Origin: Blasia pusilla | Taxonomy: Eukaryota | Direction of reading: 5' to 3' | Length of the DNA stretch: 64,000 nt | Assembly: GCA_050084515.1 (NCBI GenBank) | Contig: CM114271.1 | Coordinates: forward strand, 37,076,001 to 37,140,000 | Shown: positions 1 through 64,000 of the stretch, in pieces | Layout of the letters: every line of letters begins with the position of its first letter | Position numbering within the stretch: position 1 is the first letter of the stretch | Position numbers and translations under genes: made by a program | The notes under the pieces: model-generated | Told to the model about the DNA's origin: nothing | What the model saw: the letters and a program-made list of their open reading frames with translations, nothing else | Databases searched by the model: none

Positions 1-3000
1 GGGCGTTGCAAACAGCATAGATAGTGATATCGAAAATGTCAAGCGTCTACTCAGTTACACAAACCTTATTCCTAAGGGACTTTATCTTGACCAGGCAATG
101 AAGGTGCGAGTAATAGTCCATTCCTCCATGCACTTTCTGTGGCTGTAGCGGTCACTCCGTTTGCACCAAATGTTGGCTAGCACAAATCCGCAAAGGGTTC
201 ACGAAATGATAGGCTCTAAAACCTTTTTCAGACTCTCCCTTGTGATAATCGCAGGTAGCCAAAGCCGAGCTTGCACGGGAATGCAACTATGAGCTCGAGG
301 CAGAATATCAGACGAGATTCAGAGAACTCTTGGAGCATGAGCAAGGGTTGCATGTTCCTCAAGTCATTGATGAATTTTGCAGCAAGTGTGTTCTAACGAC
401 TGAACTCGTCCCAGGCAAGTAATCTGCAAAGAATAAACGAGAAGTCAGGTCAACACACTTATCCCCGACCCAATCCCAGAGTCTGCATCCGCTGCGCTAC
501 CATAATGTCAGTCTATACGAACGAAAGATCACATTGCAGCACTCTTCCAGCCTCATATCCCTACTCAAATCAGACTCACATTCCCCAGCTCTCAGCTATT
601 AAAGTTGGATTCACGCTTGGACTGCCATAGTACAGATCGTCACCACTCTCCAGCTTTCTGCTCTTTGACTTCCTTAGTTTTGCTCTATCCTGTTCAGTTG
701 CAAACTTCACAACATTCTTGATCACTTCATTCATCGATTCTCTTCCTCCCAGATCACTCTACAGCAAGGTCAGTTGTAACTCAGCACTGCAGGCACTCCT
801 GGAGTTCTCAGCTGATCCTCGCATCCTGGAATAGAATTCCCAGTCCCAGAAGGAGAGGTGCATTTAGGCAGAGATTCAGTAGCGACGTTTAAATCTTCAC
901 CCTCATCTTACAACGTCACTGGAGATTAACCCTCATATATTTGCATCACTATTTGGAGGCATGTCTGAACTAGATAATAACCATTTCAACAAGACCGGCT
1001 GCTTAACAAAACTCGAGGTCTACCCCCAGTTCTTCAGGATTAATTTGACATGCTGTCTGCACTTCTGAAACTTACGGTTTCCTATTTCATCCTCTTTCGC
1101 ATATGGAACTTGCTACATGGAGACTTGACATATGATGGTAACTATCATCTGGAAGTTTTCCGCGAGTGACTGGATTTCTTGCAAATTACAGGGGTAGCAA
1201 TCGATAAGGTAGCAAAAATGGACCAGAATGTTCGGAATCGAGTTGGTGCACAGATCCTCCATCTGACGTTGAAGGAGCTCTTTGTGTTTCGCTTCATGCA
1301 GGCAAGTATCTTCAAATATGAGAATCGGTGAAACTATCATACACCATAGAAGTAGGGTCAGTGAAGAACAGAGAAAATGGACGTTTAATATGGACTCGAA
1401 TGATTTGTGAGCGTTGGAATCGGGAGTTGAATCTTTAGAGCCTGTAAGAAACGACGTCTAGGATCAGAGTTTCTGGTGAGAGGCAGGCATGCCGATTTAG
1501 GGTTTAGGGTTTAGGGTTTAGAGAGTATCTTCAAATATGAGAATCAGTGAAACTATCATACACCATAGAAGTAGGGTCAGTGAAGAACAGAGAAAATGGA
1601 CGTTTAATATGGACTCGAATGATTTGTGAGCGTTGGAATCGGGAGTTGAATCTTTAGAGCCTGTAAGAGACGATGTCTAGGATCAGAGTTTCTGGTGAGA
1701 GGCAGGCATGCCGATGTTTACGTCGTCGACACATGGTCATAAATTCGTGTTTTGTACTTCTATTCTGTCAAGACCTTGCGTGCCAACGTGACTTCCGAAG
1801 AAGCCATTATGGTAACAGGATTGACGATGAATCTGCAAAGAATGCAAGGATGATGTGAACAGGTTTATGTTTCTCGTTTGGGCTCTGAGGTGGAGCTTAA
1901 AGGAAGAATCCATTTCAGATTAGTGCAAGTCTGGAAGAGGGAATCCAATCTTACTCCAGTCTGTTGTAACCCTGCAGACGGATCCTAATTGGGGAAATTT
2001 CTTGTATGACGAGTCTACGAGTACCATCAATCTCATTGATTTTGGAGCGGCGAGGGAATTCCCAAAGCGATTTGTGGATGATTATCTAAGAATGGTGAGT
2101 TCTGACTTTCACATCCAGGTGGAGTGCCTGAATTCGGGTATAACATGGCGATTCACTCATACTGGAGCTATTGATGGCTTTCCTAGAAGAGTCCCGGAAG
2201 GCCGATTGGCATGTCTTGTGGTTGGAAAGTGTGGGCATGATTTGACTTTCCACTCAGACATCCTCGAATTTGAACTTAGCCCCTGGGGTCTGTATCATTG
2301 CAGCGTCCATCATAGGCATGGGATCCTTGGCCAAACGTGCTCCGCTGGATTGCGTTCTCAACCAGGATGTTCAAGAACACGGACTAGATTTCCAGAGTTG
2401 AATTCTTCATGAACCTTATTCGGTCGTACACTTTCGTGACACTTTCAAAAAGGCGAAACTCGTAGATTTCTAGCTCAGAGTCCAGCTGCAGCCCCCGGAT
2501 CTAGAAGCATGAGGCCCATAATGTGTGTGAAATGAAAAGGTGAGTGATCAGGATTGGAGAACAAGGTTTTCCTGCGAGTTTTCCTGACCGAAATTTTTTC
2601 CACGTGCAGGTGATCGCATGTGCAAACAAGGACCGCGAACAAATCATCGAGATGTCCATCAGGCTGGGTTTTCTGACGGGAGAGGAAGAACTGGTGATGA
2701 TGGACGCCCACACGGAAGCAGCGTTCGTCACCGGCGAGCCCTTTTCAAAGGACGGGCTTTTCGATTTTGGCTCTACAAATCTCCCCCGGCGGGTTTCGGA
2801 ACTGGGTGCGACCATGCTGAGGCACAGGCTCACATCTCCTCCGGACGAAGCATACAGCTTACATCGGAAACTCTCCGGCGCGTTTTTGGCGTGCGTCAAA
2901 TTAGGAGCAGTCGTACCTTGCCGCGAAATGCTCCAAGAGTTCAGCAAAAATTACGAGTTTTCTGAAAGTGCCTCCTCGGGGGCCACCTCGGTGACAGCCC

Positions 3001-3005
3001 CTTGA
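1..3005 (+). CDS. COQ8: ABC1/COQ8 (UbiB-family) atypical kinase, 5'-partial, 5 exons visible
   Basis: Exons <1-103, 255-414, 1192-1301, 1978-2094 and 2610-3005 splice in frame: [17 protein letters not shown]...[13 protein letters not shown]...[12 protein letters not shown]...[19 protein letters not shown]...[10 protein letters not shown]...[23 protein letters not shown]. The QTDPNWGNF and DFGA motifs are diagnostic of COQ8/ABC1. Introns 415-1191 and 1302-1977 have GC donors. Confidence 0.93.
1305..1715 (+). repeat. Near-perfect ~192-bp direct duplication in an intron (1305-1496 and 1524-1715)
   Basis: AGTATCTTCAAATATGAGAATC...GGCAGGCATGCCGAT occurs twice with a 219-bp period and only a few substitutions. 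Confidence 0.95.
1496..1523 (+). repeat. Interstitial plant telomere repeat (TTTAGGG)3 TTTAGAG
   Basis: Read directly; it fills the gap between the two duplicated copies. Confidence 0.9.
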
Positions 3006-3447
3006 TTTGGATTTCCAACATACGGCTAGAAATTCAAACGCGGAGCCCGGTCTCAGAGAGCCTTCGACCAAATCTTAGGCCATCCGACAGGACCAAGTTC
3101 TCGTGGCAGGATCTTTGACAGTCAGATTCGTTAAACCTCCCAAGCAGGAATGTGACGGAGTGCGACTTTTTACCATACCTGAGACGGTGGAGTGGTCGTC
3201 GATTGATCTACTGGGACCCCACGTCCCCGACACAAGCCTACGATCTGACTCTGGACTCCCACGAGAACCCGTGTCATAGCTGTGATCCGGTTTCAAAGCG
3301 AGTCTTACAAACACACTTTCAGCGGAGGATCCGCTCTAGGAACCTCCGGACCTGTTGCCGTTGTTCCCGAGCACTTTCCTGGCTCCCATTCCAATAAAAT
3401 CGAAGTTCATGGATCCGGAAATCTATGCCTCCCTTCAAGCCCTTAAG

Positions 3448-4306
3448 GACACGCAATCTCTCCTTTCCTCTATGGGACTGCCTCCACATTATCTTAAATC
3501 ACTGATATACGCAATCTCTACTCTACATCACTGCCTCCACATTATCTTAACATACTGATAAGCAACTTCGACTCACTGCCTGCAGATATTGATAAGCAAC
3601 TTCGACTATCTGCTTCCACATTCTCGTCAAGCGCTGATATGCATTGTCTACTCCATATCAATACCTCCATATTATCTGAAATTGCTGCTACGGATTCTCT
3701 ACTCCATGTCACTGCCTCCACATTATCCGAAATCGCTGATACGCAATCTTTACTCCATATCACTGCCTCCAAATCATCTCAAATCGCTGACACGCAACGT
3801 CTAATCCATATCACTGCCTCCACATTCACTTCAATTGCTGGTACGCAATCTCCACTCCATATCACCGCCTCCACACTATCTTAAATCACTGACACGCAAT
3901 CTCTACTCCATATGACTACCCCCGCATTCACTTCAAGCGCTGATACGCAATCTCTACTCCATATGACTACCTCCGCATTCACTTCAAGCGCTGACACGCA
4001 ACCTCTACTCCATATCACTGTCTCCGCATTATCTTAAACCGCTGATACGCAATCTCTACTCCATATTACTGCCTCCGCATTATTTTAAAGCGCCCATACG
4101 AGATCTCTACTCCGTATCACTGCCTCCGCATTATCTTAAAGCTCTGATACGCAATCTGTACTCCATACCACTGCCTCCGCATTATCGTAAAGCGCTGATA
4201 CGCAATCTCTACTCCGTACCACTGCCTCCGCATTAACTTAAAGCGCTGATACGCAACCTCTACTCCGTATCACTGCCTCCACATTATCTTAAGGCGCTGA
4301 TACGCA
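3448..4306. repeat. 51-bp minisatellite, about 17 units
   Basis: Unit GCTGATACGCAATCTCTACTCCATATCACTGCCTCCRCATTATCTTAAAGC; unit starts at 4041, 4092 and 4143 give a period of 51. Confidence 0.92.
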
Positions 4307-7300
4307 CGCGAACTTTGCGCTTCATCGCAGCGTTAAAAAATCTCTCCAAACGCTTGCGCGGAACTTACGTACACAAGTCCACATCGTGGACTTGTGGACG
4401 CGACCATTCTTCCGGAGGACGAAGGCACGCCCGCATCGTCCCTTCATTTGAGCTCCGGAGGGGAGGGGTCGCAATGGAATTAGGACTTTCCGTCGTTGTA
4501 GTGGACGGAGGTTTCTGTCACGGAGCTGGAAGCGCCCAACGTAGGAAACCGGTGGGTGCTGCCTGGAATACGGTGAGGCGTTTCAACTGCGGTGGACCGG
4601 TCCAAGTCCGGTGGCGCGACCGTGGGGCTAGGACGCGTGGGACGTACCCATGAGACCTGCCCTTATACCAGAAGCCGAGCGCGCGATTCAGTCAAGTCCG
4701 TAGTCTGCGACTGCGTCGGTGCAGCATTATTAGGGCGTATCACGTGGAATCCCGTGGAAAAATCTGCAGGTCTCATACGTCCTTCTGATCTGAGACGTCC
4801 AATTTTCTCCTCGCTAGCCACCGGATCAACGTGAAAGGTTTTACCCGTGGAACGCCCCACGGAAATGACGGGAAAATCCCACGGGACGTGGGAGTCTATG
4901 CGTTTATGGCGAAACCTATGGAACAAAGCGATCCCGTAAAGAGGGACGGTGTTGTATGCTGAATATTTAGGGGTACCTAGTTTTACTCCTTGCCCGGGTA
5001 GTTCTGGATTTTCCTCATGTATTTTTTATGTCGTTTTCTTCCCCTTAAGTTTTCGGGTGCATTTTGATTTTGAAAGGATTATGTGCCTCTCCAAAAAAAA
5101 GAAAATACAAATCAACTAGTGGGCATCCCGATTAATCATGTTTACATAAAAAAAATTCTTTTGCCTCATAAAAGGAGAAACATTTTTTTATGCCCCAAGC
5201 TGTAACATGTCAAATAAAAAAGTGTTTGCAAATCAAGAAGACACTCTAATATAGATAAACACAAAAGAGAAGATTATTTGTTTTGAAAACTATAACGTTT
5301 TGGTCCAAAGTTGGAGGAAAATATTTATTCGGTTGAAAACGATATCATCCCTAAGTTCATATATTTGGGTTCTAAGAGAAGATTACTTTCCCATTTTTGC
5401 TATTTATAGCATGCACTGATTTTTTCAAATGAATAATACAATAATTTATTTTACTATCGGACAAAGTAACATAAATAATTCTTGTATAATACGATTTTCC
5501 AATTAAGAGGAATACCCGGCATTTTAGGGTCACTAGAAAATATTGTTGCCTCCCTTATTATGAGTTCCAAGAAGATTATTCTTTGTGCCAAACGGATTTC
5601 GGTTACATGGTGGTTCTTTGGCTTAGCTCCATCTCCTAACACGCCTCTTAAAAACATATCACACGTACCTTGCTCCTTGCCTTGGTCCCTTGGATTTTTG
5701 GACCTGCTCTCCCAACCTACTAATATTTTTACTTCTCTTCCCTCCCTTATTAAACGTCAAACTAGCTAAGAAAAAACCACATTCTGTATTAATTAAGTTT
5801 GGACTCCCAGAGATAAATAAAACGAGGGCTTGATTCCTTATTCGAAAACAATATTACACATCATCTCCACAAGTTTGGGCTCCCATAGAATCAGGAGAAG
5901 ATTCCTTGTTTTGAAACAAAAATCATGCACACCCTCATACGCTTTGGCTTCCTTCCATACAATGACTTGTTTTGGAAACCATAGCACTCTCAAGCTTGGA
6001 AGGCTCTTTTGTCAAAGGGGAGACCCTCGAAAATGGGGTGATAAAGTTTGACTAAGTTTTCCAGCAAAATGTGGGCGTTTACAAAACATCTTGGGGATTT
6101 GGGAATCTTGGGATATTGGGAAATACAATACAATTGACGAAGCCATATATATATATATATATATCCCCTTCATTCGTCACCTCATAAAGATAATAATTAT
6201 CACAAGGAGTCGGAAGCAAAAGTCAAGAACTATTACTTTGCAGACACAAAACATCAATGGAGACTCAAAGATAGATACCTCTACACGAAAAGAATAATAC
6301 AATACTTCATAATTGGGCGATGGGGAAATCCATGGCGTCTTTGGCTGGATGACTTTACTTCCTGCTCCAGCTTTTGGCCTCAATATATGTATGCATCACG
6401 AGTTTAACTCAAAGTTGGAAAAAAAAAGTTATTCAGAATTTTCTAACTTGGTCAGTTCAAAAATACCAAAAAATTATTTCCTCTCATCTCCTTTTTCTTA
6501 TTTTTTCTATCTCATCCAATAAAAAATAGAAAGATCAATTTTCTGTTTAATTTTGAAGGATAACTATATTTTGAAGAAAAAAGGGGTCAAACATAAAGAG
6601 GGGGAAATAGGAGAGCGATGGGACAAGAATTGTTCTCCAAAATGAGGAGAATAATATTATTTTCTAAATGAGAACATGGAGATTGGGAGAGGGAAGTGAC
6701 ATCAGCGACTTTTCATTAAGGGAAACGAAAGGAATTTTTTTAATAATCAGGAATTTTTCTTTTTCAATCATTTTTTGCAACCCATCTTGGGATATGCTCT
6801 ACATAAAATCTACCTACATTATCATAGGCATTGGTTTCTTGCAGGTTAAACTTAAAATTTGCAACATGTGTTTGTAGGCTTCATATGTAGTAATTCTTCA
6901 TGCATTGAGCTTGCCAAAAATATCTAATAAGAAAAAAAATTAGGTTTAGTTTTGGTTTTTATAAATATTCATCCAAAAATATCCAATAAAAAAATTTAAT
7001 CATATTTCCATGGTAAAAAAAACTTCATGGGATTTTTCCCATTTTTGGAATTTATGTTTATGGTGAATTTTGTTACCATTTTATCCTTTTGACCCAATAC
7101 ATCACACGGGACTAAATCGCTAGTATTTAATGCGTAAAAATATGTTCATTCCTTTATTTGAGATGGCCCTTGAAAGCTTCTAGTCTTTTTCATATATATA
7201 TATACATACCACTCCTAATTTTTTCCATGTTATCTCTTCTCAAGTGTGCAAAGAATGAATATATGGCCGGAGAGTAATTGTGTTTAAATGGATATTGGGA

Positions 7301-8454
7301 TTCCTTAGAATGACTGAAACCCCACACTTCAAAACTCTGTGTGCTTGAGTATCTCCGAGTGTGCTTAGGTCAATATTAAATTGCGATTGACTTCAATTGG
7401 ATTCATTCCTTGTCCAAGTATGCAAGTGTACATCTATATTATTATTGTAGAGTGCCTTCTTGATATGCAAATACCTCTTTGCTTGACATGTGGCAAGGGG
7501 GAAGCAAGAAAATATCTCCTCCTAAACGGGCAGCCAAATTTATTTATTTTATCCAACATGATTAGTCCCGTCACTCCTGTGTATGGCACGGGCTGCCCAA
7601 TAGTATGCTTGATGGGCATAGGCTATTGCGTAATGGACAAACTACCCTTGCAATCAACACTATTGGGATCAAACCAAGGTTCAAGGAGTTTTCCCCCCCC
7701 CCGAACGGATACATTCCTAAACAGAGTGAGATTGATTTTTTTTTTTTGAATTTTTTTAAATCCAAACAGTTATTTGATACAAAATACAAAGAAACCCTTC
7801 ATTTTGAACCAATTTTTTCAAGGTTTATGAGAGAAACCTAATTTCTTCATTTCGACCATTCCCACACATAACTCCATTTATCCTAAACTCATGTGGTGCT
7901 GGACTCTTCAAGTAAAATGTCAACCTTTGGCATTTAATAATGTAGAAAAAAACAAAGAAAATTGGTCAGCAACCCATTTCCATCTACAAACGAACTTCGG
8001 ATGACATGCCAATGAAAAATTGTAGTGACCCCTAGACTCCCAAATTTGAACGTGAGACAACCCATCCATCTTTGGGAAACTCAAACTCTTAATCATGGAT
8101 CTAAATTCGAAGTTTGACTTGACTACAACACGTGATATCTTGTGGGATAAGAATCCTGAGTTGACAAGATTGTTCAACATGAGGCGCTAGTTTCCTAGAG
8201 GAAGACATCTTCTTCCTCTCTATGACTCTATGTGCATTGGGTCAATTTGGGTGGACTCGCCAAGAGCACTCTTTTTCTTTTCTTTTTTGTTGGTCATGAT
8301 GAAGTGTGCCTTCTACGAATAATGTCCCATACATCAAAAAAGCCTTTTTCATGGTACGTCAACTTCTTTGGTGTGAACTCGCCCCTTAGACCAACATTTC
8401 CAGTCTCGTAGAAAGTCCATGCCATGGATGCCAATCATTCCCCTTAACTTAGTC

Positions 8455-8990
8455 TAGTGGACTTGGAGGAAGAAAGTCCATGGCATTAATTCCACTTATT
8501 CCCCTAGTCCTATGGGCTTGGAGTAAGAAGCTCGATGCAATGGATTTAAAGTATTAACGTCGGTCTTATGGGCTTGGAGTAAGAAAGTCGATGCCATAGA
8601 TTTTAATTATTGCCCCGAGTCTCATGGGCTTGGAGTAAGAGAGTCGATGCCATGGATTTAAAGTATTAACGTCGGTCTTATGGGCTTGGAGTAAGAAAGT
8701 CGATGCCATAGATTTAAGTATTCCCCCGAGTCTCATGTTAGTCTCATGGACTTGGAGTAAGAAAGTCGATGCCATAGATTTTAATTATTCCACCACCCAC
8801 CACCCCCCCAACCCCAATCTCATGGGGCTTGGAGTAAGAGAGTCGATGATGGCCATGGACTCCAACTATTCCCCTCCGTCTCGTGGACTTGGACGGAATA
8901 CGAAAGTCGATGCCATCCGTTCCAACTATTCCGCTAGTCTCGTGGACTCCAAAAAGAAGGTGGAGGGCATGGATTCCCATCATATTAGCG
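8455..8990. repeat. ~56-bp tandem repeat with alternating unit variants
   Basis: TTGGAGTAAG anchor at 8518, 8574, 8630, 8686, 8752 and 8829; units alternate between ...GGATTTAAAGTATTAACGTCGGT and ...AGATTTTAATTATTGCCCCGAGT and degenerate at both ends. Confidence 0.85.
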
Positions 8991-10168
8991 TCCTAAACAA
9001 CGACCCTCCAAGGCACGCATTCCTTGGGTTCCCGCTCTTGGACTACGACGCTCATGGACGGCGCCCATTCCCAGAGCTCGTGGACTTCCGAGAGCGCGCC
9101 ATGGACTGCTCCAAACCCACGTCGGAATCTTGCTTCCCGATCCCGACCTCCCCCACCGACGGCCAACTCTAGTCAAAACCGGCGAGTTTCCGGAACCGCC
9201 TGAAACTCCTCTTCCGCTTTCCGACGGCCTTCTTTTAGGGTAATTCGAACTCCCGCAATATAAAACTTAGAAAATAATAAGCTTCAACAAATAATAAAAT
9301 CTCGAAAATAATAAACTTGAAGGAAAACCATCAAACTTCGAAAAGGGCGAGAAGAATATGGAAAAAGCCGCTCATGATTACCTTTTGTTGGAAACTCCCC
9401 CTCGCCATGAGAGAACCCATGCACCCACCAGCGACTCACGAGAAATATGAGAAACTCGTCCTGCGAAAGAAACGAGGGGAAAGGTAGAAGTGAAGACTCG
9501 TGGGAGCTTTATAAAGTCATTTTGTGGGGGGAGTACGAAGAAGTGTGGAGAGAGAGAGAGACAAGATGAGAAGAAGTAATGGGTAAATAATGTGAGCGAT
9601 TTAAGTGGGACCCAACTTCTTCTTCGACAGCCATTTTGCGTCCCCCACAATAGCCTCCTTGAATGCAGCAGCACTCTTAAATACCACTACCATCATCATC
9701 CCACGAAGAACGCTCGTGCATGGAGCTCGCCATGATTGTGGGGAAAGGGTTTACAATCACACATCCCAAACTGGCTGCCAATATGGGCTTACAAAGTGTC
9801 TCCATCGAGTTATGACGAGGTTTTTCACATCAATCTACGTCTAGTAGCTTTTCAGCATTATTTCTTCTCTCTAAACGGCCAAAATCAACAAGGGAGGGAA
9901 AGAAAGAGAGGAGGAGTAAGAATGTAAACTTTAATAGAAATTTGAATGGAAAACCCATCCAGGGAGGGCGCCGGTCATCAATCATAAGGCTTCAAAATAT
10001 CACGGCGTCTCAAAGTATGCTTACGGGCCACTTCCTTAAATGGGCGTTATTAGGACGGTTTGAAAGGTTCTCCGGAAATTGCAATAGTGGGAGGACTATT
10101 GGCGGGGAAAAAAAAATTTAACTCGAAAGGAGTTAAAAAAATTACTTTTCATGACCCAATCTAAACTA

Positions 10169-10332
10169 TCTATATTATTATTTGAGGAGTGTTTTTCAAA
10201 TGGCGATAGTTGAGAGTTCACCACGTGTCTTTCAAACTCAGAATTTACGACGTGTGGCATATGCGGGTGTTTAAGAGACATAACATGACGTTTATGGTTA
10301 GAGAGATCGTGCATCGCACCAGTCCTAACTAG
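10169..10332 (+). mobile_element. Putative non-autonomous mini-Helitron (164 bp)
   Basis: A|TCTATATTATT 5' end, subterminal GTGCATCGCAC hairpin, CTAG|T 3' end; inserted between A and T without a TSD. Confidence 0.6.
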
Positions 10333-10485
10333 TTATTTGAATTTGAGGAGCGCTTCTCAAATGGCGACACCTTCAAATGGTGACACTTGGCACTTTTGAC
10401 ACCTTCAAATGGCGATATGTAACAGTTTTTTTTTACGAACCAGACACATATATATGTAAAATTACAAAGCCAGGCCGTATATATG

Positions 10486-10527
10486 TATAGACTAGTTAGA
10501 GCCTTCACGGGCTCTAACTAGTCTATA
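10486..10527. repeat. Perfect 18-bp inverted repeat made of Helitron-like termini
   Basis: TATAGACTAGTTAGAGCC-TTCACG-GGCTCTAACTAGTCTATA. Confidence 0.9.
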
Positions 10528-13500
10528 TTAATGAATTAGAAATTCCTCCTCCCTCTTCTTGCTGTTTTCCATCTGTTTTTGGATTGCAACTTACTAATTA
10601 CCATCAAAAGAGGACATTCTCCTCTTCGATTTGATATCCTTTTTTTGAAATTACATACATATAAATAAAAGAAAAATATATGTGTCACATATTTTACCCC
10701 TATGGAGATGAACGCTACCCTGTAATGCCCCAATAGAAATGAGATTCCCATGCATGTAGGTCATTTCTATAATAACAACTTGAAAATGATTGAGTCACAC
10801 TATTGTTTGAGGAGCGCTTGGGAATGGCAACAACTTGGATACTCGACACGTGTCTTTTTTAACCTCAAAATCATGGCATCACATTTCTCATAAACTCTTC
10901 CGACTCTCGTATCATGTAATGGGAAGAGAGGCTAAGCTCATCGACTCCTATTGCTCTAAAGGTTTAGTGCCATGGAAAATAATTTAATCACATGGGCAAA
11001 GGATAAGAAATCTAAAGGACAAAAGCATTAGAGAAATTTAATAAACTAGTTAGTACCCCTGCAATGCATGTTCCTATACATGTATTTACATATACATAGA
11101 CCACGTTCTAGAAAAATTGTCACTCGAAGATGTCATCATTTCATAATCACTCTTCAAATTATAATGTACATAAATCATACATCTTTTAATATTATCCACT
11201 TCGGGAAAATTAATACAAGAAAAGAATACAAAAGCATTAGAGGGAAAATTAGCATTACTAATTAATACCACATGATTAATCATGTGAGGTGGGTAACTGC
11301 AGTTTTTAAGACGTTGGGATTTTCTCAAGGCAAATCCCATCTACGATCTTAAGGGTAGTCGACATAAGTAAACGTCGGGTTAAGTTAAAGGTCGCGGTTG
11401 CTATTAATTCTAATCAAGATATTTTGAGAAATATAAGTCCGCTGGTAAGGACGATTAATATTTTATGCGTAAATTTAGAGCAAGCCCTTGATGGGTATGC
11501 AGATATCGATACGAGAGCAATATCTTTTTTTTATAGGCCCAAGTCACACGTGTTCTTTAAGGTCGTCTTTTGTCTTTACAAGGTCAAAATTTTATGCCCC
11601 ATATCTCAAACTATGCCCACGAGTGGAATGAGTTATATAATGGTCGAAATCTCGTTCACGTCTCTGGAATTATTTCATTTGGATTCTTAAAAGAGAAATG
11701 ATTTGTCCCTTTTTCTAAGCTATCCATCTTAATACTTTATTAATCTCTCGGGCGGGTGAGTTTTTTTATTTTTATTTTTATATAATGACACCCATGATGA
11801 TGATAATATAGTACCTCTATTATTATGTCTCTAGTAAAGTGCCGGCCATCCAAAAACTATCCATGCACGAAAATCATATTAATAATTCGAATTAAATTAT
11901 GAGTGATTCAAGTAGCAACATATTTTGAAAAGTTGTTTATGTCACTTGAAATAATTATATTTTTTCTCATGCCACTTGTCATACAACCTATGTTGCCAAG
12001 TAGGACCCAATCCTTTGATTCTAGTATACCAATTAGGATGCACAAGGGACCTCCCGATGCAAGGCTCCTCGTTAATAACTTCACTCTCTTTGCCAATTTT
12101 CAGGACCCGTTACGTGTTTTTGAGGGAAGTTAAGTGACACATGTCAAATGGAAGAGTCAAAAAACTGCATCCTCCAAGTAGTATATAAATTATGATAATA
12201 AAAAATAGTGAGACTAGGGGAAAATATTTTTGGAGCATTTTGGCATGGGAAAGAAAATCACAGGCAAGATATGACACTTTTTGTTACTCTATTTGGAAAG
12301 ATGTGTTCCATTTCTTATGTTGAACTACGTTACCTTGAAAATTCTCTAAAACACATGAAAATTTAAATACTAGTCCAATCTCTACGGGTTTTTTACCCCG
12401 TGTAATTTTGTCTAATTTACATGGAATTACCAATGTACTAAAACAACCAAGCTACCAAAACTTGCAACTCGTAAAAAAATATGATATTCATATTTAAGTT
12501 TTGATACTTTAGTACTTTCAAAATAAGACTTACTTTTAAAATAAATTGAATGAAAGAGATTTTACACGATGAAGCCACATGTTGTTGAGTTTTGATACTT
12601 GATTACTCTTACAAATTTGTCTTCTTTCTAGTTGTGGAAATCTATATACTACTTGGAGGACTTAGTTTCCTTAGTGTTTTGCCTCACTTTAACATGTTTT
12701 TGCACCAAATCTTACTTTTGGACATGGTTACCCATTTTGGTAGGGACATCATTTGTATAGCATATACTAAAGGGAGGATTGGTTTTGGGGATGTTTCTTC
12801 TCTTGTTCTTACGTGTATTTGTTTCCAAAAATACATTCAAAAAATTTGACGCATTTAAGTGTGAAAAAATGGCTCGAGATCATTAAAACAGGAGTGATTG
12901 TGCATCTCACATGTATTTACAAGCCCCTTACTATTTATATTTTTTTAAATCCTAACCATATAATCTATACACTGATGGGAGGATTGAGTTTCCTTGTGCT
13001 CACTCTGAAGTTGGGACCCAACACATGTCTACAAAAAATGTATTTTTACATGAACGACTCAATGTAGCGTGAAAAAAAAACCTGGAGTGGTTTGAAAAGA
13101 CCATGCATCAGCACCTCACTACTTTCGTTTACTCAAAAAGTCCAATTCAAAATCTCATGTATCATAGAAGCATGTCACTCCTGTCCTTAATTTGTTTTTA
13201 AATGATTCCCAACTATATTTGTGACCTCCATGGCTTAACCCCTTGCACATTAATTCCCCACCTAAAGAGAAAGTTTGAATAACCCTAATGAGTTCCGTCA
13301 CTCATTCACTATTTACTTTCTCACTATCCGCTCCCACGCAAAATAAACACATGCAATTATAATTACATTTATAAATCCAAAATGCTTTTCTTCCGCCTAA
13401 ACCTCCCCTCCTATCACAGCGCGTAGTTCGATGGCAGATACCCACACCTTTTGCGCCTTTAGATCGCCCGTCCCTGAATTTACAACTCACTCACTCCATT

Positions 13501-14030
13501 GATACGATACCGTGTCCATGTGCCACCCGCTCTTTGATTGAAAACCGCAACCTTTACATGCAGACAAAAAAATCATGGCATTTGAAAAAAGACGCTTACG
13601 GAAGTATCATTTATGGCTACGGGAACTTCAGTGAGAAAAACACCGCCTTTCATGAAACTTCACGTCCATGTTGTGGTCATTTTGTTCGGGAGTCCATAAA
13701 GGCCACGAGGAGGACGGGGGGGAGATTCGTAGCACTGGAAAATGGTGGACAACTTCCGCTTTAGAGCGCTCACTTGCTCGTGTTCATGATTCCGTGGCAT
13801 TCATGTCAAAGGCTTTTGGTGCAAAGCGATGCACTTAAGGAAACAAATGGTTTAGGGGCAAGTTTTAGGATTGTGGGAAGTGTTCAATTATATTAGTAGT
13901 TGGTGAGATGCATGGGGTTTTGAATTACTTATATTCATTATGTAATTAGTTGGATGATTTACTCTTTCAATTCAATATTGCGAGGTTTTATTGCTTGAGA
14001 GGGCGAGGGATTTTATTGGTCGAGAGATAA

Positions 14031-14130
14031 GAGAAGAGTTTGAAAATGGAAGGTGCACTCTCCAACAATAATGTAATTTATATATTATGTTATTATTGGA
14101 GAGTGCCCCTTCATTTTTCAAACTCCTCTC
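14031..14130. repeat. Imperfect ~100-bp palindrome with ~47-bp arms
   Basis: GAGAAGAGTTTGAAAATGGAAGGTGCACTCTCCAACAATAAT pairs with GTTATTATTGGAGAGTGCCCCTTCATTTTTCAAACTCCTCTC around a TA-rich centre. Confidence 0.85.
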
Positions 14131-17100
14131 CTTTTAACTCGTGGAGAGGCTTTTGCAGTGAATAGGATCGCTCACTTTTTAGGTCAAAAGGATCATTCAA
14201 AATTCATTTTAAATGGCATTTGAAAACTTTGAGAGTTAATTATATGAGGTAATTAAAATCCGTGTATCGCATACGCTTACACTTGTGTATAAATTATTGG
14301 AGAGTGCCCCCTTGATTTTCGAACACATGTCCTTTCAACCTCCGGCCCTCTTTATCGATAGGATTATCCGTCTGCACATCATATGAGCGTCCACTAGTCC
14401 ATCTTCTCATACTCGCAAGCCAAAGGCTCAAAGGATGCAAGATGTAACACTATAATATTTATGGAAGGCTTGCAACTTTCTTATTTTATTTTGAGCAAAA
14501 TCGACTTCTGGTTGAAAGAGGGCCTCCTTTGACCACTTGTATAGTAAGTATCGATAGCTTTTACTTATAGCAAGAATATACAAATGCCTTTGCTCTATTT
14601 CAGGTTTGTTTCATGACCTAGTGAATAGAGACCTCGACATATATTTATCTTAAATTTTATTTTTCAACTAAAGGAAGAAGTGAATATATAATAAACTTCA
14701 ATATGGAAAATGCCTCGCAGAGAACGATGCTCGATTAAACAATGATAAATAATTGCATCCAAGGATATGATTTTATTAATACAAGAGATGCTTTTATTCT
14801 CACGGAAGAGAAATGGAGAAACGTTTCTTTTGAAAGCTCTTTTTTACTTCTTATTGAAGTTTATTACATAAATTCTCTAGTGCACCTCCTCTAAAATACA
14901 ATTTTGATGATTGCAATATCTATGGATTGTTTGGAGGATTGAATTTTTTGATAGATCGTTTTGCAGATTATAAGTCTATAATCCAAAAACACTTTTTCGA
15001 CAAGGTGATTAAATTTTTTATGGAAAAAAATTTTGGAAGCATGTAAAATGCAAACTTACTATATCGTGCATTTCTCAATGGTTCACATACTAATATTCCA
15101 TTCCTACATCATCCCATAAGTATATTGTATATAGTATTTGGTGTTTATGCTATGCAGCTAGCCTCCTTAGGCCAATGGACTAGGAGAGGTACAACTAGAG
15201 GAAAAAATTAACAATGAGAAGATCTAGTTATACTTTCAATAGTAAAGTTTGGCAAGGAAAAGGAAAATCTAATTTCATGGATATAAGTTTATGCTATTCT
15301 TCATATTTTGCATTCTTTTACAGTGATTATCGCAAACATAAGGTCTTAGCCAAAGTTTGCCTCAACTATTTTCTAGCAATGAAATCTGGTCATATTTTTC
15401 AAACATCTCTCTATGGTGAATTCTTTTATCAGAGATTTTTAACATTTTTTAGCTGAAGATTTATTTAGTAAAAATTTAAAGTGATTTTTCCAATAGGGGT
15501 TCTCTTTGCATGGGAAACAAGTATAAAATATCTACCAATGGGTAATTTTGATTCTTGAATAACTAATCCGATTAAAAAAATAATTTGCGAAGCCTTTAGA
15601 TATATATCACAAATATCTCAAAGCTATTGTAATGTGCATAATTATTAAATGTATTGGTTATAATGGGTATTTCATTTCCTCGAGCCCATACATATTTTTT
15701 CTCAAAAAAATCCATTCAAAATAAGGCTCATTTTTTCAAGTTGTTCTTCAAAAAATTTTCACAAAGAGAAGTATGAACTTATAATCCCCTAGTCTAAAAA
15801 TTTTGATCATAATTTGGGGAGTTATTTTAACCAAAAAAAAAGGATTATTTTATTGTGGCCTGAAATGATAATGATATTGTATGATAAAGGTTTAGATACA
15901 ATATAAAAAATATATATCCCCATTTTTATAATTTTTTTCAAAAAAAATTGAAACATGATTTTAATTCAATTAGTAAGCTTTGGTTGTAACCCTACATTAT
16001 CTTGAACATTGAAGAGGGATTTTATCATGCACCCTATATATTCATGATGGGAAGTAATAAAGTATAAAAAATATATTTATATATTTTATATTTTGATTGA
16101 TGTCAAGTTAAATTAATTAAGCTAAATTAGACAAATTATTTAATTGAAGGGACTTAGACTTCACTTTCGCTAGATCTCACTATCAATTGTGTATTTTTCT
16201 TAGAGGGCATGAGGCCAAAGTTCTTAAATATTTTTAAGAACAGGATTATTGGAATCTGATAAAGTTTGAAAAGTACTTAATAAAATTTGATGCTAAGGGC
16301 AGAAAGAACTAGCAAAACGTTCTTTACAAGGAAAATGTTGGAAAATTTGAAATTTTCACTCCCTTGAAAACATATTGCAAAAATATCAAACGAGAAAAAA
16401 AAACTTTTGAGAAATTTTGGTTTGGTTAGAAAATGTATGTGCTAATTTATTGAAAGTGTTTAAGAAGATGTGGGGGTAATGTGGTTTGGATCCTTTTTTT
16501 TGCAATAGGAGATGTTTCTTTTGAATATAAGTCAACTCTTCCAATAGAGTACCATTGTTAAGCCAAGTCCAAGCAATATGATTACTTTTGAAAGAGTTCT
16601 TAGTTTAAAGCATGATTTTACTGAAAAATTACTCCCAAGATTTTTATATTTTCTTCTCTTAAGAGGACAAGGAAATTCAATGAGGAAGAGGGGAAGAAGG
16701 CAAGAAACGATAAAAGAAAATAGCAACAAAACAATACAAAAAGTAACTTGGCAAGCTACATAATTAATTAATTGAAATAAATCTAATATGTTAGAATGTG
16801 ATGGATAAAAAATGTACAATATATTATCCAATAGATAAAATCCATCTCACGACATAACTAGGTCAACTTGTCAACAATGGGTTGCTTATATCATAGAAAG
16901 TAGGATATGTAGTTTCTCTTGCCCAATGGTGTACCCTAAAACAAACCCAAAGATGTCATTACCTCATTGAACATATTGTGGTCCGTTGTTCTTTCATCAC
17001 CATTGTATGATTCAATTGGCCCCTCACTTGCATAATTAGGCATACCTAGTTATGCCTAGTGAAAATTGGAATGAGACTCACTAGTAATCCTCCTACACAA

Positions 17101-18988
17101 TGTAACTCCTTAAATATGATATACGAGAAACTATATTAAATGTGTTAGCCAATTTGACTTGAATCGTAACCCAATGTAGATGAATATCAAATGTAGAGAA
17201 AATCTCTTGAACAATTGCTTCACAACCACAAGGGATGACCATTCACACTAATACGGAAACAAATGAGCGTTGAAGTAGGAACATAACTATAAACAAAGAA
17301 ATAGATTAATAATGCAATATAATACATCTCATAAACCATATAGCCATATGAACCCTGTAATACATCTCCAATAGCCAAAAGATGAACATCACCAAAGGGC
17401 TTATTCATAACCAAAAAATCACAATCGCTAACACTCAACATACTAAAGATAGAGTACGACCAACAAAATATCAAAATATGTTCACTATAAAGAGAGATAA
17501 AGTCATATGTATAATTTTCTAAGAAACATAAATTTTGATCATACATGATAAATGTCGCATGAATAAATCATTCTACCAACATACATCATTTTTCATGCAC
17601 ACAATTCCAAGATCCATCTAATTGTGAATCATAACATATCTACACATGCACGACTAAACAACATCAATATAATGTACGAAATTGTTGAAATCTGCAATTA
17701 GCTATGCCTTATCTAAGCATTCACTCAATAACATACACTGCGGAAAAAATAAGAAATAGTCTACAATAAACTCTCAATATAGGCGATCTCAAATCAATCC
17801 TAATCCACTCTTCAAAAGAGAATCTAGGCTCGATATATGCAAGCTGTACTATATCACGAATTCTAACATCTGATCTAAGGAAGATGAACTCCGAACGAGC
17901 TTTATCCAAGGTATAACCCCTGGCACCTTCAGGGTAATCTCTACACACATGTAACGTCCTCCTAGTAGCTAAGTCACAAATAACCTAGAGTACATAAGGT
18001 ACTGACTCCGTTACAACTATATACATAGTGCTCTCATAAAATGAATCACTACTCAACTGTTAGCTAATCCTCGAACCCTATAGGCCTAAGTGACTCTATA
18101 TCAACTTCTCTAAGGTTGTCACTCCTCAAAAGGAAAGGGTGATCTACACTTGTTAGTCACCTCCTAAGAGTAGGTCACATATGAACTCTTAAAATAGGGA
18201 AATACAAGATCCCTCCAAGGACTCAATATTATCTTTTCCTACATTTCATTTACCATGACATAGCCCGCTTGCTAAAAAATGAGATAAAAAAAAGAAAAAA
18301 CCTCATAAAAACTTTGAAATGAAGCTCCAAGTCAAGATCCACTGGATAGTCTTCCACAAAGATGGTGAAGAGCTTCTAAGAATCCTATTGTGTCCACACT
18401 TTCAACTATAGGAGAACGAGGTCCTAATATATGCTTGGAATTCATGTGACAAGCCACTAACTTGCCCCAAAACTAAACCCCTTTTTCTTATTGAAGGACT
18501 CCCATGATTGGTACGTTTAATGGTATAAACTAATGATAAGGCTTCTATTTGAAGAAAATGCTATTTCTGAAGATTCTCCCAATCTTTGAACTTAAAGCGT
18601 TCAATATACAAGAAGGTTTTGCGTTGATTTGTTACACGTCCTCTTGAAGGGAAAACTAACACCTATTGGGGAACTAGTACTAAGAAGTATCAAGCATTGA
18701 AATTTATGGAGTTTTGTGCTTTTTAAGGGGAAAATAAGGCATTTTGGATGATGGGACAAAGAGTAATAGGAATACGTGCATAGAATCGAGGATGAGAGGG
18801 ACCTAAATGGAAAAAGCAAAGAGGATCAATTTGGCTTAATTACGTCGAAGAAAATGATGTGAGAATGGAAGTAATGGGCGTAAGGGGTTAAATATTGAAG
18901 GCATAGATAAACAAAATTGGTCATATCTTTTGATCGTTGTAGGTTTAAACTCCTTACTACAAGATATGCAACAAATCTTAGACACAAC

Positions 18989-19019
<31 letters not shown>

Positions 19020-19033
19020 GAATAAGAATAAGA
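18989..19033. repeat. (AAT)n / (AATAAG)n microsatellite
   Basis: Read directly. Confidence 0.9.
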
Positions 19034-21559
19034 AGGATCCCAAGGAGATAGGAGGGAAAATAAGGCAATGATTGAGGGCAATATGGGGATAAGTTAGTTG
19101 GGGGTGCAAGAGGTAAAGCGATAGAAAAGATGGGAATTGAAAGAAAGGGAAAGTGAGTTTACGATTGAAAATCACTTCAAAAAAGAGAAGAAGCAATTGA
19201 AACTAAGGAGAAAAAGAGGAAAAATCTACACGGTATCAAAATAATTGAGTGAAGAGTATGAATCTACAAAAGCCTTTGAGGTTACATAGTAAGCAAGCTA
19301 GAGCAAAATATTGAGGTGAAGTGTTGAAAATATTAAAAGAAAGATGTGTGAGAAGGAGAAAAAGGAATGGATATCAAATTTATCCATTCCTTTCATTTTT
19401 TTTGGGGAACATATTTCCATTTTTTGATACATTTAAAAAACATTTTCCTTTTTTCCTTGGAAATCAAGTCTTTTATTAAATTTAGGAAAATTCACAAAGA
19501 AAATTGGCTCATAAGAATTCCCCCCAAAAGTAAAACAATCATTTGAAGGCCTCTTTACAATTTAAATTGAATTAAAAATCTGAATATAACCATTATCACA
19601 CATAAAGTACACAAGTTTAACATTGAGTCGTCATCAAAATAGACTTAGCTCGAAAAGATAAATATAGTCTTAAAAATTGCACACAAAGATACCTTGCTCT
19701 TTTTTTTTTTACAAAATCTAGGAACCACCTTTTCATTGGGAATTTCTACACGAAGGAATCATTCTTTCACATCCACTCATGCTTATTAATTTGCATATCC
19801 ATCTCATGGTTTTTCAACATTATCCCATGAGTTACAAAAAGTGGAAATTCTAAATTTTCCTCACGATGAAAAGAATAAAAACCAAAACAACACACATGGA
19901 AAATTTCATCAAGAGTAGTAATAATAAAAATACGAAAAAAACCCTCAAGTTCCCAAATCACAACAAAACCAAAGAAAAAGGAAAGCAAAAGCAAAAGAAT
20001 ACAAAATAAAATGAACACACATAATACCCAAGAATATAAAACCCTGTACAAGCCTGAAAAAGCAAACACACACACACAAGAATACGTACGTTCATTGGGA
20101 TACTCTAAGAAATAATATAGTACCATATACGAAAGGTACAGGGTTTAGGGTTCGACACGACCAGCACTTTCGTATCCAAGGAACGCGTTCATCGAGATGG
20201 ACTCATTAAGGAGAAACGCGAATAGTAGTAGGAGGTATTATTAGAGTAGATGTTGGTATTAACTAACATCCACGCCTCCACTAAATGATTTCGGTCGTTT
20301 TGTGAATTTAAGCAATCGTATCTCTCTGGTCTCATTTTGTTTTGTTTTGGAGATGGAGTTGAGCCATTTCGAACAGACCCCCGTTTTTGAAGATTTTTTA
20401 TTTATTTATTACATAAATGGGTTGGGGTCGGTCACATCTTAAGATAGAAAAAGTATGACCTACCACCATTGAGGGTGAAAGAGCGAGGAAGGAAGCAGTG
20501 CTTCAAAAATAGCATCTGATCTCACCACACGTTATCGATTATATTGACTTATGTCCGTTGGCGTTGTTAAGCACATCCCTTTCCTGACTTGTCGTCCACC
20601 ATGGAATCCATCAGCAATCCCGTCAGGGAGCCTTAGAAAGTGGGTTTTAGTCGTTTGAGACTAGAGTGGATGCTTATCATCCAAATGAGGAAAGAGAGGA
20701 TAAATTTAGTGCACTCGTTTTGTTCCATGGGAGAACACAAATAGTTTGGGTTATTTGGGTTGTAAGAGATCCATCGAGTAGGTGACACCAATGGCCACAA
20801 GCATGAAGGGGGGCTCTCATGGGCATAGGAAGATGCGATCGATTTCAATGGGCTTTGATGGTGGGGAAAATATGGTGTCAGTTTCACTAGCCAGTTTTGG
20901 AAAGAATCCCTCTTCACATAAGGCTACACTTCGACCTTGAGCGAATGAGCTGCATATATGTTATGATTAACAATTCAAACTACTTAAACATCCACTCATG
21001 AGGACCTATTAGACACGCCTAAACATACATCCTCATGTTTTTTGCCATGCCATTGAGTTAGTTTTACAAGGGGTTGAGGACGAACAAGAGAATAAACAAT
21101 TTATTTATTGTTTCCATCCCTCATAACATGTAAAAGACTTTGACCATAACCCCAATGGGATACCTGTGTAGCCACCCCGTTTCGAGTTACAACAATTCAC
21201 TTGGGCAAGTTTGAGCCACTCAATGTTCCCACATTAAACACTTATTTTTCAGTGGGACACTATCAAAAAAATGTGGGCACCCACACATGCCAACGTGGAA
21301 TCTCATGATATGTTTACACAACTAGATAGAACGGTCTACAATTTCCGTTAGGTGTTTTTTTTGGGGGGTTTATAGGTTGAATAGGCGTCTCTGGACTATT
21401 TGTTCATAAGAGTGACATGCATGCTCTTCCAAGAAAAGAAGTTGTTTGTGTAAGCATCTCACCCTAATCTACAAAGCGTCAACAACACGAGATAGATATT
21501 GGTCCACAATGGGAGAAAAGGGCCCGGCGACGAGTTATCCGGCGACAAGCAGACTAAAC

Positions 21560-22049
21560 AACAGTGAATGGAAAAGGAGGAGATCAACGACCATGACCTC
21601 ACCGGTGAAGAAATCACGGCGACTGTTTCTGGCTAGGCCGTACGTGGAGCAGCGGCTCAGTTATGTCACTGTAAGGATCGTTACCCATTGTGTGAGTTAC
21701 CCCGTCATGCATCAGCCGCTCAACGATGTGACTGTAACGAGGATCCTCGCTACTGTAGCGTCACCACTGGAGCCGCTCAGGACGACACACTACTGTGGCG
21801 ATTCCCGAATTTCTGTACAGTGTGGACGGTCACTGTATGAAGGCTCGCGGCGGGGGGGGGAACCCAGCCCTAGGGAGTTAGTTACATCGCACACGCCACT
21901 GTATCGAACATGGATCCCACTCCGACAAGTTTCTCTTTTTCACCGTAAAGAGAGACCAACTCCTTACTTCTCAGTTGTTCGTCCGTTCTCAGCAGCACTG
22001 CGGAGAACTCTCGGTCGCGTCACTGTAAGCTGATGTCCTCGCTATAAAA
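21560..22049 (+). promoter_or_regulatory. Probable promoter of the 23111 gene: YACTGTW motif cluster plus TATA box
   Basis: TATAAAA at 22043-22049 followed by a GC-rich leader containing (CT)n; seven exact YACTGTW sites at 21560(-), 21667, 21751, 21816(-), 21831, 21897 and 22021. Confidence 0.55.
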
Positions 22050-23110
22050 GATTTCGGCCGTCCGCCCCGTCCGTGGGGCCCACGTCTGTGCTGCCCTCCA
22101 TCCCGCTCCCATGCTTCCCGGAGGCTTGATACCCCCGGTCTGCTCTGCACACCTGCCCAGAAGCTCAGCCGCTGAGCTCGCGAAGCAGTTCGGAGGGAGG
22201 GGTGGTCTTCGAGCTCTCTCTCTCTCTCTCTCTCTCGTGGTTCGTCGTCCGTTTCTTGTCGATGGAATAATTGACTGGAGTGATATATAAGGCGGAGACG
22301 GGGATGAGAGCACGGTTGGCAGGACGCAAGGAGTTGGATTGGTGCTGTTGTGTTGGGATTCAGTTGGAATCGGAATTATTTGTTCGTTTCCGCATCGTTC
22401 GCCAGTGATCGCTCCCCCACCCGCAGCGCAGGAGTGGGCCGCGAGCGAAGCGAGTGCTGCAGTCGTTGGAAAAGAAGCGGGAACTGGAAGCATCGCAGGT
22501 GCCTCGTTTGCGTTCCTGGTGCACTGCGGAGTTTTCAGCCGGGATATTTGTGTTCCACGTGGTGCGGCGTTCTGCTCCAGTTGCGGCATTTTCATTGTCT
22601 CACGGGGATCTCCTCAGCAGGCGTGGATGCTGAAAATCGGGGAGCACCACATTGTCTCGATATAGTTTCCATCGTGTCTACCGACCAAGTAGAGTCTCGC
22701 GGCCTCCTGCGCAGAGAGATTCTGTGAGGCGCTTTTGGATCTCTGGGCTGCTTCCGGGAGAGCTCGAGCCAGACGGTGAGGAGAGCCGCTCGTAAGGGCC
22801 GTTCTCTGATCAGGAGTGGGAGTTTTGAATTTCGTTCCCTACTCTTCAAGCGGCTTTCACCCCATTGCGCGGGACTTCGATCTCGGATTGCGAATCCGGG
22901 CTCTTTGGGAGAGGTGAAGAGGAGGGGGCGTGCTTTGGAAATGTGCAATTGTGTTCTGTCGAGTGACAGCGGACGAGTAATCCGGATGCTGCTGTAGCAA
23001 CGTGGATAAGCTGGAGGCTGGCTGGGAGATGAACGCCGGGTGCTCCTTCTGGACGTAATCTTCTCGCTCCGCGGAACTGTCATCCCGTGTCGATCCTCCG
23101 GTCCTTCACG

Positions 23111-23587
23111 ATGAATCCTCTCGTCAATTTGGCGAGTCCAGCAGCTCTCTCTGCCAAGGCTGATGACGATAATTTCTGCTCATCGAAGCTGGCGGACAGT
23201 CCGTCTTTCGCATCCGTCGGCAGTGGGCACTTCCAATCATTCCGCAGTGAGAACTCCTACACTTATGCGGACGTCGAAACAGAGCTTCTTCACCGCCCAA
23301 GAAGAGCGGACAACTACTACGGCATCCGACAAGAGTATTTACGTAGCTACACATTCACCAGGGAGCAGCCGAAACCTGAGAAGTTCAAGGATCGCGTGAA
23401 AAGACTCAAGGCCGTAGCCTGGGCGATCCTTTGCTGCAAGTACAAACCCGCTCAAGCTAGGGTATTGAGGGAGAAATTGTCGAGCAAAAGCGCCCGCTTC
23501 TTCCGCGAGAGCTCGGAGTATGTCTCCTCTTCATGCAGATTTAGCGTGCCCAGCTGTCTATGCCTGTCGAGTCTTGAAGTGGCTTAG
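23111..23587 (+). CDS. Plant-specific uncharacterised protein, 158 aa, with RQxYLRSYTF motif
   Basis: Intronless ORF MNPLVNLASP...GIRQEYLRSYTFTREQPKPEKFKDRVKRLKAVAW...; I recognise RQ-Y/F-LRSY-F followed by a basic helix as a motif of small land-plant proteins of unknown function; upstream TATA and CT-rich leader support a real gene. Confidence 0.75.
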   Translation: MNPLVNLASPAALSAKADDDNFCSSKLADSPSFASVGSGHFQSFRSENSYTYADVETELLHRPRRADNYYGIRQEYLRSYTFTREQPKPEKFKDRVKRLKAVAWAILCCKYKPAQARVLREKLSSKSARFFRESSEYVSSSCRFSVPSCLCLSSLEVA

Positions 23588-24599
23588 GATCTCGCGCGGC
23601 CACAACTGCGCTTGTTAACGGTTATCGACTCACCTTCTTGCATCACCACACTGCATGCGCGGGTTCGGATGCACCACGCAATGTGGCTATGCTGTTGATC
23701 CAGACGGGTGGCGTGCTCCAACGCCTCTACCACTGTGTTTGAAGAAAGTACGTCTCTACTGTTTTCCGCCTGCAGAATGCAACACTGCGCGACGTGCGAC
23801 TCGCCGGCCTGCTCGCTTCGGAAGTATACGTGTGTACATTCCCGCAGCTGTCCAATGTGCGCGCCAGGAACGGAACACTTTCTTTGCAGGTTTCCATTAG
23901 TGAATCGCCGGTCGGTTCTCACTGGAGAAACATCGATGGGTTTGGGTCGGGCAGTAGAAGGAGAGCTCTATTGTCGGGCGTACGCGATTGGTGATGAACT
24001 GAGAGTGAATGTATCACCTAGAGCGAGAGGCATTGTAGTCGGCGCGTGACGACCTCATGGTTTCCAGTCATCTGCGAATATCAGTGAATTGAGGAAATGA
24101 CATCTCAGGATTAGGAACCCGTGGATCGCTTCACTCTAGAGCAGCTTGTTTCTTTTAGTGTAAATTTGTACTTATTAATCGCAGACCTTCGGGAGTCTTG
24201 AGCTCGAGTAGGTCTCGCAATCTCGTCCCACTAGCGCCGTGTGTACTTGTATATGTAAATTCGTAAGTCATTAATCGCAAATTTCCTTCACTTGAATTCA
24301 TTGAAGTCTCCCGCATCCTCTTCACGGCTTTTCTAGTTTGCAGGGGAACATTACTGCTGCTTCGGTGGATGGCATGGGAGAAAATTTAAATGGAATGTAT
24401 CGTGTTCGCTTTATCGTTGGCACACAGTTCCCGATGGAGAACTGCAATGTCCCGCACTTCCTCACTTGAGCTGGACTGGACTGGACGTGTGTCCAGGAAA
24501 GGCCATACACAGTGACAATTGACTAGTTCAGAAAATCGTTGAGCTGTCAGGGTGATAGAGCATCCAAATGAGGAGAGTCCGATGAACACAGGGAAGTCG

Positions 24600-26200
24600 T
24601 TCACATTGCTGGTCTCTCACACATTTCTCTCATATCTGCGCATCGCTGTCTCCTTTCACGAGTCTCGAAGGAGATTAGATCATGTACCGTCAAACAGTTG
24701 AACAGAAGTGTACCACCGCTGCATGAGGGAAGCGGGGCCGTTTCGGAAATCGGTGCTCTTATCCTCCAGAAGAATTCGGACGAAGTACATTCTCTCACCG
24801 TCGAACCGTGTTTTCCCCTCTTCTCTTCTCCCGACTCTCGCCACCGGAGCTCTCCCTCCCGGTCTCCTCTCTCCGGCCCAACTTCCGGCGCTATATCTCG
24901 ATTCCGGTGACGACCTTCTTCCCTCCTCTCTCTCCTTGCGTCAGAGTCCTAAACCCCCCCCCGGCTTCATCACAACTCGGTGCGGTACTTTGCTTCTGGA
25001 AGAATTCGTCCATCCATCGAGATCCATCCATCCAGAGCGAGCCTCGCAGTCGCGACCCAAGGACGCCACCGCGTAGCGTCTCGCGGGCCACCAACTACTA
25101 ATAGCGAAGGTGGACCGGTCCAAACTCCGGATTCCGGCATCGCATGTGCTGTTGCCGTGCGCTCTATTACCTCTTACATAAAAAAGATGAAACGAGTGAT
25201 GGAAAACCCATCTGAATTACAAAAGAGGGGGACTCAAAAAGTCAAAACCTGAAGGCCACAACAGGACCAGAAAAGGAAGAAGGGGGCATTCCCCCCTAAC
25301 GACGAAACTCACCAACAGCAGAGACAATATCAGCAACAACAAGAGAGTTATGACTACTACTAAGTGGGCCTCTAGCGCCGGCGTCTCCCACAGTTTGAGC
25401 CCGCCGCAAAATCCCATTAGCCTGGGCACGCTGCAACGCTATGAAGACCCGCTGCCTACAATACAGAATCGCAGTAGCTAAGGACAACCCATTTCTCGAG
25501 TGGAGATGATGGGCGCAGTCCGTAAGGAACGAGTCGAACCTCTCCCCATAGCCCCATACATCTCTATGGCCAGGGGATGAAGATTTGTCCCTCGTGTAAT
25601 CGACTGTAGATATGTGTCTTCTTCGCCGCCGCTCCTTGTAGCATTCTGGGCCTTGTAGACTCGTACAGACCCACCGGTTCAATACCCGTCCTCGCGCTTT
25701 CAGTAGTAGTTCCCGGACCCGTCCCGCCCGCCGTCACCACGCTCACGGGGTACGTGGACTCTCCCGGTATGTTTCCTGCCCGCGTAGCGGCGTCAAAGCG
25801 TACAGGGCCTCCGCCATTAATAGCTCGCCACCGGAGCGAAAGCGCTCGCTTGCCGTCTTTCAAGTTTCCAAGTCCCAACAGACAAAGAGAGCGATGTCCC
25901 TGTGGGTACGAATCTCATCGTACAGTGCCCAGGCCTAGTATTTTCTTTCCACGGAAAATCGCTAGGGAGTACGACCCTCATCGTACACTGCCTACACCTA
26001 CGACGCTCTGTGTCTCGACTTTCGAGGAAATACTGGGGCAGGCAGGGCAGGCAGGGGGAAATTGGATGGAGCTCTGGAGTCCGGAGACGCGTTGGGGGGA
26101 TGTTGGACGGAGGGAGCGAAATGGATTGACAGGAAGCGTTCGTTCTCGGGTAGTCTGGATAAGGCTAGGCTTGGGTGGTGATTAATAAACATATCTTGAG
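24600..26200 (-). other. Possible spliced transcript without a long ORF (lncRNA or small-peptide gene); boundaries approximate
   Basis: GC-rich island, TATA-like run near 26226-26236, pyrimidine-rich leader on the - strand, and a canonical GTGAGT...CTTCAG intron with polypyrimidine tract at 25249-25312. Confidence 0.3.
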
Positions 26201-27118
26201 AGTTTAGAGGGAAGGAAAGGTGTACATATATATATTTTACTCCGTTAGCTTTTGTTGCGTTGGGGTCTTAAGAAAGAAAAAAGTTGCACGATTGTGGCCT
26301 TTTTTTTTTTTTTTTTTTTTCTATGATTAAAGATTGTTTTCCTATCTCATGACCTCAAATTTCTTTTATCCCAATTTATTGGGGAGCTTCACGAAGCTAC
26401 CGGGGAGAAAAATAACATGATCACATTTTATTGGATGGTGAAAAACGGATTATTCTGGCCTTTAACACATGTCACTTCTTGGATACACATGGCAATTAAA
26501 AACCTTTTCAAGCGTTTCTTTCACTTGCATTTGTGTGTGAAGCTTTTTGAAGCTTGACCAAACCTACTAGTTGTCTACTACTCCTTTAGATTTTAGCACC
26601 ATCCATCCAAATCCAAGAGAACTTTAGATGGAGGTCCACCTACAAATTTATCATATTTCATCTTAAAATAACAAGCTTAAAACCATGCGAGTACATGTGA
26701 AGTAGTCTCCCACTTGAAGAACTTACATAAAGATGCTGAACTAGCTAGAGGAAAATTTCATGCACAATTGCATTACATTCACACCCATAATTGTGCAATT
26801 TCAACCATTCCTCATAGCCACTTTTCATATGCGACAATTATACCTTATAGACCAATCAATGCACTATATTTGTTGAAAATGATATTGGCTGAAATGTGAT
26901 TCAATTTCAAACATCAAATCCCTACTAAGGTAAGCAATTTCTATCCAAAATTTTATCAACAAATTTTCGTTCAAGCAAGCACTTCATATCATAAATCAAC
27001 TTGAAAGTGTAAAACTTATTTAACTTATTAAACCCTTGAGGATACACACTCACATGCTAAACAAGGAGCTAGCTTGCATAAATAGACAAGTGAGAATGCC
27101 ATTAAGAGAAGGAAGGAT

Positions 27119-27121
<3 letters not shown>

Positions 27122-27152
<31 letters not shown>
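27122..27152. repeat. (CT)n microsatellite
   Basis: Read directly. Confidence 0.9.
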
Positions 27153-27156
<4 letters not shown>

Positions 27157-29099
27157 GGACATGTTACTACTCATAACAACACAAGTTACTTTTGATATGT
27201 CCTTCTATATACCCATGCACTAAATTACATGACTTTTCTTGCGCTTGGGCATATACAATTAGTCATGTTCGAGATCAATTTGATATCCAAGGCAAAAGCT
27301 AAATTTTCTTTGAACTATCTATGAAAAAGACATGAGATCAAACCAAAGAAGGAATTTGACATAGGAATTAAAAAATCCTAGTAAGAGACTCAGAGAGTCC
27401 AACACAAAATGAAATGGTTTTTCAAAAAGAGGAAAAAGATTATTTTTTTGTTGAAATGTGATTGCTTGATTATTATTCATGCAATTTTCATGGAAAATTT
27501 CTCCTCCACGTAAGGGAAAAATTCATCTTTCCTATAATGTGTAACCATGGGTTAAGATCTAGAGTGAATTACATTGGAATAACTATAATTCCAAAAGTAG
27601 GAAAATTCATAGTATTATCATTGTGGCACCTCAAACCATCAAAAGACATAAATTTAACCAACCATGGTTAAATTTATTTGAACTAAAAAATTGAAAATTA
27701 AAACTTGGTATCATTTAATCTTTTTCCCCAAGAATTCCATGCTATTCAAAACTAGAGCAGATTTTCAGGTCGTAGATTTGTTGATATATGATGAAGCTCA
27801 AGGTAACTAATATAGCATACAATAATGATATATAAAGAATAGGTTAGAAAGTGACTTGTGTATACAAGTAATCATCTAGGATAATATGATAAACCTTTTG
27901 TGTGCTTCTTGTCCCTTTGGCAAAAAGGAGATTTCCAAGGAAGCAAGAGGAGATTTGTGGAGAGAAAAGTTTGACATGTTGAAAAAAACCTGCTTGGATT
28001 GACTAAAATTTTGGTTTGGAGGCAAATCCAATCACATAAGGCTAAAATCATGAGGTATTATGTACAACTAGAGAAGCAAGCACGTCAAAGTTATTTGATT
28101 TTATACATTTTATCTTTACTAAAAACTGTGTAATTTCCTGACTTTAGATAGTGAAGTAGATAACATCAAGAAAGCGTGAATTCATTTTCTTCATAAAAAA
28201 ACTCAATTTTGACAAAAAAATTCTTCAACATGTTTGTCATATTTTGAACCAACTATAATGCAAACGAAGTTATTGAATAGTGGGTTAGAATTTTTTTATG
28301 TTCAAGAGGTAGAGTACAATTCAGATTTTGCTTTTAAAACCCCATAAATTGACATTTTTTAATTTGTGCTATGGTTGAATCAATGGTTTTCCTAGGAAGA
28401 GAAATTGGACCAAAACAACTATTCCAATCAAAAACTTCTTTAGGGATACATTCCCTAAATCTTCACAATTGATTCTATTTATGATAAGTGAAGAGATACA
28501 ATTAGGACTTAGTGTTTCTTCAAGTAGTTTACAAGAACATACACATTATGTAGGAAGAGGAAGAGATGGAAATTGGGGCTTTGGAAACCAAAACTATGGT
28601 GGAAGATTGGCTTCAAACATGAGGATCAAGGAACCAAGGCTAGCTACCAAGGCCATAAAAAAAAATAAAAAATTATAATAGTATCATCAAAGAGTGACTT
28701 TTGGTAGAAAAGAGGGTAACTTTAAAGGTATAAAAAATCATAATAATCAAAATTATTGACCTCCTAGATCTTACAAGAACCATACGATCAAAGGTCATTA
28801 TACTAAGGGGATTGCATCAAGAAGTAGGGTGGCATAAGATCTAGCTTTTTTTCGCAAAAATATATGTGGACTCGTTCCAAAGTGACAAGCAAGTGTTGAC
28901 TATTAACCACGTCATGGAGTTAGAGAGCCCAAATACTAATGGGGAATAATGGTGCATCAATTTCGGAGCATCAAATAACATCAATTTTCATGAAGAATGA
29001 TTCATCACCATGGACCATTAAATAATCCAAATTTTTTTATGAGAGAAGATGATATAGAACATAAAATTACTCACATGGGTAAAAATCATATCAATGTTC

Positions 29100-29972
29100 T
29101 ATACTCTAGCGTGAGTAGTTTAATTAAAGGAGCCAAACACTCTAAGAGTTGAAGAGGAGATTTAGAAACTATAATAGGTTGAAGTTATGGACAAAGAACT
29201 TGTTGTCTTTGAGAAGCAATTAAGTTGGCAGTTGCTTGATCTTCTTCAAGGTAAGAGAGAAATTGGGTGCAAATGGATGATCAAGGTAACGAAAAAAATA
29301 CGATAGTATCAACATGTTCAAGGCCAAATTCATAGTCAATGGATATGAAAAAACATATATTTAATTTAGACTATGATGAGACATTTAGTATTGTACTCAA
29401 GATGGTTATGATCGAAATTGTTGTTGTATTCACAATTAATAGAGGATAAAAAATCTATCATGTGGATTACAAGAATGCATTTCTTAATTGATATTTGGAG
29501 GTGGAAGTCTACATAGTCCAACCTCATGGATATGATCATCAAGATTATCCTTCTCATGTATGCAAACTCATAAAGACTCTTGATGGACTCAAGCAAGCAG
29601 ATTGCAAGCTTAAAGAGTTTGGTATGGCAAGATCAATAAATTCTCTATTTCATTAACAATTGAAGGACTTTCAATTTTGATCATTCTTTATGTTGATGAT
29701 TTGATTTTGACTGATAGTAGTAAGGAACTGATGCGGAAAATCAAAAGGTGATTGCAAGCAGAGTTTGAGTTGAAAGATTTAGGAGAGCTAAAATAATTCC
29801 TTGTTATAGAGTTCATCAAGTATGGAGGTGATACTTAACTACTCCTATGTCATTATGCCCTTTGTAAGCTTGTTGAGTTTGGCATAATAGCATGCAAGGC
29901 TATCTTGATGCCATAGGACAAGACACACGAGTTTGAAGCTTAGAATAGATAAAGGTAATGACATATGTAATC

Positions 29973-30003
<31 letters not shown>

Positions 30004-30260
30004 CATATAATCGTTGTAAGTTTGAGCTTTTTGATTGTCAAAAGGCTGAATCTCAATATGCAATCAATTTGGTGTGATCTTTTTTGTAATGACCATAAAA
30101 ATCCTATCCTTTGGCAGACGTTAAAGCTATATGAAGTTCAAAACTATGTTTGGACTTCACAATTCATCCTTTGAGTTTTTTAATTACATGTATTACTTGA
30201 TGAAGAGTAGATAGGGATTGTTCTTGCTGAAAGACCCATTTCTGAATGTGTATTTGGATT
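29100..30260 (+). mobile_element. Highly degraded Ty1/copia reverse transcriptase remnant; boundaries approximate
   Basis: Broken-frame fragments WQLLDLLQGKREIGCKWMIK, VDYKNAFLN, CKLIKTLDGLKQA, IILYVDDLIL and EFELKDLGELK match copia RT motifs in the correct order. Confidence 0.85.
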
Positions 30261-30339
30261 TGGAAGTGCTCAAGGAGATACAGACAAAGTCAGTGTCGAC
30301 GCATATATCCATGTCCTTGGACTGACGTACATCCTATAA

Positions 30340-32180
30340 AAGGACTTCTCCATGTTGTCCCCATCTCCACCTTCTTTCTCATTTCCTCCCACTCCACTTG
30401 TGATCCGTACTTTCTTGTTTCTTCCTCCTCCCAACTCCACTCCCTCCTCCCTTACTACCCCGTCCACCCTTGCCTTGCCTTCCACCATGAACTATATGTT
30501 TGGGCCCCATCTTTTGCAATCTATGTTTGTGGATATATCCAAACTTGTCTATCTTAGGGACGAACTTGCCCATTTTTTTGCAACAATGATCAATACCAAA
30601 GAAATAACCAATTGTTCATTTGTCATGCGTTGATAGTTGAATAGAGAAGCAACCATCCTAGCATGCAAATTAATTAGTTTGGTTGAAAGTCTACTTACAT
30701 AATCTATATATAGGCATATAATTAAATTTTCATACATGCATATAGCATCAATAACATTCATTTGAATGTTTCTTACAAGGAAAAAACATATAAGAGAGGA
30801 ATAAGGCACTCTCATTTTCGTTGTGCTTATTCTCATTCTTCTTGTTCACGCACATTAATTCTCTCTCCTTTGTGTGTGTAAGTGTAGGCTTGTAGACAAT
30901 GTAGATATTACAAGATTTTCCATATAATTAATATAAACCCTTGGATTGGAATTCCAATCCAAAAGAGCATGCATGTTCTTCTCAGCGACCACAAAAACCA
31001 ATCAGAGTGTCATATTTTGCCTCCCATCTATCACAACAAAAATATCAAATTAGAACATAAGCCCACTAGACAACAATAGACATGATAGAGAAATGTGCAA
31101 AGTAAGATAATAACCATCATGATAATAATGCCTATATACATATAAATGATCACAAGTGCTTAGCCAAAGTGTTGAAATATAGGATATCATTACCCTCTTC
31201 CATAGTCTGGCTCCGAATTGGTCTTGAATCTACAATACCTTGAATATGTAAAAGACGCAACTAAATATGAAATGCTTGGAAGAATCTGATACTAAAGCGC
31301 ATGATCCTCCCATCTTTGGACCGGGTTGGAGAATCTAAATCTCCACTGATACAACTATAGGACTTAGGAATATACTATGTAAATTTATTAACATAATTGA
31401 TTGACATGGGTTTAGGATCTCTCACGACACTCTCTCAGAGCCCATTTTTCACGGTTGAGATTAAATCCTCCACAACATAAGCCGGATTAGGATGGGGCAT
31501 ACTCCATTGGAGGATGAATAGGATATTTTATAAGGAGGAAGAGCAAAATTTACTACCTGTCCTACCTTCTATTTCACAAACAACCTTTGGTGGACGAGTT
31601 GATCTAGTTAAATCTCAAGGTGGCTTCCCTCTATTGGATGATGTGGTGGGTGTTAATCTAGATTTTTTTCTAGTGTGTCGAGTTGCATGTATTCAAGGTT
31701 CTTTGAAAAATGGAGCAACATAAATAAACGAGTTAAGTTCTAGGTTAAGTTATAAAGTGAGAAGCGTAGTTGAAAGAGTAATGGGAATTTTTTAGTACTT
31801 CAATATGGATTTTGATATTTTCCTTAAAATATATGCTTACCATAATAACATTCTCTTACCAACTTACCCCTCGAACTCCTTCTTCCATTATCCATATTTA
31901 TGAAGGCCAAATTGATATGGTTGCACAAAAACAAACAAGTTCATCCCTATGACAGATATGGACGGAAAAGTTTAGACATATCCGTGGACATGAATTAAGA
32001 TGTAGAACTCACACTTATAGTTCATGATGGAAAGTATGACAAGGGCAAGTAGGGAAATAAGGGGGCAGGGAATGGAGGTGAAGGGAGGAAGAAACGGGAG
32101 CATATGGAACAGGAAGGCAAGTGGGACTATGGGAGGAATGAGAAAGAAGGAAAATGTGGGGTTCACATGGGCAAGTCCTT
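30340..32180. repeat. Diverged ~205-bp inverted repeat pair (30340-30545 and 31970-32180)
   Basis: AGGACTTCTCCATGT...CCTTCTTTCTCATT...TTCCACCATGAACTAT...GGATATATCCAAAC aligns with the reverse complement of 31970-32180. Confidence 0.7.
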
Positions 32181-32627
32181 CTGAGGTTGCATAGAAACGG
32201 ACAAGTCCAAATATGCCCAATGGGTCCCAGCCCATACCCAAGCCCGCCCCTGAGCTCGCCAAGCCCATTACGTAGACCCAGGATTGGCTACCCTCAGCCA
32301 TTTTTTAGCCCGCGGGCAATTTGTGGTAGGATTGCATGGCAAACTGGGCCCCCATTGGGCAGGATTAGGCCTGCTAAGGGCCCACGGATGAGCCCGCATA
32401 GAGCCCAAGGCTGAGCGTGCCTAATGGGGGCCTAGCCCGCCCTACGGGCCGCATGCGGGCTATAACGGGCTGGTCAAGCCGGGTCTATATTTCGGGCTCG
32501 TCGGACTCGGGTGCGGGCCACAAGTACCCGCGCCCGCATGGATATGTCCGTCCCTAGGATGAATATATACATGAACATGAACATGTCTGCAAACACGCAC
32601 TTTGTCTGTTTGCAACCTTGAGTCCTT

Positions 32628-33313
32628 TGTCACATCTGAGTAGCCGATAGGTCGAGATCTATCGTGGATAGGGCGTAGGAGCGAGCGAAGAATCTTGAGT
32701 GTAACTTTGTCCCACGGTGTCGGATGAGGTTGAAGATAGGTCCATTGTGTCAGGAACGTCATTTCTGAAAACTCTCTTGTTGAGGTCTTTCACAACCGGG
32801 TGACTTGTTGACCAGGTCACCCGCCCTTGGTAACCTGTGCGCGCACGTTACCAAGGGAATGGCTATTTTTAGGGGAAGAGCCTTTTGGCTCTTCCCAACC
32901 CTATATAAGAGAGGATCTCGAAGGTCACCTCTTTGGGTTAAGGGCCAAGGAGGTGACCTTCAAAAATAGGTTACCAAGAAGGAAGATGGCTTTCCTAAGC
33001 CATCTTTCTCATGTTGGGCCGTTGGAGCACCTCTCTTGTATGTGTGTGAGATAGGACTAGGGTGCTAGCGTTCGGATTCTTTGATAGCACAGGGTGGACG
33101 AGGCTTGATATGCCGATGTAGATTGAGGAGTGCAGTTTTAGGCCGGGTGTGCCATTTTTACTACTCTTTATTTTTGTTGTGCGATCTCCATGTATATGCA
33201 TGAGTTGATTTTTGTACATGTGTGGATCGACCCGTGTGTGGGGAAGATCGATGTTGTGTGGTGTAGATGTGATGAGCGATGTATGTTGTGTAGCAATATG
33301 TATGCGCACGACA
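32628..33313 (+). mobile_element. 686-bp non-coding insertion (solo LTR or internally deleted element) related to the ends of the 49287-63783 element
   Basis: TGTCAC...GCGCACGACA termini; exact 4-bp TSD CCTT (32624-32627 and 33314-33317); TATATAA near 32902; shares GCCAAGGAGGTGACCT.CAA.AATAGGTTA with ~49534 and its last ~45 bp with 63739-63783. Confidence 0.8.
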
Positions 33314-36300
33314 CCTTCCATAGAATTGACATAAGTGCACACACATGGGCATGTATATGGACACGAACTTTTTCCACATGAAACCTTGCAAATTGATAAG
33401 GCCAATTCAAAACATGACATTGTGATGTGCCAAAACATTGGCATTGATAAGTTGGGAAAATGTAGTGGATGGCCATTCATCTCATAGTCCATTTACATAT
33501 GACGGACCTCTAACATTTGTGTTAGATTTATTTCAAGGGATTAATCGCTTTGATCGTTGAGTTATTTATTTGTTGGCCAATTGCCTTTTATTTTGCATTT
33601 CTTGTTTCCTTCTCCTATTGGGTTAAAATAAATAAATGTGTGTCCTCGTATGAGTTTTATTCATGTAAAAAAAATTGGTATATGACATGACAAAGGACAT
33701 TAAAAATTAACATTGAAGAATAATTTTTAAAAAATGAAACATTCTAAATATTGATCCAAAGAAATCCCTTCCATCTCAACTTGTCTTCCTTTCTTTTGAA
33801 TCTAATTTTGCACAAGCATAAACCTCTTATTTCTAGTATTGTAATATAAACACTTATTAGTTGATTTTTAAAAAAACTAGTATATTATATATTTTGGCAC
33901 TATGCTCTTTGAGTGGGATGGACTCTCCACTACTCACTATGGTGTCTCTTGTGGAGATCACGTTCACTTCCTCATGATAAACATTGTACCTTTTTGGGTT
34001 ACAATAAGAATTCAAAAAATTTGGAATATAGACAAGAAAAAATATGTATCCATACAAGAGAAACAATATCCTGTTGCCCCATCATCATACATCAAAACAA
34101 AGAAGCATTTGAAAAAAAAAATAGTCATGCATAATGCGATGCACGGGTTAGAACTGGTGGATACTTTAAATTATCCGTTATCACCCTAAAATGTTCCGAT
34201 AACTCAACCGACTTTTAAATGACCCTAAGAACTATAAGTATGTAGGAACATGTGGCAAATTTATGATTTTAATTTGGCAAGTCTTGTTTTCAAAATTTTC
34301 ATATGACAAGCATAAAAAATAAACATTGCAAGATGAATGCCTATGTTTATTATATATATATATATATATATCTTCCGTTAATAGTATAGACTCATTTATA
34401 AGGAGAATTTTATTAATTTATCGATTTTTGGGTAAAATTATTGTATTTTTTTCCTAAGAATCTACTAGTACTAGTTTGAATCCCTACAATGCACCATTAT
34501 ACATTTTTCCAAGAGCGAAATATTTATCATTATGAAATCTTTATTATTATTGGAGGAGCATCTCGGGGCTACATCTTAAGAGACACTTGAACATTGCCAT
34601 GTTTTTCTACTTAGGAATATGCCGTGTGACACTCTATCATTCAAAATAGGTTTTTAATATATTTAAATTATTATGGGAGGGTGTTCGTATAAGAGGTGTC
34701 ACGCTTACTCATTACACGTGGACTCGTTTAGTTGGTATTCTTCCTCTCGTGAATTTTCATATTTTGTTCAGTGCTCTCCGAGTTGGGACGTTTTTTCACC
34801 CGTGGGCACAGTCTAGTTTTCTGTATACGTTTACCCTAAACGCACTTATAATTGTAAGCAAAAGGTGCGACCACCCTAAAATGCCGCGGGAGCATATTCA
34901 TGTCCGAAGCTTCGGACGGTGGTTTGCGAGGCGGGTGGCTCACAAGTGAGGCGGCCTTGTGGTTTCTCCTCCGACTGCGTAGTGCGTAAATGAAACGAGG
35001 ACGCTCCACGCCACCGCATTCGGCCCTCGGGTACTTCGTTTGCGTTCGGCCGATCTTAGACAGCCTTCGGCTTCGAGGACAAAAAAACAAGACGAAGTGG
35101 ATCACCGCATTCGGCCGTGTCCAATTCCGGGGCTGTCATGCAGCTCAAAGTCCCACGGACGTGTGCTTACGTGGATTCCGAAGAGGCGAATCTGTCTGGA
35201 GCCAGCTATCCGAGCCCTGGCGCCACTGGACAGGTGGAGACGTTCTACGCCAATTACCAGCTGGAAGCGAATATAGAAAATCCCTCGCTCCACGTCATCA
35301 TCTGACACTGCGCGCAATTGTTTCAAATCCCGTACGAAATATGAGAGAACATTGGAACCTAGTGGTAGATCTCAGAATCTCTCAGAGGATCTTCAGCTTA
35401 TGCCTCGGATTCGTGCTGTCGGTGGCTAGAAACAGCCAGCGCACATTGCGGAATTCGATCGTGTGGGTGGGATCATCGTACGTGGCATCGTACGCTGCTC
35501 GACATAACTCAGACTTCTCAGTGATAGATATATCGACATAGTGTACGCATGGGATTTCATCCAAGGCTTATTTGTAGTAATGGAGTTTTGTCACTTTCCC
35601 ACCTCGCTACTCGACTGTCGAGTCATCACATGCAGTACTACTTTACTTTGCACTTGAGGAAGGAGTACTCTTTTATTCCATGAAGCCTGATGCATCCAAG
35701 ATAAGTTTAAATAATCCTTCCTCATTGATTCAACGGAGCCTAAAGCAGGGTTTATGTATTTATATTTGTACATGCATATTCATACGATGTACTAGTAATA
35801 CAAAAAATTGTGGTAGACACCAGAGCAGATACGTAGATCTTATTTATTTAGTTTAAAGAAAACATTATCCACCGAAAAGAAAGAAGGAAAAAAACCGTCT
35901 TTAGACCAGCAGACATGAGATTACTCGACTCTCGAGTCAACAGTTTGACGCAAACTATCAGTTTATGACTTTACTTTGCAGTTGAATAAGGACTGTTTAT
36001 TCAAACTTCAAAGGAGCCTAAAGCAGCCAAGATTAGAAAAAATTAGAAATTAGAATAAGTAGAACTTACTCTTGTCTCATGTTCGTTAGTTATGGCGACT
36101 AGGGGAGTTATGGGAACCAAACTCCCGAGTCCCCCGGTCTAGACTCTAGTATCTACGAGTTGAATGGACCCTGATCTCGCAGTTATAAGGCCATGATTAA
36201 GTGTAGGGCTGGAGATTCGCTCCCATCGCACGGCCAGGAAATCCTCGGAAAGGCCAATTCGAACCCCTCCGTAGTGTTCACCTGTTCCGCCCTAATTGGA

Positions 36301-36911
36301 TGCTTGACTTTGGCTTAGCCACAAATGCGTCATTGTTTAGTCGTGTCTCGCACCGGATGGTCCAGTCCTGCGATGCTCAAAAGGTTCTGATTCGCGAGGG
36401 AGATTCGCCAAAAGTCAAAAGCGAGCGCCACGTGGAGTTCGCTCTCTCCTTGTGAGCTTCCACAAAAGGAGTTTCGACGCAACCGTATCTTACTGTGGAT
36501 TTGCAGTTCCGTATGGGGGTGGGCATCGCAGTCATCATCGCACCGCTTTGGTGCTTTCAAGTTTGGCCTCTCCTAACAGTTTGGGATTTCTAGAGCACAA
36601 GCGAAAAGTGCGGTGGACCCATGTCCGTGAGGTGGGAAGATAAAAACGGTCCTTTTTGTAAGGACGAAAGGATTCTCCTGCGATGTCTTCGAAATTTCTA
36701 TGCGAAAAATTCATATTATTAAAAAAATAGTTTACGGAAATATTAATATGACGATAAATAGACGAGAATTTAAAAGTTAATTATCATATTAGATAGATTA
36801 GATAGTGAAAAAAAGAAACAAAATGTATATATAGAAATTATGAAAAATCAATATACCAAAATTTATATAACTAGTAAGATTAGAAAACATTGATATGAAA
36901 AATTTATTTCA

Positions 36912-39900
36912 CTAAAATATTTTTTTATGCACCACATTTCCTATAAAGTGTCTTTTTTTATTTGAAAGTGCATCGTTTCCTATAATTATATTAATTAATT
37001 TTTTTCTTACTCTTGACAATGCTGCATATAATTGACCATGAAAAAATACTGATGTAGGTAAATAAATTCCTATATTTTTTAAAGTTTGATCTTGAGATTT
37101 ATTGATAGTCATGGCAAAAGCAAGACGAATAGGAAATTGAAATCTATGTAAATCAAAAGGTAAACCCGAATCTGATGCAATCAATGGAATTCGTGGAATA
37201 AATACTCGATCTCCAGTGTTCTTGCCTGTGATAATTTCGGCATCAATAACATGTTGCATGAATTCACGGATCACCAATTGAGTTCCATTGGCTTGTCCCT
37301 TTGAACTATTCAAGTTTCGTAAGAGCATTATAGGTGCACCAATTTTCAAGCTTAAACGATGTGGTGGTAAAATTGACGGTAAGCACGTATTTAAGAACTA
37401 TGTCGGATAGATATAACTGATCCCCTCATCCGGAATGGAATCAACACTGAGATAAGTACGTTCTTGCATAGAACAAACATATCTTAGAAGATGATTTTAG
37501 TTTTGATGCATAATATGATTCAAATACTTGTGAAGAAAATGACATGAAAATTATTTAAAAACCAATATTACCTCTCCATAGAATCGAGACATCACTTTTG
37601 CATTGATGTCATCAACATCTCGATTTTTCGGTGTAAGAATTGTTGTATCTCTTTAAAAGGTTGATGTCACGAAAATTTTCATAATCATTTCCATATAGGA
37701 TGTTAATAAGGTCACTTATCTTCTTACTCTTGATCACCATATCATTTGGCAATGGTATAAAATCCTCTCCCAAGTGAGATTGCGAAGGCACACGACCCTC
37801 TCCAACCTCCAATAGCCAATTTGCAAAAGCTTGTTGTTGTACACGCATGTTCACTTCCAAATTTTGAATTCTCATATTCGTTGTAAGCTTCATTACCCTC
37901 ACATGAGATCATAAATCTGACCTCTTTAATGTAGCTTGAATAATTTTTGGCCAGTCTCCATGACGAACAACAGGTAACATTTGGCGAAAATCCCCACCAA
38001 AGATCATTAATTTGCCACCAAACGGAACATTCCTCAAGTCTTCCGATACGACTTCCATGACATTTTGAAAAGTTTGATTTACAACCTCAAATGCATGCCG
38101 ATGAGTCATGGGTTCCTCATCCCATATTATAAGCCACGCCTTTTGAATCAAGCACGCAGCTTCACTATTAACAGGTAAACTATAAAATAACATACCAAAA
38201 GATATTAGTATGTTGGGCAAGTGTTCTCTTTACCACATTAAAAGAAATACAAAGTCATGAAATGAGTAGATACTTACGTACAAGTGGAGTTTTCATCTAC
38301 ATTAATTGGAATCTTGAAATGTGAATATGCAGTGCGTCATCTATTTAACAACAATGAAGCTATTCCCAATGAAGCGACAGCTAAAGCTATGCCTCCAACA
38401 ACTGTTACACTTGCAAGAAGAAGATTATATAAAAAGTTTTTTCCAGTTCTGCCAAACCCGTCGACGAAGAATAATCTTGAACCAGAAGAAATATCACGAG
38501 CAATAATGCTATCAAGTTTATCGTGTATCGCATCCCAAATCAAGCGTTGTCCATCATTCAAATTTTGCTCTCCTAACGTAGCTTGTTCATGTAAGTCATC
38601 TCGATCATACGTGAGCTCTTCCGCTTCCAAATAAAAATATAAAGATGAAACTTGGAAATCCGCCTCAAGCATATCTGGGAAATCAGATAATTGTTTTCCT
38701 TGATCTTGCAAATGGTAGTGGACCTTCAATAATGCGGTGTTAATAATTGAAGCGTCTGGAGCAAGATCTGGAATCATTGTTTTCTGCATAAAGGCCACGA
38801 TTTGGGAGATAAGTTAAAAAGAAAAAGGATAAAATAAGAATTTTTATCATGGAAGTAGGAATAATAATTACCTTGCGTCGTTCACGTAAAATATCCTATA
38901 TGAATGGGATAAAAAATGGACTCCATAGTTGAGCAGGTCGAGTTGGGGTGTTGTAAGCGAGAATAATAGCAAAGAGTTGACGAAGGCTTCGACTTGTGTG
39001 GATTTTTTATGCTTCTTGAAAGCATGAGAACACTTTCCTATCATCCTCAAGAAGACCCATTTGATTAGCGGCCTCTTGTAATGTTGGACATAGCACTCCT
39101 TGCAAAGTTCTCAAGTATTCATACGTAGTTGTGCCTCAAACATGATGAGGCAACAACCGCAACCAATGTCATTCTCCTTCACCTATGAAAACTTGAATGT
39201 AATCACTTAATATACCACACATAACAATTATTAAATGATGCTTGAAAATTTACGTAATTTTTAAGTATATTTTAGAAATTGCAAAACATATTTACCTAGG
39301 TGAGTAAGATATAAACGACCAATGGGATGAACACAACCATTTCTCCTTTGAATTCCTCCAATCCATTTTTTTTGGCTCCAACAATAATAGGAAGGAAACT
39401 CAATGTATAGATATTTTCGAGCCTCCAAATCTAAGTGATTAGTTGCAAACCATTGTGTAAGAGTTGTCTCCCTATTTCTTTGTAGTATCTCCTCAATATT
39501 GTCGTGATCCTTGAAGAAAACGGTTTGTAACTCTGGTAGATGAACCGCCAACCTTACAATACTTGGATGTTCCGCATGCAAGCTAAACTTGAACAATCTC
39601 CAACATGCTTCAGAGGAAGAAACATATCTATATGTGATACACAATGATGATAATAAAATGAAATTAGTAAGGTATCATATGTTCTCCAATATATAGACAT
39701 ATTGAAGCAATGAAAAAAAAAGTCACAAAAGAGTCACTACCTCGCATCAAGATAATATGATGTTTCATCGATTGTCTCCCTTGTCATTTCAGTGGTTGCA
39801 TCATTTAAAACCTTAAATGATATCGCATCAGATCCCTTATATACATATTTATATAGGTATTTCACAACGGAAATGTTATTCATTATCTCCAAATTGATAT

Positions 39901-42217
39901 GACAATCAAAGAGAGTACATAACAAAGGATTGTAAGGAACAACCCAACGATTGTCCAAACTTTGATTGCGCTTCATTACCTTTATTCCATTATCCAACCC
40001 GTATCATAAGAATGAAAGAATAAATTAATATAGATACACCTTATAATAAATCAGAAAATTTGGAAGTTTTGCAAATCCAAAAGATGCAAAGTTTACTGAT
40101 AGATTGCATACCTCCGATAAATTGGATATCCATCCTCACTCTGCGTAGTTATGTTTGCAAAAGGCTTAGGATAGCCTTTGGTACACTTCTTGATTTCCTT
40201 ATCCATGTATGGAGCATTTGGATTGAGTTGTCCATATAGGCCTTGAACCATGCAATTAGCTACCGTAGAATGAAGTCTGGGATGAGTGTTTAGATTAGGG
40301 ATCTCATCAGATATTATATCATCATAATCGGATGTTGAGCGTGGCTTATCCTCATGATCCAGAATAATCAAAATATGTACATGTGGTAAACCTCTTTTTT
40401 GGAATTCAACCACATGAATGCAACCAACAACCCTTCCCAAGATGTGCTTCTCTAGAATAAGCCTTAATAACTCTCTTTTTTTTCTCAAAAACTCGTACAA
40501 TCAAATCTGGTCTATCAGTAGGTTGTTGACCAGGTAATAGTGTTGATGTGATCTCTTCCTATTTAGGATTGCATGTCATTGTTAGAAAGAAATCCGGTTT
40601 CCCATCGTGCCTCACAATGGCCATTTCATCTTGATAAAGTTGACGCATATGGCGTGGACCTCCACTAAAAGAAGAAGGCAATACAATACGCCTCACAAAC
40701 CTTGCACAATCTTTGTCACTTTGATACATGACATCCTTAAGACCTTGATATAATTCAGCTCGTAACTCCTTTTGATTTAATCGAACCCAAAATAGTCGTT
40801 GCATCTCCACTCTAGCATACATATCAACCATGTACTCTTCAGTAAGATGACCAAATCAAAGCAAACGATTGTTGTCTTTGGTACCCACACGGGTTTGAAG
40901 TAAAAAAGAGGCAATCGTAGCGCCATAAGAGTTTTTCTCCTTCCTCATGAGGAATCTCATCATCAATTCTTTCTTCCTCTACACAATCATTCAATCCTTC
41001 CATGTCTCCATCCATGGTAGTAGGAATATTGGAATTTGTGTTTCTTCAAATCTCCCAAGAGGTATTCGTGGATGGCATCTTGCTTCACCAAAGATAAATA
41101 ATGGAAAAAAATGCAATTGAACATATGCTTCATTTAGATCTGAAATACGAAGAACTCCTCCACCATGTAATTGAACAATAATATCACGTGGGTTAACATG
41201 TTCACTACCATCATCAAGTAAGATTGCAGCAACCTCAGATGCAGTTGGTAAGGTATAACGTTTGAAATCCATTCCTTGATTATGCGCCTTTAGAATGATA
41301 CAAAGATTAGGTCCACTTGCCTCATTTGCAATGTGTCAAAACATCATCACATAGGGATTATGTCAATGTAACATATCTTGCAACCCTCTTAAGATATATG
41401 ATCGAAGATCATCAGACATAAGTCTTCCTCGATTTTCCAATTCATTTTCAGTGTCGTAGATGTATAGTTGAGCAAATTGGGGATTACTTCCCTCGTCTAG
41501 ATGCAATAGGCGGATGCTGTGATAAATTCCTCCGTGGAAACGAAAGTGTCACGTGCCAACAACTTGCTTCTCCACTTGAGCTCCAGTAGATGCTAACTGA
41601 AGAGCACAATTATAAGCTCGAGTGTGTGAAAGAAAATGAAGACTTTGATCTCCAACACTAGAAATCAACGATTTCAAGAAAGGAGGAGAACACCTTGAGA
41701 ATGGGAGTTGTACTTTTCCATGATTACAACACATTCCAAAAGGCGAGTTTCGATACCTTGTACTCTTCACCCTTTCACACTTCCAATATAGGACGTAGAA
41801 TGAAGGGCATATTTCTGTCATAGAACCTATAATATGACGCCCTGTTACTTGGTTGATACTTGCTCGTAATCTTAACTTCATTATATCGCTCTGTTGGAAG
41901 TTCCGAATTCGTGCAACATTGAGTGACGTGTTAACTCTTGAAACTCGTCTAACATTATGAATCGGTGATTGAGATATCTCAGTTGGGAGATTTAATTCAT
42001 GATATGCAGAAGATACTTGCTCGACAACTGTAGGCATTATATGAGTAGATACCTCGATTTTATTAAGTGTGGAAATATTGTTGATAACCTCGTCATCTTG
42101 TTGAATAGATATGTCCTCCATAATAGTTGTAGCATTATTCATAGGTAAACCATCTTCACGTACACATATATTACTTGGTGATTGAGTTCTTCCAATTGGA
42201 GAATTAATCCATGACAT
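36912..42217 (-). mobile_element. Helitron Rep/PIF1-helicase gene, intron-containing, pseudogenised
   Basis: N-terminal Cys cluster (MCCNHGKV); Rep motifs PDFFLTMTCNP, VVEFQKRGLPHVHIL (HUH) and KYLYKYVYKGSD; helicase motifs DGFGRTGKNFL, IIWDEEPM, GGDFRQMLPV and QFPIRLAFAMTINKSQ. Introns such as 39628-39740 and 38180-38277 restore the frame; several stops and frameshifts remain. Element termini are not firmly placed. Confidence 0.93.
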
Positions 42218-44718
42218 GCGGAAAATACTTGCTCGAGGACTATAACGTCATTATCTTATAGAATAGATATGTCCTCCATAATGATCATAGAATTATTAAT
42301 AGGTTTTCCATCTTTAGGTACATATATATCCTCCTTAATAAAAATGTTATGTTATATTGGGAATATCCGTAATCCCCTCATGAGTCACGGGCCTACAAAC
42401 ATATCATAAAAATTTCATTGGAATATGCATAAAATAAGCTCATTGTGGATGGTTTCAAGGAGCCTTAGTTGTTTAGCGACCTCTCATCCGGCCACTCGCT
42501 CTCTAGGAGTTGGGACTCTATGTATGTTGCGCTTTTCTTGAGGACCATGAACATTCTTATAGAACTCACACCATGAACTGGTGTGAGTTCTTTAAGAATG
42601 TTCCCCGCGGGCCACATAGCACAAACTTGCCTTGGAACCTGGCTACAATCCGACGTTTTCTGGCCTTTACCACAACACCAGTTCATGGAATCAGACCGTG
42701 CTGCAAGAGTGATTGTTACATCCGGGGTCGAAGAAGTGGCACGCTCTAGGGGAATTTGGCGGTCACTTCAAGGAAGATACGTCAGCTCAGAAAGAGCTTA
42801 CTAACACTCCGAACTGCCACCATCGCTAACATAGCCAGCCAGCGTCTGTATCCACCGGAAAGCCTTCCATATCTACGATGTGGAAGAGAGCTTCGAATGC
42901 GCTCGCCTTCAGACGATGTTGTGTGCAGATCAGGATACATGAGGGGGAGACATGCAGTGATCAGATTCGTGGAGCCCAAAGTTACGTGATCAGGATTTGG
43001 GATCCATGAATTTGATCACTGCATGTCTGCACACTCTCGCAGAGTGCACAGACTGATACGAAAGAGAGACCTGAATCTAACCCTACTATTCTGATCACCA
43101 CTATCGCTGAAAGGCCCGCCCGTTGAATTTAGACTGTCCAATGGTCGAGTAACCTGTGCGTGTATGAGTTAGATGCACCGATCAGCCTTCATGGCCCGAG
43201 ACCTGTTTCCAATCTCCAGTGAATTAACCGCTACATGAATCGGGTTGGAACTGTGATATCGACAACCATAGTCATGATCACATCGACCTCTGCATTTACA
43301 GCCCTTGAAATTAGGGACGATTAGACGTGTGGGTGCGACAACCAAAAGAATGGCGCATCATTCCAGTTTACGATCACCGAACCTGCGCAGAGACGTCCAC
43401 TTCCAATCAATCAGCCATGATTCGATCTGAACCATGAATAACATATGACAAGTTCCAAACAAGGAGGAAAATGGTTCGATGCAAGATGATTCATAAGATT
43501 TTCATAGCGTTGGTTTAATTGGTCACCCGTCTAAAACTTCATAGTGATCGACGAATCGACACACCTTAAATGCTCACTCCTGGAAACGAGATTGAGCACC
43601 CCAGGAGTGCTCAATCTCGTATCCACGTATGGCCACCTGATGCACAATATTAGACAAATAGTTCAATCGAACCAAGAGCTTTCAGACCGGAAGTTTAATA
43701 CAGGTATGATCCCTTGATTACTAACACGTTTTATGCCCACGGATGAACTCGTCGCCCGTCCTCTATTGGAGATCACGTTCGTCTGCTCAAATTCACATCT
43801 CAAGGATGAACCCGTCATTCTTCCGCTCCAAAGTTGTATCACACTGCCTGAAACGCGTAGGGATTCCATGGAAAGCAAGCTGTACTTGGAGCGGACCGGA
43901 TGAGCTATACATGTAGGTGGTCAACTCGGTAAATGAGCGTCAACAGATCAATAATTGGAAATTTTCTCGGCTCAGATTGTCAGCAAATAGCAATGTGATA
44001 TTCCAGGTTGTGCCCTCACCAAAGCGAAAGCATCATAATGAGCTCATGAATGGTGCGAGGCTCCTCAAAGTGGTGAAGGAAGAATTAGTCAGCGACGCTC
44101 TCTTGGCATTATCAACCAACGCTTGCCAGCTGAGTGGTAATCCCTGAAGGAGCTCTGTAAGCGCAGCTCCCGATTCTGGAACAGGGTCTGACGACCAACA
44201 AATTGCACGACTGTCGGCGGATTGTGTAGACAAGATCTCTACGGGGAATAACCCTAGTTGATTATTGAACCATTACATGCTGTAAAACCATGTACATGAC
44301 ATCGAAAAGCTGTGTAATCCAAATTGCGTTGTCGAGCTTTGAGTTTTAATTGGGCCAGATTCACAATCACTCACGGGCACCGAGCATAAATTCAGCGCCG
44401 GCAACTGCATGTCCTCCACTTCGTTCATTGTCTTATAGGCGCACAATCGCCTGTAACTTCTAACGCAGAAAACTTTCAAGCTGCAAAATTGTATGTACAA
44501 GCACTGCCAGTGGAAATCCTCACCTAATCCGTCCACATCCATTTCAGACGATCTTGGGAAATAGATGATTCAACGAGCCATCCCTCAATCTAGGTCTAGC
44601 TTGCACAGAACCTCAACGCAAAGATCGAAGGGCAAATGCTCTGTAGTTCATCGAGTTAAATCGACCACTACAGCGAGATCAGAACTCTGACATGTAGTTG
44701 ATTGAGTTTGTCTCCTGC

Positions 44719-46335
44719 CTAGTATCCTAAAACCGATGATGGCAAAGATTCAAGATAGCCGATTGCTGATGCGTTGACCTTCCTGGCAAAGAGGTAGCAG
44801 GGAACCTTTCGTTTCTGATTATACATGCAGACCTGGGAAGCGGTTCGTGTCTTGGAAAACTGTGCTTCAAATGAAGTATCATGGTATGCGCCATCAACCT
44901 GGACTGACCTCTCTTGAATGTCATGGAACCACGCCTGTGTCAATTGATCCGAATTCAGCGCATGTGGTGATGTCCAATGAGGTTTGCTCCAATTCACGTA
45001 CATAATGGGCCAGGTGGATATACCCATCGGATCAACCAACCCTGCATTCACCATGGAAGAACGAAAGCGCGTTGAGACGATATTCGATTCGCGCACCTAA
45101 GCCACACAGATTTAAACTGTAATGGTGACAAACCCCGCTTCTATTCATGCTGGAGAAGATGCAGATGCATGAAGGAAGCTGAGTGCTGAGAAACAAGCGT
45201 AACGACATGGTAGTGCTTTAATATCCTTGAGTAGGCACAAAACTGTTCCATGCCACCATCAATCCAGCAGCAAGATTCGATTACCTTTTTCTTTCAGAGA
45301 TTGGAGACTATTTACTCCTCTAGATGACACAGTTTCAAAGGTGTGTGACAGGAGGGAGCGGAACATGCACCCAGTCAGTCAAATTCCATCCACCTTCATC
45401 GTTACTTCATCAAGAAAATGTACCTGGCTGCGTTGTTTCTTACCTAGCAGAGTCTGGATGTATTGTTCATCCGAGGCGCACCACAAAAAACAGTTTGCCT
45501 TGAACTTCTGGTACAGTATCGAATCCTCCAAAACGACGACGGCGTGACGCCGTTGCATAGCCATCCAGAGCTCTCCCTTCCTCAAGCTCTTCTTTGGAAA
45601 TTCCGGCATCGTTTCCCACTTCACGTAGTTTGTATGAGGGCGGAAAGACTCCACAAAAGACTGTTGAGAGTCCATCAGGAAATGATACGTGTATGGAAAC
45701 GAGCGAAGAGGAATGGTTGCCTCGCAGGCGTAGACAAACCAAGAATTGGAGGCGCCATGAAAAGGATCCAGGATGGAGTACGCCAGCAATCTGCGCATGG
45801 CATCCACAAGGTTGATGGAGTAGCGCTCGACAACGGCGCTCGGGATTTCGTGATTGTAAAAGAAGGATTCGGGTGGATAATGGTATCCCGGCGTAGCGTG
45901 CACGTAGATTGAGTACTGGCCTTTATGACCTTGAAAGAATCTGCGCCACAGAGGTTCGTGAGGCATGTGATCGCGGGTGATGAATAGAAAAGCTACCTTC
46001 GGCGTTGGAGTTGCAAGTCCAAGTTGATACAGTTCGTGCGCATGACCCGTGCGAGCCGCGCACTCGAGAACAGCGGATTCGTTCCACACCTTGAAGTCAA
46101 TCTGACAGCGCTCCGAGATGCTTCGTAGGAGGGTCGTTTCGTGAGGTCTCCACTGAAAGGCGGGGAGGGCTAAACGAGATGCTAGCGTTGAAAAAGAATT
46201 CGTGACCGAATCCATGCCTCCACTCAAGCTGTCGTTGAAGGTGGCAAGGTATGCTGAACAGAAGAGAACCAGTATCACAACGCCTGTCAGGATTAGCCAT
46301 GGGTTGTTCTTTACTCCGCTACCGTTAGGACTCAT
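44719..46335 (-). CDS. Core-2/I-branching beta-1,6-GlcNAc transferase-like (GT14-like/DUF266) type II membrane glycosyltransferase, 404 aa
   Basis: Exons 46335-45444 and 45041-44719 with a phase-1 GT-AG intron, 1215 nt in total; N-terminal TM helix, KVAFLFIT, LWRRFF, YSIYVH, SFVESF, RKGELW, DEQYIQTLL, YVNWS and CYLFARK. Confidence 0.92.
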
Positions 46336-48365
46336 GATTGCCTGATCAACAGATTGGCCCGGATTTCATCACCGCCCGCTGAACCTGAACTTTCAGAGTA
46401 CCTTGTACGCACGCCTCGATAAGGATCTCACGGCCGAAAAATCGTCTATCCTCTGCAAGAAGCGACGAGGAAGTGGCGATTTAGTGTTCATGAAATCTTC
46501 AGTTCTAGCTACCTCGAATTATAGCTTTCTGGACGGCTCAATAAAGACTCGCCACTGGATTGTAAAGAAACGTAGAGAGACAACAATTTGATCGAAACAA
46601 CTACAACGAAGATGATCAAAGGACCAATAAGCACAGAGAGAGAGAGAGAGAAACTCTACTCATTAAGTAGTGCATGTATTGATTAAGTAATGCCTGTCGT
46701 AGCTTTAGGACCATAGACCCCGCGCCTTGTTTCGACGGTGCACGGAGAGAGACATAATTGCAGATTTGCTTATGTGAAGCAGACAGAGAAAATCGTGGCA
46801 GCAACAGGTAAAATACGAGATCTAGCTACCTGGCTCTTCTCGATCTGCGGGTTTCCATTTCCTCTAGTTCTGACCTCTTTGTGAGTCAGGATCGGTGATG
46901 TACGTCATCCAACTCTTGCTCGTGACACAGCAACCTCCCTGAAGGAAGACTTGCGTCTGCTGTGAGAGGACCGTCTCGTGCTGGTCCCCTATGCAGGCCG
47001 GTATTCAGACTCGGATGTATTTATTTTTTTAGCCGGGAAATCTATCTCCTGTGGAATAACAAAGCGTTTTCCTCCACAGACATCCCCCTGTTATGACGGG
47101 CTCTGAATCGTGCAGGGTGACACAGAGATTCGCTCCACAGGCTTGAGGCTGTATCTTGCACACCATGGCGCCCTTCACACTATTGGGAGGAGCACCCGAC
47201 AGACAGTCCACATAAAGTTCTTAGGATACATCTGCGTGGTAACGAGTTTTCCTTCCATTTTCTAATGAAAGGAGGCGAGCCAATCAGTTTCTTGGATACT
47301 AAGCTCCTTCGCGTATTCCACCACGATCACCATACATTCTCCCGGGGATGTGGTAGATTTTCTGCGCCGCGGATGATTGTTGGAAGGTTGACCAGACCAA
47401 CCCGCAGCCCCGCGATCAGAGTATGACGGTATGACCAGTTCAGCGCTACTCATCTTACACCTACTACCAAGCTCCCTCGATTCATCTACGGACCGTGCCA
47501 TTGTTCTTTCTCCCTTCCTTCGCGCCACGGCCCGCTTTGCAATCGCCTCGGACATAGATGTTACCGTAATCCTGCGCCTCAAGCTTCGCTTCGCTCATGG
47601 GGTCAACGGTGAGGTGCCAACCTTCTTCCTTCGCGTCCACTCTGTTTTCTTTTCTACGGCTGCCGGAGATCTCGCTCTCGGAGGACCCTCCTGAGTCCTG
47701 TCACATGGCTTTACAGTGCACCTTCTCGTTATTTCAGGCTGGACGATCTCCCACCCTCCCGGAATCGTCCGCACCCACTCCAGATCGCGCGGCTGCGCTT
47801 GTCCCGTACTGCACGAACGGCACACAGTGATGCAAACGTGAGGGCGGATCGACGGACTTGCGCTTCGACGATCGTAACATGCGCGCGGTGACCACATCCA
47901 TCGCGGCCAATATAAATATATATATATACACTTTTATCGCTCGGATGATGAAGGCTTTCATGGGACTCTATGGTAAGTTGCCAATCGTGTTTGATGGAGT
48001 ACTGGCAAATAGGACAAGTGATTGGAGGAGTGTCACTAGAAAACCGTGTCTTCTCGTGATGTAAAGTGGTTTAGGACAATCTTCTAACTTCGCTAGTCCC
48101 ATGTCTAAGTGTGGCGTGGCATGGTTTACTCCAAAGGTCATTAAGTCCCGCTAGAGGGTTATCTCTTCCTTCGGCGAGTTGAGATTTGCCTCAAGGTGCT
48201 CCATGTATTGCAAAGCACAAATTCATGGAGTGAAAGGAGTAGTTTAATGCCTCGTGCCTCTTCATCCTCTCGTTAGTTAATCCCGAGGTCAAGATCCTGA
48301 CTTCTCAAGATCTATTTTGGGTAACAGATTAAAAATTTTATTAATATTTTACCTTTCACGGAGGG

Positions 48366-48430
48366 GACTCTAGTGGAGTGGATGGTGCGCTCACTATTGT
48401 GGAGGTGCAGATCCACGTTCGAATCGTCTA
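48366..48430 (+). other. Possible tRNA-derived (SINE-like) Pol III promoter head
   Basis: A-box-like TAGTGGAGTGG at 48371 and B-box GTTCGAATC at 48417; no cloverleaf. Confidence 0.3.
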
Positions 48431-48822
48431 AGGTGGCATGTTTTGCATGAGCCTTTTGCACGAGTCTAACCGTGGTGCCTCTAACCCGAGGATGAATAGG
48501 CGCGAGGGTTTAATGAGGGGTGTATTATACGGGAAGGTAGTCATAATCATGGGTCAAACAAGAAAAGTCTTTGGTATGATCCATCAAAGTTAAAACTTAT
48601 ACTAGCTAGTGGTGAGATTAGGAAGGGCGTCAAAATCAACCGTGGGACTAACTCTAGGAGATGCGCGCATGTGTCTTGTGAATGGTCTTAGGTGAGAAAA
48701 CAATGTAGCTACTCGCGGGGACAAAGGCAAGGCAAGCAAGGTTTGAAACCTTGGAGCCAAGCGCCAAGTCAAGGACAAGAAGCAAGGAACACGTGATCTA
48801 TCAATATGGGCGAGAGACCATG

Positions 48823-49286
48823 TGTCGTGCGCGTACTTCCTTGAACGTGGATCTTATGTGTCGCAGAAGCTTGCATTCAACAGGTCAACCTCTTCTTACT
48901 GATCTACACCCAAACATATTCACATTAGCCACGGCTTTGGTCAACCAGCCTTGAACCTTTTGAGTCTTGGTCCAAGGCCATCCTTCAAGCTCAACTAATC
49001 TAGACGAGGTCATATACCGACATAATCTCTCACTCCCCAACACAGGCAAGTCCTTCAAGACTTGGTACAGACTTCATTGATAGTCTACCAAACTAAAATG
49101 ACGCTAGCGCATCTGGAGATCCCAACTACCAAACAGACCTCAAACAAGTCTTTAACCGAGACTCACTATTTGAGTCACGGGTCAAGGTCCAAAGTTGGTA
49201 TCCATAGTTGGCCCACTTGGACTTGGCTTTATTTTGAGCTACGGCCCCAGCTCGCCCTGCGGGCATTACACGGGTCTGATCGCGGG
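48823..49286 (-). mobile_element. LTR segment (minus orientation) related to the 61275-62299 LTR, interrupted at 49287
   Basis: TGTCGTGCGCGTACTTCCTTGAACG... aligns over roughly 250-300 bp with TGTCGTGCGCCTACTCTCCTTGAACG at 61275, with shared blocks CTTCAAGCTCAAC, CCAACAC.GGCAAGTC and AAGACTTGG.ACAGACTT. Confidence 0.75.
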
Positions 49287-51604
49287 TGTCACGACTGTTA
49301 GGATAGATCGGTGGGATCAAGCAGAGCGTCTGCACGAGTAGTGGAGGACAGACCTATGAGGTCGAGGATGACCTGTTGAGGCCCGGGGAAACGTGAGAGA
49401 GCAGGTTTCCCCTTTATTTCGGCTCATTTGGAGCCAAATAGAGAAACTTACTATTTCGGGTAAGTTTCCATATTAGAGATACTTTACTTTCCACTTTGGG
49501 AAGTGGCCCTTGACCCGCTACAGCAGGTCAAGAGCCAAGGAGGTGACCTGCAAGAATAGGTTATCGTTTAGAGGGCTTGGGAGAGGGAAGGGAGTATACC
49601 TCCAAGAGAGAGAGCTTGAGAGCTCATTCTCTCTTTGTTGAACCTCTTGGCATAAGGCGGCGGAGCTATGGTCCCTTGCCTTGTGAGTGTAACCCAAGCC
49701 TCTCATTAGGAGAGTGGGTTTGGTTTGACATGAGAGAGAGTGCACACCTTTGAGAGCTATGGTGTGAGATGGTGTAGAGAGAGATTGGATCTTACTTTAC
49801 AAAGAGAGAATGAATAAGTGAGAGAGCTTCATGGGGGCAGCTCATTGGGCACTCGCTGGTTTTGCAGGTTGGGGATCATATGCCCCGTTCAGCGGTTCAT
49901 GGGAGTGCTCACCGGAGCAAGAGCCGCTTACTTGTGATGTTTTCTTTGCCGATTTTTGTGTGGAAGAGTGGCGCGGGGAAGCACCGCCCAATTTTTGATA
50001 GGGTTTGAGTGTGGGGGCAGGTTTCCCCATGCTGGTTCTCTCGGGAGCACCATGTAGCTTGCTGATTTGTGTTCTCATATGTTTTACATTTTCATTGGGA
50101 GAAATCAGCGCAGAAGCGCTGCCGAATTATGTGTAGGAGAAAGAGACATTTGGCTTAATGACAGTCCCCGTAAATTTTTACTACAATGTTCGAGTCCAAA
50201 TATTTTTTGATGCTCTTGTAGATCGTGAAGTTGTGCACGTTGTGCAACAAACAATGCACAATTTGGAGTAGTGAGCAAAAAGTTATGATCAATCTTGCAA
50301 AATTGCCATTGCTAGGCGATTTTTAGGGTTAAATTGTTCAAACCCTAAGCCGCCGCCGCCGCCGGCCGTCGCCGTCATAGTCACCATCAACGGTCCGACG
50401 TTGACCATCAACCGTCATCGGTCCACCGTCAACCGTCACCGTCACCGATCGGCCGTCACCATCGACGGTCAACCATCACCGTCAACAGTCCACCGTCCGT
50501 TGTCCACCCTTTGGTTGCCATTGCCACCATTACAAAGTGGAGGGTCTTCCATGACGTTCGTTGATTCTCTAACTTGCGTTGCCACCACGTACTTTGTTTT
50601 GGCCACCACTGTCATCGCAGTTTTGTCATCAACCAATGATGGCAGATGATCTTCGGTTATGGTGTTTGAGTTTTGATTTTATTCTTCTATGTTGTGATTG
50701 GTAGCCGCTCGATGACGATCGAGTACCGTGCCGTGACGCCCGTAGCCGCAATGTGCCGCCGATTGCTGCGCCGTGCCGCTCGTGGCCGCACCGCACCGTC
50801 TCGATCGCGGAACCGCTCCTTCACTAAGGAGCAGAGAGTGAGAAATTTCTGATTGAGGAGGGTATGCCGCCGAGTGTCGTGCTGTTTGTAGCCGTTCCGT
50901 GCGGCCAGTGCCACACCGGACCGCTCGACCTGCACCGCACATCGAGGAGGTTGAGCAGCGTCAGTACAAGAGGCATACGACTTGCTAATTCGAGGAGTTG
51001 TCTTCACGACCGAGTGGGGGTCGAGATTTGCAATTGCTGAGGAGCGACATCGACATGTGTTCAGGTTACCCATTCTGGTCCTTTATCCCGCACGTGTGGG
51101 GGATTCTCGGATTTGGGTAGTTTATTTGGGGATATTTGTTGTGTGGATGCTGAGAGCATCATTCATGTATGTGGTTCAGGGGACATAAATCTGTGTGGGA
51201 TGTCCGGAGTTGAGGGTAGGTTGTCGATGAGATGATAGTCTGGTCGATTTTCCGCACCACGCCGCGTGTTGCCGCATGTTACACGTCTCGGGGAGGGAGA
51301 GTGTAGATTTAGTGCCGCATGTTTGGGATGAGTGATTGAGTGATTACTCACGAGGTTGAGAGTGATTAGGTGAGAGGGGCACGAGGGTCATCACGGTGTC
51401 CGTTTGGGACTTTGAGAGGCGAGGTGGTGAACCCGAGAGTAGCTCTAGAGGTTTGACGCGGAGTGGCGCGAGGTTCCGAGGGTCTCCATGTAAGGGACCA
51501 CCTCGACCTCCTTTTGTGTCATCGTCAGAAAAGGGGAGGGTGTAGAGGAGTTTGTGAGCACATTGCTACACATTGTGAGTGGTCCTACCAGTTGGGCGTA
51601 CGAG

Positions 51605-53083
51605 ATGGACAACCGGGGTAGAGGACCGCGTAGGTTTTCTGGTGCATTATGCACGATTGAGTTGCACGATTTCATAGTAGAGTTTAGGAGTTGGTGTGAC
51701 TCCCAGGGGGCCAGAAACTCTAGAGAGTTTAACCCGTTTACAGCATGGAATGGTATGTTCCAGCATTTAGAGGGGATGCCCATGGACGATTACCATGAGT
51801 TCTCCCACATATATGGCCAGGAGATTGAGGCATGGTGACTCTACTATGACCCACACTTTGTGTCATGGATGGAGCCATTCCTAGATGAGGAGGAGGAGGA
51901 GTTAGGAGAGGCTAGTTCCTCTTCCACTAGTGATGTTTTAGGAGGGGTCACTCACACTAGAGCAGTTGAACCATCTAGTCGGGTTCATCCCAGGTTCAAC
52001 CCCGTGGTTGAGTTCTTCGCTAAGTTGAGGGCCAGCTACTAAGGGGTACCGATGGAGAAGTTGCGGAGCATCCACGACTTCCTGAGGCGCCCGGATGAGA
52101 GTTTACATGAGGCTTACACTCGCTTGCGTCGGTTGATCAACATCACTCAAGGGGTGACGGAGGCTCAGGCTATCCACTCATGATACGCGATGCTGGACCG
52201 GACCCTGCAGACACGGGTGCGGGAGGGGGTGCTTCTTATGAACACCTCCCCTATATTGAGAGATTTTTTTAGGACCGCCAAGAACATTGAGCCCAACATG
52301 GCGGAGGAGAGCGTAGCCACCATGGGTTCTGGGCGAGAGCAGTCACGATTGGTTGCACCACCTGTGCAGCAACGTGGACTTCGAGATAGGTCGACTGTGG
52401 CACCACGAGCTCAGGGAGGATACCAGGTGGCTGTGCCACAGAGACCTACGCCTTCATATGCGGCTCAGCAGCAGACGCCTACTATTACTTGTTGGTCATG
52501 TGGTGGAGCCCATCATCAGCACGATTGCACTTGTCAGGGTCATGGACGTGTGCCTCAGCATGGAGGAGGAGATGGTGCTGCACTAGGAGGTTATCAATGT
52601 GACTATTGTCAGAGGTATGGTCATACACGCGCCAGGTGTTTCAGTCTACATCATGAGTTACGTACGGACCGAGGGCCATAGAGGGCACCAGAGCGAGTAG
52701 CCGGTCGGGGTGGGCCTAGAGATCGTGCACCAGGTGGTCCCGTTGGGGGACGAGGAGCTAAAGTTGCCCGACAGGGTGGTGGAGCTGCCCGTGGAGGAGG
52801 TAGAGTACCACCACCTAGACGCGCCAAGGGAGACGACGGACGTGAGGCTGGGATGGCTGCTCACATACAACAGCTACAGGAGCAGATTGTCGTTATGGCA
52901 TTGAACTTACTCGATGCCGGATTTGTGGCATCGACATCATATGATGCAGCCAGAGATATGGAGGATCCTGGTTGGATGTGCCGGGTTGCCCAGATGGAGG
53001 CCGCCGCAGTTGTGATGCGTGGAGCAGCCGCAGAGTTGGATCCACAGCGAGGGGAAGCCAGAAAACATACTAGGCTTCCTTAG
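51605..53083 (+). pseudogene. Gag-like region with two zinc knuckles
   Basis: One frame from the ATG at 51605 with internal stops; LRRPDESLHEAYTRLRRL, CWSCGGAHHQHDC, CDYCQRYGHTRARC, then an Arg/Gly-rich stretch. Confidence 0.75.
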
Positions 53084-53559
53084 TCTTTCACGTTGTCTAA
53101 AGCGATGAGGACGCCATCGATGGGTCCTCATCAAAGTTCGTGGAAAGTTGGTGATGTTGTTGGTGTGCACGCACGGAGGGCGATGGGAGAAGCGAGTGCG
53201 ACGAATCCTATTGTTGATGCTCATGAGTGCATGTGTCGAGCACGTTGTTGGGGACGGCCATTGTTGTGTACTGCACTCCTTTATTTTCTGCTTCCGATGT
53301 TATGACGTTGGGGGGTACGCCCGCTGAGGCTTTCAGCTGGCCGCTTCATTATGTGAGCGCGGAGTTCGAGTTCCTACATCACGTTCAGAGGTGATTGCAT
53401 AGGAGGTGATGGACTTGCCCTTGGAGCGGATGCTTGGGCCATCCATGTCAGATTCATGGCAAGCTACGGCTTCCTGGATGGCGGAGATGCCCGCTAGACC
53501 CGCGATAGAGCATGCGATGGCTTCTCTTGGTGTTGTGTTGCTGGATAACCAAGGAGAGG

Positions 53560-53950
53560 TCTTCCAATTGGTGAGTCCCGGAGATAGAGCTTTTAGTCCG
53601 CAGCGCGTCTTGTTGGATTCACGAGCGCAACCCTTGATGTTGGGGAAAGCGTCATTGAGAGGATACGATGAATGACGCTTTCCATTTCGGATACAAAAGC
53701 CAATGTGGAGCGTTGTCCATTTCGGATACAAACATCCTTGGATGGAGCCAGTACCACACAATATATCACCCGACATGAGGTCGTGGTGAGGATTCTCCCG
53801 GGACATCCTACAGATGAGTCCGTGGTGCGAGCCAAGGCGATAGTGATTGATATAGAGTCCTACGACGTCTTGGTTGGTGGAGCAGTGTTATACCCGATGG
53901 GGTTTTCCGTGGATTACTGGGAGGATTCAGCGTCCTACAGACCAGGATGA
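53560..53950 (+). pseudogene. Retropepsin-like aspartic protease
   Basis: RVLLDSRAQPLMLG (degenerate DSG active site) and a downstream YDVLVGG motif, with one frameshift between them. Confidence 0.7.
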
Positions 53951-54334
53951 CAGTCAGGTGATGGGCGCCTTAGCTCATTACCTATTCGATTCATATGTGC
54001 AGTGATCGAGCGACGGCCAGGAGAGGTGGCGACCTTAGCAGCATTTAGCAGTGCCATCACTTGGCCTAGTGATTTGATTGAGGGACATGTCCATGCAAAG
54101 GATACTCCCGTTCCTGACATTTCTATGGAGAGGATTATTATGGTAGCCGCATCATTCCGTGGAGGATAGGTGCCATTGTGGGGCTCCACTGAGGAGCTTC
54201 GACGATTGGCAGATGAGCACATGCAGACCGCGTGGAGCGAGGCATTTGCACCGGAGCGTGAACCCGAGGTAGCAGGGAGTGCTACGATGACACCCTTGGA
54301 TACCACACCCATTGTGTGGTGTATCACGGAGGAG

Positions 54335-55280
54335 GGTATTCGAGTGTTAGATCTCTTTGGAGGGATTAGCACCGGGTTAGCTGTTGTTTTGCAGGCATGA
54401 GTGCGAGTGCAGCAGTACCTATATGTGGAGAGTGATGATGTTGCGAGGCGCGTCTCACTACGACATATGGCACAGTTACGCCTATGTTTTCGAGAATTAT
54501 TGTCTACGTCTACGGTACAGGAGTACCAGAGTTCCCTACCAAGGGATATTTCATTGCTCGGGGCGCAGGACTTAGAGCGGGTAGGGACCATTGATTTGGT
54601 CATTGTCGGTTGGCCATGACAGGGCCCATCGAGTGTTGGACGAGGCAGTGGGTTGGCTGACACTCGGTCCATGTTGTTTTGGGAGATGTTGAGGGTCTTA
54701 CGGTAGTTGCAGGAGCATCAGTCTCGTTCTCCAGCCTACATTCTAAAGAATGTGCCAATCTTAGCAGACTTCAGGTCACGGGTGGTGACAAGTGCTTATC
54801 AGGTGCGTGCCCGGATCGGCCCAACAATATTCTTGGATGCGTCAAGTGTAGGTTCTAGAGCCCATCGCCCGCGTCTATGGTGGACCAAATTGGTGCCCAA
54901 TGCGGTGTTACGCAGGGCGTATGCGAGAGTGGAGCGCCCCTCCCATTTGTTAGTGGATTCCATTCTGGATCCAGGTCGTCGATTACAGGCAGTGAGGCAC
55001 GATGATCGACCACCGTTGACTGTGGTCAACAGGGTAGGCAAGTCGCGGGCAACCTTGCCCACGTTTGTGAGTTTTCCCGCTTCCTATGCATATAAGGAGG
55101 CCGGTCCTGGCTTGGTTTGGAATGACCAAGTTCAGCGGTTGGTGGAGCCCGACGTCGATGAGAGAGAGCAAGCGATGGGATTTCCCACAGGAGTGACGGC
55201 AATACCGTCAGTGTCAGAGGCATCACGACGCCATGTCTTGGGTCAAGAGATGGACCTGAACTGGTTGACATGGATCCTCA
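54335..55280 (+). pseudogene. C5 cytosine DNA methyltransferase domain, DNMT3-like, inside the retroelement polyprotein
   Basis: Motif I IRVLDLFGGISTGL, II YLYVE, III RDI, IV IDLVIVGWP*QG (catalytic Cys codon now TGA at 54617), VI YILKNV, VIII RAHRPRLWWTKL, IX EREQAMGFP, X RRHVLGQEMDL; all in one frame and in the DNMT3 motif order. Confidence 0.9.
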
Positions 55281-55639
55281 GCTTGGGAGTGGCTGAGCAG
55301 CGCCGTATGAGATCGGGACAAATCACAACGGTTGCGTTGGTGAGCCCCATGCCTACCGAGACGGTGGAGGCAGTGGCTGGGGGTGAGACCCGAGGAAATC
55401 TACACACTATGGGAGATCGGGAGAGACACCCTTGGACTTCTTGGGATGTTTTGCATGTATGCTTGGAGATGATAGCCACAGCATCGAGCGTGGTTCCGGG
55501 CACTGCACGTGGAGGAGATTAGAGTTTGCAGTTGGCTACAGGAGAGCGGCTGAGTAATGTTGTTCGAGACGGGATTGCACCATGGCAACCACCGATACCC
55601 GCGTCGGAGAGTCCTACCGTAGTCACGATGGAGACTTGG

Positions 55640-57065
55640 GAGCCAGATATGGGCCCTAAGTTGACAGGAGGAGAGCGGCGCCGGATACATCCGTTCGTCA
55701 GGAGTTATAGGAGCTGCTTTGCGTTTGGCATGGAGGATTTGGGTACGCTCAAAGGACCGGGGATCCGCATTGAGTTGTCGAATGATACGCCGATCTTCCG
55801 ACGACCCTACAGGTACAGTGATATGGAGAGGGCTCTGATTCAGAGTAGGAGCCACGACTTGGTCGGAGCTGGACTAGTGGAGATGTCGCATGGGGAGTAT
55901 GCATCTGCCATTGTCATGCCCGCCAAGAAGGATGTGCATGGCAACTGGACGGATAGGCAGATGTGTGGGGATTACCGACCTATCAATCAGTAGACGAAGT
56001 TCGATAAGTATGCCATGCCCACCCCTGAGGAGATATTTGATACAATTGGTCACGCAAAGGTCTTCAGTTCATTGGATTTGCGAGCCGGATATCATCAGCT
56101 ACCTATTAGATTGGAGGACAAGAAAAAGACAACATTTTGGGGCATCGATCCTCACGGGAAGGATTATTTGTACCAGTGGCGGTTCTTACCATTTCGGTTA
56201 AAGAACGCCCCGGCTGAGTTTCACAGGGTCATAGATAGGATCTTGGCTGGTTTGGATTTTGCTAGGTGTTATATTGATGACATCATAGTCTTTAGCGCCA
56301 CGGTTGAGGAGCATGAGCGACATCTAGAGGAGGTGTTTCGACAATTGCAATTACATGGGTTGAAGCTACATCCAGGCAAGTGCAAGTTCTTCTACAACCA
56401 AATTGAGTACTTGGGTCATACGATATATCCAAGGGGCCTTGGTGTTCAGCAGACGAAGGTAGAGGCTATCCCACGCATTCCACGCCCTACAGATGTGAGC
56501 CGTGTTTTCGCATTCATGGGATTGGCGAACTTCTATCAGTGGTACATCAAGGGATTTAATTTGATTGCGAAGCCGCTAACCTTGCTGACCAAGATGGATC
56601 ACGAGTGGCACTGGGGGCATGAGCATGAGCAAGCATTTCAGTTGCTCAAGGACAAGTTGACGTCTGCGCCCATCTTGAGGAGACCAATCAGGGGGCATCC
56701 TTTCCACTTGCACACAGATTGGAGCATGTTGGGGCTTGGAGCGGTGCTCACCCAGCATGATGATGAGGGTAGAGAGTTTGTGGTGGCTTATGCTAGCCTC
56801 TCGAACGACGGTGCAGAGGCAAAGTACAACTCGTTTGAGGATGAGTGATTGGCTGCAGTGTGGGCTGTCGCGCATTTCAAGTGTTACTTATTCGAAAATC
56901 CCTTTACCATCATCACTGATTATCAACCACTGAAGTGGCTGATGGAGTCCAACAAGATTACATGGAAGTTTGCGAGATGGGCTCTGTTGTTGCAAGAGTA
57001 TATTTTCACGTGGTACATAGATCTGGGACGCTCAACCAAGATGCAGATGGGTTGAGTCGTAACCC
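55640..57065 (+). pseudogene. Ty3/gypsy reverse transcriptase and RNase H
   Basis: PIFRRPYRYS, MCGDYRPIN, FSSLDLRAGYHQL, LPFRLKNAPAEF, CYIDDII, LHPGKC, LHTDWSMLGLGAVL, VVAYAS, IITDYQPLKWL and RWALLLQEY. Confidence 0.95.
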
Positions 57066-57438
57066 ATGCCCGAGTCAGTGAGATGCGACTGGAGCTCGAT
57101 GGCATGGAGAGAGTGATGAGGAGTCAGTGCCAGGATGGCACGCGTCAGCCTATTTAGGCATGTTGGCTATGGAGAGCCAGAGTGTGGAGACTTCGATGGC
57201 GAGGTCTAGTGGAGAGTCCTTGGATCCCGAGGCCAATGCGGAGACAACAGGTGGCCGAGATATTCATGCTGATGGAGTAGTCTTGGAGTACCTTCGTATT
57301 GGCAGCGTTGCGAGCACCGTGGATGTTAGAGAGCGGGATCGGATCCTACAGTGGGCCAGAAGGTTCCGTTGGGAGGGGACACATGTTTTGAGGGTTTGGG
57401 AGAATGGTAGAGTACGCGTAGTGCCGCATCCTCCGTAG

Positions 57439-57516
57439 AGAGCACGACTACTGCAGCATGGTCACGACGAGTTAGGTCACTTTGGGGTGAAGCAGACGTA
57501 CAGCTTGCTCCTAGGC
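57439..57516 (+). pseudogene. Integrase HHCC domain, N-terminal half (outer element)
   Basis: LLQHGHDELGHFGVKQTYSLLLG; continues at 62301 with MHTDVQQFVAMCMMC. Confidence 0.85.
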
Positions 57517-60500
57517 AATCTGTGCGCACGCCACCAACCATCCAGGAATAGTCAGGAAGTCGTGTAGGCCGTCGCAGACTCTCTCGTCGGCACAAACCTC
57601 CTCAACTTGCTAAACCGATCAACTATCACAAGTATAGCGTTGTATCCCTCAGATTCTGGAAGACTCGTAATGAAATCCATGCTAATGCTTTGCAAGGGTT
57701 CCTCCGGGATTGGCAAAGGATGAAGTAAACCTTGTTTCTTCGCATAAGACACGCAGTGATTAAGCTTAAGGAGTCACGATGTTTTCACATATTGAGCAAC
57801 ATCTTCCTTCATGTTGGGCTAGAAGAACCTCTTAGACAAAACAGCAAGAGTGGATTTCTCTCCTTTGTGTCCCGCCAAAGGTCCATCATGACATTCCACA
57901 AACACCTTGGTCCGTAGCTTGCCTTGGCCTACATAGATCCTGCTCTGCTTAAACCTTAGCAAGCCATGTCTCAAACTCAGATTGGCCACCTTCTCGCCCG
58001 CTTTAACTTCCCAAGGTACTCCTCGCTTGCTCATCCTTCATGTATCCTTCACTTAATCCTTCTTTCCAGGTCTGTTTGATTAGGGAACATTGCTCTCAAC
58101 ACTTGTGTCGTCGATGGCATGTGTTCATCCCTGCGACTTAACGCATCTGGAATGACATTGTCTTTCCCCGGCTTGTGGATTAGCTCCACATTCATCAACG
58201 CCAAGGTATCATGCCACCGAAGTTGTTTTGGCGTCACGCGATCCTGGGTCTCAAAAGACTTGAGTGATATGTTATCGGTGAATACTCGAGTCTTGTGAAG
58301 TCCCAAATAGTGACGCCACTTCCTCAAGCAATGAACCACCGCAAACAACTCTTTCTCATGAGTAGGCCATCTCCTTTCGGTGTCGGTAAGCTTCTTGCTT
58401 TTGTATGCTACAGGTCTCCCTTTTTGCACCAACATTCCTGCAATCGCGAAATCACTAGCATCCGTGTGCACCTCGAACGGTTGTTCAAACTCCGGCAGCT
58501 TCAGAACTGGTTCCTGCGAGAGGATCTCTTTGACTCGATTGAACGCTTTATCCACTTCCTCGGTCCATGTAGTATTGGAAAACTTTGCGGTCCAATCCGT
58601 GAGAGGTTTCACTATGCCCGAAAAGTTCTTCACGTATGTCCGTAAAATCGACACTCGATGAACCTTCTCATCCCCTTCACCGTGGAAGGCGGTTCCCATT
58701 CGGCAATCGCGCTTACCTTTTCCATGTCTGGACTCACTCCATCCGCACTAACCACATGCCCCAAGAACTTGATCTTTGTCAAACCGAACTCACTCTTATC
58801 CGCATTCGCATACAGCTTGTTTGCCCTAAGTTTCTCAAACATCGTTTTCAAATGTCGAGCGTGCTGCTCTAGTGTTTTCGAATAGATGAGTATGTCATCT
58901 ATATAGATGATCACAAACTCATCCGTCTCCTTGTGAAAGATGGAGTTCATCAAAGTGGTGAACGTCGGAGGCGCATTACAAAGACCAAAAGGCATTACTA
59001 CAAACTCAAACGAACCGTATCTCGTCCTACAGGTAGTCTTCTCTACATCCGCTTCGGCAATCCGAATCTGATAATATCCTGATTTCAGGTCAATCCGGCT
59101 GAAATATTTGGCACCTGACAATCGATCAAAGAGGTCATCCATCCTTGGTAGAGGATAGTTATTCCTTACCGTCACTTTATTCAGCGCCCGATAATCAACA
59201 CAGAGTCTCAACTTCCCATCCTTCTTCTTGACAAAGAGGACGGGCGCCCCATAAGGTGACTTGCTTGTTCGGATGTAACCCCTCTCTAGGAGTTCACCCA
59301 ATTGTTTCTTCAACTCAGCAAGTTCCTCTTGATTCAACCTATATGGTGCCTTTGAAGGTGGTTGAGATCCTGGTATCACCTCAATCTTATGATCAACCGC
59401 CCTATGTGGTGGCAACTCAGTCGGAAGCTCCTTAGTCAACACATCTTCAAAATTCTTTCACAACTCTCTTGAGTGTTTCAGGGATCCCTCTTGAAGCTGA
59501 GTTCTGATCTCTACATCTCGCGCTTGCATCATCCTCTACTCGTCTCATCAAGCAAAGGAATCCTTCCTCTAACTCGGCCAAACTTGTCCTCGTGATGGCG
59601 TTCACCAACTCCGTCTTTCTAGGCACCTCACGAACCAATCTGACGTCCGTCCGTTTGCCGTTAACCAAGACGCTCAACATCAAAGGTCTCCGCCTCAGTT
59701 CCACCTCATACGCATCCAAAAACGTGTTCCCCAAGACTCCGTCGATTCCGTCCATCTCGCAAACTGTAAAATTCTCCTTCAACTCAAATACTCCGCATCT
59801 CACAACTAGCCCTAAAACCAGATCTGATGTCTGGTGGGACTTGCCTCCCGCGAATCCTACCCTAATGGGTTCATCCGCCTTGGTGGTTGGCAATCCCAAA
59901 GTTTTTACGATTCTCGGACTCAAGAATGAGTGCAAAGCACCTGTATCAACGAGCAACATCACATCGGGATAAGCGATCTTGGATCCTAGGTAAACTAAAT
60001 TGGGCGTTCTCTTGGTGACTTGTAGAGATGTATCTAGATCTCCCTCCGATAAATGCTTAGCGGCAAACGCAATCATACTCGGTTTACTAACCTTGGGCCT
60101 AACACATTCCTTAGCCATATGCCCGGGTTCGCCACAATTGTAGCAAATCACTTTGGCATGCATTGACTTCGTAAACGGCGGACCCTTTGGCTTCGCGTTG
60201 AGTACCACTCGTTTTGCCGCTGGGGCGAGAGACCCTCCGTGGTCGCGCTCACCCCATTCCAAACCCTCTTGGATGTCCCTTTGTTCTTTCAGAACTTAGA
60301 AAACTTTTTGTCTCAAAGGGTTTGGTGTTGGACTTCATCGTCCCCAATCCGCTCGGCTAGTCTCAAGAGATACGCGCGACGCCTCTCGGGATGTGAGGCA
60401 TACAAAGAGAGCCTTCTCGGCACTCGGTTTGAGCCCACTTAGGAAGATCACCTTTTAGTATGTTCATCCGTGGAAAGTGCACTCATGAGCGCACTAAACT

Positions 60501-61122
60501 CTCGCACATAAGCGCCAAGTGATCCACTGGCGCAACCTCACCACCTCCATGCCATCGCGGTACTCTGATATTCGGAGTGAATCGGTTCCCAATCAACTCC
60601 TTGAAATCTTCCCAACTCAACGTTTTCCCACAACCTAGATGTTCTTTGCGGTGAGCCGCCCACCAATGGAGAGCGTGATCCTTCGAAACGTGACGCCTGA
60701 TCACCTTGTCTTGTTCATCGCTTTTGCGCTTTGAAATAGAGTTCGAGTTCCGTTAGAAACTCACTCACTTTCCGAGAACGCCCCATTCCTGTGAATGGCG
60801 TTGGCAAATTAGTCTTACAAAGCTTCTTGCCAGAACTAGAGGCTCCATTTGACTTGAATTCCGATATCACCTTGCTCTGTTCAACCATTTGGTCCGCCAT
60901 CACCTTCATCAATCCCATCATTTGGGTATAAAAGGCCGGATCGTTTAAGTTTGGACCCGAAGGTCCCGCGGAAAGATTTTCGGTTGGAACATCCTCATGT
61001 CTGGGACTCGGCACTTCGGGAGTCGCAAATTCCACCTCCGGCTCTCGGTCCGTCATTGATTCGTCTCTTGGCTTCTTTGCTTTGACTCGCGGTTTCCTCG
61101 GTTCTTCGCCCTTGGTCGCCAT
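57507..61122 (-). pseudogene. gag-pol of the nested element
   Basis: ORF pieces 61122-60715, 60704-60483, 60262-59447, 59442-58630, 58699-58049, 58034-57819 and 57752-57552, separated by frameshifts and stops. Confidence 0.9.
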
Positions 61123-61259
61123 TTGCGAGTCGTCGCCTTTTCTCAGATCTCCTCCTCGCCTCTTGCGTTCCTCCTCGGCATCGCGGTCTTCCGGCTACCT
61201 TGAGTTCTCCCCAAACGTCCCGATCTTCAACGACCCCAAGTTCACGCTCATCAAGGAAT

Positions 61260-61272
61260 GGCTTTGATACCA
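61260..61272 (-). promoter_or_regulatory. Primer-binding site, tRNA-iMet type
   Basis: TGGTATCAAAGCC on the - strand, 2 nt after the LTR end ...GCGCACGACA. Confidence 0.85.
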
Positions 61273-61274
61273 CG

Positions 61275-62299
61275 TGTCGTGCGCCTACTCTCCTTGAACG
61301 TTAATCTTGTTTGTTGCGGAAGCGTGCGTTCAGTAGGTCACGCTCTCAACGCTGATCTGCATCCAAACACGCACTTTGGTTAGTCGGGTCTTGGATCAAT
61401 CAGCGGGATTACTTTCCAAGTTCTCGTCTCGGACTCTCTCTTCAAGCTCAACCTTCCTAGTTTCGCGGTTTCCAACACGGGCAAGTCTCGAAAGACTTGG
61501 GACAGACTTTCTGGTCGATTCAGGAACCTGAAACGGCGTTTCGCGCTAGCGGTTCCTTCGTCCGATGAACATCCAATGAGTTCCTCACCAAGACTCGCAC
61601 GAAGTGAATCTTGGGTTGGAATCCAAGTGTGGCGTACAAAGTCCACTCCCTTGGATCAGGTTTGGGTTTCGGGTTTCCGCGCCAAACTCCCGTTTCATCC
61701 CGTGCCTCTGAAATGTCGTTTGGCGCCCAAAGTGGGGTTTTGTTTCCCGAGACATCTCAGAGAAGGTACTCCCCTTACTAGTACTTCTGGGGATCTCCGG
61801 GGCCCCTACATTTAGGAAAGACACAGGCCTCTCCATTGGCCCTCAACCCGATTGCTCTCTGAATCGTTTTCGGCCAATATCTCAGCCTGTACTTATGCGT
61901 TTGCTGAGATCTTTGGTGCGTTGGAAGCGTCTTAAGATCAGCTTTCCAACGCGCTCTTACTTGTTCCAAACGCATATCGGAGCTCAACGTTATGGTCCCA
62001 AACACAGTCAGATTCTCCCAAACGCTAGTCGTGTTCCAAACTGATTCTTACCTCTTTGGCAACCACCTCCCAAGACTCAACTCATCTCAAGTCTCGGCTC
62101 GCGTTTGGTCTAGGTTTCCTGGTCGCGACCACTAACGCATGAAATGCACAACTCTGTTCTGCGTTTTGTCTCTTAGACTTTTCCAAGAGAGTCTTCCAAA
62201 CGCCTCTCCAAAGCGCAAACCTCGCAACGTGAGTTCCTTTGAGTTCTGAAGTTTCGCTTGGCGCGTATTTGGTGTTGTTTGGTTATGAGGGTCGCGACA
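61275..62299 (-). repeat. 5' LTR of the nested element (1025 bp)
   Basis: The - strand reads TGTCGCGACC...GCGCACGACA; bounded by the PBS on one side and the resumed outer integrase frame on the other. Confidence 0.88.
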
Positions 62300-63467
62300 C
62301 ATGCACACTGACGTTCAGCAGTTTGTTGCCATGTGCATGATGTGTGATCGAGTCTGAGCATCATTCAATGCTCCGACTCCACAGTTGCATCCATTATCGA
62401 TCATGGGCCTAGGGTATAGATGGAATTTGGATTTTGCAGGACCTTTGCCTTTGACGGAGCGTCACAATCGTTATGTGTTGGTGATGGTCGAGCACTTCTT
62501 GAAGTGGATCGAGTTGGTTGCATTTCCTGACAAAGCGAGTGAGGGAGTAGCTTATGCCTTCCTTGACAGAGTGTTGAGTCATTATGGCACACCGGCTGAG
62601 GTGTTGACAGACCATGGTACCGAGTTTCGCGGTGAGTTCCAGGCCTTGTGTGATCAGGCGCTGATCAATCACCGCACGACTTTGTGAGATCATCCCGAGG
62701 TGGATGGATTAGCATAGAGAGTTGTGCAGACGGTGAAGAGGGGTCTACACAAGTATGGCTTGCAGAGAGGTCAACTAGGAGATTGGGACCTCCAGTTTCC
62801 GTGGTTGGTGATGGGATACAGATTCAGCAGGCATGCATCCTTAGCATCTTTTTCATCGTACTTGCTACTTTATGGCCGAGAGCCAGATTTACCAATGGCC
62901 ATTTTTCAAGATGCTGGTGAGGTGCTGGACCGTGATGACCCAGATGTATGGATGTGAGCATGTTCTCAGAGGGCTGAGTTGTTCCGGAGAGTGATGTCAA
63001 TGGCGTTCAAGAACTTGGCGATTGCGCATCATTGGAATACGTTGAGGTATGTGACTTTTCGGAGTGGTGGTTATCGACCAACTATCTGGAGGTTTCATCA
63101 GGGAGATTATGTCTACTTGCAGCAGACGGCATCGACGATATTGGATGTGACTACACGGCGCACTATCCTGAGAGTGCGTGACGTTTTGCCATCAAATGTT
63201 CTCTTGCTGGAGGGACGCGATGGTATGGTATGGAAGGACCATGTGCGTAATTGTGCGTCATGTCACCTTCCTAACATTGATGGTACAGTAGATCCGAGCT
63301 CAGTAGTAGCTCTTGCAGGCTTCCGTTGTATGTTGTGTGGTTCTGCTCGTGGTGCGGCCACGATGCTAGTCTGTGATGGATGTTCACGAGGTTGGCATAT
63401 GGCATGTGTGACGCCACCTCTCATTAGGGTTCCTCGGGGACGATGGATGTGTTTTAGATGTACATAG
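62300..63467 (+). pseudogene. Integrase core and C-terminus with PHD finger (outer element)
   Basis: CMMC, WNLDFAGP, VLTDHGTEF, DGLA*RVVQTVK (catalytic Glu codon now TAG), RFHQGDYVYL; C4HC3 PHD at 63327-63461: CMLC...VCDGCSRGWHMAC...WMCFRC. Confidence 0.92.
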
Positions 63468-63783
63468 CGGAGATACTAGGTAGGTTTTGAGTCCGACTTT
63501 TTCTATGACATGGATGACAGGAAGGCACCTAACGATGGGGCCACATGAGCACCCGGCCTTTCTGCTCTTAGCGTCCTAGAGATGTATGTTGTGGTAGGTA
63601 GGGATAGATGGCTATCTGGAGTTAGAGGAACCTAACCACCAGTTAGGGGGACGATTGGAGATATTTTGGTACTTCTTGCCTCTGTGTATGGATGCCATGA
63701 GTTAGCATGGGATTGTGTGTGTTTATGAGTGTGTGTTCGATGACAGCAATGTATGTTGTGAAGCGATGTGTATGCGCACGACA

Positions 63784-64000
63784 TGGGCCCAATGCAGATC
63801 TGACGTAAGCCAGTGTGGGCTTAGGGCGGGCTACAAGCGGGCCGATTCTTTCCTGGCTCCCTTAATCTGAGCCCTAGGGTTTGGGAAAAATCCGAGCAAA
63901 GGACCCATTGGGCATATCCGTCCCATGGACGGTCATATCCACTTCCATGCAACCGTGGTCCAATTAAACCCCAAAGCTAACTTCTCAATCCATCACATGC
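63784..64000. repeat. GGGCC-rich repeat, possibly the continuation of the LTR interrupted at 49287
   Basis: Composition resembles 49240-49286; GGACCCATTGGGCATAT...ATGCAACC also matches the reverse complement of ~32185-32227. Confidence 0.4.

Follow-up and report, generated by a model that had tools for sequence, protein, structure and literature searches.

Integrated ends of a DNMT3-bearing Ty3/gypsy family in Blasia pusilla point to a circularly permuted LTR

Described systems with related layouts or integration routes

In the textbook account of LTR retrotransposition, integrase uses the same ends that reverse transcription generates, and joined circles are by-products. The Ngaro/PAT elements of the DIRS order imply a joined or circular intermediate, and elements of this order are not known to show an integrase-type target-site duplication (TSD). 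Self-priming Ty3/gypsy elements of the Tf1/Sushi and Tcn1 type have ordinary paired LTRs. Elements of the IS3/IS30 type, which are DNA transposons and involve no reverse transcription, have abutted ends 2 to 3 bp apart that are opened by a DDE enzyme.

KnitGypsy-Dnmt3 of Klebsormidium nitens is described as having a DIRS-like repeat layout, A-coding-B-A-B (de Mendoza et al. 2018, PMC5890265); the section of that article on the element gives no TSD, primer-binding site (PBS), polypurine tract (PPT), PHD finger or mechanism. According to the relevant part of PMC6317226, Tf1/Sushi and plant Tcn1 elements lack a tRNA PBS, take their primer from the transcript's own 5' end and mostly carry chromodomains. 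In foamy virus and HIV-1, integrase cleaves the palindromic CA-nn-TG of 2-LTR circle junctions to make integration ends (PMC1180852 and PMC4372172, in the portions on these junctions).

We analyzed a 64,000-nucleotide stretch of the Blasia pusilla genome (the window), which contains one copy of a high-copy Gag-PR-DNMT3-like-RT-RH-integrase-PHD Ty3/gypsy family. Like KnitGypsy-Dnmt3, this family, with at least about a thousand ends, has a DNMT3-related domain inside a Gypsy pol and the A-coding-B-A-B layout, which it also shares with the split-direct-repeat Ngaro/PAT elements (PMC5890265, same section). Unlike the latter, it has a DDE integrase, a 4-bp TSD, the gag-PR-RT-RH-IN order, and both a PBS and a PPT. 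A Pfam search of 53 window reading frames of at least 70 aa, which are most of those listed, returned no tyrosine recombinase. Like the Tf1/Sushi-Tcn1 elements, it lacks a tRNA PBS and would draw its primer from the predicted RNA 5' end; unlike them, it combines a PHD finger and a DNMT with permuted ends, and the Pfam search of the window reading frames returned no chromodomain. In the viral cases the circle joint is itself the cleaved palindrome, and the route a side route (PMC1180852, PMC4372172, same portions), whereas the Blasia site lies inside the LTR, the true joint is elsewhere and the route appears obligatory.

The layout seems to have been noted once before, for KnitGypsy-Dnmt3 and with no mechanism in the section cited, and integration via a mid-LTR cut seems not to have been described for such elements. 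We found no published mechanism for it in the open-access literature (Repbase and subscription journals lay outside this scope), where the family name 'Halcyon' also led to nothing relevant.

The window copy and the layout of its family

The window copy starts with TGTCACGAC at 49287 and ends with GCGCACGACA at 63783, between the flanks CGGG and TGGG (Table 1). The first-pass annotation had given these termini and reported the absence of an LTR pair, and self-BLAST of the leader against the trailer bears it out, detecting no direct repeat. The best local alignment of leader and trailer scored 58, whereas shuffled sequences averaged 50 (24 of 200 shuffles equal or better); repeats in either orientation were at chance level only, the inverted match at the ends being 4 bp. 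A weak similarity between about 51120-51220 and 63590-63700, put forward as a possible diverged direct repeat, is attributable to chance: 51100-51240 aligned to 63570-63720 with a score of 32, compared to 31 for shuffled sequence, and 217 of 500 shuffles did as well. Both ends are real. All 29 other top matches to 49200-49700 begin at query positions 87-90 (49286-49289), and the 29 other top matches to 63400-63900, fetched as loci, stop at query positions 382-386. A right-flank search for the empty site gave no match across the insertion junction.

Table 1. Features of the window copy and its neighbours (window coordinates)
Feature	Position	Strand	Remarks
Left TSD CGGG	49283..49286	+	3/4 match to right copy; family TSD 4 bp
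Repeat A, 512 bp: distal U3 + R/U5 half of the putative permuted LTR	49287..49798	+	Starts TGTC, the putative integration end; recurs as A2 at 3' end of full-length copies
TATA-like box	49592..49600	+	Position where family 2 has CTATATAAG; putative function
Presumed transcript 5' end and self-primer	49623..49638	+	Complementary to PBS
Putative self-priming primer-binding site	49799..49814	+	Immediately 3' of A
5' leader	49815..51604	+	
gag with Cys/His knuckles, then aspartyl-protease-like region	51605..53950	+	tblastn to P0003/P0011; broken by stops and frameshift; presumed protease from LDS/LDSG motif
C5 DNA methyltransferase domain, DNMT3-like	54340..55290 (approximate)	+	Stop at catalytic Cys position
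Reverse transcriptase + RNase H	55637..57007	+	Closest solved relative Ty3
RH-integrase linker and integrase start, up to nested insertion	57004..57511	+	
Nested conventional Ty3/gypsy element, separate from host element	57512..62297	-	Inside integrase region
DDE integrase core (rve) + C-terminal PHD finger (63327-63461), then stop codon	62298..63467	+	
Polypurine tract	63644..63653	+	Immediately 5' of B; TAGGGGGGCG in most copies
Repeat B, 130 bp: proximal U3 half of the putative permuted LTR	63654..63783	+	Ends GACA, the putative integration end
Right TSD TGGG	63784..63787	+	
Solo A-B unit of related family 2	32627..33313	+	Exact CCTT TSD

The window copy is dead: its frame is broken by premature stops, and it carries a nested gypsy element of 4.8 kb, which contains gag-PR-RT-RH-partial IN, one LTR (61275-62297) and a tRNA-type PBS (61260-61272). 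The reading frame had been thought largely intact; its segments, aligned to Marchantia relatives, instead have 1 to 6 stops each plus frame changes, one stop falling on the catalytic Cys of the DNMT. A homologue sharing 58% identity across the DNMT fragment of the window copy (P0001) best matches PF00145 and DNMT3A/B. Among named proteins, the closest homologues come from liverworts and mosses, and several that carry a C5-methylase domain, in Marchantia, Calypogeia and Sphagnum, are fragments of this lineage; no Klebsormidium sequences were among the homologues returned by protein searches.

The full family form is A1-internal-B1-nn-A2-B2 with a 4-bp TSD. Among the 29 top 3'-end matches, 22 continue beyond B into nn-A, 19 of these reaching a second B, and 7 have the A-internal-B form, which is also the form of the window copy. 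The TSD surrounds A1...B2 in 9 of 10 full-length copies (exact in 8, a 3/4 match in 1; the tenth has none) and is exact in all five resolved A-internal-B copies besides the window copy; these counts leave aside two A-internal-B candidates whose 5' ends were not reached (L034 and L041) and 7 of the 17 other fetched copies with trailing A-B, in which the A1 start was not usable. Independent insertions with their own TSDs have a common layout, the pattern that the first-pass annotation had proposed looking for, and the full copies do not have the normal paired LTRs that would have spoken against its observation. A1 and A2 are 95.6% identical within elements and 91.2% between elements (n = 9), and B1 and B2 belong to one subfamily in 73 of 73 pairs.

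The gag-PR-RT-RH-IN order with an rve integrase is that of Ty3/gypsy elements, and the best solved matches are Ty3 RT and Ty3 integrase. The TG...CA ends with a TSD of fixed length, 4 bp, the PBS after the 5' repeat and the PPT before the 3' repeat also conform, the PBS being self-complementary and not of tRNA type. Two complete LTRs do not flank the integrated element, which is A-internal-B-nn-A-B or A-internal-B.

Two explanations had been offered for the window copy; what survives of them is that the LTRs are not ordinary and that a non-standard route is needed, and neither holds as worded. The first is an RT-integrase element with short inverted ends and no LTRs, in which case the A-B units would be MITE-like derivatives adjacent to it by chance. 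The window copy and five others are indeed A-internal-B with TSDs, and two metagenome loci (L166 and L167) end at B. However, 786 of the 1,032 PPT-B matches across the genome run on into nn-YRTC, a common TSD encloses A1...B2, A1 and A2 are more alike within elements and the inverted match is just 4 bp; we therefore regard this reading as very improbable. The second, to which we give almost no credence, is a single insertion of a conventional internal domain between the halves of a solo LTR. A+B does exist by itself as a solo unit bounded by TG...CA and flanked by a TSD, but the same borders recur in several families, across hundreds of independently inserted copies, and also in a metagenome locus (L165) that has the same PPT-side join and an A sequence that looks different. 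Such an insertion could be the ancient origin of the lineage. Two further loci, L168 and L169 (47% identity), have no recognisable repeats.

Priming signals, the A2-B2 joint and a proposed route

We consider it likely that this is a Ty3/gypsy element whose functional LTR is circularly permuted with respect to its integrated ends, with the cDNA ends being joined and the cut for integration falling inside the LTR. The position of the priming signals indicates that the working LTR is the permuted unit B-nn-A: the PPT abuts B1, and the PBS abuts A1. Primer and PBS sequences differ between families yet remain complementary, over 16 nt in family 1, 14 nt in family 2, 12 nt in family 4 and a 9-nt core in family 5, and in each of these four families the primer lies approximately 25 to 30 nt downstream of a TATA-like box. 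This covariation of the PBS with the presumed RNA 5' end points to self-priming. In all 13 family-1 copies with 16/16 pairs, the mean primer/PBS pairing probability is at least 0.74; it is below 0.5 in 12 of 30 family-1 copies, and the window copy prefers another pairing when folded from one base earlier. Three raw RNA runs gave sense reads over the whole element at a resolution too coarse to place transcript ends.

Under the proposed route, RNA would run from about 49623 inside A1 to inside A2, its first 12 to 16 nt would pair with the PBS after A1 to prime the minus strand, and the PPT before B1 would prime the plus strand. Ordinary strand transfers would then yield linear cDNA, B-nn-A-PBS-internal-PPT-B-nn-A, with ends ATTGG.../...CTTT and not TG...CA. 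Judging from the genomic joints, these cDNA ends would be joined end to end, giving the A2-B2 joint, and the DDE integrase may make a 2-nt staggered cut at GACA-nn-TGTC inside the upstream LTR and insert the TG...CA ends, much as a DDE enzyme opens the abutted ends of IS3/IS30-type elements. The product would be A1-internal-B1-nn-A2-B2 with a 4-bp TSD, the layout and TSD that are observed. Strand transfer thus looks conventional, and what is unusual is the place at which the cDNA is cut for integration. The internal 3' region lies upstream in 57 of 60 sampled B-nn-A junctions. One locus (L007) begins at base 1 of B and reads B-nn-A-PBS-internal, the predicted unpermuted left end; the frequency of B-nn-A-PBS is judged from this single case and the 60 junctions.

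In families 1, 2 and 4, the A-B joint connects exactly the base before the PBS to the base after the PPT. Of 60 cases, 28 are blunt and 16 have an added A. On a mostly unresolved tree (4 of 41 branches starred), joint type changes 13 times compared to 13.3 in shuffled data, indicating no tree signal, whereas the spacer nn changes 17 times compared to 20.8 (P = 0.022). The spacer (AC 19, GT 14, GC 12, AT 7 and other 8 in the 60 junctions) is not a fixed palindrome. Pieces of the PBS (23) or PPT (8) are retained in some joints, and 13 of these 31 joints (12 independent) lie behind internal-B1-nn-A2, where there is no template with a PBS or PPT beside the joint. In its blunt and +A forms, its lack of tree signal and its occasional PBS or PPT pieces, the joint behaves like a fresh joining of cDNA ends. 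Solo units with retained PBS or PPT pieces, e.g., L124, could be internal deletions.

An alternative is copying in the manner of DIRS/Ngaro elements, in which RNA from A1 into B2 passes on an inherited A-B joint, the B1-nn-A2 segment serves as template to rebuild both ends, and integrase takes the place of the recombinase. The A-coding-B-A-B layout is common to split-repeat elements of the DIRS order (PMC5890265, section cited), and rebuilding the ends on a linear molecule allows a single orientation only, fitting the missing mirror form described below. Such copying predicts neither a PBS nor a PPT exactly at the A-internal and internal-B borders, nor primer covariation, PBS and PPT pieces in joints behind A2, or joint types scattered over the tree. 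RNA depth, measured in coarse bins and mostly from reads of <95% identity, is also lower in the last bin (A2 position 291 onward plus B2), an edge bin, at 16-35 compared to 105-172 before it. We consider DIRS/Ngaro-like copying unlikely.

Choice of the integration site and meaning for the lineage

Returning to the permuted LTR, end joining may precede integration via a 2-LTR circle, to which we assign a nearly even chance. A second possibility, on balance doubtful, is that joining follows strand transfer, when the host repairs the gap that separates A2 from B. The A-internal-B form is a frequent dead-end product; it has no A2, and therefore no R repeat is possible. It could arise from a 1-LTR circle, from cutting at both sites, from B/B annealing repair or from later recombination between B1 and B2, origins that sequence cannot separate.

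The mirror product, A-B-nn-A-PBS-internal, was found in none of the 60 sampled junctions and in none of 23 candidates from 1,328 A-B joints (20 chance flank matches and three tandem extra A copies, L083, L084 and L095). We therefore rejected a circle whose two junctions are equivalent and cut at random. Since the two sites of a symmetric circle are identical, the absence of the mirror product requires an unexplained bias.

Tentatively, and at less than even confidence, we suggest that the DNMT3/PHD Gypsy lineage, present in liverworts, mosses and probably algae, turned the 2-LTR circle, which is ordinarily a dead end, into an obligatory integration substrate by means of a mid-LTR integrase site, with one of the two identical sites being marked. 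As a candidate mark, the element's own DNMT could methylate the site on one strand, because CAG/CTG is present in it and the old strand inherited by one LTR is on the opposite side from that inherited by the other.

The genomic joints indicate that, in this successful and transcribed family, which has a thousand or more ends in one genome, cDNA ends are no longer coupled to integration ends. The family thus offers a natural system for a long-argued question, the routine opening and insertion of end-joined cDNA by integrase. Its layout explains why LTR finders miss or misdate such elements, and the presence of pieces of this lineage among C5-methylase proteins matters for methyltransferase gene counts.

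Split repeats and the state of the window copy

The first-pass annotation held that the element filling most of the window's last quarter (the window copy) lacks a direct repeat between leader and trailer, and self-BLAST likewise gave none; its termini and CGGG/TGGG flanks were confirmed. The diverged repeat proposed there as a candidate is at chance level, with 217 of 500 shuffles scoring equally well. The termini are true element ends, since the best 40 genome matches per end (out of 6464 for one end and 5775 for the other; first-look candidates, not copy numbers) begin or finish no more than a few bases away from them.

The "missing" repeats are present in other copies of the same family (family 1), in split form: A1-internal-B1-nn-A2-B2, where A and B are the repeats at the two ends of the window copy and nn is a 2-nt spacer. 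The annotation's interpretation stood in part: this is not an ordinary LTR pair and the route is non-standard, but neither named option (short inverted ends only, or an internal domain between the halves of a solo LTR) held. Among the 29 other top matches to the 3′ end, nn-A comes next in 22, with B2 after that in 19 of those 22, and seven end at B, as the window copy does. Genome-wide, nn-YRTC follows at least 786 of at least 1032 ends in which a polypurine tract (PPT) precedes B; both are exact-match counts with several subfamilies pooled, and mutation also reduces the 786.

In full copies, one 4-bp target-site duplication (TSD) surrounds A1 to B2 (exact in 8 of 10, three of four bases matching in 1 of 10, none in 1 of 10). 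All five resolved A-internal-B copies have an exact TSD (L038, L043, L044, L053, and L054), and TSDs are also present around solo A|B units, in which A abuts B without an internal region. Identity of A1 and A2 is 95.6% within elements versus 91.2% between them (n = 9), and all 73 B1/B2 pairs match in subfamily; inside one subfamily, the gain in B1/B2 identity is tiny (0.933 versus 0.930, permutation P = 0.006). Metagenome locus L165 has the order PPT-B-GT-A|B as in family 1, with an A that looks different, and metagenome loci L166 and L167 end at B. Family members are often nested in each other (L013, L041 upstream, L072, L095, and L120); at L013, the PPT of a family-1 element is interrupted by an element of the related family 2.

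The coding order of the window copy is gag, protease-like, C5 methyltransferase, RT, RNase H, rve integrase, and PHD finger. The nearest solved structures of its RT and integrase are both Ty3, the methyltransferase of an intact relative is nearest to DNMT3A/B, and the named homologues belong to Calypogeia, Marchantia, and Sphagnum, which makes a bryophyte host probable. Far from being "largely intact," the reading frame has 1 to 6 stops per aligned segment plus frame changes, and the DNMT has a stop codon at the catalytic Cys position; the copy is dead. The window copy is the A-internal-B short form of family 1; since it lacks A2, its RNA carries no repeat at the ends, which rules out replication. 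An A-internal-B sequence is equally given by a 1-LTR circle, a double cut, annealing of B with B, or later recombination.

Features of the window, with positions in nucleotides
Feature	Position	Strand	Remarks
Window copy	49287-63783		starts TGTCACGAC, ends GCGCACGACA; flanks CGGG left, TGGG right
Repeat A	49287-49798		left end of window copy
Repeat B	63654-63783		right end of window copy
Putative primer segment within A	49623-49638		complement of ACAAAGAGAGAATGAG
Nested conventional gypsy	57512-62297	-	inside window copy
LTR of nested gypsy	61275-62297	-	
Relative of nested gypsy LTR end	48814-48916		76-78%; left flank
Family-2 solo A|B unit	32627-33313		exact CCTT TSD
Tandem array	3463-4368		51 bp, ~17 copies
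Tandem array	8410-8944		~56 bp
Nested inverted repeats I1, I3, I7	30280-32609		around ~1.5-kb stretch; candidate DNA transposon or foldback element

Priming signals and the A|B joint

The working LTR is B-nn-A. B1 is directly preceded by a PPT, and ACAAAGAGAGAATGAG, immediately 3′ of A1, is complementary to a putative primer segment ~25-30 nt below a TATA-like box. Complementary pairs also occur in family 2 (CATCTTTCTCATGT with ACATGAGAAAGATG, the latter below CTATATAAG) and family 4 (AGTTCTTTGAGT with ACTCAAAGAACT), and family 5 keeps a complementary core of 9 nt; pairing of primer and primer-binding site (PBS) is kept while the sequences differ between families 1, 2, 4, and 5. In folding, mean primer/PBS pairing probability is >0.5 in 18 of 30 family-1 copies, including all 13 with 16/16 pairs, 0.56 in the window copy, and 0.77 to 0.97 in five of five copies of families 2 and 4. 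When the window copy is folded from 49622, a competing helix is preferred. Self-priming is known from Tf1/Sushi and plant Tcn1 elements (PMC6317226, in the parts consulted); in family 1 it is predicted from complementarity. With a PPT and a self-PBS, ordinary reverse transcription would yield the cDNA B-nn-A-PBS-internal-PPT-B-nn-A.

Stranded RNA reads give sense coverage along the element. Depth falls from 105-172 to 16-35 in the 334-bp bin with the end of A2 and B2, which is an edge bin, with most reads <95% identical and the organism match uncertain; the drop weakly supports a transcript end inside A2.

The A2|B2 joint is the meeting point of the cDNA ends, and in families 1, 2, and 4 it fuses the last base before the PBS to the first base after the PPT. 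The joint was read at 60 junction sites, chosen by their order in a list of 179 with sites already in the set skipped. It is blunt at 28 of them, and at 16 a single additional A is present, which is the first base of the PBS; the others have small changes, deletions, or no call. On a mostly unresolved tree of 44 rows, the difference between blunt and +A joints shows no phylogenetic signal (13 changes versus a shuffled mean of 13.3, P = 0.56), and the spacer has some (17 versus 20.8, P = 0.022). PBS and leader remnants of 2 to 22 nt are kept in 23 joints and PPT pieces in 8. Remnant-bearing solo joints could be internal deletions. Thirteen of the 31 remnant-bearing joints (12 after removing one duplicate) sit 3′ of internal-B1-nn-A2, a position at which a parent carries no PBS or PPT beside the joint. 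In a single case, L007 (1369 onward) starts at B base 1 and continues as B-nn-A-PBS-internal, like an unpermuted left cDNA end that may have been captured without integrase; its 3′ end lies outside the resolved part. Joints at L119, L123, L222, and L024 contain fold-back copies of primer/PBS sequence.

Proposed integration route and the missing mirror form

Within the LTR, the integrated ends TGTC and GACA are opposed across the spacer, as GACA-nn-TGTC. Cleavage 3′ of each CA with a 2-nt stagger would leave standard integrase ends and remove the spacer, and we infer that integrase makes this cut; a profile search of the window proteins found no tyrosine recombinase. Palindromic LTR-LTR junction cleavage has precedents in foamy virus and HIV-1 (PMC1180852 and PMC4372172, in the parts consulted), where the palindrome cut is that junction, whereas the family-1 site lies inside the LTR. 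The spacer is AC in 19 of the 60 junctions, GT in 14, GC in 12, AT in 7, and other in 8, a spectrum that fits a spacer that was first GC (palindrome GACAGCTGTC) and then decayed through CHG-type transitions, with AC inherited in some lineages; at other CHG sites, such transitions have a mean of 0.17 and a maximum of 0.41. The cDNA ends would be joined either before insertion, as a circle, or after insertion, by host repair.

A cut at the downstream site would yield the mirror form A|B-nn-A-PBS-internal-B, which is absent from the 23 candidates among 1328 joints and from the 60 sampled junctions. This asymmetry is the main gap in the model. Either the upstream site (130 bp from a cDNA end, versus 512 bp for the downstream site) is chosen for cutting, or downstream-cut products collapse to A-internal-B. 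That strand-specific methylation marks the upstream site is speculation; the collapse could explain no more than roughly one in four ends.

Known systems and related elements

A figure legend of de Mendoza et al. 2018 (PMC5890265) describes KnitGypsy-Dnmt3 as combining DIRS-like repeats with Gypsy domains, a likeness to the split repeats and Gypsy domains of family 1. The main-text parts consulted give no mechanism for these repeats, and a text search of the supplement had no matches; a 2026 preprint (10.64898/2026.05.21.726589), in the parts consulted, only names streptophyte Gypsy-DNMT3. Within the open-access literature, which leaves Repbase outside the scope, we found no account of a DDE-integrase element whose LTRs are split or permuted. 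The A-internal-B-nn-A-B architecture was known before, and its replication and integration route appears undescribed.

Two unnamed polyproteins of ~2,020 aa (P0023 and P0024) have the order RT-RH-DNMT-IN-PHD, with the DNMT between RH and IN, whereas family 1 has PR-DNMT-RT. The annotated Marchantia proteins P0003 and P0004 end after gag-PR-DNMT, which suggests that these copies or families have a stop or frameshift before RT.

The LTR of the conventional gypsy nested in the window copy runs TGTCGCGAC...GCGCACGACA; after it come 2 nt and then a tRNA-type PBS, which we take to be that of initiator-Met. The last 10 bases of this LTR are identical to those of repeat B, and the ordinary and permuted families therefore have a common integrase end.

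Follow-up and report, generated by a model that had tools for sequence, protein, structure and literature searches.

A decayed Gypsy-type retroelement carrying a DNMT3-type cytosine methyltransferase and a PHD finger, with relatives in liverworts, mosses and green algae

We asked whether a cytosine-5 methyltransferase (MTase) lying between the protease and the reverse transcriptase (RT) of a decayed retroelement is a regular part of that element or a one-off capture, and what such an enzyme might do there. The locus is in a stretch of genomic DNA of 64,000 nucleotides, here called the window. Our reading, which we hold at about 85%, is that positions 51545-63467 of the plus strand are the remains of an old copy, no longer functional, of a Ty3/Gypsy-type lineage with its own DNMT3-type de novo cytosine-5 MTase and a PHD finger after the integrase (INT), and that a truncated ordinary Gypsy was inserted into it later. 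Pfam and tblastn searches combined with motif coordinates gave this copy, element A, the domain order Gag-PR-MTase-RT-RH-INT-PHD (PR, protease; RH, RNase H); a Gag with zinc knuckle followed by PR-RT-RH-INT is the Ty3/Gypsy arrangement. The main frame matched RVT_1 (3.5e-26), RT_RNaseH (1.5e-29) and PF00145 DNA_methylase (8e-5), and the segment 62358-63470 matched rve (8.4e-11) and PHD (5.7e-10). The near-intact relative L027 aligned by tblastn to 51545-57519 and to 62301-62591, with ~5 residues missing at the break, and the match of element A to its relatives (E 1e-153) was far beyond chance. The first-pass annotation had taken 51605-63467 as a single element, which did not hold, since 57520-62300 belongs to a separate minus-strand element, element B. 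The latter is 4.8 kb long and truncated, its 3' part and second LTR being missing.

Table 1. Features of element A and of the inserted element B (positions in the window)
Feature	Position	Strand	Remarks
Gag region, element A	51545..53128	+	tblastn of L027, motif coordinates; 5 in-frame stops
Zinc knuckle 1 of element A Gag	52490-52528	+	CWSCGGAHHQHDC; spacing slightly off
Zinc knuckle 2 of element A Gag	52598-52639	+	CDYCQRYGHTRARC
Aspartic protease, element A	53331..53950	+	N-terminal part 53331-53696 frame-shifted
Protease active site, element A	53613-53627	+	LDSRA; LDSGA in the relative
DNMT3-type C5 MTase domain, element A	54170..55522	+	Motifs I, IV, VI, VIII, IX, X in linear order; inactivated
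Former conserved-stop site, element A	55583..55591	+	TGG CAA CCA; relatives: TAG/TAA then CAA CCN
RT + RNase H, element A	55592..57142	+	Pfam RVT_1, RT_RNaseH; YIDD at 56270-56281
Linker + integrase-region start, element A	56986..57519	+	Shifted frame; breaks off at 57519
Element B, ordinary Gypsy without MTase, inserted into element A	57520..62300	-	tblastn, ORFs
Element B integrase start	57552-58037	-	
Element B RNase H	58049-58747	-	
Element B RT	58630-59457	-	
Element B CCHC + protease	59447-60295	-	
Element B Gag	60715-61194	-	
Integrase core (rve), element A	62301..63266	+	Resumes ~5 residues past break at 57519
PHD finger, C-terminus of element A integrase	63267..63467	+	Zinc ligands within 63327-63464; TAG afterwards

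The ORF pieces starting at 51494, 51839, 52184, 53672, 54170, 54401, 54707, 55523, 55994 and 56849 have one phase in common, and the main frame read through comprises 1854 codons with 21 stops. The earlier view that the pieces share one frame was right for those that it listed but not for the protease active site, which lies in another frame; frameshifts were located near 53130-53330, 53696 and 57000-57140. The decay load of element A amounts to at least 23 stops and at least 3 frameshifts. Six MTase motifs were found between protease and RT, as had been reported: DLFGGIS (54350-54370), GWP-TGA-QG (54608-54625), ILKNVP (54740-54757), AHRPRLWW (54860-54883), EREQAMGFP (55160-55186) and LGQEMD (55238-55255). 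Both the catalytic Cys of motif IV and the Glu of motif VI are absent, i.e., the Cys codon is a TGA stop (54617-54619) and the Glu position of ENV is AAG (Lys, 54746-54748), giving KNV; further stops interrupt the domain at 54398-54400, 54704-54706 and 55520-55522. On these grounds the window copy is a dead member of the DNMT3 group and is itself functionally inert, in agreement with the first-pass annotation. Neither a second copy of the MTase element nor an LTR repeat pair of element A was found within the 64-kb window; if element A is spaced as its relatives are, its 3' end should fall beyond base 64000.

The read-through translation of the MTase was run with HMMER against PF00145, the check that had been proposed for this locus, and it matched with 22.7 bits (E 8e-5) against a curated cut-off of 22, its relatives scoring ~35 bits. 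In an alignment of 16 domains, motifs I, IV, VI, VIII, IX and X run linearly, without DRM-type rearrangement. A phmmer search of the PDB with the window MTase returned DNMT3A/B/C as the top 29 sequences (best 8e-8), with DRM2 at 3e-4 and M.HhaI at 0.2, and a profile of 12 relatives gave DNMT3A at 1.8e-14, NtDRM at 1.4e-8, DNMT2 at 3e-5 and HaeIII/HhaI at 5e-4, with no DNMT1 or CMT match at E <=0.01. The DNMT3A strings with which the motif wording had been compared could be read in the DNMT3A chains as aligned by HMMER. An AlphaFold model of the L027 MTase was built from a 57-row alignment (pLDDT 85.3; a 12-row version with pLDDT 50.5 was discarded), and all 31 Foldseek matches listed for it were DNMT3A/B/C, the best-listed being 6f57_D (E 6.4e-21, TM 0.84 on target, identity ~21%). 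By sequence and by predicted fold the element MTase belongs to the DNMT3 group, DNMT3A/B/C being the nearest solved proteins, and the earlier description of a DNMT3-like enzyme was sound.

Searches for relatives returned 41 proteins at E <=1e-3, with Calypogeia fissa (4), Sphagnum (4) and Marchantia (6) as named hosts, and 18 longer related proteins, 14 of them from Marchantia; the related protein P0053 has the layout MTase-RT-RNase H. The family was also represented by 64 metagenome loci, and an exhaustive search with an MTase profile retrieved 5587 cluster representatives at a threshold of E <=1e-3, of which 384 remained at E <=1e-30. Two domain orders were recognized among 283 proteins: PR-MT or MT-RT in 73 and RH-MT or MT-INT in 98, neither being assigned in the other 112. 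Marchantia, Calypogeia, Sphagnum and the charophyte Closterium all harbour elements with the Gag-PR-MTase-RT order (type A), in many copies, and the sister group with the order RT-RH-MTase-INT-PHD (type B) includes the chlorophyte green alga Scenedesmus. Whether built from the MTase (102 rows, SH-like 97) or from RT-RH (64 rows, support 95), the tree sets the two orders apart by a single branch. Both trees were made by fast methods from family members only, with no more than six type-A rows carrying an RT; no Klebsormidium member was named among the family sequences returned by the searches. Since the domain occupies the same place in many copies of several species, and in the window shares the frame of its neighbours between PR and RT, we consider it an integral part of the element, as the first-pass annotation had proposed. 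The named relatives being liverworts and mosses, the MTase-carrying kind of Gypsy reaches the embryophytes, which had been suggested from this locus.

In intact relatives the MTase closes a Gag-PR-MTase frame, after which come an in-frame stop and then the RT. MTase and RT share one frame in 30 of 41 sequences, 28 of these 30 with a single stop in the context A-stop-QP. Across 36 loci the conserved stop is TAG (29) or TAA (7), followed by CAACCC in 34 and by CAACCA and CAACCT in one each, and the intact ORF1 proteins (1248-1332 aa) terminate at it. The conserved stop together with its CAA context suggests that it may be read through. It is not universal in type A, since in P0104, a Closterium-type protein of 2188 aa, no stop intervenes between Gag and integrase. 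RNAalifold on nine sequences put a hairpin ~50 nt past the stop; its covariation term (0.09) gave no support for a read-through hairpin, and the predicted structure overlaps conserved codons. The window copy has lost the conserved stop (TGG at 55583-55585), and its TAG at 55520-55522 is a stop due to decay.

No chromodomain was found by Pfam after the integrase, where a PHD finger is present instead; such a finger also occurs in 21 of the 64 related loci and in 67 type-B proteins. Its best PDB matches were PHF12, CHD4, KAT6A/DPF3, KDM5A/B PHD1, PHF21A, AIRE and UHRF1. The PHD fingers of these proteins are readers of the unmodified H3 tail, and by analogy that of the element would read H3K4me0. 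The repeats of the relatives are split direct repeats in an A...B-A-B layout with TG...CA ends and 4-bp target duplications (4/4 loci), and no TGG-type primer binding site was seen by eye after repeat A1. Three RNA runs gave 211, 221 and 260 matching reads, nearly all 95-99% alike to the window, in sense for element A and on the opposite strand, again sense, for element B. The likely source organism has sense transcripts of copies 95-99% alike to element A, the matched reads deriving almost wholly from copies other than the one in the window.

Retrotransposons carrying a DNMT have been described from Klebsormidium nitens (KnitGypsy-Dnmt3) and from dinoflagellates, and were presented as independent acquisitions (de Mendoza et al. 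2018, Nat Commun 9:1341, PMC5890265). KnitGypsy-Dnmt3 is similar to the present elements in its unrearranged DNMT3-type domain within a Gypsy polyprotein, with key residues kept and purifying selection, and the A...B-A-B repeats of the four related loci are of the kind termed DIRS-like in that paper. The family studied here has a DNMT3-type domain inside a Gypsy polyprotein in many copies, and is likened to KnitGypsy-Dnmt3 by the published description of the latter. The hosts differ: they are liverworts, mosses and Closterium, with a chlorophyte among those of the sister type; in the accessible part of its text, PMC5890265 names no domain position, PHD finger or MTase/RT stop for KnitGypsy-Dnmt3. 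The dinoflagellate elements SymbioDIRS-Dnmt3 and SymbioLINE-Dnmt are likewise retrotransposons with a cytosine MTase whose catalytic residues are conserved, but their backbones are DIRS with tyrosine recombinase and LINE, respectively (PMC5890265, accessible part). Animal DNMT3A/3B/3C and plant DRM2 share the catalytic fold and the DNMT3 motif order and gave the best sequence or fold matches; the element MTase shows an identity of ~21%, has no preceding PWWP or ADD domain and is part of a retroelement polyprotein, and its motifs are not rearranged as in DRM. DNMT3A reads the H3 tail through a PHD-type module, its ADD domain, and the PHD finger behind the integrase is predicted to give the element a comparable reader. 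Chromoviruses also bear a chromatin-reader module at the C-terminus of a Gypsy integrase, although here it is a PHD finger through which targeting would occur. EpiLTRs and LTR elements with DAM join an MTase and a chromatin reader too, but their enzymes are adenine MTases and a cytosine enzyme related to DNMT4, found with chromodomains and in other eukaryotes; as far as the accessible text goes, they are set apart from 'streptophytes (Gypsy-DNMT3)' (bioRxiv 10.64898/2026.05.21.726589). In the openly readable literature that was searched we found no report of bryophyte retrotransposons carrying an MTase, although the supplementary trees of a 2025 survey (PMC12344493) may show some, nor any description of the MTase/RT TAG-CAA stop, the post-integrase PHD finger or the split repeats with 4-bp duplications of the relatives. 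So far as that literature shows, published Gypsy-DNMT3 elements are from Klebsormidium only, and the window element extends the kind to land plants.

How might an element use such an enzyme? In the mechanism that we propose, the main translation product would be Gag-PR-MTase, and a leaky UAG with occasional read-through would add RT-RH-INT-PHD. The protease would cut the MTase free within the particle or next to it, and the enzyme would methylate the newly made DNA of the element, or the fresh insertion and its flanks, while the PHD finger would tie the integrase to nucleosomes bearing an H3 tail without methylation at K4. In this way new copies would land in silent chromatin, resemble it and be tolerated by the host. 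We infer every step beyond the conserved DNMT3-type domain encoded by the family, the target of methylation included, and we consider the whole chain possible, at somewhat less than even odds. A broader reading is more tentative, and we lean against it: one ancient Gypsy lineage, spanning chlorophytes to liverworts and mosses, may possess a chromatin kit made of an active DNMT3-type enzyme, produced in Gag-like amounts before the leaky stop, and an H3K4me0-reading PHD finger. Such a kit would let the lineage methylate the DNA of its new copies and pick silent chromatin, and its bryophyte copies, which are still transcribed, would add to host de novo methylation and be mistaken for host DNMT genes.

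An active enzyme might instead be directed at host DNA at large or at rival transposons, for example damping host responses or competitors, and not at its own copies. Being located in the abundant Gag-PR-MTase product the MTase would outnumber the integrase, which is in favour of such a target, and the role of a retrotransposon-borne MTase is left open in the discussion of PMC5890265, as far as its accessible part goes; we regard this as an unlikely but serious alternative. That the enzyme is active at all is suggested by its residues. The catalytic Cys is kept in 51/55 type-A and 96/96 type-B domains, the E-N of motif VI in 50/55 and 96/96, respectively, and the R-x-R of motif VIII in nearly all family members. 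dN/dS, counted on the 26 of 65 sequences that were usable, was 0.92 between copies that are nearly identical (24 pairs), 0.20 at dS 1-2 (n=26) and 0.11 at dS >2 (n=11), the low values being rough since dS >1 is close to saturation; they point to purifying selection on the MTase domain between lineages, with dN/dS ~0.2. Motif IV reads EC instead of PC in 11/55 type-A and 54/96 type-B domains, and this replacement of the Pro would suit a non-catalytic pseudo-enzyme whose fold was retained as a binding module for DNA, SAM or a host factor. Such a reading is improbable in view of the three conserved motifs, of the selection between lineages and of the Klebsormidium relatives, which have the key residues and a Ka/Ks <0.2 (PMC5890265, accessible part).

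Much less credible is an enzyme acting, like DNMT2, on RNA (the genomic RNA of the element or a primer tRNA): DNMT2 chains were among the weaker PDB matches, but in the sequence search DNMT3A/B/C outscored them by nine orders of magnitude, and they made up all the listed fold matches; we rejected this reading. The least tenable alternative, to which we give practically no weight, is the capture of a host DNMT3 fragment by a single Gypsy copy, with same-RT copies lacking it: the single MTase element of the window is all that favours it, and it is contradicted by the same placement in Marchantia, Calypogeia, Sphagnum, Closterium and the 64 metagenome loci, by the agreement of the MTase and RT trees on the main split, and by the 12892 contig pieces of the likely source organism that match the window stretch, 9215 of them 95-99% alike.

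Cytosine-MTase retrotransposons, which in openly readable papers are confined to dinoflagellates and one charophyte alga, are thus found in land plants too. Their hosts include Marchantia polymorpha, a genetic model in which natural copies make the role of the enzyme for the transposon testable. With its 384 cluster representatives at E <=1e-30, two domain orders co-diverging with the RT and an MTase paired with a PHD finger, this large family illustrates well how a mobile element can gather chromatin tools. Element ORFs have been annotated as genes, UniRef even naming one of them 'DNA (cytosine-5-)-methyltransferase', and host DNMT counts in bryophyte genomes can be inflated by them.

The plus-strand ORF pieces of element A, the decayed Ty3/Gypsy copy carrying a C5 cytosine methyltransferase (MTase) domain, shared a single phase from 51494 to 57055, in agreement with the first-pass annotation, and its read-through comprised 1854 codons with 21 stops. 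In this main frame the Pfam profiles RVT_1 (3.5e-26), RT_RNaseH (1.5e-29) and DNA_methylase (PF00145; 8e-5) were recognized, the last with 22.7 bits for a cut-off of 22 bits, so that the profile match proposed earlier was obtained on the read-through translation. Farther downstream, Pfam matches indicated an integrase core (8.4e-11) together with a PHD finger (5.7e-10), and no chromodomain match was obtained in element A. A near-intact relative, locus L027, aligned with the window in five pieces, with only ~5 of its residues missing across the 57519/62301 break; element A is therefore a single element with at least three frameshifts, and 23 stops fell within the aligned frames. The 4781 bases inside the break corresponded to a second, ordinary Gypsy element (element B) encoding a zinc knuckle, an aspartic protease, reverse transcriptase (RT), RNase H (RH) and the start of an integrase, with no methyltransferase, and without its own 3' part or second LTR. 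Thus the description of 51605-63467 as one retroelement holds for element A but not for the stretch occupied by element B. The latter sits in the integrase region of element A, which resumes almost exactly at the break point. Two segments, one upstream of element A and the other beside the element B Gag, formed a direct 105-bp match (78% identity) and may represent a fragment of a B-like LTR.

Features of elements A and B, of neighboring DNA and of the L051 relative
Feature	Sequence	Position	Strand	Remark
L027-aligned piece 1	window	51545-53128	+	
L027-aligned piece 2	window	53331-53696	+	another frame
L027-aligned piece 3	window	53696-57142	+	
L027-aligned piece 4	window	56986-57519	+	another frame
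L027-aligned piece 5	window	62301-62591	+	
Catalytic Cys codon	window	54617-54619	+	TGA
Decay stop	window	55520-55522	+	TAG
Codon homologous to conserved stop	window	55583-55585	+	TGG
Predicted hairpin	window	55625-55665	+	CUUGGG...CCCAAG
Integrase core and PHD finger	window	62358-63470	+	
PHD finger	window	63267-63467	+	66 residues
Element B	window	57520-62300	-	
105-bp direct match	window	48814-48916 / 61266-61369		
Skipped segment	window	50348-50465		
Branching enzyme frame	window	45379-46365	-	328 aa
ORF without Pfam match	window	41549-42329	-	232 aa
Short direct repeats	window	41952-42024 / 42164-42236		~80% alike
Short direct repeats	window	42084-42171 / 42242-42329		~80% alike
GC-rich block	window	21400-26200		
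Repeat A	L051	1676-2017, 10350-10691		
Repeat B	L051	10238-10350, 10693-10805		

A single open frame for a plant-like Core-2/I-branching enzyme (GT14; Pfam 1.3e-40) was the sole clear host gene in the vicinity of element A. Farther away, a minus-strand ORF with no Pfam match overlapped short direct repeats, and a block with a GC content of 0.52-0.56 (0.31-0.37 nearby) contained several overlapping long low-complexity ORFs in both strands.

The MTase domain of the window presented all six motifs in linear order between the protease and the RT. Both changes described earlier as inactivating this copy, the stop at the catalytic Cys and the substitution of ENV by KNV, were seen in the sequence. 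The likeness to DNMT3 was also sustained, since DNMT3A, 3B and 3C ranked first by sequence and by predicted fold. Searched against PDB sequences, the domain matched these proteins first (best 8e-8), then DRM2 (3e-4) and M.HhaI (0.2). A profile of 12 relatives made this ranking sharper: DNMT3A (1.8e-14), tobacco DRM (1.4e-8), DNMT2 (3e-5) and HaeIII/HhaI (5e-4), with neither DNMT1 nor chromomethylase matched at E up to 0.01. The AlphaFold model of the intact L027 MTase built from a 57-row alignment had a pLDDT of 85.3 (a poor earlier model, based on 12 rows, reached 50.5 and was left unused). In a Foldseek comparison with the PDB, all the matches listed were DNMT3A, 3B or 3C catalytic domains, the best among them with E 6.4e-21, a TM score of 0.84 on the target and 21% identity.

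With a threshold of E 1e-3, a word-indexed protein search returned 41 relatives (best 1e-153, 59% identity), the named ones being 4 from Calypogeia fissa, 4 from Sphagnum species and 6 from Marchantia polymorpha. Longer proteins added 18 relatives, 14 of them from Marchantia; several of the 18 carried annotations for both a CCHC domain and PF00145, and one (P0053) had the order MTase, RT, RNase H. Cluster look-ups revealed recurrent intact ORFs of 1280-1332 aa spanning Gag, protease and MTase. The exhaustive profile search of cluster representatives gave 5587, 1368 and 384 matches at E up to 1e-3, 1e-10 and 1e-30, respectively, and 64 loci were recovered from metagenome contigs, most of them decayed (a plus-strand ORF of at least 400 aa in only 4 of the 39 loci of at least 6 kb). 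The nearest named relatives of element A were bryophytes, and its nearest Atlas cluster was eukaryotic with Streptophyta as the commonest taxon. A one-off capture of a host gene was rejected, as the same MTase occurs in many copies from Marchantia, Calypogeia, Sphagnum and the metagenome loci. This recurrence in several species bears out the view of the MTase as integral to the element and not a later insertion, and the named bryophyte relatives extend the system into embryophytes. Some Marchantia polymorpha transposon ORFs (P0046, P0047 and others) are listed as genes in reference annotations, one with the UniRef name 'DNA (cytosine-5-)-methyltransferase'; host DNMT counts in bryophytes may therefore be inflated.

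Gag, protease, MTase, RT, RH, integrase and PHD domains were mapped on 283 proteins by phmmer with pieces of L027 and the protein P0060. Two orders were observed: type A, as in the window (protease-MTase or MTase-RT), in 73 proteins, and type B (RH-MTase or MTase-integrase, with the PHD finger next in most) in 98; the remaining 112 were too short to assign. Named type A members beyond bryophytes were from Closterium species (P0117, P0119, P0124), and a named type B member was the 'pol' of Scenedesmus sp. PABB004 (P0187). In a FastTree phylogeny of 102 MTase domains a single branch separated both types (SH-like 97), and the window domain grouped with the Calypogeia, Marchantia and Sphagnum sequences, L027 and P0076 in an eight-member clade (support 100). 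A quick IQ-TREE analysis of 64 RT-RH rows, rooted with the RT of element B, grouped type B in one clade (95) and the six type A rows in two basal groups. Each tree needs one change of domain order. This fits one old MTase acquisition followed by one relocation, and falls short of proof because host DNMT3 and other Gypsy lineages were not included.

Residues were counted over 197 near-complete MTase domains other than that of the window. The catalytic Cys was kept in 51/55 type A and 96/96 type B domains, and the E-N of motif VI in 50/55 and 96/96; in motif IV, Glu-Cys replaced Pro-Cys in 54/96 type B and 11/55 type A domains (P0095-P0243 and others). Cys, Glu and one motif VIII Arg were invariant in 26 diverse members with a mean column identity of 28%. 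By the Nei-Gojobori method, with 26 of 65 sequences usable, dN/dS was 0.92 in near-identical copies (24 pairs, dS below 0.1), as expected from decay after insertion, and 0.57-0.64 at dS 0.1-0.6 (251 pairs). The values of 0.20 at dS 1-2 (26 pairs) and 0.11 at dS above 2 (11 pairs) are rough because they are near saturation, and point to purifying selection on the MTase between lineages.

The L027 frame is open save for two TAGs, one directly 3' of the MTase and followed by CAA CCA, with the RT in-frame. Among 41 sequences in which the MTase and RT flanks were adjacent, 30 had both in one frame, the other 11 being decayed copies with indels, and 28 of these 30 contained just one stop, flanked as A*QP. 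In 36 loci with the motif the stop was TAG (29) or TAA (7), followed by CAACCC (34), CAACCA (1) or CAACCT (1), and the intact ORF1 proteins of relatives end within the same short segment. The homologous window codon is TGG, also followed by CAA CCA. A UAG followed by CAA resembles the leaky stop of tobamoviruses, suggesting that the conserved UAG could be read through, in which case Gag-protease-MTase would be the abundant product. A predicted hairpin ~50 nt 3' of the stop was invariant in 9/9 sequences (window and 8 loci). The read-through reading is weakened because the hairpin, which overlaps the conserved codons ETWEP..GPKL, had no covariation support in these 9 sequences, and because no such stop interrupts the Closterium-type protein P0104.

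The PHD finger of element A matched those of PHF12 (2.4e-15), CHD4, KAT6A, DPF3, KDM5A/B, PHF21A, AIRE and UHRF1. These PHD fingers bind H3 tails that lack methylation at K4. The domain followed the integrase in 21 of the 64 loci and in 67 type B proteins.

No repeat pair for element A was found inside the window, and the spacing in relatives puts its expected 3' end past base 64000. Instead of plain LTRs, the relatives carried a ~342-bp repeat (A) at the 5' end and an array B1-A2-B2 at the 3' end. This layout was present in 4/4 loci examined (L051, L055, L034 and L063), with B repeats of 113-117 bp (91-96% identity), TG...CA ends and, by eye, a 4-bp target duplication in each (AAGG, CATA, TCTC and AATC). 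Despite these split repeats, the relatives encode a DDE integrase. No TGG-type primer binding site was found by eye after their repeat A. The Klebsormidium element is described in the legend of Fig. 4c of PMC5890265 as combining DIRS-like repeats with Gypsy-like domains, and this odd layout common to both is a further link with the relatives of element A. Near the expected 5' end of element A, contigs from the DNA run skipped 55-116 bases in several ways within a short-period repeat frame, probably a variable tandem repeat.

The DNA run of the likely source organism gave 12892 contig pieces aligned with 50000-64000; 9215 were 95-99% alike, so many similar copies exist. Three RNA runs gave 211, 221 and 260 reads over the same interval, almost all 95-99% alike, which derive from other copies and not from that in the window. 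Over element A the first mates mapped to the minus strand, and over element B to the plus strand; given the usual stranded libraries, this means sense transcripts of both families.

These results confirm the earlier observation: element A, from a land plant, is a dead representative of the Gypsy-DNMT3 kind. The available text of de Mendoza et al. (2018, PMC5890265) places DNMT-carrying retrotransposons in Symbiodinium and Klebsormidium nitens only, and the word PHD is absent from it; the available parts of a 2025 survey (PMC12344493) and a 2026 preprint (bioRxiv 10.64898/2026.05.21.726589) cite that finding as 'streptophytes'. No bryophyte report of MTase-carrying retrotransposons appeared in the searchable literature, which did not extend to subscription journals, repeat databases, figures or supplements. 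Within the literature searched, the new findings are how broad the family is, the co-divergence of its two domain orders, the conserved stop between MTase and RT, the fusion of a PHD finger to the integrase, and the split repeats accompanied by target duplications.

Follow-up and report, generated by a model that had tools for sequence, protein, structure and literature searches.

Organization of the element and its C-terminal PHD finger

The analysed window, i.e., the whole stretch of 64,000 nucleotides from Blasia pusilla, contains at 49287-63783 a copy of a Ty3/gypsy element that belongs to a very abundant family and carries both a DNMT3-type domain and a PHD finger. The copy is bordered by 4-bp target-site duplications (TSDs; 49283-49286 on the left and 63784-63787 on the right, with a 1-base difference at a CpG), begins with a 513-bp 5' terminal repeat, here called B (49287-49799, starting with TG), and terminates with a 130-bp 3' repeat, A (63654-63783, ending with CA), immediately 5' of which lies a polypurine tract-like run (63645-63653). 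Between the repeats, all on the plus strand, are a broken gag region (51400-52660, its start being approximate) with two zinc knuckles (52478-52660), a broken aspartic protease region (53500-54000; Pfam aspartyl protease models match relatives), the C5 cytosine methyltransferase domain (DNMT; 54335-55285), which is in frame with the reverse transcriptase (RT), and RT with RNase H (55817-57010; PF00078, PF17917, PF17919). They are followed by the N-terminal zinc-binding part of the integrase (57420-57514), the catalytic core, which contains stops (62291-62957; PF00665 and PF17921 on relatives), the C-terminal integrase helix and small beta-barrel of the AlphaFold model with a conserved Cys-x2-Cys-His behind them (62958-63260), and the C4HC3 PHD finger with its stop codon (63327-63467), which is the C-terminus of the polyprotein. 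The integrase is split by a nested fragment of a different Ty3/gypsy family (57515-62290, 4.8 kb, minus strand) comprising gag, protease, RT and RNase H and lying outside the element proper; an integrase and a repeat pair were looked for within this fragment and neither was found. Since the sequence of the element picks up again on the far side of the fragment, and since other copies keep the same order, the DNMT and the PHD belong to one element. The copy itself is dead: three stops fall within its DNMT, one of them exactly at the codon of the catalytic motif IV Cys, and further stops and frameshifts are scattered elsewhere in the element; the original prediction leaves this decay unmentioned.

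The element is nested in another repeat, its flanks (48700-49286 and from 63784 onward) matching adjoining segments of L219. A Core-2/I-branching glycosyltransferase domain (PF02485) is encoded by an expressed host gene (44500-47100, minus strand, two read-supported introns) that lies approximately 2 kb off the repeat cluster, and the window also contains an ABC1 kinase-like exon (1924-2409, plus strand) and Helitron-like pieces of a PIF1 helicase (36915-38813, minus strand). The family of the nested Ty3 fragment accounts for approximately 4% of the sampled genome sequence, and its transcription is weak.

The original prediction held that a canonical C4HC3 PHD finger ends the integrase, at the place where chromoviruses carry a chromodomain, and that the same element bears a DNMT; both statements are borne out. 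With its first Cys codon at 63327, the finger occupies 63327-63464 within a plus-strand frame (62958-63464) closed by the stop at 63465-63467, and the spacing is C-x2-C-x11-C-x2-C-x4-H-x2-C-x14-C-x2-C, with a Trp two residues ahead of the seventh Cys. PF00628 matches over its whole profile (E=1.6e-10, 41 bits, cut-off 24). The integrase frame has the finger as its final domain, behind the core (62291-62900) and the small beta-barrel, which we take, from known integrase anatomy, to be the SH3-like integrase C-terminal domain. In the AlphaFold model of the integrase C-terminal region (long helix, small beta-barrel and finger; mean pLDDT 83.6, pTM 0.49), the modelled finger superposes on solved PHDs, including H3-bound ones, with 0.5-1.6 A across 45-52 residues. 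All eight ligands are intact in 17/23 and 4/8 other copies (two samples), and the C4HC3 pattern is present in 177/188 relatives. A chromodomain after the integrase was not found, as only PHD models match the frames of the element. A likeness of the barrel plus PHD to Tudor-PHD proteins (PHF1, UHRF1; Foldseek) was discarded at an rmsd above 9 A. Approximately 20 residues upstream of the finger, the Cys-x2-Cys-His motif (63250-63266) is nearly invariant clade-wide, with Cys102 and His103 invariant among 44 aligned sequences, and could form an extra zinc site.

The DNMT is a non-permuted domain inside Pol, in which motifs I, IV, VI, VIII and X were identified. PF00145 matches the DNMT of a sister copy with E=1.1e-10, and the best solved matches of a relative's DNMT are DNMT3A/B/C, by which we class the domain of the element as probably DNMT3-type. 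The motif IV Cys is retained in 13/14 and 16/18 copies of the family.

Abundance, ends and expression of the family in Blasia pusilla

The searched genome comprises 390 Mb in 26 contigs, eight of them large and a ninth smaller. Sampling of 40 evenly spaced stretches of 7 kb gave a coverage by the family of 15.9% (bootstrap 8-25%), which equals approximately 6,000 full-length copies; the search returned 13,196 integrase-PHD and 12,250 DNMT candidates, these being candidate counts distinct from copy numbers. The order gag-PR-DNMT-RT-RH-INT-PHD is kept, whole or partial, in 17 of 19 other copies selected from 150 hits by their long integrase frames, everything upstream of RT or integrase being missing from the remaining two. 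Among 20 copies chosen on their 5' DNA, a DNMT is present in 15 and the PHD is reached in 11, of which 10 carry both domains and one, the lone PHD copy without DNMT, represents a large deletion. Three copies (L061, L066, L215) that had been taken for DNMT-less were rejected as such, their DNMT being present and frame-broken. A second divergent integrase-PHD family, sought with a Calypogeia query, was not recovered: among the 86 scored of 20,731 candidates only hits of 54-58% appeared, several of them at known copies. The nearest named relatives of the family come from Calypogeia and Riccia (85-90% in the integrase).

Full copies have the arrangement B(513)...ORF...A(130)-B-A, with a TG start, a CA end and 4-bp duplications; hence, the final B-A is missing from the copy in the window. 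Two further copies with matching TSDs (L066 and L069) likewise end without the last B-A, and we infer that in the window copy it was probably lost by recombination between two A repeats. Among the other copies with both ends within reach, the TSD is exact in 20/29 (13/18 and 7/11), has one mismatch in six and is tandem or unmatched in three. Insertion is of the DDE type and duplicates 4 bp, and no target motif was seen in the insertion flanks. A 13-nt stretch within B (49625-49637) is complementary to the bases that follow B (49800-49812), with 12 or 13 of 13 positions paired in 40/45 copies, and is a candidate for self-priming. The split repeats look like a circularly permuted LTR cut within the repeat (49287-49799 and 63654-63783; copies L012-L050), and the inner A-B joint, which RNA reads span, forms a short palindrome (CA-NN-TG). 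Tested against a small repeat library, the flanks show no excess of other repeats (9/34 vs. 98/310), nor is their general repeat content significantly raised (26/51 vs. 148/360, p=0.23). Older copies of the same family, however, are overrepresented in the flanks (17/51 vs. 50/360, p=0.002; about 13-14/48 without tandem ends), an excess that survival bias can also give.

The paired repeats of 13 copies diverge by K=0.010-0.053, and therefore the family spread fairly recently. Pairwise dN/dS, calculated on copies chosen on 5' DNA (9-15 per region), is 0.45 for gag, 0.69 for protease, 0.40 for DNMT, 0.75 for the linker, 0.43 for RT, 0.37 for RNase H, 0.29 for the integrase core and 0.41 for PHD; between hosts it is 0.14 for PHD and 0.12 for RT, with dS close to saturation. 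An earlier DNMT value of 0.67 was discarded as a product of frame noise and of choosing copies by integrase. DNMT and PHD were thus under purifying selection, about as constrained as RT, while the lineages were active. Three RNA runs (one study, same-species label) cover the entire element in the sense orientation, the strand being inferred from host-gene introns, with depths of 34-77x for DNMT, 130-161x for integrase-PHD and 14-48x for the neighbouring host gene. The majority of these reads are 85-95% like the window copy and derive from other copies, and per-copy expression of the family is very low. CpG depletion in the copies is mild (0.74-0.89 observed/expected). Decay between paired repeats affects CG (36/347) and CHG (34/267) alike, with CHH at 153/3508, which is as expected from ordinary host silencing; hence, CpG depletion was dropped as a possible trace of the element's own enzyme.

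Distribution of DNMT and PHD among relatives

The co-occurrence of PHD and DNMT across related families, which the original prediction proposed as a test, also held. A clade profile, built from the same hit set as the polyproteins it scored, detects DNMT in 79/80 integrase-PHD polyproteins that exceed 1,376 residues in length, as opposed to 23/80 that Pfam flags as methyltransferases. Because the length filter favours DNMT carriers, we also examined 80 metagenome loci recovered with integrase-core motifs, 28 of which gave no verdict owing to short length or truncation. DNMT is present in 48 of the 52 informative loci, before RT in 36 (including L099, whose RT is deleted) and between RNase H and integrase in 12; 43 of the 48 reach the PHD, four leave the contig and one is interrupted. 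The four informative loci without DNMT comprise a clean case (L113), a deletion (L103), a truncated locus (L084) and a decayed one (L133). Likewise, P0307, a protease-to-PHD polyprotein of 2,092 residues (PR-RT-RH-INT-PHD), and P0109 have no DNMT. The PHD is retained after DNMT loss in P0109/P0307 and L113, and probably in P0248 and P0258. A clean DNMT-positive, PHD-negative lineage was not found among the relatives examined, and the three polyproteins without a PHD (P0246, P0255 and P0178) have degraded or frame-shifted tails. The PHD can thus persist alone, and we regard the co-occurrence as one inherited state and not as repeated independent pairing.

Elements with the DNMT upstream of RT occur in Calypogeia, Marchantia, Sphagnum and Klebsormidium, with integrase-only hits adding Riccia, Coleochaete and Closterium; those with the DNMT in the middle position occur in Haematococcus, Pleodorina, Tetrabaena, Volvox and Chlamydomonas eustigma, and in Scenedesmus, Monoraphidium, Chromochloris, Hariotina and Tetradesmus. 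In the chlorophyte-type clade, into which 102/206 integrases fall, the DNMT stands directly before integrase-PHD. The two types separate in both the integrase tree and the DNMT tree. When RT, RNase H and integrase are combined in one tree, the middle type forms a group (support 0.96) placed among the upstream types, and the DNMT-less P0109, P0248 and L113 fall inside this group. As these are FastTree trees, midpoint-rooted or rooted on one partial outgroup, the order of events in the clade is tentative. The DNMT-PHD pairing is real, old and common to mosses, liverworts and green algae.

Several peculiarities were observed among the relatives. In one subgroup (L086:4737-5410; P0015-P0027), a single in-frame stop approximately 115-150 codons past the DNMT makes the DNMT part of the gag-protease ORF, and RT-integrase-PHD comes after the stop, possibly to be reached by read-through, and in several relatives the ORF ends 120-150 residues past the DNMT. 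Among chlorophyte-type DNMTs (P0062-P0138), motif IV reads Glu-Cys in 52/91 and motif VI is frequently Glu-Asn-Thr or Glu-Asn-Ala; in a few volvocine DNMTs (Pleodorina, Volvox) motif IV is unrecognisable and seemingly lost. Five chlorophyte-type polyproteins (P0068, P0069, P0104, P0121, P0226) carry an added G-patch tag (PF01585), and the close relative P0261 (RT-RH-INT-PHD, 1043 aa), labelled at NCBI as an uncultured cyanobacterium, probably represents eukaryotic DNA in a bin.

On sequence comparison, we place the element in the KnitGypsy-Dnmt3 lineage, as its land-plant member. KnitGypsy-Dnmt3 was described from Klebsormidium nitens by de Mendoza et al. 2018 (PMC5890265), with a DNMT3-type domain within Gypsy Pol and selection on the DNMT, both as here, and a figure legend gives its repeats as 'the same as that of a DIRS retrotransposon', with which the B...A-B-A arrangement agrees when compared by that legend. 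That paper confines the element to the K. nitens lineage, whereas we find relatives in liverworts, Sphagnum, Coleochaete and chlorophytes, and the word PHD is absent from its text and supplements, figures aside (PMC5890265). The family has the Gypsy order PR-RT-RH-INT with a DDE integrase, and its identity to the K. nitens elements is 39% in the DNMT and 52-57% in the integrase, both falling in the same clade in FastTree trees. The K. nitens proteins KFL_000540020 (DNMT) and KFL_000540030 (RT-RH-INT) match the family (integrase clade support 0.93), and KFL_015960010 and KFL_005000010 are integrase-PHD proteins.

PHD-bearing LTR elements have long been known; REM1 of Chlamydomonas, which we set beside this clade by description, is reportedly one of them. 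Chlamydomonas Gypsy-7a_cRei, as here, has a PHD in a green-lineage Gypsy Gag-Pol, which has been proposed to steer insertion, and shows a 2.6-fold intergenic excess (PMC9940879); its description lists no DNMT and its legend puts the PHD before the integrase, and we liken the two by description alone. Other PHD-bearing retrotransposons are widely reported, in descriptions that leave DNMT unmentioned (PMC6673714, PMC9940879). Chromoviruses likewise have a reader at the integrase C-terminus, theirs being a chromodomain, and Phygy, a non-chromodomain Ty3 lineage of bryophytes, prefers NCGN targets (PMC6317226), unlike the present family, in which none of the 20 exact TSDs is NCGN. Writer-plus-reader LTR elements are also already known, with other domains, from a 2026 preprint: the EpiLTRs of Cymbomonas and Euglena combine a cytosine methyltransferase with a chromatin reader, as here, but their DNMT is sister to DNMT4, a DAM is added and the reader is a chromodomain (bioRxiv 10.64898/2026.05.21.726589). 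No DAM or chromo match was found in the frames and relatives scanned here. The preprint lists the streptophyte Gypsy-DNMT3 as a separate acquisition, a PHD being unmentioned in that listing (bioRxiv 10.64898/2026.05.21.726589). In the mainly open literature, we found no description of a Gypsy element that combines DNMT3 with a PHD, nor of the lineage in land plants; the chlorophyte-to-bryophyte range, the two DNMT positions and a family making up a sixth of its host genome are likewise unreported there.

Possible histone reading and modes of action of the two domains

Following the third Cys of the finger, an Asp, presumably the Arg2-pocket residue, is present in 167/177 relatives and in 33/35 copies of the family, and the Gly-Trp-His and Pro-x-Gly-x-Trp segments common to H3 readers are kept in the family PHD. 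The position two residues before the PHD His, which we take to be that of the cage Trp, is occupied by Gly in 165/177, and the cage Trp is found in 0/171 clade-placed PHDs. In PHDs that read K4me3, an invariant Trp forms part of an aromatic cage (PMC3241642, PMC5415848), and no such cage is found in the family PHD. K4me0-reading PHDs have acidic residues before Cys1 (PMC3241642) or, alternatively, an acidic wall ahead of the first strand (PMC5415848). In the chlorophyte-type clade, acidic residues occur before Cys1 in 86/128 and at the wall positions in 90/128 PHDs (median charge -4); among the 15 PHDs nearest the family the corresponding counts are 2/15 and 0/15 (median charge +2), and the finger in the window has a net charge of +6. 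Hence, of the K4me0-reader features, the family PHD lacks the acidic hallmarks and shows the Arg2-pocket Asp and kinship with solved readers, its best sequence and fold matches being KDM5 PHD1, KAT6A/DPF PHD2, BAZ2, ATXR5, BHC80 and UHRF1. Judged by these residues and matches, the PHD of the clade probably resembles readers of unmodified H3 rather than of K4me3; this predicted assignment is fair for the clade and weakest for the Blasia pusilla family, because its 15 nearest PHDs lack the acidic hallmarks and are basic. A predicted complex of the PHD with residues 1-30 of the host H3 reached 0.33 against a mark of 0.34, peptides being outside the validated range of the tool, and was counted neither for nor against binding.

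We give a probability of roughly 0.5 to the reading that, in this family of the KnitGypsy-Dnmt3 lineage, the DNMT and the PHD act separately and at different steps. Retroelement polyproteins are cleaved by their own protease. Such cleavage would leave the PHD on the integrase, with which it would thus travel, tethering the integration complex to nucleosomes and avoiding H3K4me3; the PHD would probably read the first H3 residues weakly, with DNA contact helping in the basic subclade. The DNMT would be packaged and would methylate either the cDNA of the element itself or the newly inserted copy, and it would do so without steering by the PHD. Self-methylation of cDNA has been proposed for retrotransposon DNMTs (PMC5890265), and double-stranded cDNA in the particle would be the simplest substrate, requiring no histone reader. 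Separate action would be favoured by the PHD-only polyproteins, nested among DNMT carriers, by the two positions of the DNMT and by the relatives whose ORF ends past the DNMT, and the intergenic excess of Gypsy-7a would agree with a tether. The absence of a clean DNMT-only lineage counts against it, as it would be expected if the DNMT depended to some extent on the PHD; so do the scarcity of acidic residues in the 15 nearest PHDs, the flanks without an excess of other repeats, the host-like decay between paired repeats and the yeast result described below.

In animal DNMT3, the PHD-like ADD module senses unmethylated H3K4. By analogy, the PHD might sense unmethylated H3K4 and recruit or activate the DNMT3 as ADD does, so that insertions and their flanks become self-methylated. 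We consider such coupling rather unlikely, even though the near-universal co-retention (79/80 and 48/52) and the lack of a clean DNMT-only lineage speak for it, as does the chlorophyte-type clade, where the DNMT directly precedes integrase-PHD and the PHDs are acidic. Moreover, an external reader would be useful, since land-plant and algal DNMT3s have no ADD (PMC12344493). The ADD of DNMT3A/DNMT3L, classed as an unmodified-K4 reader (PMC3241642), offers the apparent parallel of a DNMT3 catalytic domain and a cage-less PHD-like finger in one gene product; ADD, however, adjoins the catalytic domain, whereas here a canonical PHD ends the integrase approximately 1,100 residues downstream of the DNMT. 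The ADD-like parallel drawn in the original prediction is weak here, since RT and RNase H intervene and the PHD sits on the integrase; the acidic K4me0 residues are absent in the 15 nearest PHDs. Coupling is further opposed by the retention of the PHD after DNMT loss and by the wide occurrence of PHD-bearing retrotransposons described without mention of DNMT (PMC6673714, PMC9940879). In addition, no de novo methylation was obtained when the Klebsormidium DNMT was assayed in yeast, an outcome that the authors deem inconclusive (PMC5890265). Of the self-contained epigenetic module originally envisaged, the co-occurrence, the selection on both domains and the likeness to unmodified-H3 readers stand, and the persistence of the PHD beyond the DNMT and the descent within a single clade speak against it.

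Possibly, although we doubt it, the PHD of the land-plant subclade no longer reads histones. Its ligand would then be a nucleic acid or a different protein (target DNA, the ends of the cDNA or the integrase multimer), and it would be kept for the mechanics of integration, perhaps because of the unusual cut made within the repeat. The positive charge, the loss of the acidic hallmarks, the flanks that are not enriched in other repeats and the persisting purifying selection would agree with this, as would BAZ2A, in which neutralisation of the acidic patch lowered H3 binding 17-fold (PMC5415848); the Asp after Cys3 and the Gly-Trp-His and Pro-x-Gly-x-Trp segments, kept as in H3 readers, and the fold match of the modelled finger to H3-bound PHDs suggest otherwise. 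A DNMT that does not write in vivo, but has RNA or cDNA as its target for binding or modification or is packaged as a structural passenger, leaving the PHD as an ordinary tether, appears quite improbable: the yeast result, the mild CpG depletion and the Glu-Cys or unrecognisable motif IV of chlorophyte-type and volvocine domains point that way, but upstream-type domains keep Pro-Cys in motif IV (30/36) and motif VI (33/36), DNMT dN/dS equals that of RT, and the related, DIRS-borne SymbioDIRS DNMT3 domains methylate CG (PMC5890265). Beyond separate action, we can only speculate, with little expectation of being right, that this Ty3 clade has carried a DNMT3 with an H3K4me0-type reader since before the chlorophyte-streptophyte split, jointly choosing silent chromatin and writing methylation, and that in Blasia pusilla the enzyme encoded by the element is a real source of de novo methylation which builds heterochromatin for later copies to insert into.

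Why retrotransposons retain DNA methyltransferases has been a question since 2018, and it persists in part because experiments on the known hosts are difficult. The range of the lineage may have been overlooked because Pfam tags so few of its polyproteins (23/80) as methyltransferases, and thousands of element-borne DNMT3 copies can skew counts of methyltransferase genes in bryophytes. The clade offers natural controls, with the DNMT before RT, before the integrase or lost, and with acidic or basic PHDs. Moreover, the lineage occurs in Marchantia polymorpha, for which histone and methylation maps as well as genetics are available; there, the gene models Mp_4g09160 and Mp_8g17980 contain the DNMT, and Mp_7g09570 contains the DNMT together with remnants of the PHD.
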